A DNA stretch of 41,585 nucleotides, from IMG/VR virus record IMGVR_UViG_3300037605_000066, positions 1 to 41,585 of that record, one strand, 5' to 3'. The position numbers and the translations under genes are program-made. Origin of the DNA: a virus (Duplodnaviria; Caudoviricetes). The notes under the pieces were generated by a model. It searched no databases, was not told where the DNA came from, and was given only the letters and a program-made list of their open reading frames with translations. The stretch's first letter is position 1. Each line of letters opens with the position of its first letter. This document shows, in pieces, positions 1-41,585 of the stretch.

Positions 1-1143
1 TTACTTTTCGGTTTCGTCGCGTTCTTTTTGAATGGCGTTGAGTTGTTCTTGCAGCTCGCGGATCTGTCGATCCTTGTCGGATTCGGCGCGTCCTTTGATC
101 AGATCGGTTTTATTTTTTAGTACCTGGTGGTAGTAGCGACGGATGATTTCGGGAGAGTTTCCGCAGAGTTTGGCGACGTCGTCGGTGGTGATTTCCTCGG
201 TGTCTAGCCAGTCAGTGATGAGCGATCGGCGGAGGTCGTGGAGGGGGTCGCCTTTGATGACTTTGGCGCGGCGGTAGATGTTGGTGAGGACGGATCGGCC
301 GGAGTCTTTGTTGCCGCCGCCTTGGAGGTAGCTGATTGAGAATCCAACGACGCGTTGTTCGCCGGGTCGGGCGGCTTCGTGGCGGTCGAGCAGGATCTTG
401 TAGAGCTCGGGGCTGATGGGTACGGATCGTTCTTTGTCTTTGGTGGTGATTTTGCCGGCGGTGTTGCGAACGATGAAGAGGCGTTGGTCGAAGTCGACGT
501 CGATCCATTGGAGTCGGAGGGCTTCTTTCATGCGGAGGCCGGCGAAGCGGGCGAGTGCGATAAGGGTTTGCCATTTGATGGATGGGCAGGCGGCGAGGAG
601 GCGATCGACTTCTTTTTGGGGAACGTATCGCCAATCGGCGTCGATGCGCAGGGGTGAGCCGGGCTGATCTTCGAAGGGGTTGCTGGGGATGATGCGTTGT
701 TTGGCGGCGGTGCGGAAGAGGGCTTTGCAGTTGCGGATGTGCTTGCGCGTCGTGTTTTCGCTGATGTCGCGTTTGCGAAGTTCGGCGCGGAAGTCGGCGG
801 CGTCGTCGGGTCCGATCTTGTTGATGCGGACGTTGCCGAAGCGCTTGGTGAGAAGTCGGGTGGTGACTTCGTATTCGGCGATGGTTGATTTTTTGAGGTC
901 GCGCTGGGCGACGAATCGCTTCAGCCAGGCTTCGATTTTGGGGGTGGCGTTGGAGCCTGCGATTTCGCCGGCCTCGGCGAGCTCGACCTGGATGGCGGCG
1001 GCGCGGCGGCGGGCTTCGCGGATGCCGACTTTGTTGATGTGGCCTAGTGATCGTTTGCGTCGTTTGCCGGTGGTGGATTGCCAGACGGCGTAGCGGTATT
1101 GTTGGCCGGGGCCTCCGAGCTCGAGTCGGACTTGGGTGGGCAT
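1..1143 (-). CDS. int: Tyrosine recombinase / phage integrase
   Basis: AGLRMKE (R), TTKDKER (K), HDLRR (HxxR), LCGNS (N at the usual H/W position), RRYY (Y); arm-binding-like N-terminus and SAM-like core. Confidence 0.95.
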   Translation of the reverse strand: MPTQVRLELGGPGQQYRYAVWQSTTGKRRKRSLGHINKVGIREARRRAAAIQVELAEAGEIAGSNATPKIEAWLKRFVAQRDLKKSTIAEYEVTTRLLTKRFGNVRINKIGPDDAADFRAELRKRDISENTTRKHIRNCKALFRTAAKQRIIPSNPFEDQPGSPLRIDADWRYVPQKEVDRLLAACPSIKWQTLIALARFAGLRMKEALRLQWIDVDFDQRLFIVRNTAGKITTKDKERSVPISPELYKILLDRHEAARPGEQRVVGFSISYLQGGGNKDSGRSVLTNIYRRAKVIKGDPLHDLRRSLITDWLDTEEITTDDVAKLCGNSPEIIRRYYHQVLKNKTDLIKGRAESDKDRQIRELQEQLNAIQKERDETEK

Positions 1144-1253
1144 GGTGGGTGTGGGGTTGGGGTGAGGGGGAGTGCTAAGCCGCGAGCGGCGGGGCGCGAT
1201 GAATCGCGGCGGTTGATGGTGAGGTTATCAGGCCGGATTGTTTGGGCCAAGGG

Positions 1254-1281
1254 TTGAATTGTGTACGGCTTTCGTTAGGAT
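1254..1281 (+). promoter_or_regulatory. Putative sigma70 promoter of the metallopeptidase gene
   Basis: TTGAAT (1254-1259), 16 nt, TAGGAT (1276-1281); GGGAG precedes ATG 1312. Confidence 0.45.
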
Positions 1282-1311
1282 AGCGTGCGACGATGTTTCG
1301 GGAGTTATGTG

Positions 1312-1959
1312 ATGCGATTTAACTTGCCTGATGGCGTGTATAAGGCTGAGGTTGCGGCGGAGCCGTTGTTGAATGATGAGGGTGAGGCGCTGGACGGTGT
1401 GACGGATTACAGCGCCAAGCGGATTCAGGTGAGCCCGGGTTGTTTGCTGGGCGATCGGCCTCGGACGGTGTATCACGAGTATGCTCATCCGTGGATTGCC
1501 TGGGCGGGGTTGCCTCGGACGGAGGAGCAGTTTTGCGATTTGTTTGCTCGGATGGCGGAGAGCCTGATGGGTGATGTGATGCGTCAGGGCGGGCCTGACG
1601 CGGTGTTGTTGATGGATCTGGTGCCTGAGGCGCGGTTTGATGCGGCGTGCCTGGTGTTGACGCTGGCGGAGCTGGGTGAGGAAAAGCTGGTGCAGTGCGG
1701 GCGGTGCACGCAGCGGATAGGCGGGGGGAGCGTGTGTGTGAGTCCGCCACGGCATTCGCCGGAGGTTGGGGGGTTGGTGGTGGAGCTGGCGTTTTATTGT
1801 GAGAGCTGCGATCGGGTTCAGCGTTGGACGGAGTTTGCGAGCAAGACGGGTCGGCCGACGGGTGCGATGGCGAGTAAGCCGGTGTTTTTAGGGGGTGCGG
1901 AGCGGGATGGGTTTTTGGCGGAGCATGGGGGGAAGGTGGGTTGTGTGGTTAGGGATTGA
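1312..1959 (+). CDS. ImmA/IrrE-like Zn metallopeptidase with C-terminal Zn finger (candidate antirepressor)
   Basis: HEYAH (HExxH) followed by EEQFCD; CGRC...CESC; adjacent to integrase. Confidence 0.7.
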   Translation: MRFNLPDGVYKAEVAAEPLLNDEGEALDGVTDYSAKRIQVSPGCLLGDRPRTVYHEYAHPWIAWAGLPRTEEQFCDLFARMAESLMGDVMRQGGPDAVLLMDLVPEARFDAACLVLTLAELGEEKLVQCGRCTQRIGGGSVCVSPPRHSPEVGGLVVELAFYCESCDRVQRWTEFASKTGRPTGAMASKPVFLGGAERDGFLAEHGGKVGCVVRD

Positions 1960-2090
1960 CCCGCGGAAGTGTGGGGGAGTGCTAAGCCGCGAGCGGCGGG
2001 CCATTTTCGTGGGGTCGGGAAAATGGTGGTGCGAGCATTTTGCGCGGGTTGGCAAAATGGTTTGGGGCGCGATGAATCGCGGGGGTTCAT

Positions 2091-2774
2091 CTACTCGGAT
2101 TCTTCAGTTCGTTTTTTCCATTCGGCGCGTAGAGTGTTGAGTTCTTTTATTGCCGTGGGGATGGCGTCGTATCGGATTGCGTGAACGCTGGCGTATTCTT
2201 CGCCGGGTGAGACGATAAATAGGCCATCGGTTGAGGGATAAGTGCCTTTGACGGTTTCAGATTTTCTGTGTTTATTGGCGATCCATATGAAGCCCGATTC
2301 TTTTGAAACGACATAATTGCCTTCGCGTACAAAGTAGATGAGTTTATAGATCGAGCTGTGATCGTTGAGGCTTGTTTTGTGAATGTATTCTCCACCATGC
2401 GGAAACTTTTGCTTAGGATCGATGACGCCAATGGCTCCGACCTCTTTAGAAAACAGGATGTTCGGCATGACGAAGTAGGTGCCTTGCTCGATTTTGGTTT
2501 TGCGTTCTTTTAGTTCTTCGTACCATGCTCGGGCGTTGTCGAGTTGTTCGCGCTTTCGTTCGGCGGGCAGTTTCTTATTGCGTTGTAGATCGCGGATGCG
2601 ATCGCGGGCCTCGCGTATCTTTTCAGGGATGGCTTCGTAGTGTTCTTCAGTGATCTTGGCTTCGTGTTCAAAAAATGCATCCCAATCGTCGTCGCTTATT
2701 TCGGAGTTATTGCCCTGAGCGGTCGTGGATGAAGCCAGCAGGAGGACTACGATGATGGTGAGGAGGTGTTTCAT
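2091..2774 (-). CDS. Secreted hypothetical protein (moron-like)
   Basis: Signal peptide MKHLLTIIVVLLLASSTTA-Q, coiled-coil middle, lower GC than flanks. Confidence 0.8.
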   Translation of the reverse strand: MKHLLTIIVVLLLASSTTAQGNNSEISDDDWDAFFEHEAKITEEHYEAIPEKIREARDRIRDLQRNKKLPAERKREQLDNARAWYEELKERKTKIEQGTYFVMPNILFSKEVGAIGVIDPKQKFPHGGEYIHKTSLNDHSSIYKLIYFVREGNYVVSKESGFIWIANKHRKSETVKGTYPSTDGLFIVSPGEEYASVHAIRYDAIPTAIKELNTLRAEWKKRTEESE

Positions 2775-2802
2775 ATTTAGCCTCGGAAGGAAGGTGGTTT
2801 GA

Positions 2803-3072
2803 TTGTATTGTCCGCGGTGTGGTTATGACGTTCGTGCGAGTCAGGAGCGGTGCCCGGAGTGTGGGTATGAGTGGTATTGGTCGGATCAGGTTGGGCCGGT
2901 GGAGCGGCCGGGGGATGCTCGGTGGTTTGTGATCCGCGCGGCGTCGGCGGGGCCGAAGCCGCGGGCTTTTGGGGTTAGGGGTTTTTGCCGCCGCGGGATT
3001 CGTCTTGTCCGCGTTTTTTGGCGGCGCGTTTTCGGGGTTTGGTGCCTGGGGAGGTTTTGGGGCGGGGGGTGA
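2803..3072 (+). CDS. Short Zn-ribbon ORF, possibly a fragment
   Basis: CPRCGYDVRASQERCPECG after GGAAGG and a TTG start; the 3' part overlaps the opposite-strand gene and looks non-coding. Confidence 0.4.
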   Translation: MYCPRCGYDVRASQERCPECGYEWYWSDQVGPVERPGDARWFVIRAASAGPKPRAFGVRGFCRRGIRLVRVFWRRVFGVWCLGRFWGGG

Positions 3073-3361
3073 TGGGGAAGGTGGTGGGTTGATCGGACCC
3101 GCCCGCTGAAGCGGGCTCCGCCTGGGCCATGCGTTCGAGGATCAGGCGGGCGAAGTCTGGGCGGCGCGAAGCGGGGACGGCGCCGAGGATCGCGCCTTGG
3201 GTGTCCTGGTCGAGTGTGCCGAACCATACGAGGATCTGATTGACGGCGGATTTTTTGTTGTGTGGGGACCAGTCGACTGCGCGTTCGATGATGGTGTGCG
3301 TTTCATCGGTAAGCTCGATGGTCGCGGCGCGTTTTGGTTTTTTGTTGGACGGCACAGACAT
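2975..3361 (-). CDS. Putative repressor / DNA-binding regulator
   Basis: Divergent from the 3480 HTH gene across an AT-rich palindromic spacer; strand-helix-helix-like N-terminus; ATG 3361 preceded by AGAGAG. Confidence 0.55.
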   Translation of the reverse strand: MSVPSNKKPKRAATIELTDETHTIIERAVDWSPHNKKSAVNQILVWFGTLDQDTQGAILGAVPASRRPDFARLILERMAQAEPASAGGSDQPTTFPITPRPKTSPGTKPRKRAAKKRGQDESRGGKNP

Positions 3362-3479
3362 ATTCTCTCTTTTTTTTACAGCACGTAAAGCGTTGCTGTT
3401 TTTAGGCTTACGTTTTTCTCGCGTTATGAACGCGAGATCACGTGTTGACACCGGGTTTTAACTAGTTATTCTTTGCGTC
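3362..3479. promoter_or_regulatory. Divergent lysis/lysogeny control region with rightward promoter and operator-like palindromes
   Basis: TTGACA 3445-3450, 16 nt, TATTCT 3467-3472; perfect inverted repeat TCTCGCGTT-atg-AACGCGAGA 3417-3437; palindrome TAACTAGTTA 3459-3468; AT-rich. Confidence 0.75.
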
Positions 3480-3758
3480 ATGGATACGACTTCATTGCAT
3501 TTGAGTCCGAGTCAGGCGGCGGTTTTGGACATTTACCGGCGTTTGGATCGTGTGGGTTTGGGGTCGACGGCGACTTACGACGTTGTTGCGGTGCATGGTC
3601 AGATCAACAAGTCGATGGCGGCGAAGGTTGCGGGCGAGCTCGAGGAGCTTGGCCTGTTGGCTTGCGGCGAATCGACAGGTGGCCGGACCAAGCGGAGCAA
3701 GGTGCTGACGGAGGCGGGGCGGAGCTATAGCCCGCCGGCGATGCCGCAGGCTGGTTGA
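3480..3758 (+). CDS. Winged-HTH regulator in the Cro position
   Basis: LSPSQAAVL...INKSMAAKVAGELEELGLL winged-helix pattern; first gene of the rightward early unit. Confidence 0.7.
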   Translation: MDTTSLHLSPSQAAVLDIYRRLDRVGLGSTATYDVVAVHGQINKSMAAKVAGELEELGLLACGESTGGRTKRSKVLTEAGRSYSPPAMPQAG

Positions 3759-4139
3759 TCGCGGTGGGGTGGGTTTTTGACCCGCCCGCTGAAGCGGGCT
3801 CCGCCTGGTTGGTTGTCGGGATTGTGGGCGGTCCTTGCCCGGTGTGATTCTATCAGAAGTGGCCTATTTTTCGCATGAAAACGCCGATTTTTGACAAATT
3901 GAATACAGGGTCGCCCCGGCACTTGGAAGCTGGAGCAGGATGCGGTGTGGCGTTTGGGAAGACGGCCACGGCTGGCTCGCGTTGTGGTGACGCGGTTGGG
4001 GCGGCCCCCGGAAGGTTAGTCGCGGATTGGCCGCGTCCGTTTGGCGTGGCTTGCGGGGTTGATGTGTTGGGTTGTCATCCCGCTGAAGCGGGGTGGCCGG
4101 TTGAAGAGGGTGCAGGCTTAGAGGATTTGGTTTTGTTGA

Positions 4140-4211
4140 TGCGGGGTAGCTCAGTGGTAGAGCAGGGGATTCATAATCCTCCGGTCGCCGGTTCGAGTCC
4201 GGCCCCCGCCA
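4140..4211 (+). tRNA. tRNA with CAT anticodon (Met or Ile2)
   Basis: Cloverleaf: acceptor tGCGGGG/CCCCGCc, D arm GCTC-AGTGGTA-GAGC, anticodon arm GGGGA-TTCATAA-TCCTC, T arm GCCGG-TTCGAGT-CCGGC, discriminator A; 1:72 mismatch; no encoded CCA. Confidence 0.92.
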
Positions 4212-4332
4212 TTTTGGACGCGTGCGAACTGGAGCGAGCCAGCAAATGTAGAGCTTGCCGTAACAGCTGGGTTGATCGCCAGTTCACTCGGTTAAAGCTG
4301 GCCGCGCGTTCTTTTGATTTTGCCCCCGGAAG

Positions 4333-4372
4333 CTCGGAGCGCCCGCGTTTGTCGCGGGCCTCCGGGTTTTTT
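4333..4372 (+). terminator. Intrinsic terminator after the tRNA region
   Basis: CTCGGAG-c-GCCCGCG-tttgt-CGCGGGC-CTCCGGG followed by T6. Confidence 0.75.
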
Positions 4373-4476
4373 CGTTGGGTTAGGTATGAGTTGGGCGTTT
4401 TACTCGCGGCCTTGGGTTGGTTTTTTGCGCTGACGGTTGATGGGTGGTTTGGCCGGGATGTTGGGGGGGGAGATCG

Positions 4477-4590
4477 ATGAGTCGTGATTCTGGGTCGGAG
4501 AATGTGGTGGGGACGTTGGTTGTGTCTGTGCTGGTCTTTCTGGCGCTTGGTTGGCCGTGGGTGGTGTTGGTGATTGGGGGTTTGTTTTGA
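4477..4590 (+). CDS. 37-aa membrane peptide (absent from the ORF track)
   Basis: MSRDSGSENVVGTLVVSVLVFLALGWPWVVLVIGGLF; GGGAG upstream; stop overlaps the TTG start of the next gene. Confidence 0.55.
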   Translation: MSRDSGSENVVGTLVVSVLVFLALGWPWVVLVIGGLF

Positions 4591-5015
4591 GTCGCGTGCA
4601 ACTGACGGATCGGCAGGCGGAGGTTTATCGATACATCGTTGAGGGTGTGTCGGCGGGTTTGCCGCCGAAGCTGCGTGAGATCGGTGCGGTGCTGGGGATC
4701 TCGAAGGTGACGGTGCGTGGGCATGTTGATCAGTTGGTGATGAAGGGTTATGTGTCGCGTCGTGCGGAGAGTATGCGTGGGTTGTCGTTGGTTGAGCCGG
4801 TGGACGGTCGGTATGCGTCGGTGAAGGGTGATGCGGATGACCTGGCGGATGACCTGGCGGAGGCGTTGCGTGAGGTGCTGATGTTGCCGGTGGATCAGGG
4901 GATGAAGTGCATGGTGATTCGGGAGTCGAGCCCGGTGCTTGCGCGTGCTCATGCGGCGTTGTCGGCGTATGACGCGGGGCGTGCTAAGCCGCGAGCGGCT
5001 GGGGGTGTGGCATGA
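4587..5015 (+). CDS. LexA-type DNA-binding-domain protein without peptidase domain
   Basis: LTDRQAEVYRYI...PPKLREIGAVLGISKVTVRGHVDQLVMKGYVSR matches the LexA N-terminal wHTH. Confidence 0.85.
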   Translation: MSRVQLTDRQAEVYRYIVEGVSAGLPPKLREIGAVLGISKVTVRGHVDQLVMKGYVSRRAESMRGLSLVEPVDGRYASVKGDADDLADDLAEALREVLMLPVDQGMKCMVIRESSPVLARAHAALSAYDAGRAKPRAAGGVA

Positions 5016-5284
5016 GTCGGACGGGTGGCCCTGGTGGTGTGACGGTGTTGAGTGATCCTCGGCTGAATGGTCGGTTGGATCGTGCGCGTGAGATTTACTT
5101 TCGGCATTCTGGGCGGAAGGGTGATCGGAAGAGCGTGGCTGAGGCGCTGCTGGCGGAGAAGCTGGCGGAGTTGGAGGCGGCGGGTTGGTTTGATGATCCG
5201 GATCGGGTGGAGGGGTTGTTGGATGAGGGTGCTAAGCCGCAAGCGGCGGGGACGTTGAGTTATAGATTTCCGGGGGTGGGTTGA
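5012..5284 (+). CDS. Hypothetical protein
   Basis: ATGA-coupled to the upstream gene; normal codon pattern. Confidence 0.7.
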   Translation: MSRTGGPGGVTVLSDPRLNGRLDRAREIYFRHSGRKGDRKSVAEALLAEKLAELEAAGWFDDPDRVEGLLDEGAKPQAAGTLSYRFPGVG

Positions 5285-5300
5285 TGGATTGTTTTCTCCT

Positions 5301-5467
5301 TCAGGTGGCCGGCGGCGATGCGTCGTCGGTCGCTGATTACATACGTCGGGTGTGGGGCCAACGCGGACGGCTTGGCTTTGCTCGGCGGCATGCAGGGATG
5401 CGAGCGGCGTATCGGTCGGAGGTTTTTAACCCGGCTGCCTGGCTGAGAGGCTGGGCCTGCTGTTTTT
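5301..5467 (+). ncRNA. Candidate structured small RNA with an antisense loop
   Basis: Consecutive G-U-containing hairpins at 5301-5336, 5344-5387 (loop CGCGGACGGC) and 5397-5413, then a terminator-like hairpin plus T5 at 5432-5467; intergenic. Confidence 0.55.
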
Positions 5468-5494
5468 GATTCTTTAACGCGGTGAGGTGTTGCG

Positions 5495-5704
5495 ATGTTG
5501 AATGAACGATTGATTGATCGGGTTGATGTTGGGATGGGTGATCGGCACGCGGCGACTCGTGCGCGGCGGGACATCGATGATCGGCTGGCGGCGGGTGTCG
5601 CGCAGGCGGCGATCGAGTCGGGCGAGTTGGATGAGCCTGAGGTGTTGGATGCGGTGGTGCCTGGTCTTTATGCGGATCTTGGGATGTGTGACATGGCGGG
5701 GTGA
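5495..5704 (+). CDS. Hypothetical protein
   Basis: GAGGT RBS, ATG start, plausible composition. Confidence 0.65.
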   Translation: MLNERLIDRVDVGMGDRHAATRARRDIDDRLAAGVAQAAIESGELDEPEVLDAVVPGLYADLGMCDMAG

Positions 5705-5796
5705 TGGACCCGCCCGCTGAAGCGGGCTTTGCCTGGAGTTTTTTGGTTTTGGATGAGTGGAGAGAGAAGGTGCGTTTTGCGCTTTGGAGTTTTTGC

Positions 5797-6279
5797 ATGG
5801 ATGTGATGAATCGCGAGTTTTGGCAGGTGGTGAGCGCGGACGGTGCCCGGTGGTGGGTGGATAGCGCTTCGGCCGCGGCGTTGGCGGCGGACCGTGGGTG
5901 CGAGGTTCGTTTGGTGAGTGCGGTTGAGGCGGCGTTGGGTTTGGCGTATTGGCGTTTGTGCGTGCCGGCCTGGGTGGTTCGTCGTGGGATTCGTAAGGCG
6001 GGCGGTAGTCAGGCGCGGGCGCTGGTGTGTATGTGCCTGCGGCAGTTGGGGATGAGCGAGCGTGAGATTGCGGAGGCGCTCGAGTTGGCGGCGAGCTCGG
6101 TGCATGAGTTGATGGATGCGTATTTTGAGGATCGGGAGGTGGTTGAGGCGTTGGGGGTTTGGGGTTCGGCGCGCTCGGAAACTTTGTTTGTTGAGTTTAT
6201 TGAGCGAGCGGACGCGGGAATTGAACCTGGAATTGGTGCGGGAAGTGCTAAGCCGCGAGCGGCGGGGGTGGTGGGATGA
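5797..6279 (+). CDS. HTH DNA-binding protein
   Basis: LRQLGMSEREIAEALELAASSVHEL HTH; GGAG before ATG 5797. Confidence 0.7.
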   Translation: MDVMNREFWQVVSADGARWWVDSASAAALAADRGCEVRLVSAVEAALGLAYWRLCVPAWVVRRGIRKAGGSQARALVCMCLRQLGMSEREIAEALELAASSVHELMDAYFEDREVVEALGVWGSARSETLFVEFIERADAGIEPGIGAGSAKPRAAGVVG

Positions 6280-6662
6280 GCGGTGTTGTGGGTCAGGGAA
6301 TTAGTTTTTGGCCGGAGTTGCATTGGGTGGTTTGGCCTCGTGGTGAGGCTTTGCCGGGCCGGTTTGATGTTGTTCGTGTGGCGTATCGCATGGCGGGATT
6401 GGATTATGAATCGGAGGCGGATCGCTCGTTGGTGAAGCGTTCGCGGGCGACGTACAAGCCGATTTTGTTGATGGCGGCGGTGCCTGTGTTGGTTCGGGTG
6501 TGTGGGTGTTCGGGTAAGGAGGCGGTGGGGGTGTTTGGGTTTTCGCGGCACCTGGTGCGTGGTGATGCGTTGATGGGTTTGTTGGATTGTCCGGCGTGTC
6601 GGTTGTTGACGCGTGATTTGATCTTTCGGATGACGGGTCGTTTGTCTGGGGGTGGGCGATGA
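6276..6662 (+). CDS. Hypothetical protein
   Basis: ATGA-coupled on both sides. Confidence 0.7.
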   Translation: MSGVVGQGISFWPELHWVVWPRGEALPGRFDVVRVAYRMAGLDYESEADRSLVKRSRATYKPILLMAAVPVLVRVCGCSGKEAVGVFGFSRHLVRGDALMGLLDCPACRLLTRDLIFRMTGRLSGGGR

Positions 6663-7816
6663 GTCAGGTTGAGGCATGGAAGCCGGCGGTTGTTGGGGGG
6701 TTTGATCGGTTGGCTTGGCGGCGGTCGCTGCGGGGGTCGGCTGCGCTGCGGGGGTTGTCGGGGAGCGAGTGGGCGGTTTTGTGGTTCGCTTATGACCATT
6801 CGGATGGGATGGGGCAGGTGGACTTGCCTAAGCGGTACCTGGCGGAGTCGATGGGGATCTCGGAGGCGTCGGTGAAGCGGGCGGTGCGGCGGCTGAGCGG
6901 CGTGGTGGGTTTGCTGGAGGAGATTGGGCGGCGCCCGGGTTCGAAGGCGAAGCGGTATCGGTTGAGTGAGCCGGGGTGTGTTGAGGTTGAGGCGACTTCT
7001 GCGGCGTGCGAGGGTTCGCGCGATGAAGCTGGGTCGTGGCGGATTGATGGGGGGGAAAGTGCTAAGCCGCGAGCGGCTGGTGAGGGGGTCATGGGTGATC
7101 CCCCTGGCGGTGCAAGGGGGTCATGGGTGACCCGGCAAGGGGGTCATGGGTGCGCCCCTAAGGGGGTCATGGGTGACCCCCAAAGCAGAGACAAAAGCAG
7201 AGAACAAAGCAGCAAGCCCCCCGGAAGTTTGACGGGTCAGCGTGATCAAGCGGGCGGGTTGTTCGATGAGCGAGGCTTTGATCGTGCTGCTGCTGCGATT
7301 TTGATTTCGTCGGGATTGCGGAACCCGAAGCGTGCGGCGGCGTTGGTGGCTCAGCACAAGGTGACGCGGTTGGAGGCTCGGAATATCCGGGCGAATTTGC
7401 GGGCGGCTCGGCGGGCGAAGGTGTCGGTGCGGAACGCTGCGGGTTGGGTGGTTTCGATGGTGCAGGCGGGCGAGGTGACGCTGGATCAGCGGGTGCTGGA
7501 TGAGGTGGAAGGTCGACGGATGCAGCGTCGTCGGCGTTTGCAGGCGGCGGAGCGGGCGGTTGAGGCTCGTGCTAAGCGGCAAGCCGCGGAGCGAGATGAT
7601 GAGCGGCGAGAGGCGGCGCGTGAGCGGTTGAAGGCGATGGGGGCGGATGAGCGTTCGGCGTTGGTGCGAGCGATCACGGCGGAGATGAGCGGTGGGGATG
7701 GGCAGTTGGCGTTTAAGCCGTCGGCGGCGCTGTTGGAGCGTTGGTTGATTGATGAGTTGATGAAGCGTGATCAGAACGAAAGCGACTCGGAAAGTGAGGC
7801 AAGCGATGGCGAATGA
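6659..7816 (+). CDS. Replication initiator (lambda O-like organisation)
   Basis: N-terminal wHTH (LSGSEWAVLWF...YLAESMGISEASVKRAVRRL), internal iterons, VRNAAGWV motif in the C-terminal part. Confidence 0.8.
   Translation: MSQVEAWKPAVVGGFDRLAWRRSLRGSAALRGLSGSEWAVLWFAYDHSDGMGQVDLPKRYLAESMGISEASVKRAVRRLSGVVGLLEEIGRRPGSKAKRYRLSEPGCVEVEATSAACEGSRDEAGSWRIDGGESAKPRAAGEGVMGDPPGGARGSWVTRQGGHGCAPKGVMGDPQSRDKSREQSSKPPGSLTGQRDQAGGLFDERGFDRAAAAILISSGLRNPKRAAALVAQHKVTRLEARNIRANLRAARRAKVSVRNAAGWVVSMVQAGEVTLDQRVLDEVEGRRMQRRRRLQAAERAVEARAKRQAAERDDERREAARERLKAMGADERSALVRAITAEMSGGDGQLAFKPSAALLERWLIDELMKRDQNESDSESEASDGE
7083..7216 (+). repeat. Putative replication origin: four iterons plus A-rich tract
   Basis: AGGGGGTCATGGGTG at 7083, 7115, 7138, 7161, then an A-rich tract 7181-7216 with AAAGCAG x3. 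Confidence 0.8.
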
Positions 7817-8198
7817 TGTTGTGCGGGTGATTGAGTATGGGACGCGGGAGCTGTTGGCGTCGTATCGGTCGAAGGTTTGCCCGATGTGTGGGGGGACGAA
7901 GGCGAAGAAGCGGAGCATGTGCGGGGGGTGTTATTCGTTGCTTTGTCCGGCGTTGAAGTCGGCTTGTTACAAGCGGTTTCGGGAGGGGTATGAGGAGGCG
8001 ATTCGGGACAGTGCGGATTTTTTGGGTGTGTCGGCGTTGTGTTTGCCGGCGGATGTGTCGCGGCGGCGTGGGGCGGTTGATGAGGATGGGGTAGGCACCG
8101 ATCCCGCAGAAGCGGGACGGCCTGGGCCTGATGTGATGCGTGGGGTGCTGGGTTTGGATGCGGATGTGTTGGAGCGTGAAGTGAAGGGAGGTGCGTGA
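7806..8198 (+). CDS. Zn-finger hypothetical protein
   Basis: CPMC...CGGC; overlaps the initiator stop. Confidence 0.7.
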   Translation: MANDVVRVIEYGTRELLASYRSKVCPMCGGTKAKKRSMCGGCYSLLCPALKSACYKRFREGYEEAIRDSADFLGVSALCLPADVSRRRGAVDEDGVGTDPAEAGRPGPDVMRGVLGLDADVLEREVKGGA

Positions 8199-8563
8199 TG
8201 GTGGGTTTGTTTGATCGAGTTGGGCGGGATCGGATCGCGGAGCAGTTCGAGGTGTTTGATCGGGCGCATCCGGAGGTGTATCTGGCGTTTAAGCGGTACG
8301 CGCTGGAGCTGTACCAGGCGGGCCGGCGGAGGGGGTCGGCTCGGGATGTGCTGGGGCGGGTGCGTTGGGAGACGGCGGTGAATCCGCGGTACCAGGCGAA
8401 CGGGGAGTTCAAGGTGAACAACAATTTTGCGGCGGTGATGGCTCGGAAGGTGATGGAGGAGGAGCCGGGGTTGGCGGGGTTTTTTGAGACGAGGGAGCGG
8501 AAGAGTGTGGCCCCCGGAAGTGGTGCAAGTGCTAAGCCGCGAGCGGCGGGAGGTGGGGTATGA
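8195..8563 (+). CDS. Phage hypothetical protein
   Basis: FDRAHPEVY...RVRWE...FKVNNNF pattern; coupled start and stop. Confidence 0.75.
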   Translation: MMVGLFDRVGRDRIAEQFEVFDRAHPEVYLAFKRYALELYQAGRRRGSARDVLGRVRWETAVNPRYQANGEFKVNNNFAAVMARKVMEEEPGLAGFFETRERKSVAPGSGASAKPRAAGGGV

Positions 8564-9840
8564 GTAGTGCGATTGAATGGACTGAAGAAACGTGGAATCC
8601 GGTGGTGGGGTGTAGTTTTGCGAGCGAGGGTTGCCGTAACTGTTATGCGGTGGGTATGACGCATCGGCTGGGTTCGATGGCGTTGGCTGATATAGACAAA
8701 GGCAAAGACCCAGGTAAAAAAGGCGACTACGTTGCGCTTACCGTGAAAAACAGTCGAGGTGTGCGTCATTTCAACGGGCAGGTGCGAACGATTGACTCGG
8801 CGTTGTCGGTGCCGCTGAGGCGCAAGACGCCGACGCGGTACTTCGTGAACAGCATGGCGGATTTGTTTCACCCGAAGGTGCCGTTTGATTTCATCGACAA
8901 GGTGTTTGCGGTGATGGCGTTGTGTCCGCAGCACACGTTTCAGGTGTTGACGAAGCGGCCGGAGCGGATGGCGGAATACACAAATGAGCTTTACTCGGGT
9001 CAGAGAAGCATCGGCGACGCTTCGGATGGAATGTGGAGCAGCATGATGGCATCGCGTCTACAGGTCGCCGCTGCATTTGGTGTAAAGCCTGGTGGCGGTG
9101 TTGGCATCAGGACCGATCACCCATTGAAAAACGTCTGGCTCGGCACGTCGGTCGAGGACCAGGCGACTGCGGATGAGCGCATCCCGCACCTGCTTCGATG
9201 CCCGGCGGCGGTACGGTGGTTGTCGTGTGAGCCGCTGCTGGGGGCGGTGGATATTACTTGCGGGCTTCCGCATTACAAGTGCGACGCCGGCGAGATGGAC
9301 GCGATCTACCACGGCGAGCGCTGTAAGACAGACGATTGCGGATGGCGAGGTCTTGAGCATCCGGACAAACAGCGGAGGATTGAGACGACGACACCAGGCG
9401 GTATCGAGTCGGGGCTATGTCGATGCTTGCAGGCTGGCGTGGATCGGATCTATGGCGGCGTTGATTGGGTCGTAGCCGGCGGCGAGTCGGGCAAGGGCGC
9501 GAGGCCGATGCACCCTGATTGGGCTCGATCGCTACGGGATCAGTGCCAGGCGGCCGGCGTGCCGTTCTTCTTTAAGCAGTGGGGCCATTGGGTGCCATAC
9601 GAGCAAAGCGCTCAGGCTCCGATGCTGATCGGGCAGGATGGGCGCGAGGTCGATGGGCACGCGATCCCGCCTGATTGCGTGGATCAAGTGAATCAAGAAG
9701 TTGGCGGTTGGATGATGGACGATCAGTGCGATGTGTATCGGCGTGTTTATAAGAAGGCCGCGGGGCGGTTGTTGGATGGGGTGGAGCACAATGAGTACCC
9801 GGCCGCTGAAGCGGCCTCGGCCGTGGGAGATAAGGGATGA
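8560..9840 (+). CDS. Phage Gp37/Gp68 family (DUF5131) protein
   Basis: IEWTEETWNPVVGC...GCRNCYA, FVNSMADLFH, FQVLTKRPERM, NVWLGTSVE, DWVVAGGESG, FFFKQWG. Confidence 0.93.
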   Translation: MSSAIEWTEETWNPVVGCSFASEGCRNCYAVGMTHRLGSMALADIDKGKDPGKKGDYVALTVKNSRGVRHFNGQVRTIDSALSVPLRRKTPTRYFVNSMADLFHPKVPFDFIDKVFAVMALCPQHTFQVLTKRPERMAEYTNELYSGQRSIGDASDGMWSSMMASRLQVAAAFGVKPGGGVGIRTDHPLKNVWLGTSVEDQATADERIPHLLRCPAAVRWLSCEPLLGAVDITCGLPHYKCDAGEMDAIYHGERCKTDDCGWRGLEHPDKQRRIETTTPGGIESGLCRCLQAGVDRIYGGVDWVVAGGESGKGARPMHPDWARSLRDQCQAAGVPFFFKQWGHWVPYEQSAQAPMLIGQDGREVDGHAIPPDCVDQVNQEVGGWMMDDQCDVYRRVYKKAAGRLLDGVEHNEYPAAEAASAVGDKG

Positions 9841-10181
9841 ACCAACTCGGCTTGTTTGGTGATGTTCCGAGTCAGCGGTGGGATCGCGTGTTTTATTACG
9901 GCGGGATTGTTCAGCTTCGGATTGATCATCGGCACTTGATGTACATGATTGATATTCAAGCTGTCGGGCTGTCTCACAAGCCGCGATATGAGGTGCAGTT
10001 GCGGCGGTGGAATAATAAAAAGTACACGCTTCGAACCAGTGCGCGCGGGTTCAAGTCTTGGCGGCGGTTGTTTAAAACATTGCCCGAGGCGGATCAGCTG
10101 GCGGCGCGGTTGGAGGCGTTGTTGAAGAGTCGGCGGGCGCGACGAGTCGCGGCGCTTCGTGGTGAGAGGGTTGGGGTATGA
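9837..10181 (+). CDS. Hypothetical basic protein
   Basis: ATGA-coupled; MNQLGLFG start. Confidence 0.7.
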   Translation: MNQLGLFGDVPSQRWDRVFYYGGIVQLRIDHRHLMYMIDIQAVGLSHKPRYEVQLRRWNNKKYTLRTSARGFKSWRRLFKTLPEADQLAARLEALLKSRRARRVAALRGERVGV

Positions 10182-10702
10182 CGGAGCGGGAGATTCAGAA
10201 TGCTTTTGCGCGTCGGCGGACGGCGTGGGGGTTGTTGTTGCCGAATTACACGCCGGGGGATTGGTATGAGTGTGATTTGTTTGCGGTGACGAAGGCCGGG
10301 TATTTGGTTGAGCATGAGATCAAGTTGACGGTCGCGGACTTTAAGGCGGATGAGAAGAAGGGTCGGCCGGCGCGGCGGTACGCTCGGGCGAGTGCGCGGA
10401 ATCCGATTGTTGAGACGAAGCATGAGCGGCTGGCGGCGCGGGATGAATCGGGCCCGAGTCGGTTTAATTACATCGTGCCGCGCGGCCTGGTTTCGGTTGA
10501 TGATGTGCCGGAGTGGGCGGGGTTGATCTATGCGGATGTGCACCTGGATTACCCGTCGAAGGGCCGGCGATGGATTTGGTTTGAGGATGTGAAGGCCGCG
10601 CCGCGATTGCACAAGGTGAAGGTGACGGAGGCGGTGATGAAGCACGCGAAGGGCGTTTGTTATTACCGGTATTGGAATGAGCGATTGCGGGGTGTGGCAT
10701 GA
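10178..10702 (+). CDS. PD-(D/E)xK nuclease-like (MmcB-like) protein
   Basis: ECDLFAV...EHEIKLTVADFKAD...FNYIVP...PEWAGLI. Confidence 0.75.
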   Translation: MTEREIQNAFARRRTAWGLLLPNYTPGDWYECDLFAVTKAGYLVEHEIKLTVADFKADEKKGRPARRYARASARNPIVETKHERLAARDESGPSRFNYIVPRGLVSVDDVPEWAGLIYADVHLDYPSKGRRWIWFEDVKAAPRLHKVKVTEAVMKHAKGVCYYRYWNERLRGVA

Positions 10703-11574
10703 GCGAGGCGGTGATGAGGGTGAATGCGTTGGCGCAGTGGTTCGGGTCGAATCGGGCGTTGGCGGAGCGGGTGGGTGTGGAGCTGGGGCGGCTTTCGTGG
10801 TGTGGTGTGCCGTTCATGGGTGGGGCTTGTGAGTTGCCTTTTATTGATTGTCGGCAGGGTGTGGCGAATGATATGCATGCGCACGTGGTGAATCTGGCGC
10901 GGGTGGTGGCGGATCCGGCGTTGAAGGGTCGGCTGGCGTCGCGGGTGGAGGGGTTGTTGTTTCACCCGGCGGAGTTGGCGTTGGCTCAGTCGCGTTGTAT
11001 CGATCGGGATGCGGATGCGAATGGTGGTTTGTTTGTCGATGTGCGGCCGGCGCGGCCCGATGTGGCGAGCGTGGAGTGGGCGGCGGACTACCTGGTGTGT
11101 TCGTGGTTTGGGCGAGGGGGGCTGAGCGGGACGCGGGGAGAGTTTCGGCAGAAGGTGAGTGCGCGGTATAGCCCTGAGGGTGGGGGGAGCGGCCGACGGT
11201 GGCGGTCGGCGGTGGAGTCGCTGGACGCGTGGCATGCGGCGCTGAAGGGTTGGGAGTTTGAGCAGGAGGACGGGCTGGTGTTTCTAGACAAGGTGCACGA
11301 TCGGCCTGGGGTGGGGCTGTACGTGGATGCGCCTTGGCCTGAGGATGGGGATGGGTATGTGCACCGGTTCACGGAGCGGCACCAGCGGGTGCTGGCGGCG
11401 AAGCTGAACGGGTTTGAGCATGTGAAGGTGGTGGTGCGGTATGGGGATCATCCGTTGATTCGGGAGCTATACCAGCCGGCGGATGGTTGGCGGTGGATTG
11501 AGCAGGGGAGTAAGGACATGCATGGGGGTGAGGTGGAGGAGGTTTTGATTGTGAAGAGTAGGGAGGCGGATTGA
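10699..11574 (+). CDS. Dam-like (D12 class) DNA adenine methyltransferase
   Basis: WFGS, PFMGGA (motif I), NDMHAHVVN, LYVDAPW (DPPY position), EVLIV C-terminus. Confidence 0.8.
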   Translation: MSEAVMRVNALAQWFGSNRALAERVGVELGRLSWCGVPFMGGACELPFIDCRQGVANDMHAHVVNLARVVADPALKGRLASRVEGLLFHPAELALAQSRCIDRDADANGGLFVDVRPARPDVASVEWAADYLVCSWFGRGGLSGTRGEFRQKVSARYSPEGGGSGRRWRSAVESLDAWHAALKGWEFEQEDGLVFLDKVHDRPGVGLYVDAPWPEDGDGYVHRFTERHQRVLAAKLNGFEHVKVVVRYGDHPLIRELYQPADGWRWIEQGSKDMHGGEVEEVLIVKSREAD

Positions 11575-12020
11575 TGTATTTGGGTGGTTCGGTGCGTCGG
11601 GCGGATCGTCGGTTTGAGGATTGGCACGCGGAGGGGTTTGAGCGGTTTGGAATCTTCCCGATGCGTTGGTTTTGGTGTCCGAAGTGTGGTCTGGTGCACA
11701 CGCCGGCGCACGCGGCGGGGGTCGGGGTTGAGGATGATCGACAGGGGTGCGTGTGTCCGGAGAGGTTGGGCGGGTGTGGGTTTCCGTGGTTTGGTTGCCG
11801 GGATGTGGGCGAGTATTACCGTCGGTTTATGACGCCGCGGATTGATGCGGATGGGATGGTTTCGATCGCGAAGGATGGTGATCGGGTTGCGTTTCGCGTG
11901 TTGCCATACTGTCCGGTGGGTTTTGAGCCGGGCGAGGGGAGTGGTCCGGTTTGTTTGTTGGGTGTGGCGTCGGCTAATCGCGATGAACCGCGGCGGTTGA
12001 CTCGTGGGGGTGGATCGTGA
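11574..12020 (+). CDS. Cys-rich hypothetical protein
   Basis: CPKC, CVCP, GGCG; coupled on both sides. Confidence 0.65.
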   Translation: MYLGGSVRRADRRFEDWHAEGFERFGIFPMRWFWCPKCGLVHTPAHAAGVGVEDDRQGCVCPERLGGCGFPWFGCRDVGEYYRRFMTPRIDADGMVSIAKDGDRVAFRVLPYCPVGFEPGEGSGPVCLLGVASANRDEPRRLTRGGGS

Positions 12021-12613
12021 GGGTGTTGGCGCTTGATCCGAGTTCGTCGTGTACGGGGTATGCGGTGTTGGAGGGTTTGTTGCCTGGGGAGTTGTTGGAG
12101 GGGGGATTGTTGAAGCCGAGCGATTCGAAGTATGTCTGGGCAGGTAGCGCGGAGGCGTCGTTGTCGGATGTGTCGGCGTGGCTTGGCTCGGGTGAGTTGG
12201 CGGCTTATCGTCGAGTGATTGAGACGTTGGAGGATGTGCGTGAGTTGGTTGAGCGGGTGAAGCCTGATCGTGTGGTGTTGGAGGTGCCGAGCGGAAAGGT
12301 GGGGACGGGAGCGCGGCGTGGTGCGCGTGGATCGCTGACGACGTATGGGATGGCTGCGGGCGCGGTGTGGTCGGTGTGTCGGGAGCTGGCCCCCGGAATT
12401 GGTGCGGCGGTGATCCCGGTGACGGAGCGGCAGTGGACAAAGGATGCGGGGAGCAAGGCGAAGCGGGTTGCGCTGGTGAAGTCGGTGTATGGTCGGCGGT
12501 ATGACGCGTCGGCGGATGATGGTATGGATACGGCGGATGCGATCGGGCTGGGGAGGTGGTATTGGCGTCGGTGTTTTGAGGGTGGGGTTGTTTCGAGGCG
12601 TTTAGCCGAGTAG
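12017..12613 (+). CDS. RuvC-like Holliday junction resolvase
   Basis: RVLALDPSSSCTGYAV, VVLEVP, DTADAIGL acidic catalytic motifs. Confidence 0.85.
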   Translation: MRVLALDPSSSCTGYAVLEGLLPGELLEGGLLKPSDSKYVWAGSAEASLSDVSAWLGSGELAAYRRVIETLEDVRELVERVKPDRVVLEVPSGKVGTGARRGARGSLTTYGMAAGAVWSVCRELAPGIGAAVIPVTERQWTKDAGSKAKRVALVKSVYGRRYDASADDGMDTADAIGLGRWYWRRCFEGGVVSRRLAE

Positions 12614-12653
12614 GATTCGTGAGCAGACGCCGTCCGCGTAGTGAGGCGGTCGC
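12588..12653 (+). promoter_or_regulatory. Putative late promoter and conserved leader, copy 1
   Basis: TTGTTT-N17-TAGGAT, then ACGCCGTCCGCGT (12627-12639)-N5-GGCGG-N4-GTG start. Confidence 0.6.
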
Positions 12654-13100
12654 GTGTCTACATTGATTTCAGGTGATGCGACGTTTGAGTCGTCGGGCTC
12701 GGTTTGGGGCCCGGTGGGGATTTGTCTTGCGCACACGGGACCGACGAGCGCGACGGTGTTGACGGATGTTGAGCTTTTTGGTGTGACGATTCCGGCGGGT
12801 TATGACACGGATGGTGCGAGTGTTCCGCGTGCGTTTTACAACGTGATTGCGCGTTTTACTGATGCGCTGCCGGCGGCGCTGGTGCATGATTTTCGTTATG
12901 ACCCTTGGCCTGATGCGGATGGGGTGAAGCGTCGGGTGATGACGCGTGGCGAGGCGGATCGTGAGTTTCTTCGGAATTTGCGGGCGAGTGGTTTGAGCCG
13001 GCGTCGGTCGTGGTTGGCGTATAGCGCGGTGCGCGCGGCGGGTTGGCGTGCTTGGAATGCTGGCACGTCGCGCGGGACGTTGAATATAGGAGAGGTGTGA
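12654..13100 (+). CDS. DUF1353-like phage protein
   Basis: IPAGYDTDGASVPR, AALVHDFRY, RGEADREF, AYSAVRAAG. Confidence 0.85.
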   Translation: MSTLISGDATFESSGSVWGPVGICLAHTGPTSATVLTDVELFGVTIPAGYDTDGASVPRAFYNVIARFTDALPAALVHDFRYDPWPDADGVKRRVMTRGEADREFLRNLRASGLSRRRSWLAYSAVRAAGWRAWNAGTSRGTLNIGEV

Positions 13101-13387
13101 TGACGCGATCGTTTTTTGAAAACGCGATTGTTGCGGTGTTGCTTGGTTTGGCGGTGCTGATGATGTGCGTTGGTTGCTCGGTGAAGCAGGCGGAGGTGAT
13201 CAAGCCGGATGGGACGGTGGTTCGTGTGACGATCAATTCAATTCTGACGAGCGAGCGTAGCGAGGGGTTGAGCTACGGGCGGGTGGATGGCGAGGTGATG
13301 TTGGAGCTGGGGCCGATGGGTGCTGATCCGGAGGCGGAGCAGTTGGGGGCGATTTTGGGTGCGGCGATCAAGGAAGCGACGCGATAG
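13100..13387 (+). CDS. Putative lipoprotein
   Basis: Hydrophobic signal ending in CVGC lipobox; GAGG RBS. Confidence 0.7.
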   Translation: MTRSFFENAIVAVLLGLAVLMMCVGCSVKQAEVIKPDGTVVRVTINSILTSERSEGLSYGRVDGEVMLELGPMGADPEAEQLGAILGAAIKEATR

Positions 13388-13402
13388 CAGGGACGCGAGG
13401 TG

Positions 13403-13425
13403 CGGGCAGGGATGCCCGATTTTTT
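13403..13425 (+). terminator. Terminator-like hairpin abutting the next start codon
   Basis: CGGGCA-ggga-TGCCCG-A-T6 directly before ATG 13426. Confidence 0.45.
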
Positions 13426-14022
13426 ATGACGATTGAAGCCGTTATTGAGTTGGTCGTTGTGACGATTGTTGGCGTGTTGACCGTGACAACGGCCGGCGTT
13501 TATGCGGTTCGAAAACATTGGGAGAGTTTTCGCGATGTGATGTTGCAGGATGCGAAGTCTGTGCAGCGAAAGATTGAATCGACGACGGCGGTGATGAATG
13601 GGGCGCTTCAGGATTTTTGCGAGCCGCTGGATTACCCGTGTTGGTACAAGCTGGCGGAGTATCAGGAAGACGGGACCGTTGTTTTTTACATGCAGTATTT
13701 GAACGCTGCGTATGAACGGGAGTTTGGTAAGCCGCGCGATGAGTATGTGGGCCAGACAGATTTTCAGGTTTGGCCGCGTGAGATTGCGGAGGTGTTTTTT
13801 GCTCACGATGCTTCGGTTTTGGCGAGCGGTAAGCAGACGCGGTTCGTTGAGCAGGTGCCGGTGAATATCAACAATCCGTCGGGTCCGAAGGTCGCGCGGG
13901 AGTTTGATAAGTGGATCATCAAGCGCAATGGCAAGGTGGGCATTGCGGGGATGATGCGGCCGGTGATTGCTGAGGTGATTGTGGATGATGATGGTCAGAT
14001 CAATGGAGATGGCGATGCGTAA
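13426..14022 (+). CDS. Membrane-anchored PAS-fold protein
   Basis: One N-terminal TM helix; YLNAAYEREFGKPRDEYVGQTDFQVWPREIAEVFFAHDASVL is a PAS_4-type signature. Confidence 0.8.
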   Translation: MTIEAVIELVVVTIVGVLTVTTAGVYAVRKHWESFRDVMLQDAKSVQRKIESTTAVMNGALQDFCEPLDYPCWYKLAEYQEDGTVVFYMQYLNAAYEREFGKPRDEYVGQTDFQVWPREIAEVFFAHDASVLASGKQTRFVEQVPVNINNPSGPKVAREFDKWIIKRNGKVGIAGMMRPVIAEVIVDDDGQINGDGDA

Positions 14023-16312
14023 CACGATGTTTTGGATTGTCGGTGTTTTGGTTTGGTGCGTTTCGGGGTTGTCTGTTTTGGCCGAGCCGACGCAGTCGGA
14101 GGTGGATGAGCTGCGTGAGACGATTCGTGCGCTGAGCGAGCGGGCGAAGGCGATCAAAGATGCGAGCGATGACGAGGCGGTGAAGACGAATGCACGGGCG
14201 ATCGAGCGGATCGCGGATGTCGCACGGACGCTGGGGGTTGAGCTTGATGGGCTGGTTGATGACGCGGCGGTTGTTTCGCCTGAGCCGATTGATCCTGATA
14301 AGCCGCCGCTCGTTCCCGACCCCGGTACAGATTCGGGCGAGGGGAGCGAGCCGGCGGTTTTGGTGCCTGGCGAGGGGTGGGCGGGGCCGACGGCGACGCC
14401 GGCGAAGATTGGGGATCGTCACGAGCGTGCGGTGGCGCATTGGAACGTGGTGCCGGAGCAAAGCATCGAGGACGGATTTACGGTTGGGGTGATCGCGCAT
14501 CACCTGGACGGGGTTGATCGGGTTGAGATCGGAGTGAATGGTGCGTGGGTGACGGTGCGTGAGCCGAGCGTGAATCCTCGGACGCGGTGTGAGGAGTATT
14601 GGGTCGCGCTTGAAGTTGAGCAGGGAAGCGATGAGCCGCTCGAGTTGCGGGCGATCGTTTATCCGGTGCGTGGCACGCCTTACGTGGTTCGTCCGCTGGG
14701 CGATGCGTACAGCCAGCAGGACTTGACGCTGTACCCGTTTGAAGTTGGCGAGGTGATCGAGCTTGGCGCGGGTATTCACACGATCGATCGGCGGGACTTG
14801 CCGGAGGTGGGTTGGCTGACGATCCGGGGGAAAGATGGTCTTGATCGCGGCGAGGTCGTGATCGGCGACATCGGCACGGACTGGCACGGCGGCCGGCTGA
14901 AGTTCGAAGGCGTAACGATCACGATGGGGCCGGGCGGGAGCAACCTTCGCGGGCGTTGGTCGAGTCGTGACGATGGTCAGCATGTTTGGCTGGATGATTG
15001 CCGGGTGATCGGGAACGGGCCGGGGGATCAGACGTGGTGGACGGCGTATTTTTGGGAGACGGCGAGCTACACGGACACGGAGATCAGCGACGTTCAGACG
15101 GCGTTTCAGGGGGATGTGGGTTTGGTGAGGAATTGTCACGTTCATCACGTTTACGAAGACGTTTTTCGCATGATGGGCTTGCATGTGAACGTGTTGATCG
15201 AGGATGTGGATCGCCGGCCGCTGACGGACGCGCAGCCGGGCTTTGATGCGCCGCATCCGGATCTGTGGCAGCGGCAGACGGTGCGGGACACGATCAGCCA
15301 GGACATCACGGCGGTAAAGAACATTTATGCGCAGGGTTTTTTTCCGAATCGCGTGGAGGATGCGGCTTTGGTGCGGGTCGCGGTCGATCGCAACGGCGCG
15401 TATCGGTCGATGCAGATCATGGGTGAAACGAAGAACCTGCTGATCGCGGACAGCGCGTTTGATGGAAAGAGCCTGTTGCGCGGGAGCGTCGCGCCGGGCG
15501 AGCGGATCGTGTTGCGGAACACGGAATTGAGCGAGGACGGCGGGTGGGACGTCGATGGTGTGGAGGTGCGGAACACGATCGGGTTTTTCAACTTCGGCGG
15601 TTCTTCGCGCGAGGGGCTGGCGCAGTATCCGTCGCAGAATAAGCGGCTGATGGATGCGGGCTCGTGGCAGGCGTGGGCGTCCGCGACGGTTGATGAGTTG
15701 CCGGCGAGCGTTCGGCGGGTGTGGCTGCACAATCCGTTCGGGTTGTGGCGGAAGGCGGGTGATGACGATCGGCTGATGTGGATCGATCAGTGGTCGATGG
15801 CGCGGGGTGTGTATCGGACGGAGCTGGTGGACCCGGCGGCGTTCGCTGAGGCGGTGGCGATTTTGAAGGCGGGCGGGGTGCGTGAGGTGATCGCGTATGT
15901 GGGCTCGCCGCAGACGCTGGACGAGGTGACGTTCGACGGGGTGTACGAGCATGTTGCGATTTATCTCGATGCGGGGTGCTCGATTGGGTTTGATGCGACG
16001 TTTGACTGGCGGGCAGGCGACGCGGTGGATGAGGTGATTCAGGCGATCCGTGCGAAGGGTCATCGCGTGTACTGCGAGCCTTGGCCGCTGGCGGGGCGCG
16101 AGTACGGCGCGATTGATGGGTGGGTGATGGCGGATCGGTTTTTGGAGAATCAGGTGGCGAAGGGCTTTGTACGCGACGGCGACCTCGCGGAGTCGTTCGA
16201 CGCGGAGCAGATCGTGATTCAACGTGAGTGGGATGCGGCGGCGCTGGGCGAGCTTGATGCGACGCTGGCGGTGCGGCTTTGGTCGGAGACGGGGAGGTCG
16301 CTTTCGCGATGA
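14015..16312 (+). CDS. Secreted multidomain protein (beta-helix-like plus possible glycoside-hydrolase-like barrel)
   Basis: Signal peptide, coiled coil, pectin-lyase-like repeats (VRNCHVHHVYEDVF, PHPDLWQ), alpha/beta C-terminal domain (VWLHNPFG, IGFDA, VYCEPWP). Confidence 0.65.
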   Translation: MRNTMFWIVGVLVWCVSGLSVLAEPTQSEVDELRETIRALSERAKAIKDASDDEAVKTNARAIERIADVARTLGVELDGLVDDAAVVSPEPIDPDKPPLVPDPGTDSGEGSEPAVLVPGEGWAGPTATPAKIGDRHERAVAHWNVVPEQSIEDGFTVGVIAHHLDGVDRVEIGVNGAWVTVREPSVNPRTRCEEYWVALEVEQGSDEPLELRAIVYPVRGTPYVVRPLGDAYSQQDLTLYPFEVGEVIELGAGIHTIDRRDLPEVGWLTIRGKDGLDRGEVVIGDIGTDWHGGRLKFEGVTITMGPGGSNLRGRWSSRDDGQHVWLDDCRVIGNGPGDQTWWTAYFWETASYTDTEISDVQTAFQGDVGLVRNCHVHHVYEDVFRMMGLHVNVLIEDVDRRPLTDAQPGFDAPHPDLWQRQTVRDTISQDITAVKNIYAQGFFPNRVEDAALVRVAVDRNGAYRSMQIMGETKNLLIADSAFDGKSLLRGSVAPGERIVLRNTELSEDGGWDVDGVEVRNTIGFFNFGGSSREGLAQYPSQNKRLMDAGSWQAWASATVDELPASVRRVWLHNPFGLWRKAGDDDRLMWIDQWSMARGVYRTELVDPAAFAEAVAILKAGGVREVIAYVGSPQTLDEVTFDGVYEHVAIYLDAGCSIGFDATFDWRAGDAVDEVIQAIRAKGHRVYCEPWPLAGREYGAIDGWVMADRFLENQVAKGFVRDGDLAESFDAEQIVIQREWDAAALGELDATLAVRLWSETGRSLSR

Positions 16313-19300
16313 CGTTTAAGTCGCTGAGTTTTGACGGTGGAGTTTTTTCGGGTCGTTTGTCGGATCCGACGTTTTCGCGTGCGACGGCGTCGGTGAATGC
16401 GGATGGTTCGACGAGCGCGGCGAACGCGGTGCGGATCGGCAAGCCGACACTGATCGCGGATGCACCCGAGTTCTCGCGCGACATTGCGACGGCGAGCAAT
16501 CATCGGTTCATGGCGGCGGGGCTTTCGCGGGATAACGTGACGCGGGTGCGCGGGTTGTTTGAGGCGGCATCCGGTGAGCTGCAGATCTTCATCGATGACG
16601 ATTTGACGCCGACGCGGACGATCGATTGTTTGCGGGCGGATGACGGGGATGAGGACCTGGCGGCGAATCTTTCGGGTGTGACGCGGAAGGCGAACACGCG
16701 ATACGTGCCGCGGGTGATGAAGATTTGCTCGGGGTACATGGCGGTCGCTTGCCGGCGTGACGTCGACACGAACAGCGATGCGAGCAATCGGGCGTGGTCG
16801 GCTCGGGGAGTGAGCGTGTTGGTGTCGCAGGATGACGGGGTGACCTGGTCGTTTTTGCAGCACGTGGATGATGGTGATGATCCGGCGGGCGAGGCGGGTG
16901 CGAACGGGCTGGGCCGACTCAACGTGTGGGCTTTGTCGTTGTCTCCGCTGGAGGTTGTCGATGGGATCGTGCGGAAGATCGGCGTGAACCTGGTCGATTA
17001 TCAGGTGGGCGCGACGCGGGACGGGTTGCAGTTGTTTTTTGCGGAGGTGTCGCGCTCGACGGATACGGGCTCTTATACCGAGCGGGACCTGGTGACGGTG
17101 CTTTCGATCACCGGCGGGGATGCGGTGTTTCATGGGCACAGCGCGTATTCGTTTACATCCGGCGGTGATGTGCATTTGCTTTATGTGACGGGCGACACGA
17201 TCGGGAATCAATCGGTGGCGGTGCAGGTGTTTAGCTTGGCGACGTACGACACGGCGCTATCGACGACGCGGACCTTGTTGCATGGCGGCTCGACGGATCA
17301 GGGGGATGCGGCGCGGAGCGGGAATCAGTCGATCGGGTTTGTGCCTGGGCCGGATGATTTTACGGCGTTGTCGGGGGTTGATGATGCGTGCGGGGGGATT
17401 CAGCTTTTTCGTTATGACCCGAGCGGGCCGAGCTTGGAGATCGAGACGGTTTACGGGCTGGGGTCGGTCGATCGGACGGACTTGATCGTGACGCAGATCG
17501 ATTGTTTCGATGAGGGTCGGCGGGCTCATTATGTGGCGCGTGTGCATCCGGTGGGTGCGACGAGTTCGTGGCATGATGAGTTGGCGAGTCGGATCGTGTA
17601 TTCGCCGGACGGCAGGCGGTTTGCCGCGGTGTTGGCTCGGTCGAGTGATGATGCGGATTCGAATCCGGGCCCTTGCGCGACGGATGGCGTGAAGCTGTTT
17701 GTGGGCAATGGGCCGAGCGTGGGCGATGGGGTTTATTCGGCGGATGTGCCGCGGACGCGGTTGGTGAAGCCTGCGCTGCTGGCGGGTGGTGGACGCAACT
17801 ATGCGGACGGGACGGCGACGCCGGTGGGCCCGACGAACGACAACACGGTGACAGTGCAGTCTCGGTCTGGCGGCGAGGTGGTTGATCCTCGGACGAGTCT
17901 GCCGTTTGACGAGCAGCCGCCGGCGCTAGGGCAGGTGATCCGGTATGAGTTCGCGGGGAATGTGGTTTCGACGAAGCGGATGCGGCTGACAGGTACGACG
18001 GTGCCTTCGGGTCGGGTGACGGCTCGGGTGTGGCTTCGGTCGCTTGTGCCTGGGACGATGTTTTTGCAGACGCGGCTGGCGGGTAATGACGGGACGCAGC
18101 GAAACGGTGTGCTTCGGAACGTGGACATTCCGCAGAGCGATTCGTGGACGCCTTTGATCGTTGAGGATGATCTATCGGCGGCGACGGGGAACATGCTGAT
18201 CGAGTTGTTCGTGTCTCAGTTCGCTGCGGGGCCTGCGGATTTTCTGGTGGTGGTCGAGTACATCCGAATCGGCGGCGCAGAGCTTGGGTACGCGACGGCC
18301 GAGGGGACGACGTCGGCGGACGATGAGTTTTTGTCGGTGGGCGTGGACACCTTTGATGAGGCTTCGCTGGTGGCGGTGATGCCGATGCCGGCGGAGGGCT
18401 GGGATGCGACGCGGGATGCGAGCGCGGCGGGTACGACGGTGCCGGTGCTGACGTGGCGGCAGGACGCCACCAACTACATCGCGCTGTCGTATGAGCTGGA
18501 CACGAAGACGCTGGAGGCGGTGATGGTCGAGGGCGGCTCGACGCTGGGGACGGCGAGCGCGGCGTGTTTCCCGCTGCGTGATGACGTGGTGCGGGTTGGT
18601 TTGGTGTTGACGGCTTCGGGGTTGACGTTGCACGCGTTTGTCGGAGGCGGGCCGGTGGTGAGCGCGACGGTGACCGCGGCGAACGGGCTTAACGGGAAGC
18701 TCGATGAGGTTTGGCTGAATCGCGACGCGGCGGGGACGGGGTATGGGTCGGTGGGGGTTTCGGATTTGATCCTCGAGGGTGTTGCGTACGCTGCGAGTGA
18801 TGTTGCGTCGGCGCGAGGTTGGTGCGGGCGTCCGCCTGGGCTTTATTTGTTTGATCAGAGCGGTGGTGATGAGCTGGCTTCGCTGGCATTGCCTGGTGCG
18901 GGTGGTGCGTTTTCGTTTGATGTGGCGGGGCTGGGTTTGTCGGCGGGTTCGTATCAGTTTGGTGTGTCGGCGGTGAATGAGTATGGATGTGAGAGTGAGC
19001 GGGCGTTGATTAGCGTTGAGATTGATGCGGGTGGTGATTTGGCGGCGTTGATTGATGCTCGCGAGGTGCGGGCGGAGGCATTGGCGGGCGGATCGGTGGC
19101 GGTGAGTTGGGAGGCGTTTGCTTCGATTGCTGAGGCGAGCACGAGGACGGAGCCGGCGGAGTATGAGATTGCGGAGACGGGTGATTTGTCGAGTGTTTTG
19201 GCGACGGTGGCGTGGAATCCGACGCGGTATCACCGAGGGGAGCTTGGGCCTTATGCGGATGGGTTGACGAAGACGTTTGCGGTTCGTGCGAGTGATGGGG

Positions 19301-19419
19301 TGGTGAGTGGTGTGCGTGGGCCTTGGGTTGAGGCGGCGGCGGTGGTGACGGATGCGGTTGGGCCGGCGGTGCCTGATATTGATGAGGCGAGCTTGCCGGA
19401 GGGTTGTGGGTGTGATTAG
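16309..19419 (+). CDS. Large beta-rich protein (Asp-box/BNR, lectin-like and FN3-like domains)
   Basis: SQDDGVTW and YSPDGRRF Asp-boxes; YQFGVSAVNEYG and FAVRASDG FN3-like motifs; no signal peptide. Confidence 0.7.
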   Translation: MTFKSLSFDGGVFSGRLSDPTFSRATASVNADGSTSAANAVRIGKPTLIADAPEFSRDIATASNHRFMAAGLSRDNVTRVRGLFEAASGELQIFIDDDLTPTRTIDCLRADDGDEDLAANLSGVTRKANTRYVPRVMKICSGYMAVACRRDVDTNSDASNRAWSARGVSVLVSQDDGVTWSFLQHVDDGDDPAGEAGANGLGRLNVWALSLSPLEVVDGIVRKIGVNLVDYQVGATRDGLQLFFAEVSRSTDTGSYTERDLVTVLSITGGDAVFHGHSAYSFTSGGDVHLLYVTGDTIGNQSVAVQVFSLATYDTALSTTRTLLHGGSTDQGDAARSGNQSIGFVPGPDDFTALSGVDDACGGIQLFRYDPSGPSLEIETVYGLGSVDRTDLIVTQIDCFDEGRRAHYVARVHPVGATSSWHDELASRIVYSPDGRRFAAVLARSSDDADSNPGPCATDGVKLFVGNGPSVGDGVYSADVPRTRLVKPALLAGGGRNYADGTATPVGPTNDNTVTVQSRSGGEVVDPRTSLPFDEQPPALGQVIRYEFAGNVVSTKRMRLTGTTVPSGRVTARVWLRSLVPGTMFLQTRLAGNDGTQRNGVLRNVDIPQSDSWTPLIVEDDLSAATGNMLIELFVSQFAAGPADFLVVVEYIRIGGAELGYATAEGTTSADDEFLSVGVDTFDEASLVAVMPMPAEGWDATRDASAAGTTVPVLTWRQDATNYIALSYELDTKTLEAVMVEGGSTLGTASAACFPLRDDVVRVGLVLTASGLTLHAFVGGGPVVSATVTAANGLNGKLDEVWLNRDAAGTGYGSVGVSDLILEGVAYAASDVASARGWCGRPPGLYLFDQSGGDELASLALPGAGGAFSFDVAGLGLSAGSYQFGVSAVNEYGCESERALISVEIDAGGDLAALIDAREVRAEALAGGSVAVSWEAFASIAEASTRTEPAEYEIAETGDLSSVLATVAWNPTRYHRGELGPYADGLTKTFAVRASDGVVSGVRGPWVEAAAVVTDAVGPAVPDIDEASLPEGCGCD

Positions 19420-19524
19420 TGGGGTTGTGCTAAGCCGCAAGCGGCTGAGTGTGGATCCGCCCGCTGAAGCGGGCTCCGCCTGGGTGCGGTTTTTGATGGT
19501 TTGTGGTGATGGTGGACAAGGAAG

Positions 19525-19580
19525 GCCCGGCGGGCGGTGGGTTTAACCCTGAGCGTGGACGGCGCAACCGTCCGCCGGGC
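19525..19580 (+). ncRNA. Structured intergenic element (three-way-junction-like)
   Basis: 14-bp stem 19525-19538/19567-19580 enclosing GGGTTTAACCC and GCGTGGACGGCG. Confidence 0.45.
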
Positions 19581-19609
19581 ACTTTATGAAGGTATCAGGT
19601 GGTGGTGGC

Positions 19610-20422
19610 ATGGCGAAGACCCCCGGAAGTAAAACGAAGAAGGCGACGAGGAAGCGTGCTAAGCCGCAAGCGGCGAAGAAGAAGCGGGCGCGGAAGAAGG
19701 TGGACCCCGGAAGTTCGGCACAAGGTGCTAAGCCGCGAGCGGCTGGGGGAGCGCGTGGGAAGTCGAAGCCCAAGTCGGCTAAAGCCGGCTCGCCTGGTGG
19801 GGGTGGGGCAGGTGGGCTCGAGTTGAAGATGGTGGCGGCGGGGGAGTTGGTGGGGCATCCGGATAATTGGCGGGTTCATCCGCCGAGCCAGGTGCAGGCG
19901 TTTGAGGCGGTGGTGGGTGAGGTTGGGTTTGTGGGGTACGTGGTCGTGAACCGGCGGACGGGGCACGTGCTGGATGGTCATATGCGTAAGGATGCGGTGC
20001 CGGCGGAGACGCTGGTGCCGGTGCTGTATGGGGACTGGTCGGAGGATCAGGAGCGATTGGTGCTGGCGACGTTTAACCCGCTGGGGGATCTGGCGGGTTT
20101 GGATGTGGCGAAGGGTCAGGCGCTGCTTGAGTGTGTGGCGAGTGGTGAGCCGGCGGTGCAGGCGTTACTAGAGGGGATTGAGCAGGATGTGGAGCGTGCG
20201 TTGGCGAAGGCTCGGCGGGCGGAGCCGGCCCCCGGAAGTGATGAGGACCGCGGCGATGATGGCGCGGGTGAGGGTGGCGGATCTTCGAAGGCGGAGAAGG
20301 ACGTGCAGGCGGTGCACCGGGTGATGATCGAATGCTCGGACAAGCTGGATCAGTTGACGCTGGTGCAGCGGTTTAAGGCAGAGGGGTATGAGTCGGTGAA
20401 GGCTTGTGGGGGAGGTGGGTGA
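19610..20422 (+). CDS. ParB/Srx-like N-terminal-domain protein with Lys-rich tail
   Basis: LVGHPDNWRVH, VVVNRRTGHVLDGHMR, LATFNPL. Confidence 0.8.
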   Translation: MAKTPGSKTKKATRKRAKPQAAKKKRARKKVDPGSSAQGAKPRAAGGARGKSKPKSAKAGSPGGGGAGGLELKMVAAGELVGHPDNWRVHPPSQVQAFEAVVGEVGFVGYVVVNRRTGHVLDGHMRKDAVPAETLVPVLYGDWSEDQERLVLATFNPLGDLAGLDVAKGQALLECVASGEPAVQALLEGIEQDVERALAKARRAEPAPGSDEDRGDDGAGEGGGSSKAEKDVQAVHRVMIECSDKLDQLTLVQRFKAEGYESVKACGGGG

Positions 20423-21084
20423 TGGCTGAGAAGCGGACGGTGGATTGTGGGAGCGCTAAGCCGCGAGCGGCGGGGAGGGGGGCGCGGTCGAGGTTGGGTC
20501 GTAAGTCTGAGAAGTCGGGGGGTAAGTCTGAGACGATGGGTGAGCCGCGGTTGGAAGTTTGGTCGGCGGAGAAGTTGAAGGCGCATCCGTTGAATATGCG
20601 GACGCACCCGGCGAGCCAGCGGGCGGCGCTGGATGCGGTCATGGATCGCGCGGGGTGGGCTGGTGCGGTGATTGTGAATGAGCGGACGGGGCATGTGATC
20701 GATGGGCACTTGCGGATGGAGCGGGCGCTGGAGACGGGGGAGGATGTGCCGGTGTTGCTGTTTGATCTGCCGGCGGATCGTGAGCACCTGGCGTTGGCGA
20801 CGCATGACGCGCTGGCGCGGTGGGCGGAGGGTGATTCGGAGAAGTATGGCGAGCTGGCTGGGGAGGTGGCGGCGGCGTTTGAGGGGCTGGGGGATGAGCT
20901 GGCCGGGGTGATGGCGGATGTGCGGGCGGAGCTCGCTGGGGAGGATCAGCGGAAGGCGTCGGCGGCGAGCGAGGCGGCGGCTGGGTATTGGGTGAGTGTG
21001 GAGTGCGGTAGCGAGGCAGAGCAGAAGCGGGTGTATGAGAAAATGAAGGCGGAGGGGCGGGGGTGCAGGGTGTTGACGGTATGA
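20422..21084 (+). CDS. Second ParB/Srx-like protein (paralogue)
   Basis: LKAHPLNMRTH, VIVNERTGHVIDGHLR; C-terminal VECGSEAEQ similar to IECSDKLDQ of the first copy. Confidence 0.8.
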   Translation: MAEKRTVDCGSAKPRAAGRGARSRLGRKSEKSGGKSETMGEPRLEVWSAEKLKAHPLNMRTHPASQRAALDAVMDRAGWAGAVIVNERTGHVIDGHLRMERALETGEDVPVLLFDLPADREHLALATHDALARWAEGDSEKYGELAGEVAAAFEGLGDELAGVMADVRAELAGEDQRKASAASEAAAGYWVSVECGSEAEQKRVYEKMKAEGRGCRVLTV

Positions 21085-21332
21085 CGAGTGCGACGTTTGC
21101 AGATATTGAGGCTTATCACCGGTCGGGCGGGCGGTTTGATATGGAAGAGGTGCCGGACGGGCTGGTGTTTACCTGGCACGGCGGGGATCTGGTGATGATG
21201 ACGATGGAGCTGGTCGCGGAGTTTGAACGGCGGCGGATGTGGGAGCGCATGCCGTGGGTTTTTGAACGGTTGGGCGTGGTGCCTGGGATGGGCGCTATTT
21301 TGTATCGGAAGCTGGGGGAGCGGGCGTATTGA
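21081..21332 (+). CDS. Hypothetical protein
   Basis: ATGA-coupled. Confidence 0.6.
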   Translation: MTSATFADIEAYHRSGGRFDMEEVPDGLVFTWHGGDLVMMTMELVAEFERRRMWERMPWVFERLGVVPGMGAILYRKLGERAY

Positions 21333-21552
21333 TGCGGTCTATTTCTGCGTTGAATTTTTTGATGTGTGGTTTAACTTCAATCTCGAATTGCTTGAATACC
21401 TGGCCGATTTTTTGCATGGTCTTTGTGATTGATCCCGCCATCATTTTGACGCGTTCTTTCACTTCGTCGTCTGTCATGTCTTCGGTATCGATGCCGATCT
21501 TTTTGAGTCGAAAACGGGCGATTGATACGTTAGTGTCGATGGGCTCTTGCAT
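21295..21552 (-). CDS. Small helical protein, antisense to the operon
   Basis: Fills the gap between + genes; Lys/Glu/Ile-rich amphipathic sequence; AT-richer than flanks. Confidence 0.6.
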   Translation of the reverse strand: MQEPIDTNVSIARFRLKKIGIDTEDMTDDEVKERVKMMAGSITKTMQKIGQVFKQFEIEVKPHIKKFNAEIDRINTPAPPASDTK

Positions 21553-21566
21553 GGTTGGAGTTTAGC

Positions 21567-22739
21567 ATGCCGAAGGTTGATGAGGTGGTTGAGTGTGAGG
21601 TGGCGCGGTCGTTTGCTGTTGATCAGGCGGCGGGGATGTTTGATGTGAAGCTCGAGGAGAAGAGCCGGACGCGGATACGGGGGGAGTTGCCTGGGCTGGA
21701 TGAGGATTGGGTGATAGGGGCGGTGATCGGGCCCAGCGGGAGCGGGAAGGGGACGGTGACGCGGGCGGTGTATGGGGATGATTTTTTGGAGGTGCGTGAG
21801 AATAAGGCGACGCCGTTTGAATGGGACAAGGCGAAGGCGATCGTGGATGGGTTTGGTGATGCTCCGTTGCAGGAGGTGACGGCGCTGCTGGGGAGTGTTG
21901 GGCTGGCGACGCCGCCGGCGTGGGTGCGGCCTTATGCGGCGTTGAGCACGGGGCAGCGGTTCCGGGCGGATCTTGCGCGGGCGTTGATGCTGGATCGCGA
22001 GCTGGTGGCGTTCGATGAGTTTGGGGGGACGGTGAGCGAGGATGTGGCGAACGTGTGCGCGGCGACGGTGGCGAAGACGGTGAGGAAGGGGCGGAGCAGG
22101 TGCCGGCGATTTGTGGCGGTTGGTGCGCGGGATAATTTTGTTGATTGGTTGGGGCCGGATTGGGTGTTGGATATGTCGAGGCAGCCGGGCGTGCTGGAGT
22201 GGCGCGCAAGGGGGCGGGTTCGGCCCCCCGGAAGTGCTAAGCCGCAAGCGGCGGGGGGATCTTCCGGGGGCGGTGGGCGGCCGGGGGTTGATTTTGAGGT
22301 GCGGCGGTGCGGGCGTGAGGCTTGGCCGATGTTTGCTGCGCATCACTATTTGAGCGGTTCGCTGGTGGTGGGTGCGAAGTGTTATGTGGCGCGGGTGAAG
22401 CCGGCGGGGGCGGCGGATTGGTCGGTGGCGGGGTTTTGTGCGACGGCGCAGAACCCGGGGCACGTGGGGTATCGGCGGATTCATCGGCTGGTGGTTTTGC
22501 CTGATTGGCAGGGGCTCGGGATCGGGGGACGGTTGCTGGATGCGGTGGCTGCGGTGGAGGCGGTGCGGTCGAAGGTGTCGATCACGACGAGTCATCCGGC
22601 GCTGATGAATGTGTTGGGGCGGAGCGATCGGTGGCGGCTGTCGAGTCAGACGAAGGGCTGGTCGAAGCAGACGAATAAGAAGATCGTGGGCGGGGGGAGT
22701 TTTGGGCGTGTGGTGGCGAGTTTCCGGTGGGTTGGATAG
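21567..22739 (+). CDS. ABC-type ATPase fused to GNAT (Mom-like) acetyltransferase
   Basis: Walker A GPSGSGKG, LSTGQ signature, Walker B VAFDEF; HHYL and RLVVLPDWQGLGIG acetyl-CoA motif. Confidence 0.88.
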   Translation: MPKVDEVVECEVARSFAVDQAAGMFDVKLEEKSRTRIRGELPGLDEDWVIGAVIGPSGSGKGTVTRAVYGDDFLEVRENKATPFEWDKAKAIVDGFGDAPLQEVTALLGSVGLATPPAWVRPYAALSTGQRFRADLARALMLDRELVAFDEFGGTVSEDVANVCAATVAKTVRKGRSRCRRFVAVGARDNFVDWLGPDWVLDMSRQPGVLEWRARGRVRPPGSAKPQAAGGSSGGGGRPGVDFEVRRCGREAWPMFAAHHYLSGSLVVGAKCYVARVKPAGAADWSVAGFCATAQNPGHVGYRRIHRLVVLPDWQGLGIGGRLLDAVAAVEAVRSKVSITTSHPALMNVLGRSDRWRLSSQTKGWSKQTNKKIVGGGSFGRVVASFRWVG

Positions 22740-22840
22740 GCCGGGGAAAAGTTTTTTATCTCTGAATCAGTGACCGCGGCCAGCTAGAGGGGTCTGCGGC
22801 GGTTTTTCCTTGTTTTTAGCCGATTTTTGGGCGAAGGGTC

Positions 22841-22868
22841 TAGGCACGGGTGGCCCGATGTCTATAAT
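22841..22868 (+). promoter_or_regulatory. Sigma70-like promoter of the DUF932 island
   Basis: TAGGCA-N16-TATAAT, then an unstructured A/C-rich leader and GGAG RBS. Confidence 0.65.
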
Positions 22869-22916
22869 AGGGACAGTTAAAGGGAACAAAACAAACCACC
22901 AACACGGAGCCTCATT

Positions 22917-23126
22917 ATGACCAACGCAACTTTGACAACTGAACGCGAAACGCTGCCAAGCAAGCTGGCGGATCAGATCGTGGAGCTTTACAAGGCGGAC
23001 GCTTTTGGGGACGTGCATGATTCGTTTTTGTTGGCCTGGCATGAAGTGGCGCAGCGTAACGGGATGTATGCGGATAGCGATGTGATGCGTGAAGCGGGGC
23101 GGATGGCTTGGGTTGAAGTTGGTTGA
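22917..23126 (+). CDS. Small hypothetical protein
   Basis: Clear RBS and promoter upstream. Confidence 0.75.
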   Translation: MTNATLTTERETLPSKLADQIVELYKADAFGDVHDSFLLAWHEVAQRNGMYADSDVMREAGRMAWVEVG

Positions 23127-23133
23127 TTGATGT

Positions 23134-23170
23134 GCCGTCGTCGTCGGCTTAGCGGCTGGCGGTGGCTTTT
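23134..23170 (+). terminator. Terminator-like hairpin
   Basis: GCCGTCGTC...GGCGGTGGC stem followed by T4. Confidence 0.5.
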
Positions 23171-23209
23171 CACCCTTAACCGCGGCAAAGCCGCAGAATC
23201 GAGATAGTT

Positions 23210-24205
23210 ATGAGCCATGAGATTGATATGAGTAACGGACGCGCGAATGTGATGGTTGCCGGTGAAGCCCCTTGGCATCGCCTGGGTGTGAATGTAGATC
23301 GGGCGCAAACGTCGGATGAAGCGATTGGTTTGGCGGGTCTTGACTGGCGGGTTGAGTCTTGGCCGGTGCGTGCGTTTGATGCGGAGACGGATCGGAGTAT
23401 CCATGTGCCGAATAAGGTGGCGTTGGTGCGTGACGATACGAAGGCGGTGGTGGGGGTGCATAGTGAGAGTTACGCGCCGTTACAGAACCGCGATGCGTTT
23501 GGATTTATGGATTCGCTGGTGCAGGATGATGTGCTGCGATATGAGACGGCTGGGAGTTTGAAGGGCGGGAAGGTGATTTGGATGCTGGCGAAGTTGCCAG
23601 GGTCGATCGAGTTGGCTGGTGGGGCGGATGTTTCGCATCCGTATATGTTGCTGAGTAATTCACATGACGGGACGCAGGCGATTCGGGTGATGCCGACGGC
23701 GGTGCGTGTGGTGTGTCAAAACACGCTGCGGATGGCGCATGGTCGGCGAGGTCAGCGCGGGTTGAGTATCCGGCATACGGGGCGCATTGAGTCGAAGATT
23801 GCTGAGGCTCGCGAGGTGTTGGGTCTGGCGGTGAAACAGACAAAGGCTTACGGCGAGCAGGTAAGCGCGCTTGCTGGCAAGTCGTTGAAGCGGGCTGAGG
23901 CGTTGGCATATTTTGAGGGTGTTGTGCCGATTGAGCGTGGGGCTAGTGAGCGGACGAAGCGTGCGGTGGATAAGACGCGTGGGCGATTGATGGAGTTGTT
24001 TATGGATGAGCCAGCGAACACGCTGAAGGGTATTGAGGGGACGGCCTGGGCAGCGTTGAATGCGGTGACGCAGTATGTGGATCATGAGGCTCGTGCGATG
24101 GGGCAAGGGGCGATGAAGGATGAGAACCGTTTGCGATCGTCTTGGTTTGGTCAGGGTGACGCGATGAAGTCGGATGCGTTTGAGGATGCGTTGGACTTGT
24201 TGTGA
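23210..24205 (+). CDS. DUF932 family phage/plasmid protein
   Basis: PWHRLG, AGLDWRV, YAPLQNRDAF, ETAGSLKGGK, NSHDG, RVVCQNTL, GTAWAALNAVTQYVDH. Confidence 0.92.
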   Translation: MSHEIDMSNGRANVMVAGEAPWHRLGVNVDRAQTSDEAIGLAGLDWRVESWPVRAFDAETDRSIHVPNKVALVRDDTKAVVGVHSESYAPLQNRDAFGFMDSLVQDDVLRYETAGSLKGGKVIWMLAKLPGSIELAGGADVSHPYMLLSNSHDGTQAIRVMPTAVRVVCQNTLRMAHGRRGQRGLSIRHTGRIESKIAEAREVLGLAVKQTKAYGEQVSALAGKSLKRAEALAYFEGVVPIERGASERTKRAVDKTRGRLMELFMDEPANTLKGIEGTAWAALNAVTQYVDHEARAMGQGAMKDENRLRSSWFGQGDAMKSDAFEDALDLL

Positions 24206-24219
24206 TGATGGAGTGGGGT

Positions 24220-24260
24220 AGCCGGTGGTGGGTGAAAGCCCGTCGCTGGCTTTGTTGTTG
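24220..24260 (+). terminator. Intrinsic terminator
   Basis: AGCCGGTGGTGGG-tgaaag-CCCGTCGCTGGCT followed by a T-rich tail. Confidence 0.6.
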
Positions 24261-24315
24261 GTTATGCGTGTGATGGTGTGTATTGTGTAGAGTAATAGGG
24301 AACAGGTGAGGCGCT

Positions 24316-24564
24316 ATGTCCAGACCATTGACGACGACCGACGGGCCGCTTGAGCATGAGGTGCGTGCGCGGCTGTCGCTGCGTCAGCGAAAGCTGTTGG
24401 ATGCGTTGCATGATGTGATGGTGAAGGATGAGGCGAAGCAGGCGAAGGCGGAGGGGCGGGGTACAGTGAAGATAACTGAGGCTCATGTGATGCGTTTGGC
24501 GCTGGATCACCTGGTGGATACGCATGAAGGTTTCGCTGGGTTAAAGAAGAAGGTGAAGCGATGA
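24316..24564 (+). CDS. Small ribbon-helix-helix-like regulator
   Basis: EVRARLS strand plus two helices (TEAHVMRLALDHL); GAGG RBS. Confidence 0.6.
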   Translation: MSRPLTTTDGPLEHEVRARLSLRQRKLLDALHDVMVKDEAKQAKAEGRGTVKITEAHVMRLALDHLVDTHEGFAGLKKKVKR

Positions 24565-24589
24565 GGCTAGGCGAGGCGTCAAGCGTTCA

Positions 24590-24700
24590 GGGGGCAGGGG
24601 GGTGGGGTCTAAAGGTACTTTGGACGGGGGATAGGGGTCCTGCGGGGGATATGACGTGCAGGCTAGGGCGCTTTTTTTTTTGCCCGACTTTGGGTTGTGA
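24590..24700 (+). other. Putative cos (packaging) region
   Basis: Non-coding gap before the small terminase containing GGGTCCT (24635-24641, same as lambda cosQ), related AGGTACT, and a T-run. Confidence 0.55.
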
Positions 24701-24715
24701 GGTTGTTAACAATCG

Positions 24716-25303
24716 ATGACAGTCTCCGCTCGCAATCAGGCGGAATTGGGGGAGTTGCTTGGAATCACGCAGCAGGCTGTATCGAAGTTGATTAAGACGC
24801 CGGGTTGGCCGGTGAAGAAGCGGGGGCCATGGTCTACGTCTGAGGTTCGGTCGGTGCTGGATTGGCACGCGACGCTTCGTGAGCAGACGCATCAGGGGGC
24901 GAATGATTCAGTAGGCGGTGGCTCGGCGGCGGAGGTTAGTCTGGCTTTGAAGCAGATGACTGTCTTGCTGCGGAAAGAGCAGCGCGAGAAGGTGAAGCTT
25001 GAGAATGAGATCAAGCGGGGGAAGCTGGTACAGCGTGAGCTGCTGGATCTGTCGTTGGGTGGGATGGCGGATCAGTTTGTGAATGTGATTGAGCAGCTTC
25101 GGATGAACCTGCCTCGCCGGTTTCCGGGGATCGATAAGGATGGGCTGGATCACCTGCTGGATGCGTACCTGCTGAAACTTGCGAACCAGACGGAGATTCA
25201 AGCGCGTAGTGTTGATGATGCGATCGCGGAGGCACGGCGCCGGGCGGCGGCGGATAAGTCGGCGTCGTCCACTAAGAAAACGCGAGGGAGGGCCAAGCGG
25301 TGA
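24716..25303 (+). CDS. terS: Terminase small subunit (Nu1-like)
   Basis: NQAELGELLGITQQAVSKL HTH, LENEIKRGKLV coiled coil; directly before terL. Confidence 0.85.
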   Translation: MTVSARNQAELGELLGITQQAVSKLIKTPGWPVKKRGPWSTSEVRSVLDWHATLREQTHQGANDSVGGGSAAEVSLALKQMTVLLRKEQREKVKLENEIKRGKLVQRELLDLSLGGMADQFVNVIEQLRMNLPRRFPGIDKDGLDHLLDAYLLKLANQTEIQARSVDDAIAEARRRAAADKSASSTKKTRGRAKR

Positions 25304-27348
25304 GCGTGATTGATGGCTCGGGCATGGTGGAGATTGCTGAGGGTATTCGGCGGCGCTTTCGGCCGAAGCCGCGGCTGTCGGTGAGTGAGTGGGCTGAGAA
25401 GCACCCGTTTTGGATCGTGGAGAAGGGCGCGGAGGCGGGGGTGTATGACCTGGGCCGGACGCCATATATGCGTGAGCCGATGGACGCGTGCGGGGATCCT
25501 TCGGTGCGTCGTGCGAATTGGGTGATCTGCCCGCAGGGCGGTAAGACGAAGGCGGCGGAGGTGGTGATCGCCTATCGGCTGGAGTATCGAGCGGGGAATA
25601 TGCTTTACGTTCGTCCGACCGAGCCGGATATTGATGAGGCGTTTCGTGATCGCTTCGCGCCGATGTTGCAGGAGAATTTGCCGCACCTGGTGCCGACGCT
25701 GGGGAAGTGGATGGTGCTGAGCAAGAATCAGCGGATCGAGCTGACCAACGCGATTATCTATGGCGCGGCATCGACGATTGCGCGGCAGTTCACCAGTCGT
25801 ACGACGCCGATGATTTATTACGACGAGACGGACACGGGCGAGGCGACGGGGAACAGCCTGGGCAACGTGCTCGATGTCGCGGACGATCGGCAGATGGCGC
25901 TTGATGATTCGGATGCGTTCACGCTGGGCTCGAGCTCGGCGAAGCTGGACACGGGCTCGAATTGGGTTGCGTATGACGAGCGAAGCGATCGCCGGTCGTA
26001 TTGGGAGCCTTGCCCGGAGTGCGGTATGTATCAGGAACTGCCGGCGGAGAAGGGATTGTTCGATCGGCATTTTGTGACGCTGGATGACGAGCGCGACTCA
26101 GACACGATTTTGCGGGATCGGTTGGCGCGGTTTGTTTGTGCGGGGTGCGGGTGTTTGATTGATGATTCGTGGCAGGGGTGGATGTGTGATCGCGGGGTGT
26201 GGGTGCCGGCGGGTCAGCGGGTTGCGGAGCGTCTGCCGTTGAAGCAGCGGCAGATTGTGGAGCATGATTCGCTGCAGCGGTTGCCGGATGATGATCGGTG
26301 GGTGCCGAAGTTCGAGGGGCCGGAGCCGCGGAACCCGCACCGGGGGTATCGAATCTGGGCGGCGAACATGAAAGCGCCGCAGCGCACCTGGTCGCACATG
26401 CTGGCGCGGTGGTTTCGGGTGACGGCGAAGAAGGATGCGGAGCGGTTGCAGGTGTTCACGAATTCGTGGAAGTCGCTGCCTTGGAAGGCGACGCTGAAGG
26501 GCGTTGATGAGGAAGTCGCGCGGCGACGTGTGGGCGTGTTCAAGCGTGGCCTGGTGCCGAGTCGGGCGAAGGTGTTGATCGGGGCTTATGACTTGCAGGA
26601 GGTGGGAGAGATTCACTGGGCGTTTATGGCCGTCGGTGTGGTGGAGGGTCGGCTGGCTTATTGGTGGATTGATGCGGGTACGCGCGAGGTGGTGGGCGAT
26701 CGGTTCGACCTGGCGTTAGATCAGTTGTATCGAGAGCATTGCACGGGGTGGAGGATCAGCGGGGCCGACCCGCGTTGGCGGATGCGGCCTTACGCGATCG
26801 CGGTCGATACCGGTTGGCGGACTGGGGATGCGTACGAGTTTTCGCGGCGCCCGGGTGTGGTGGCGATCAAGGGTAAGGATGATGCGGGGTTTGTGGTTCG
26901 GCATTCTCAGCCGGAGGGCAAGTTGAACCCGGAGCCGGTGGATCTGTTTACGCTGAACAACAAGACGTTCGGGAACCGGTTGCACGCGCTGCTGATCGAG
27001 CCGCCGGATTCGACGGGCGGGCTGTGGCTGCATGAAGAGGTGACGGATGATGATCTGCGGGAGCTGACGGCGGAGGAGTTGAAGCAGAAGAAGGGGAGCA
27101 CGAAGACGACTTGGCAGGTGAAGACGGTGGGCAGGCCGAACCACAAGACGGACCTTGCGCGGTATATCCTTGGGGTTGTCGAGATTTTGCAGACGACGGG
27201 CGAGCTGAGCGTGATGGCGATGCAGCCTGAGGATGATCCGGTGGGTGTGTATTGTGGGGATGAGCCGGTGTTTACGGAGGGGGAGGACCGGCCAGCGAGT
27301 GATGGGGATGATGGTGAGGCGTATGCGCTGCCGCCTTGGGAGGGCTAA
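25300..27348 (+). CDS. terL: Terminase large subunit (lambda GpA family)
   Basis: LSVSEWAEKH, TPYMREPMD, QGGKT, YYDETD, CPECG/CAGCG, nuclease half with AVDTG, IKG, RPNH. Confidence 0.95.
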   Translation: MSVIDGSGMVEIAEGIRRRFRPKPRLSVSEWAEKHPFWIVEKGAEAGVYDLGRTPYMREPMDACGDPSVRRANWVICPQGGKTKAAEVVIAYRLEYRAGNMLYVRPTEPDIDEAFRDRFAPMLQENLPHLVPTLGKWMVLSKNQRIELTNAIIYGAASTIARQFTSRTTPMIYYDETDTGEATGNSLGNVLDVADDRQMALDDSDAFTLGSSSAKLDTGSNWVAYDERSDRRSYWEPCPECGMYQELPAEKGLFDRHFVTLDDERDSDTILRDRLARFVCAGCGCLIDDSWQGWMCDRGVWVPAGQRVAERLPLKQRQIVEHDSLQRLPDDDRWVPKFEGPEPRNPHRGYRIWAANMKAPQRTWSHMLARWFRVTAKKDAERLQVFTNSWKSLPWKATLKGVDEEVARRRVGVFKRGLVPSRAKVLIGAYDLQEVGEIHWAFMAVGVVEGRLAYWWIDAGTREVVGDRFDLALDQLYREHCTGWRISGADPRWRMRPYAIAVDTGWRTGDAYEFSRRPGVVAIKGKDDAGFVVRHSQPEGKLNPEPVDLFTLNNKTFGNRLHALLIEPPDSTGGLWLHEEVTDDDLRELTAEELKQKKGSTKTTWQVKTVGRPNHKTDLARYILGVVEILQTTGELSVMAMQPEDDPVGVYCGDEPVFTEGEDRPASDGDDGEAYALPPWEG

Positions 27349-27406
27349 GCGATTCGCCCGTTAAAGAAAGTTCCGCCGGGGGTGGTGTTTTTGTGTTGCG
27401 TTGGGG

Positions 27407-27470
27407 TTGACATTGGGTTGGGGGCCGGTGATACTGCCGGTGCACGCCGTCCGCGTTCTAGGGCGGCGTT
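27407..27470 (+). promoter_or_regulatory. Head-operon promoter and conserved leader, copy 2
   Basis: TTGACA-N17-GATACT, then ACGCCGTCCGCGT (27444-27456)-N5-GGCGG-N4-GTG; leader folds as ACGCCGTCC/GGGCGGCGT. Confidence 0.8.
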
Positions 27471-27698
27471 GTGTCTTTATCGACCATTCAAACTCGGATT
27501 AGCGAAGCGGAGACCGCGCGGCATGAGCTGGCGGTTGGTGGTTTGCGTTCGTGGATGGTGAACGGGCGGACGTATACGGCGCACTCGATCGCGGATTTGG
27601 ATGCTTACATTGCGACGTTGAAGGCGGAGCTGGCTGAGGCGGATGACGCTGAGACGGGGTACGGCTTTGTGCCGACGCAGATTGAGAGGGCGTCGTGA
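27471..27698 (+). CDS. gpW-like head completion protein
   Basis: Helix, beta-hairpin (VNGRTYT), LDAYIATLKAEL; between terL and portal. Confidence 0.85.
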   Translation: MSLSTIQTRISEAETARHELAVGGLRSWMVNGRTYTAHSIADLDAYIATLKAELAEADDAETGYGFVPTQIERAS

Positions 27699-29431
27699 GC
27701 GAAGCGGCCCCTAAGCTGGAGGATCTGCAAGCGGACGCTTCGGCGCGGATGATGTCGATCGCGCGTCCTGGTCTGGTTGGTCGGGCGATTGATCGGGTCG
27801 TGGGTGCGCTGAGTCCGTCGATGCTGGCGGCGCGTGAGGAGGCGCGGACGGCGGCGGCGATGGCGGTATTTCAGGCGGCGGAGGTTTCGCGGTTGACGGC
27901 GAGTTGGGACGCGCCGGAGACGAGTGGCGACGGCGCGATGATGGCGGACGCGGGTTTGATGAATGCTCGGGCGCGTGGGGCGCGTCGCGATAATTGGGCG
28001 GTGGCTTCGATTGTGGACAGTTATCGGCGTGACATTGGGTGTCAGACGCCGCGGGCGTCGGCGTTTGATTTGCGGACGAACGAGAAGCTGGTTGAGTTTA
28101 ATCGGCGGCTTGATTTTTGGTGGCGTCGGTGGGCGGCGTCGCCTGGGCTGTGTGATTTTTATGGTCAGCAGTCGCTGTCGGATTTGATGGGTCTGACGGT
28201 TGAGGAGGCGGTGCAGACGGGTCAGGGGTTTGTGGTGCCTTCGATTGAGGATCGCGGCGGGCCTGTGCCTTTGACGTTGGAGTTGTTTGAGTTTGAGCAG
28301 TTGGCGACGGAGTTGTATCGCGCGCCAAACGGGAACGAGATCAAGTTGGGCGTCGAGGTGGATCAGCGTGGCGTGGCGGTGGCGTATCACTTTTATCGTA
28401 AGGGTCATCCGCTGGAGTTGGAGCGTGGCGAGGTTGAGCGGATTCCGGCGGATCGTGTGTTGGTGCTTGCGCAGTTTGATCGGACGCGTTCGGTTTTGCC
28501 GAGCTCGGTGTTGAGTGCGGTGCTGACGTCGGCGCGGTCGCTGGATACGTATCTGAGCTATGAGGACCGCGCGAAGCATATTGAGGCTTGCGTGTCGCTG
28601 CAGTTGCGCAAGGATAAGAGTGCGGGCGGGACGAAGCCGGGTACGGGGATCGGCATGGCGTCGAAGGGGACGCAGGAGACGTTGACGGATACGAATGGTC
28701 GGAAGGTGAGCCGGATGGAGTCGGGGACGATTTACGACCCGCCGCCGGGGATGCACCTGGAGTCGGTTTCGAGTCAGCGGCCGGGCGGTGCGTTTGAGTC
28801 GTATACGCGGACGCGTTCGCAGCATATCGCGGCGGGAGCGAATCGTTCGAAGTCGACCATGACGCGGGACTATACGTCGAGCTACACGGCGGAGCGTCGG
28901 GGCGAGGTCGAGGATTTGAAGGTCAATCGGATGTGGCAGGAGCGTCAGGTGACGCAGTTGTTGATGCCGATTCGCCGGTTGTTTATCGACCTGGCGATCT
29001 TGATGGGGAAGGTTGAGGTGCCGGCGGAGATTCTGCGGGACAAGGATTTGCGTGAGGCGTTGTATGAGACGGAGTGGATGCCGCCGCGGCGTGAGCCGAT
29101 CGATCCGTCGAAGCAGGCGGCGGCGCAGAAGATCCGGCTGGAGCAGCGGTTGACGAATCACGGTCGCGAGCTGAATGAGGAAGGCCGGGATTGGCACGAC
29201 AACTTTGATGATATCGCGGAGCAGGAGGCTTACGCGGAAGAGAAGGGTATTGATATTCCGCGCGGTGGCGGTGGTGTTGATCCGAGCGAGCCACGGCCGC
29301 GGGGGGAGAGTCGTTCGCCCGATGGTGCGGGCGGTGATGAGGATGATGGTGGGGATGACGGGGATGGTGATGATGAGGAGGCGCGTGGTGGTGTTAAGCC
29401 GCAAGCGGCTTTGGCGGGAGGGGTGGCTTGA
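27695..29431 (+). CDS. Portal protein, lambda family
   Basis: ARARGARRDN, GVEVDQRGVAVAYHF, RIPADRVL, DYTSSYTAERR, WMPPRREPIDPSK. Confidence 0.93.
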   Translation: MSEAAPKLEDLQADASARMMSIARPGLVGRAIDRVVGALSPSMLAAREEARTAAAMAVFQAAEVSRLTASWDAPETSGDGAMMADAGLMNARARGARRDNWAVASIVDSYRRDIGCQTPRASAFDLRTNEKLVEFNRRLDFWWRRWAASPGLCDFYGQQSLSDLMGLTVEEAVQTGQGFVVPSIEDRGGPVPLTLELFEFEQLATELYRAPNGNEIKLGVEVDQRGVAVAYHFYRKGHPLELERGEVERIPADRVLVLAQFDRTRSVLPSSVLSAVLTSARSLDTYLSYEDRAKHIEACVSLQLRKDKSAGGTKPGTGIGMASKGTQETLTDTNGRKVSRMESGTIYDPPPGMHLESVSSQRPGGAFESYTRTRSQHIAAGANRSKSTMTRDYTSSYTAERRGEVEDLKVNRMWQERQVTQLLMPIRRLFIDLAILMGKVEVPAEILRDKDLREALYETEWMPPRREPIDPSKQAAAQKIRLEQRLTNHGRELNEEGRDWHDNFDDIAEQEAYAEEKGIDIPRGGGGVDPSEPRPRGESRSPDGAGGDEDDGGDDGDGDDEEARGGVKPQAALAGGVA

Positions 29432-31953
29432 TGCTTGAGCAGTTGATCGCTTTTTTGAGTCAGTGTTTTGCGATGCGTGAGGCGGATTATTCGCAGATTA
29501 GCGCGCGTGTGCCGGTGTTGTTGCGTGATAAGGCGGCGGGTGCGAACGCGATCACGATGCGCAGCGAGCAGGTGAATCCGACGACGATGGTGGGCGATGT
29601 TGCGGTGATCGATGTGGCGGGGCCGCTGTCGAAGCATCCGAGCATTATGCGGTTGTTTGGGTATGAGGATCGCGCGACGCTGGTGGAGATCGAGCAGGCG
29701 GCAAACGCGGCGGCGACGGATAGCAAGGTGCGCGGGGTGATCTTTCGGTTCGATACGCCGGGCGGCACGGTGTCGGGTACGGAGGCGGCGGGTAAGGCGA
29801 TTGCGCGATGTACCGCGGCGAAGCCGACGGTGGGTCTGGTGACGGACATGGCGTGCAGCGCGGGGTATTGGCTGGCGTCGCAGTGCGGGACGATTGTGGC
29901 GAATGCGTCGGCGGATGTGGGGAGCATCGGTGTGGTGGCGGGTTTGTATGACTGGTCGGAAGCGCTGAAGGAGATGGGCGTTGAGCCGATTGTGGCGCGG
30001 AGTACGCCGTTGAAGGGGATTGGGATGCTCGGCGGTGCTGTGTCTGCGGAGCAGCGGGCGGAGCTTGATCGCTGGGTGAAGTCTTCGGCGGATGTGTTTA
30101 TTGCGGCGGTTGCAAGCGGTCGAGGCGTGAGCGAGGACGATGCGCGGAAGTGGGCGACGGCGCAGGTTTGGAGCGGCGTTGAAGCGAAGGCGATGGGTTT
30201 GATTGATGTGGTAGGTGGGTTTGATGAAGCAATGGAAGCGCTGAATCGATCGGGAGGCTCGGGTGTACCGGGTGTTTCGTCGGCGCGGGTGAATATGGTG
30301 GCCGATGGTCGGCCCAAGCATGGAGATCGAACGATGGGTGAATTACTGAGGGCGTATCTGGTGACGCTTGGGCTGGCTGCGAATGCAAGCGAGGCTCAGG
30401 CTTGGGAGAAGTACAACAGTCTGAAGGGCGACGAGCGGACGAAGGCGGACGCGAAGAAGGCGGCGGACGCTGAGGCGGCTGCGCAGCAGGCGCAGGGCGG
30501 CGGCGATGGTGGTGGGCAGCAGAGCAACGCCCAGGCCAACGCGAGCCAGCAGGCAAGTCCGAGCGCGAGCCAGCAGGCTCCGAATCCGCCGAACCAGAAC
30601 CCGCCCGCTGAAGCGGGCTCCGCCGGGTTGGATCGTTCGGCGATTCAGGGGTTTGCGGAGTTGGCGGGGATGCAGGGTCAGGATATGAATCAGTTTGTGG
30701 CTTTGCATACGCTTCGCGGTTCGACCGAGGAGCAGGTGCGTCAGGCTGCGGCGCAGCATTTGGAGGCGGCGATGCCGGCGATTGGATCGAGTCGAACGAC
30801 GGCTGGCGATGACGGGCGCGAGAGCTTTGCGGCGGCTTTGACCGACGTGATGACGGAGCGCATGGGCGGCGAGGTTGACGATCCGCATCCGCGTGTTTCG
30901 GAGATCGAGCATTTGCGGCTGATCGAGATCGGCCGGCGGATGTTGAGCGGTTTGGGTGTTGCGGCTGCGAACACGATGTCGGCTGAGGAGGTCGCGCTTT
31001 GTATGACCAACCGGATTCACCTGAGCGGTCACCTGGGCAGCGTTGCGCTGTCGCACGGTACGTCTGATTTCTCGGGTGTGCTGGGCGCGTCGGCGAACAA
31101 GTCCATGGCGACGATGTTTGACCAGGAGCCGACCACGTATCAAGAGTGGGCGATGAATGATGTGCTGCCGAACACGCTGATCCATACTGAGTATGCGATG
31201 AGCGGTATTCCGCAGCCGCCGCTGGTGCTGGAGGGTCAGGAGTACGGCCTGGCGACGATCGGCGAGAAGGGCGAGACGAAGCAAGTGGCGAAGTACGGTC
31301 TGCGTATTGTGCTGACGCTGGAGATGATCATCAACGACACGCTGGGCGCGTTTAATCAGCGTTTGCTGGACTTTGGCGGCGCTGCGAAGCAGCTGCGGAA
31401 TTATCTGGTGTACGACAAGCTGAATAATCCCGGCACGTCGGCGGAGGATAGCACGGCGTTTTTCCATTCGGATCACAACAACCTGAACAAGCCGAGCGGC
31501 GCTGCGGCTTTGGCCGAGGGCACGCTGGCGGCGATGAAAACGGCGATGCGATTGCAAGAGGGCGTTGATCCGGGGAACGGCGGCACGAAGCGAAAGCTGG
31601 CGATTCGTCCGCAGTTCCTGTTGGTGCCTGAGGAGTTGGCTGATACGGCGGAGCGTTTGGTTGCTTCGGTCGTGAAGGTCGGCGGGACGAACGCTGAGCC
31701 GAACCTGCGGTTCCTGCGCGGTTTGACGCCGATCAGTGATCCGGAGCTGAGCGCGGCGAGTGCGACTGCTTATTACTTGCTGGGTCCGAAGCGTAAGAGT
31801 CCGGTGAAGTCGTTGACTTTGCGGGGTTATGAGCGTCCGACGGTGACGCGGCAGAACCTGAGCCGAACGGACGGTATTGAGTATCAGCTGCGTGACTTCT
31901 GCGGCGCTGCGGCGGTTGAGTACCGCTCGGCGCAGAAGAACGCGGGCGCGTGA
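29431..31953 (+). CDS. S49 prohead protease fused to scaffold linker and major capsid protein
   Basis: DTPGG, ACSAGYWLAS, VGSIGV (S49); Gln/Ala linker; HGTSDF, EGQEY, KYG, EMIIND, FHSDHNNL, PQFLLVP (capsid). Confidence 0.92.
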   Translation: MLEQLIAFLSQCFAMREADYSQISARVPVLLRDKAAGANAITMRSEQVNPTTMVGDVAVIDVAGPLSKHPSIMRLFGYEDRATLVEIEQAANAAATDSKVRGVIFRFDTPGGTVSGTEAAGKAIARCTAAKPTVGLVTDMACSAGYWLASQCGTIVANASADVGSIGVVAGLYDWSEALKEMGVEPIVARSTPLKGIGMLGGAVSAEQRAELDRWVKSSADVFIAAVASGRGVSEDDARKWATAQVWSGVEAKAMGLIDVVGGFDEAMEALNRSGGSGVPGVSSARVNMVADGRPKHGDRTMGELLRAYLVTLGLAANASEAQAWEKYNSLKGDERTKADAKKAADAEAAAQQAQGGGDGGGQQSNAQANASQQASPSASQQAPNPPNQNPPAEAGSAGLDRSAIQGFAELAGMQGQDMNQFVALHTLRGSTEEQVRQAAAQHLEAAMPAIGSSRTTAGDDGRESFAAALTDVMTERMGGEVDDPHPRVSEIEHLRLIEIGRRMLSGLGVAAANTMSAEEVALCMTNRIHLSGHLGSVALSHGTSDFSGVLGASANKSMATMFDQEPTTYQEWAMNDVLPNTLIHTEYAMSGIPQPPLVLEGQEYGLATIGEKGETKQVAKYGLRIVLTLEMIINDTLGAFNQRLLDFGGAAKQLRNYLVYDKLNNPGTSAEDSTAFFHSDHNNLNKPSGAAALAEGTLAAMKTAMRLQEGVDPGNGGTKRKLAIRPQFLLVPEELADTAERLVASVVKVGGTNAEPNLRFLRGLTPISDPELSAASATAYYLLGPKRKSPVKSLTLRGYERPTVTRQNLSRTDGIEYQLRDFCGAAAVEYRSAQKNAGA

Positions 31954-31986
31954 TAAACACCACCGGCGCGAAAGCGCCACACCGCG

Positions 31987-32020
31987 GTGCTGGGCCGTTG
32001 ATTCGGTCCAGTGCTTTTTT
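31987..32020 (+). terminator. Intrinsic terminator after the capsid gene
   Basis: GTGCTGGGCCG-ttgatt-CGGTCCAGTGC plus T6. Confidence 0.7.
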
Positions 32021-32040
32021 AACCTTCACGGAGTGTTGCG

Positions 32041-32346
32041 ATGTCTGACGAAACGAAGAATCTGCCGATCGTTGTGGTGCCCGATGCGGGGTGTGTGATC
32101 GATTCGAAGCGTTTTGAATGCGGCGAGAAGATCGGCGAGGAGTCGCCTGGTGGTCAACTGGTGGCGTGCGTTGATGGTGTGACGCGCGGGAATCTTGTGG
32201 CGCAGTTGCGTCGCGGGGTTGCTCGGGTGGTCGCTGAGGATGCGCCCGCTGAGGACCCGCCCGCTGAAGCGGGCTCCGCGGAGGAGGGTGCTAAGCCGCA
32301 AGCGGCGGGTGGTGCGGCGAAGAAGAAGAGCACGAGGAAGAAGTGA
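32041..32346 (+). CDS. Small head-module protein with repeat-derived C-terminus
   Basis: GGAG RBS; ends DPPAEAGSAEEGAKPQAAGG plus a basic tail. Confidence 0.75.
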   Translation: MSDETKNLPIVVVPDAGCVIDSKRFECGEKIGEESPGGQLVACVDGVTRGNLVAQLRRGVARVVAEDAPAEDPPAEAGSAEEGAKPQAAGGAAKKKSTRKK

Positions 32347-32411
32347 GCGCGGGCCCGGGCGTTCGGGTTTTGCGATTTTGATAGAGCGATTTTGATCATG
32401 GAGATCTTGCG

Positions 32412-32762
32412 ATGAAGAATGCGAATAGTAGCGGGCAGACGATTCAGGTAGCCGCGCCGACGGGCGGATGTACGGCGGGTGCGCCGTTTTTGATTCGGGA
32501 CTTGCTTGTGGTGCCGGTGAATACGGCGGCGCAGGGCGAGTTGGTGACTTGTTACACCGGGCTTTGCGGGGGCGAATATACGTTCGCGGCGGAGGCGGGT
32601 GCGGGTCAGGATTGGGAGCAGGGTGAGAAACTGTATTGGGATGATTCGGAGAGCCGGTACACGGTGACGGCGGCGGATAACACGTTTGCTGGTTTCGCGG
32701 CTGCGGCGAAAGCGACGGCTGCGGCGACGGGTCGTGTGCTGTTGGCTCAGGTTGCTGCTTAG
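32412..32762 (+). CDS. Capsid cement / decoration protein (DUF2190-like)
   Basis: GQTIQVAAP, QGEKLYWDD, DNTFAGFA, GRVLL. Confidence 0.85.
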   Translation: MKNANSSGQTIQVAAPTGGCTAGAPFLIRDLLVVPVNTAAQGELVTCYTGLCGGEYTFAAEAGAGQDWEQGEKLYWDDSESRYTVTAADNTFAGFAAAAKATAAATGRVLLAQVAA

Positions 32763-32780
32763 GTTTGAGGCTCGGGTGAG

Positions 32781-32812
32781 GCCCGGCCCTGCTTCGGCGG
32801 GGCCGGGCTTTT
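32781..32812 (+). terminator. Intrinsic terminator with cUUCGg loop
   Basis: GCCCGGCCCTGC-TTCG-GCGGGGCCGGGC-TTTT. Confidence 0.85.
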
Positions 32813-32858
32813 CCTGATTGTTTGATCCGCCCGTTGAAGCGGGCTCCGCCTGGAGTTG

Positions 32859-33209
32859 ATGTTGCCTGATTTTAATGCGGCGATTTCGCGCGGGGTGGAT
32901 AAGGCGATCGCGGCGAGCGGTTCGGAGGTGACGGTTTACCTGGCGAGTGGTGGAACGATCGTTTGTAAGGCGGTGCCGCAGTACATGGGGATCAAGCTGG
33001 CGAAGGAGACGGGCGGGGAGCGCTCGACGAATCGTCTGGTGCTCGAGGTGGCGAAGGCGAAGTATCCGACGGTGACGGTGAACGCGGACAAGGTGCGGTT
33101 TCCTGGTGAGTGGGTTCGGAAGGCGGATGATTTTGTGACCTGGCGTGTGGCTGGGTTTGAGATGGACGCGACGGCTCCGGGGATGTGGTTGTTGAAGATG
33201 TCGGCATGA
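32859..33209 (+). CDS. Putative head-tail joining protein
   Basis: Size, beta-rich sequence and position. Confidence 0.6.
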   Translation: MLPDFNAAISRGVDKAIAASGSEVTVYLASGGTIVCKAVPQYMGIKLAKETGGERSTNRLVLEVAKAKYPTVTVNADKVRFPGEWVRKADDFVTWRVAGFEMDATAPGMWLLKMSA

Positions 33210-33814
33210 TTGAGAGCAGCATTAAACTTGATCCTCGGCAGGTCCGGCAGGTGCGGCGTGGCTATGACGGTGTTGCGGATGCGCTGCCGAAGGCGATCAA
33301 TCGGGCGGTGCCTGTGGCGGGTCGTAAGGCTCGGGTTCGCGTGGTGAAGGCGCTGCGAGCGAACGTGAATATCGCGCAGAACAAGCTGTATCAGCGGGGG
33401 AATCGTCGTCGGCCGGTGCGTGATCGGGTGTACACGGTGGGCGGGCTGCGTGGGTATCGGTTGACGATCGATAAGGGTCGGATTCCGTTGGGACGCTTCG
33501 CGCCGAAGCAGCACTGGAAGAAGGGGCAGACGCGCGGTCGCGTGCGGACGCGGGTGAGTTATAAGGTTCGTGCGGATGGGGGTCGGCAAAAGATTCATGA
33601 CGCTTTTGCGGTTGAGTTTTCGAGTGGTTACATGGGTATTTTTCGGCGTGCGGGTGCTGCGCGGTTGCCGTTGCAGGAGTTATACGGCCCTTCGGTTCCG
33701 GAGGTGGCTGAGAAGGATTCGGCGGTGCAGCGTGCGATGGATGCGGAGGCTGAGCGGGATTTGGTGACTGAGGTTGAGAGTCGGTTGGACTTCATTTTGT
33801 CGAGGGTGGCTTGA
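33206..33814 (+). CDS. Minor tail protein Z-like (neck) protein
   Basis: KAINRA, IHDAF, GIFRR, RLPLQELYGPSVP; very basic. Confidence 0.85.
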   Translation: MIESSIKLDPRQVRQVRRGYDGVADALPKAINRAVPVAGRKARVRVVKALRANVNIAQNKLYQRGNRRRPVRDRVYTVGGLRGYRLTIDKGRIPLGRFAPKQHWKKGQTRGRVRTRVSYKVRADGGRQKIHDAFAVEFSSGYMGIFRRAGAARLPLQELYGPSVPEVAEKDSAVQRAMDAEAERDLVTEVESRLDFILSRVA

Positions 33815-34398
33815 TGAGCGAGATGCTGACCATTCAGGAGCGGGTTGCTCAGCAGTTGGTGGCGACGATTGACGCGGCGTTGCCGTCGTTTTTGGCGGGT
33901 GAGGTGTCGCTTGGCGTGATGACTTCGGCGGAGCGGGATGAGGCGATCGCGGTGGGGACGCAGCGGTTTGATCCGCGTGGGTTGGATGTTCCTTGGTTTG
34001 TGCCTGTGCTTTTGACGGGTCCTGCGGATAACGAGGACGAATCTACGGGTAGCGGCGCGGGTGGTTTTATCGACATGGCTTTTTCTTATCGCGTCCAGAC
34101 GCAGTACGGGCTAGCGGAGGGTGTTGATTTAGTTGCTGAGCCCGCGCGTGGTGCGGAGCGGATGGGTGCGCGTTGGGTTGGTTTTTTGATTGCGACGCTG
34201 TTGGCTGATCCTTTTGTGATTGAGTCGGGGACGGGTGAGCGGTTGGCGCATGAGGTGGACTTGATCGGGGCGGACACGCCGCGGAGCAAGGTTGATGGTC
34301 AGGTGTATTACGCGCCGGAGGTTGATCTGGTCGTGATGAGTGAAGTGATGCGAAACAATCCCTATCGAGGGGCAGGAAACACGGAAGGTTTGGTGTAG
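33814..34398 (+). CDS. Putative tail terminator
   Basis: Acidic, IQERV start, between the gpZ-like gene and tail tube; position-based. Confidence 0.55.
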   Translation: MSEMLTIQERVAQQLVATIDAALPSFLAGEVSLGVMTSAERDEAIAVGTQRFDPRGLDVPWFVPVLLTGPADNEDESTGSGAGGFIDMAFSYRVQTQYGLAEGVDLVAEPARGAERMGARWVGFLIATLLADPFVIESGTGERLAHEVDLIGADTPRSKVDGQVYYAPEVDLVVMSEVMRNNPYRGAGNTEGLV

Positions 34399-34400
34399 CG

Positions 34401-35348
34401 ATGGCATTAACTGGTAATCCGCTGAATGTGCGGCGTCGGGCTGTGGGGATGACGATCGAGACGACGAGCGGTACGGCGGAGACGCCGACGGCGGTGCTGG
34501 CGAACACGTTGGTGCTGGAGGCGACTTGCGAGCCGACGGGTGTGTTTGACGGCGGCGAGAGTCGGCCGATCGGTCAGCACGGGGGGGCGGGGCCTCGGAC
34601 GAAGGTGATGGAGAAGGGCAAGCTGACGATGAAGACGCGGATGCGTCACGCGGACGCGACGCTATCGCTGTTGCAGTTGTGCGGTTTTGTGATTTCGGGC
34701 ACTGACAGCGAAATCGCGACGAGCGTTTGGGCGGATTTGAGTCAGCGCGAGACGGGTACGTTTTACTTTTGGGAGGATGGCCGGTTGAAGCGGCTGCACG
34801 GGGCGAATGGTTCGTGCAAGATCAAGCCGGCGACGGGCGCGGGTGGGCCGATCGATATTGAGTGGGAGTTTGAAGGGATCTTCACGATGATGACGGATGC
34901 GGCGATGCCTTCGGACCCGACGCTGACGACGACGGCTTATCGCAACGCTGGTTTGACGCTGACGTTGGCGACGGCGCAGATTCCGCAGGTGAGCGATTGG
35001 GAGTTGGATGTTGGCTCGGAGTTTGCTGTTCGCGAGGACGTGACGGCGGGTACGGGTCTTCACCGGGTGCAGGTGGAGGATGGTTCTCCGATGTTGACGC
35101 TTGATCCTGAGGCGCGGTTGGTTGCGAATTACGACGCGTACGGGAAGTTCATGGCGGGCACGAAAGAGGCGGCTCAGATTGTGTTGACCGATGGTACGAA
35201 CACGATGACGGTTGCGATGCCGCAGACGCAGCGTATCGATATGACGGGCGGCGAGCGTAGCAAGAAGATCACGGACGGCGCGCAGTTTGAGATTCAGAAG
35301 AACGCGAGCGGTGTTGATTTGACGTTTACGGAGTCGGTGCCGGCGTAG
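34401..35348 (+). CDS. Major tail tube protein
   Basis: IETTSGT N-terminal motif, Thr-rich beta protein, IEWEFEG; position. Confidence 0.8.
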   Translation: MALTGNPLNVRRRAVGMTIETTSGTAETPTAVLANTLVLEATCEPTGVFDGGESRPIGQHGGAGPRTKVMEKGKLTMKTRMRHADATLSLLQLCGFVISGTDSEIATSVWADLSQRETGTFYFWEDGRLKRLHGANGSCKIKPATGAGGPIDIEWEFEGIFTMMTDAAMPSDPTLTTTAYRNAGLTLTLATAQIPQVSDWELDVGSEFAVREDVTAGTGLHRVQVEDGSPMLTLDPEARLVANYDAYGKFMAGTKEAAQIVLTDGTNTMTVAMPQTQRIDMTGGERSKKITDGAQFEIQKNASGVDLTFTESVPA

Positions 35349-35432
35349 GGGTGATGCGGCGTTTGAGTTGAGCGCGACGAGTCGCGGCGCTTCATGTAGC
35401 AGTTGAAACACGAACAACGATTGGATGATGTG

Positions 35433-35765
35433 ATGGCAAAGAAGACGACGGGTGATTTGGGTGAGGGTGCTAAGCCGCAAGCGGCTGGGCCGGTTCAGGT
35501 TGAAGCGACGGACGCTGAGAAGCGGATGGCGGTGGTGTTGTGTCGTGGTCACCTGGGCAAGCAGCCGGCGGAGGGGCAGTTGGCTTATTTTGGGTCGATG
35601 AGTGTTCGGCAGCGTAACGCGGCGATTAGCCGGGTGCGGAAGCTGACGAAAGGGGAGCGTGACAAGTTTTTAGCGGAGCTTGATGGTAAGCCTGCGGCGG
35701 AGCTGGCGGACGTGTCGAGCGAAGAACAAGGTGGTGACGGTGATGGATCAGGAGCAAGCAAGTAG
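35433..35765 (+). CDS. Hypothetical tail-module protein
   Basis: MAKKTTG start; contains repeat A in frame. Confidence 0.65.
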   Translation: MAKKTTGDLGEGAKPQAAGPVQVEATDAEKRMAVVLCRGHLGKQPAEGQLAYFGSMSVRQRNAAISRVRKLTKGERDKFLAELDGKPAAELADVSSEEQGGDGDGSGASK

Positions 35766-36432
35766 CGCGGCGCCCGGGATGAATCCGGGCGAGGTGGTTG
35801 ATCGCGAAGCGGGTGAAGTGGCAATCTCGGCGAGTGACCGGGATGTTATTTCATTGGAGCAGGACGGTGATCGTCCGAATCTGTTGTTGAAGGTGCGGCC
35901 TGTGAAGCGTCGGCAGTCGACGCAGATTCGTAAGTGGCTGGCGTTCATGCAGGACAAGGTGAATCGTCACAATGCGGGGGCATATCAGGAGCAGGTGTTT
36001 CGATGCGCGGATGAGTTCGCGCAGATTTTGCGTGAGCACCTGGTGGGGTGGGCGGATGCCTATGACGGTGCGGGTCGGCCGATCGCGTTTAGTGATGATG
36101 CGTTTGATGACGTCCTGGACGATGGCCAGGTGATGATCGCGGTGGCGGAGTTGTATGCGCTCAGTATGGCGGGCTCGATGGCAAAAAAGCCTGTCGCCTC
36201 GCCGTTGCGATTGAGTACACCGGACGGGGCGGGCTCGAGCCGGGGGACGGAGACGGACCAAGGGTCGGGACCGATGAGCACCCGCAGCGGATTACATGCG
36301 TCGATTGCGGGGGACGCTACACCGGCTGGTTTCGTTGGTTTGAGCGAAGTGGATGGCACGAAGCCGGCGAGTTCTCAGGCAAGCGAGACGACGAATCCGC
36401 CGCCGCCGCCGTTGCGGCCGGCGAGCGGTTGA
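35743..36432 (+). CDS. Tail assembly chaperone (gpG-like, 0-frame product)
   Basis: HLVGWADAYDGAGRPIAFS motif; precedes tape measure; contains the slippery site. Confidence 0.8.
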   Translation: MDQEQASSAAPGMNPGEVVDREAGEVAISASDRDVISLEQDGDRPNLLLKVRPVKRRQSTQIRKWLAFMQDKVNRHNAGAYQEQVFRCADEFAQILREHLVGWADAYDGAGRPIAFSDDAFDDVLDDGQVMIAVAELYALSMAGSMAKKPVASPLRLSTPDGAGSSRGTETDQGSGPMSTRSGLHASIAGDATPAGFVGLSEVDGTKPASSQASETTNPPPPPLRPASG

Positions 36433-36692
36433 TGTTTGACGGGTGTTCGCTGTGTGGGTGCGAGCGGGAATTGAAGATCATCGGCGATCCGATGGATCAG
36501 GTGCCGGGACGGATTTGGGAGGTGATGCTGGCGGCTTCGCTTTTGGATCGTGGGATTGATGCGAAGCCGGAGGTGGGTTCGTGGGGCGATCAGCCGGCGG
36601 CGTGGTGTTCGGCGGTTGAGTATGTGTTGTCGGAGCGTGCGCGGATGAGTCGCGCGGCGGAGCAGGCGGAGTTGGATCGTTTGACGGGATGA
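36183..36692 (+). CDS. -1 frameshift extension (gpGT-like) of the tail chaperone
   Basis: A-AAA-AAG at 36183-36189; the -1 frame is open from there to TGA 36692 and encodes CVDC...CSLC and GSWGDQPA. Confidence 0.8.
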   Translation, partial: KKACRLAVAIEYTGRGGLEPGDGDGPRVGTDEHPQRITCVDCGGRYTGWFRWFERSGWHEAGEFSGKRDDESAAAAVAAGERLMFDGCSLCGCERELKIIGDPMDQVPGRIWEVMLAASLLDRGIDAKPEVGSWGDQPAAWCSAVEYVLSERARMSRAAEQAELDRLTG

Positions 36693-36699
36693 GGGTTGT

Positions 36700-38568
36700 A
36701 TGGCGAAGCAGAAGCGGCTTGATTTGATCCTCGGGGCGAAGGATCGCGCGACGAGCGTGCTGGGGCGGGTGTCTGGTGCGATCGGTGGGTTTGTGAGTAA
36801 AGTTGCGGCGCTGGCTGGGCCATTGGCTGCGGTGCTGAGCGTGGCGGGTGTTGTTCGTTTTGGGCAGCGTTCGGTGCAGGCGTTTTTTGAGCAGGAGCAG
36901 GCGGTAAAGAATCTGGAGACGGCGCTGATCAACGCGGGGGACGCGGGCGCGAGTTCGTTGGCGGGGATGCAGCAGTTCGCCAGTGGTTTACAGGCGATTA
37001 CGACGCAGGGCGATGAGGCGACGCTGGCATTGGCGTCGAAGATCGCGACGCTGGGCGGATTGACGGGCGGTGCGTTGGCGGACGCGACGAAGCAGACGCT
37101 GGGGCTTGCTCGGGCGACGGGGCAGGGCGCGGACATGATGGGCCGGGCGTATTTGAACGCGCTTGAGGGTAATTTTTCGATGCTGGAGCGGTACGTGCCG
37201 GCGCTGCGTGCGGCGGAGGGCGAGACGGCGAAGATGGCCCTGGTGCAGGAGCTGGCGGCGAACGGCTTTAAGCTGATGGAGAGCGATGCGAATACCGCGC
37301 GGGGTCGGTTGCAGCAGATGAAGAACAGCGTTGGTGATTTGATGGAGGAGATCGGTGCGCGGTTGGCTCCGACGCTGGGGGTGGTGGCGAGTCGGATTCG
37401 TGTTTTTGCGGAGGAGAATGGTGCGCGGATCGGGGCGTTTGTGGGTCGAGTGATTGCGTTGGGGCAGGGGTTGTTTGCTCGGCTGATGCCGATCGTTCAG
37501 CGTGGGGTTGGTTTTGTGGTGCAGGCGGTGCGGTGGATTGGAGAGCACGTTGTGCCGGCGGTGATCGGGTATGCGGCGATGGTAACGAGCGTGGTGCGCG
37601 GGGTGGCGGACATGGTTGCGACGGGTGTGCAGGCGGTGGTGGGTTTGTTGGGTTCGGTGTTGCCGTCGATCAATACGGTGGGCTCTGTGGCGACGCAGCT
37701 GCGGGACACGGTGCAGGCGGTGTTCATGGCGATCGAGTTCGCGTTTACGCAGTGGCGGAGCGTGGTTGAATTGGCAGCGCTAAAGGTCGGGCTGGCGGTG
37801 GTGACGGTGGCGAATCAGGTGCGGTACGCGTTCGGCGAGGTGATTCCGTCGGTGTTGAAGTGGCTGGCGGGTAACTGGACGCGGATTTTGACGGACATGT
37901 GGAATTTTACGAAGGCGGTGGGGACGAACATCGCGACGGGGTTAGTTGAGACGCTGACGAGCATTCCGCAGCTGATCAGTGGCGAGAAGTCGATCACGGA
38001 TATTTGGGGCAAGAATTTGCTCGAGGGATTTGAAGCGACATTAACGGAGATGCCGCGGATCGTGGATCGGCAGCGTGGCGAGCTCGAGCAGGCGTTGGCG
38101 ACGCAAGTCGAGGGGCTTGAGGATTCGCTGGGGCGAGGGTTTGCGGACTTCGTTGATCGGCGGATGAATGAGGTGGCTGATCGTCAACAGCAGTTGAAGG
38201 ATTTCTTCAATTTTGGTGCTGCGGAGGTTTCGCCGCCGGCGGGTTTGGATGTTGGTGGCGGGGGTGTTGCGGACCTGGTGAGGCGCGGTGAGCAGGGCGA
38301 GCCGGTGAAGGTGGAGTTGGATGGTGAGGGTGCTCGGAAGTCTCTGGAGCGGCAGACGGTGGGAATCGCGGCGCTTGATATTACGCGGCGTTTTTTGGGT
38401 TTGGGTGCGCGTGCTGAGCCTGCGGAGCAGACGGCGAAGAACACGGAGCAGGCGGTGTCAGTGTTGAATAAATTGCTTGCGGCGGTGAAGGATCAATCGA
38501 TCGAGCAGGTTGATCGGGCGGGCGGCGATGATGTGATTAAGGCGGTTCGGTTGGAGGGTGTGGTCTGA
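36700..38568 (+). CDS. Tape measure protein
   Basis: LILGAKDRAT start, Ala/Gly-rich helical sequence, GRLQQMKNSVGDLMEEIG. Confidence 0.9.
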   Translation: MAKQKRLDLILGAKDRATSVLGRVSGAIGGFVSKVAALAGPLAAVLSVAGVVRFGQRSVQAFFEQEQAVKNLETALINAGDAGASSLAGMQQFASGLQAITTQGDEATLALASKIATLGGLTGGALADATKQTLGLARATGQGADMMGRAYLNALEGNFSMLERYVPALRAAEGETAKMALVQELAANGFKLMESDANTARGRLQQMKNSVGDLMEEIGARLAPTLGVVASRIRVFAEENGARIGAFVGRVIALGQGLFARLMPIVQRGVGFVVQAVRWIGEHVVPAVIGYAAMVTSVVRGVADMVATGVQAVVGLLGSVLPSINTVGSVATQLRDTVQAVFMAIEFAFTQWRSVVELAALKVGLAVVTVANQVRYAFGEVIPSVLKWLAGNWTRILTDMWNFTKAVGTNIATGLVETLTSIPQLISGEKSITDIWGKNLLEGFEATLTEMPRIVDRQRGELEQALATQVEGLEDSLGRGFADFVDRRMNEVADRQQQLKDFFNFGAAEVSPPAGLDVGGGGVADLVRRGEQGEPVKVELDGEGARKSLERQTVGIAALDITRRFLGLGARAEPAEQTAKNTEQAVSVLNKLLAAVKDQSIEQVDRAGGDDVIKAVRLEGVV

Positions 38569-39512
38569 TGGCGGGTGATCGCGACATTGTTGAGCAGACG
38601 CCGGGTCGGTTGGTTGATGGGCCCGAGGGAATGACGCATAGCCGAGTCTTTCGGGTGCTGGCGCGGTCGGAGATCGATGCGCTGACGAAGTTGCAGGTTT
38701 ATCGTCGGGTGTTTCGCGGCGCGGCGTGGTACACGACGTACAACGAAGCGCCGGATGCATCGGTGGTTTGCCGTCGTCGGGAGTGTGTGCCGGTTAGGTC
38801 GGCTCCGCTGGGTGGTGTGGGCGATTACGAGATCACGGCGCAGTATGAGACGCCGCGGCGTGATGAGGCGGTGGCGGGTGGCCCGCCGGTGTATCGGTTG
38901 GATGATTCGCAGCAGAGCGCGCCGATCGATATTGATGCGGATGGCGATCCGATTATGAACCTGGTGGAGGAGCCGATCGCGTCGAGCGACGCGGTGACGA
39001 GCGAGGTTTTGCGGGTGGAGTGGTGGAAGGAATACGCGGATTTAGCGGCTTGTTTTCAGGGCATTCGTCCGTTTCGTAATGCCTTGAATTTGGTGAGTTG
39101 GCAGGGTTTGCCGCGTGGTTCGGCTCGGACGATTCAGGGGCCGAAGAATGCGAAGGAGGTTTACCTGGAGAATTCAGTGCTGGTGAAGTTGCAGGCGTCG
39201 ATTGGGATTCGGCCGGAGTTTGATGCGACGGATTTTGCGTCGAAGATTATTGATAAAGATGGTACGGAGATTACGGGTACGTTTGAGGGTTGGGCGCAGT
39301 TGAAGCGGCACGAGGGAACGCGAGAGAAGGGAGACGTGGTGGATGGGGTGCAGCAGTACAAGCCGATTTTGACGCAGGACGGGGCGGATCGGATCACGGA
39401 GCCGGTGCCTTTAGATGCGACGGGCGCGCGGGTGGCTGATGGTGATCCGGTGGTTTATATCAAACACGATGTGGTCCCGAATTACAAAGACCTTGCGGAT
39501 TTGGGGATCTGA
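38568..39512 (+). CDS. Putative distal tail protein
   Basis: Directly after tape measure; beta-rich; position-based. Confidence 0.6.
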   Translation: MAGDRDIVEQTPGRLVDGPEGMTHSRVFRVLARSEIDALTKLQVYRRVFRGAAWYTTYNEAPDASVVCRRRECVPVRSAPLGGVGDYEITAQYETPRRDEAVAGGPPVYRLDDSQQSAPIDIDADGDPIMNLVEEPIASSDAVTSEVLRVEWWKEYADLAACFQGIRPFRNALNLVSWQGLPRGSARTIQGPKNAKEVYLENSVLVKLQASIGIRPEFDATDFASKIIDKDGTEITGTFEGWAQLKRHEGTREKGDVVDGVQQYKPILTQDGADRITEPVPLDATGARVADGDPVVYIKHDVVPNYKDLADLGI

Positions 39513-40237
39513 TGGCGGACGGCGATTTGATTTTGTTCAGCGAGCAGCAGCGGCGTTTGCTGGAGCGGATGTTCGCGTCTTTCGGTCGGTCGCTTGGCGG
39601 TGGTGATGTGTCGGTGGTGGTTGGTCCTGATGGTCAGTTGTCGGTGAGTCGGGTGCCGCGGTCGAGGAGTGGGGTTGTGGCTCGGGAGCAGTTTGCGCTG
39701 GTGCGGTTGACGGCGGCTGATGCGACGGATCCTTGGAAGTACGTGGGCGAGGAGGTGATCGGGAATGATCCGGATGCTGATCCGCCGACGTGGGCGGTGA
39801 AGACGCCGGGGCGGACGTGGGGGGTTGAGTCGGAGGACGAGGGCTTGATTGTCCATCCGCAGCAGGTTGAGGGGCTTGAGGTGTCTGCGAGCGGGGTGGA
39901 TGCGGTGTTTATGGTGCGGCGGGTGGTGGTGGATGGGGGCGGGCCGCGGTGGGTGATTGTTGGTCAGAGTAAGCCGGGGCCGATCGCGGTGAAGTTGTTG
40001 CAGACCGGCGGTAGCGCGGGGGATGCGACGACGCAGTGCAGCTTTACGTACACGGTGCAAGACATGAATGGGAATGAGTTGGCGACGGGTGTTGATCCCA
40101 CTGATTCTCCGCACCTGGCGGTTCGGCCTTCGGTTGGGTTTCGCGTTGCGGCGCGGTCTGGCCTTGCGTCTTTTGAGACGGGCGAGCTGGTGGTTTTGAT
40201 GACGAATGAGGAGACGGAATTGGAGGCGTGCTCGTGA
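39512..40237 (+). CDS. Putative tail tip protein
   Basis: Coupled start; beta-rich; position-based. Confidence 0.55.
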   Translation: MADGDLILFSEQQRRLLERMFASFGRSLGGGDVSVVVGPDGQLSVSRVPRSRSGVVAREQFALVRLTAADATDPWKYVGEEVIGNDPDADPPTWAVKTPGRTWGVESEDEGLIVHPQQVEGLEVSASGVDAVFMVRRVVVDGGGPRWVIVGQSKPGPIAVKLLQTGGSAGDATTQCSFTYTVQDMNGNELATGVDPTDSPHLAVRPSVGFRVAARSGLASFETGELVVLMTNEETELEACS

Positions 40238-40875
40238 CGGCGCTGTGGGTGCCTCAGGCTCCGGTGGTGATCACGCCGGCGAAGTGGTTAGCCGCGGCGT
40301 TCGCGACGGCGGGTCGGGGTGTGCTAACCGAAGACGGGAAGCTCGGCGTGAAGAGCGGGGGCAAGGCTGCGGCGTTTGATGGGGATGGGGCGTGCGGGGA
40401 TTGTTGTAGTGATTGCTGCGGTCCTTTGCCTAACGATGATTGTTGCTTTTCTAACGGGTCTACCATTGATTTGTCGCTGACGAATGTTGATACGACGCAG
40501 CTTCCTTGTTTAACAGGAAATACTGACGTTTTATTGGACGATTTTACATGTGATTTTAATTTGCCCAGAGAAATTAGTTGGGCCAAGTTGGTTGGAGGAG
40601 TTTTATTTAAGCTGGAGCGCACGGATGCTCAGAGAGGTTGGCAGCTCAATATTGACGGCGGGGGATGTAGCGCAGGGATTAACTTTTTCGATAATCCATT
40701 TGCTGGCGATATCGCAACCACCGATTGTTGCGGCACATTCGGCGTGGTGCAAAGAGGTCTTTGTGACGTTGAGTTTGATGTATTAAATAATACGTGTTGT
40801 AAAAATAGCGAAGGGGCGTGCGTTGAAAGCGCGGATGCAAATTGCAACGGGATGTGTGATGAGGATGAAGTATGA
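40234..40875 (+). CDS. Cys-rich tail-end protein
   Basis: Several CC pairs (CGDCCSDCCG, DDCC, TDCC, NTCC); AT-richer 3' two thirds. Confidence 0.7.
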   Translation: MTALWVPQAPVVITPAKWLAAAFATAGRGVLTEDGKLGVKSGGKAAAFDGDGACGDCCSDCCGPLPNDDCCFSNGSTIDLSLTNVDTTQLPCLTGNTDVLLDDFTCDFNLPREISWAKLVGGVLFKLERTDAQRGWQLNIDGGGCSAGINFFDNPFAGDIATTDCCGTFGVVQRGLCDVEFDVLNNTCCKNSEGACVESADANCNGMCDEDEV

Positions 40876-41237
40876 GTCCGATTGTGCGAGTGCTTAAAAG
40901 CAGACATCCGCGCTTGCTCGAAGCGTGTCGCAGGTACGCGCTGTCTGAGAACGAAACGCACATTCGTATGCGAGCTGAAGATTGGAAGCGTGTTTCGGGC
41001 GATAAGCGGCAGATTCGCGTATCTGGTTCAAGGAAAATACGCGAATCGGCATCGCTTAGTGAGGACGATCTTGAGGTGGTCCGGGTGCGGGCTCGGGTTT
41101 GTTTGACGGTGGACGACGGCGAGCCGTGCGGTTCATTGAAGAAGATGCGGGACGATGGGTTGGCGGTGGATTGCCGTGACTGTGGGTGCGGATATATGAG
41201 CTTAAGGCGGGGTAAGTGCCCGAGGAGGAAGTGGTAG
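40872..41237 (+). CDS. Basic Cys-containing hypothetical protein
   Basis: CRDCGC...CPRRKW; ATGA-coupled. Confidence 0.7.
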   Translation: MSPIVRVLKSRHPRLLEACRRYALSENETHIRMRAEDWKRVSGDKRQIRVSGSRKIRESASLSEDDLEVVRVRARVCLTVDDGEPCGSLKKMRDDGLAVDCRDCGCGYMSLRRGKCPRRKW

Positions 41238-41585
41238 ATGGCTGGCAAAATCACAATTCCGATCGTCCGCAATGTGACGTATGTGCTCGGAGACCGGGTG
41301 GAGATTGAGATTGATGGGGCGGTGCAGCCCGATTATGTGCCGATGATCGATGCGGTGGCCGCGGCGACAATCGCGGGCGGGGGTACGCCTGGGGCTTTGC
41401 TGCATGAAACGCTCGCACGGTTCCCGGCGGGTGACTACTCGGTGCGACTTCGCGGCGTCGACGCGATCGGGAATGTGGGGGATTGGATGGCGCCGCAGAC
41501 GCTCGAGCATCGGCCGTTGCCGGAGACGCCGGCGGGGCTGGCGTTGTCGGGCGGGAACTTGACAGGTGTTTGGATTGACGCGTGA
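41238..41585 (+). CDS. FN3-like domain protein
   Basis: GDYSVRLRGVDAIGN and PETPAGL motifs. Confidence 0.65.
   Translation: MAGKITIPIVRNVTYVLGDRVEIEIDGAVQPDYVPMIDAVAAATIAGGGTPGALLHETLARFPAGDYSVRLRGVDAIGNVGDWMAPQTLEHRPLPETPAGLALSGGNLTGVWIDA

Follow-up and report, generated by a model that had tools for sequence, protein, structure and literature searches.

Textbook accounts of temperate phages assign the late-gene switch to proteins (Q, Mu C, P2 Ogr), and lambdoid late control is built from the promoter pR′, the terminator tR′, the 6S RNA, and the antiterminator Q. Among RNAs, DsrA and RprA act on rpoS as anti-antisense translational activators. Lambda PreS, acting on dnaN, is described as an activator of that type (bioRxiv 10.1101/2024.10.31.621285). 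IsrK, of the Salmonella prophage Gifsy-1, is portrayed as an RNA that works in trans to make the RBS of an inactive phage mRNA accessible, with lytic consequences, and CI, in the same source, as an RNA that causes termination and keeps lysogeny (PMC4825925). C4 is described as having three stem-loops and two pairing loops, and as occluding an RBS and keeping lysogeny (PMC5320573). In the literature that we searched (mostly open papers in their main texts, including a 2025 review of phage small RNAs, PMC12197685), we found no case of a phage RNA acting as a translational activator for the virion operons of its own phage.

Here, we describe a candidate for such a system in an uncultured, temperate, lambda-like phage. 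On the evidence of sequence comparison, four elements in each genome are real, conserved, and co-varying, which is more than the initial annotation had seen: the leaders of two late operons (L1 and L2) and two hairpins, A in the early region and B at the 3′ end of the first late operon. We lean, somewhat beyond an even call, toward a reading in which A and B would be trans-acting RNAs that open the late leaders and activate their translation in place of a Q protein, while RNA-RNA pairing in one direction or the other appears probable. By analogy, the mode of action resembles activation of the IsrK type, and the elements do not appear to be members of the C4/CI group. As with C4 and CI in the accounts cited above, a phage-made structured RNA has a loop that co-varies with its targets between related phages, but the comparison drawn by the initial annotation is loose; C4 and CI repress, whereas here one loop pairs with the anti-RBS arm and activation is predicted. 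Hairpins A and B each hold one contiguous pairing segment of 11 to 14 nt and lack the three stem-loops of C4 with its two pairing loops (a′ and b′). Rfam returned only a tRNA for the whole window at the gathering score, the tRNA plus one chance-level CRISPR repeat match for positions 3000–6000 at E up to 5, and nothing credible for stretches of a related record, G001. With IsrK, as described, the candidate shares a prophage RNA acting in trans on a translationally inactive phage mRNA; IsrK is said there to target the long form of its own transcript and to work via the Q-like AntQ, whereas here two RNAs would target distant late leaders and Q was not found. As in the accounts of DsrA, RprA, and PreS, pairing with the anti-RBS arm of a leader would expose the RBS; those RNAs are described as Hfq-dependent and as acting on host mRNAs, whereas here the phage's own virion operons would be targeted by a guide at a hairpin tip, with no known chaperone.

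The DNA analyzed, hereafter the window, is the whole virus record of 41,585 nt. It carries an integrase gene (1–1143), a tRNA-Met (4140–4211), and early and replication genes up to a gene for a RuvC-like resolvase (12017–12613). Late operon 1 (12654–19419, + strand) runs from a DUF1353 gene to the gene for a 1046-aa protein with a weak match to tail-fibre protein J and ends just 5′ of hairpin B. A block of ParB-like, GNAT, DUF932, and terminase genes separates it from late operon 2 (27471–41585, + strand; syntenic in G001), with genes for a gpW-like adaptor, portal, protease-capsid fusion, decoration, neck, tape measure, and tail proteins. A single 841-aa ORF (29428–31953) joins the head protease to the major capsid protein, as it also does in G001 and in the fragment L034, and the third gene of late operon 1 (13426–14022) has a PAS_4 fold match (E 4e-6) that is odd for a late phage gene. 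A Phycisphaerae bacterium is the probable host, judging from matches to Planctomycetota MAGs and from a dispersed 17-nt repeat: The only two genome matches in the RuvC alignment were both Planctomycetota MAGs, and the repeat was found in 37 of 401 genomes of the Phycisphaerae class, with a maximum of 89 copies in one. The + strand shows a strong G and T skew (G skew 0.2–0.5), which favors G-rich complements and G-U-compatible differences.

Directly ahead of both leaders lie predicted sigma70-like promoters that the initial annotation had missed. P-L1 (12588–12616, + strand; TTGTTT-17-TAGGAT), within the 3′ end of the RuvC gene, was read from the sequence by eye, being too weak for detection in our consensus promoter scan; the same position in G001 reads TTGCGT-17-TAGGTT. 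P-L2 (27407–27435, + strand; TTGACA-17-GATACT), a 10/12 match to consensus, was found by the scan and has the counterparts TTGACA-17-CATACT in L034 and TTGACA-17-CATAGT in G001. The leaders that follow have a common 13-mer (12627–12639 and 27444–27456). In the L1 hairpin (12623–12659, + strand), the motif (12627–12639) forms the 5′ arm and loop, and the 3′ arm has a GAGG and the GTG start codon of the DUF1353 gene (12654); in the L2 hairpin (27442–27473, + strand), the motif spans 27444–27458, and the 3′ arm covers the initiation region of the gene for the gpW-like head-tail adaptor (GTG 27471). Both folds had been proposed before and hold up (z −2.4 and −3.5); in each, the motif makes up the 5′ arm and loop, opposite a 3′ arm that contains RBS-like purines. 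The L2 promoter and hairpin are kept in L034 and G001, with CCGCGTTCT of the L2 leader invariant in all three sequences. The L1 promoter is kept in G001, where the hairpin is different and stronger and covers GAGGTG and the GTG (z −5.0). A fold over RBS and start codon is predicted in all five leaders, four of which were checked against shuffles. The first-gene initiation regions of L1 and L2 ranked second and third hardest to open among 37 window starts tested, some of them taken from a simple gene caller, and both G001 counterparts likewise ranked second and third among 45. The need for pairing with the RBS accounts for part of the leader motif. Counting pairs across the three L2 leaders proved uninformative (162 of 500 shuffles scored as high; the G001 stem is register-shifted) and was set aside.

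The late region resembles lambdoid control in having a host-type late promoter after a RuvC-type gene and a lock within the first 30 to 40 nt, and differs from it in that the lock lies over a start codon, appears to lack a U-tract, and occurs at two promoters, and in that Q was not found. Lambdoid phages keep Q at the very place where, in both the window and G001, the RuvC gene runs into P-L1. As the initial annotation had noted, no Q-like or other late activator is recognizable among the window ORFs scanned with PHROGs (56), Pfam (46 and 7), and NCBIfam (23); a highly divergent activator may lie elsewhere. A lock and a key are needed because the late promoters look host-readable and neither Q nor another activator was found. 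A further sequence, TTTAGCCG, lies within the spacer of three of the four late promoters (window 12601; G001 2740 and 30587) and once more at window 22815, 5′ of a promoter-like site at 22841; it could be a protein site usable by a late regulator.

Hairpin A (5344–5387, + strand), the candidate early activator RNA, was defined by folding and by its G001 counterpart and carries an antisense segment at 5360–5371. It sits in a multi-hairpin noncoding element (5301–5467, + strand; z −3.1 on the + strand, 0.7 on the − strand) that also contains an upstream hairpin (about 5301–5336), a four-way junction (about 5390–5461), and a terminator-like hairpin (5437–5456) with a U-rich tail. Refolding reproduced hairpin A on the + strand (z −2.98, with 1 of 200 shuffles as stable; minus strand z 0.1). 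The 10-nt loop first ascribed to it is an idealization, since ViennaRNA predicts a 5-nt apical loop, GGACG, closed by a weak 2-bp helix next to a bulged C, and 10 nt are free only with that helix open. The description of the element as ending in a terminator stands in that 5437–5456 is terminator-like, but the U-tail is interrupted, and the call alone means little because 25 such sites occur in the window versus 20.5 in shuffles. The likely source of an A-bearing transcript is an early rightward promoter found by the scan (3445–3472, + strand; TTGACA-16-TATTCT), the sole promoter-like match in positions 1–14000; as 3.0 are expected there in shuffles, its role is read from its position. We found no promoter belonging to hairpin A or B itself.

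The exact complementarity that drew attention to hairpin A is present as first reported: 5360–5371 is the reverse complement of 27446–27457 in L2 over 12 nt, and 5361–5371 that of 12629–12639 in L1 over 11 nt. The accompanying caution also proved well placed, in that coding sites near 10216 (11 to 12 nt) and 27843 (11 nt) match over equal lengths. Given these sites, the G skew, and Markov models of order 2 to 5, which predict 0.63–1.0 such 11-mers per genome, the A match alone is not significant. By raw duplex energy, the A site ranks sixth in the genome, and some coding sites pair as well as A and B or better. The match does not exceed chance genome-wide; it does so only by its position (about 0.003–0.005 such matches are expected in this 210-nt intergenic stretch, a post hoc figure) and by the relative G001. 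Among the coding look-alikes, 27843 is altered in L034 and 21760 in G001, and the gene holding 10216 has no match in G001. A third noncoding site (32345) is the stem of a hairpin, and no counterpart was seen in G001.

This relative is a syntenic record of 42,395 nt (57% identity to the window in the portal, 52% in RuvC), rated 64% complete by CheckV though covering the same gene blocks. It is the main support for the reading; the observation in the window alone is weak. In its early region, an intergenic hairpin A (about 19632–19674, site 19651–19661) carries at its tip 11 nt that are exactly complementary to the L1 of this phage, and of all Watson-Crick matches to the L1 arm in the record this is the longest. 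Relative to the window, the GG of the A loop has become AA and the CC of leader L1 has become TT, i.e., two compensatory changes from G-C to A-U. The chance of such a match in the 320-nt interval is about 1e-4 to 4e-4 in register and 1e-3 to 3e-3 in any register. Loop and leader therefore covary in a relative, in what is a single comparison because the data comprise two near-complete genomes and one 7.8-kb fragment (L034). A DNA sequencing run that may be the source of the window showed no variants at A, B, or the leaders. The proposal of one early RNA for both leaders holds in the window and is limited to it, because G001 A has two A-C mismatches with G001 L2 (net +0.4, outside the best 7 of 231 sites) and fits L1 only. 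Whether the two A hairpins are orthologous is uncertain on sequence grounds. Within the G001 early region, the best alignment of window 5340–5470 is with the A region (score 54, 0 of 300 shuffles), though that of its motif-free part is not significant (20 of 300). Window 5286–5480 also aligns to G001 20041–20270 (score 67, 1 of 300), where the loop lacks the motif; the two A stems have no common sequence, and the small ORFs downstream of A in the window and G001 gave no alignment.

A second partner, which the initial annotation had missed, is better conserved than A. Hairpin B (about 19524–19582, + strand), the candidate late activator RNA, lies at the 3′ end of late operon 1 and carries its antisense segment at 19551–19564 with the loop GGACG. 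An unbiased duplex scan placed it among the top 5 sites of each phage, at matching positions just downstream of the final gene in late block 1. The hairpin consists of an outer stem of 12 to 14 bp and a small inner hairpin of variable sequence (z −4.6 in the window, −3.75 in G001), with a GGRCR tip that resembles the tip of A. The window copy is homologous to G001 36460–36520 (score 47, 0 of 300 shuffles; the best tile of G001), and the fold is kept between the two while the sequence of the inner hairpin is unrelated. The G001 copy ends in a run of nine T. B pairs with all four own-phage leaders over 12 to 14 bp, all seven non-Watson-Crick cells within the four helices are G-U, and between window and G001 it shows compensatory changes relative to both L1 and L2. 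A CsrA-type reading of the GGA loops was dropped, as G001 B has no GGA.

Rank tests extended the comparison to all noncoding sites, on both strands with the leaders excluded and, for the window, with minus-strand genes missed by the caller included. In the window, B ranked first and A second for both L1 (323 sites) and L2 (318 sites). In G001, B ranked first for both L1 (233) and L2 (231), and A ranked second for L1 only; the B ranks are partly post hoc because B was found by looking in both genomes. Conversely, when the whole + strand was scanned for targets, the two leaders took the top two places for window A, window B, and G001 B, and G001 A had L1 in second place behind a coding site. The best partner of each of the four RNAs was a leader of its own phage, and seven of the eight own-phage RNA-leader pairs form 11 to 14 bp.

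A reading that we consider quite unlikely takes the motif to be an asymmetric DNA operator bound by a phage repressor, with one copy just after each late promoter and reversed copies at two further intergenic positions. The leader copies do lie 8 to 10 nt past the −10 hexamer, an operator-like position, and candidates for a small DNA-binding protein exist, namely a LexA-type HTH at 4551–5015 and an 82-aa ORF (24316–24564) that is common to G001 (32%) and ribbon-helix-helix-like by eye. Atlas, however, gave no family for the latter (best 0.89). An operator would not need a hairpin, yet all four reversed copies lie at the tips of + strand hairpins and all five forward copies in hairpins over start codons. 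We also found no minus-strand promoter-like site near A (by scan) or near B (by eye). Further, the G001 copies sort into pairs, as partners would: G001 L1 and L2 differ at two core positions, and in the core A is identical to the L1 complement over 11 nt and B to the L2 complement over 9 nt, a pattern that points to partners and not to repeated copies of a single protein site.

Pairing itself could take effect in either direction. The suggestion that a trans-acting RNA opens or blocks the late leaders is supported as to pairing by the covariation in one relative and the rank tests, and opening is the more fitting of its two halves, as the segment that pairs belongs to the arm that masks the RBS and not to the RBS. 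The roles could also be reversed: Short leader RNAs from always-on late promoters would be the regulators, and A and B the nascent-transcript targets or sponges, such that binding would favor termination before the replication genes (at A) and before the genes leading to the terminase (at B), as with P4 CI. All covariation evidence fits this arrangement equally. Hairpin A lies just before a terminator-like hairpin, and the stems of G001 A and B are followed by T runs. With its 5′ arm removed, the antisense segment of B pairs with B's own 3′ arm in both phages, and B could accordingly be a switch. The late promoter of lambdoid Stx phages reportedly yields a short regulatory RNA as well, and termination is the effect described for P4 CI (PMC4825925). 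Several features speak against the reversal, which we hold to be unlikely. A U-tract at which a short RNA could end appears to be absent from the leaders: The hairpins of G001 L2 and of both L1 leaders directly enter start codons and have none. The terminator scan did list the window L2 hairpin, with a weak tail. The leader segment is buried in a stem over the start codon in five of five cases, whereas A and B show theirs at a hairpin tip. Last, the outer stems of A and B stayed unchanged when the antisense segment was forced open, and no alternative fold was found for window A.

If A and B act as activators, host polymerase would start at P-L1 and P-L2 without an activator, and the closed leader would prevent the first gene from being translated. 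Rho polarity truncates RNA that is not translated, and the locked late transcripts would be shortened in this way. A would be made from the early transcript after induction, as it lies 1.9 kb downstream of the sole early promoter-like site (3445–3472). Either RNA would then capture the 5′ arm of a leader and free the buried start site, most likely during transcription of the leader, since pairing is about neutral to mildly favorable once both RNAs are folded. Synthesis of B, from the 3′ end of operon 1, would require read-through of that operon; B would thus appear later, reinforce L1, and open L2, which is the least certain step. This presumed order of transcription, A and then B, leads to the hypothesis of an all-RNA relay without a protein activator, in which the early RNA turns on operon 1 and the RNA from the 3′ end of operon 1 sustains that operon and unlocks the head-tail operon; we put this forward tentatively, as a rather doubtful extension. 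Should the proposal hold, an RNA key would replace a protein activator, and the 3′-end RNA would give the switch built-in timing and positive feedback. A recognizable activator is absent from many uncultured prophages, and the window and G001 supply natural compensatory variants.

The distances also permit pairing in cis, in which A and B would act only within read-through transcripts, each opening the next leader 7 to 8 kb downstream. On the same strand, L1 follows A at a distance of 7.3 kb and L2 follows B at 7.9 kb; in G001, L1 is the only leader that A fits, and L2 is the better match for B. Each leader, however, is preceded by a conserved promoter of its own, transcripts from which would not include A and B, and terminator-like sites lie in between, so we regard this arrangement as very improbable.

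Energetics is the weak point of the activation model, as far as the modeling goes. For seven of the eight own-phage pairs, the sum of duplex and opening energies was −0.8 to −7.8 kcal/mol with folded leaders and −13 to −19 with nascent leaders, loop-closure costs being ignored. ViennaRNA co-folding of the folded RNAs gave an intermolecular helix in none of the own-phage pairs printed, left the accessibility of the initiation regions unchanged, and did not open the leaders. With nascent leaders, co-folding was near zero for B and G001 A, which conflicts with the rougher sum. Opening would call for capture of the leader as it is transcribed, for ribosome trapping, or for a chaperone.

The unfavorable co-folding would suit a reading in which the leader locks are real but are opened by a phage protein of the Mu Com type or by ribosome traffic, while A and B would be nothing more than terminator or stability hairpins, their G-rich loops matching by coincidence. 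About one 11-mer match per genome is expected, the G skew is 0.2–0.5, and several small ORFs of the window encode zinc-binding proteins (2803, 7767, 11571). Com is described as activating mom translation by binding a hairpin near an inhibitory structure (PMC6483171); as there, a late gene would be held off by a translation-inhibitory leader structure, but Com is a zinc-finger protein, whereas here the evidence points to RNA partners. The zinc-binding ORFs have no tblastn match in G001 at E 1e-3, and no zinc-binding ORF common to the window and G001 was found. Chance would further have to supply four same-register matches, at the same two places in two phages, with compensatory changes. We judge this explanation to be fairly unlikely; it, the operator, and the cis pairing are all less likely than trans activation by A and B.

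The search for relatives covered several protein and DNA collections. Viral contigs with a DUF5131 protein gave 33 loci, none otherwise related; the portal search gave one locus (L034), the terminase search none, and the portal alignment L034 and G001. The RuvC alignment yielded 25 viral, 12 metagenome, and 2 genome loci, and among the 35 RuvC loci whose downstream DNA was inspected, the L1 promoter and leader were present in G001 only. DNA patterns (the L2 leader, promoter plus motif, and B) matched only in L034 and G001, and the other 42 of 44 matches to a loose promoter pattern were rejected because they have no head genes in common with the window. Portal alignment against 401, 401, 19, 92, and 251 genomes around a Phycisphaerae MAG and three further entries returned distant portals only (25–35%), and none of these genomes has a convincing leader. 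One distant prophage (G806:C45; L132 1255–1320; portal 33%, with one in-frame stop) has a gpW-like gene preceded by a promoter-like element, together with a weak hairpin in which an arm is similar to the motif; it was left out as a relative, as the partner site is absent from its 12.4-kb contig. Named phages reached a best portal identity of 27%. Closer proteins (P0002 and P0009–P0012) are encoded on contigs outside the comparison, of 29.6 kb for P0002 and 17.4 kb for P0009.

The window also contains dispersed repeats. A REP-like palindrome (GCTAAGCCGC-R-AGCGGC), whose first 10 nt are matched 23 times at up to one mismatch, occurs at 1174, 1981, 4983, 5231, 6247, 7061, 8531, 19429, 19658, 19727, 20455, 22236, 29393, 32290, 35469, and other sites, often at gene ends and sometimes in frame; it is present in 37 of 401 genomes of the class of the Phycisphaerae MAG, in up to 89 copies. 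A second dispersed hairpin repeat with a TGAA loop (CCCGCTGAAGCGGG) lies on the + strand throughout (3102, 3785, 4079, 5713, 8103, 19460, 30604, 32260, and 32830), has many copies at gene junctions in G001, and could be a boxB-like or a recombination cassette signal. Within the replication initiator gene, four repeats (AGGGGGTCATGGGTG) spaced by 23 to 32 nt (7083–7196) are likely an iteron origin.

Other small elements lie in the early regions. A hairpin 5′ of A in both phages (window 4320–4375; G001 about 19565–19625; score 55, 0 of 300 shuffles) starts with TTTTGCCCCCGGAAGC, ends in a T run, and is a candidate early terminator or nut-like site. After A, G001 19667–19749 (L077 667–749) is called a tRNA-Arg(TCG) by ARAGORN, not by Rfam; its 5′ strand overlaps the 3′ arm of G001 A, so processing could free the antisense segment. 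Release from a precursor by RNase P is a trait of the C4/CI RNAs, and A has this tRNA-like element after it in G001 and the four-way junction after it in the window. Window 5390–5445 is weakly like the 3′ half of this element (20 of 300 shuffles). Also near G001 A, a small ORF (19838–20056; L077 838–1056) weakly matches the anti-sigma factor FlgM (Pfam E 0.012, NCBIfam E 0.067); for window ORF 5495–5704, an FlgM identity is not supported, as it has no such match and does not align to the G001 ORF. The promoter at 3445–3472 is flanked by a divergent gene pair, leftward from about 3364 (ORF 2975–3451, − strand) and rightward at 3480–3758 (+ strand). The leftward product gave no family match in Pfam/NCBIfam-type profile searches; it is ribbon-helix-helix-like by eye and may be the lysogeny repressor. 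The G001 integrase lies on the + strand and gave no tblastn match to that of the window. Between it and the last tail gene, G001 about 17560–17625 resembles by eye the 3′ half of a tRNA-Ala gene and is a likely attP core.
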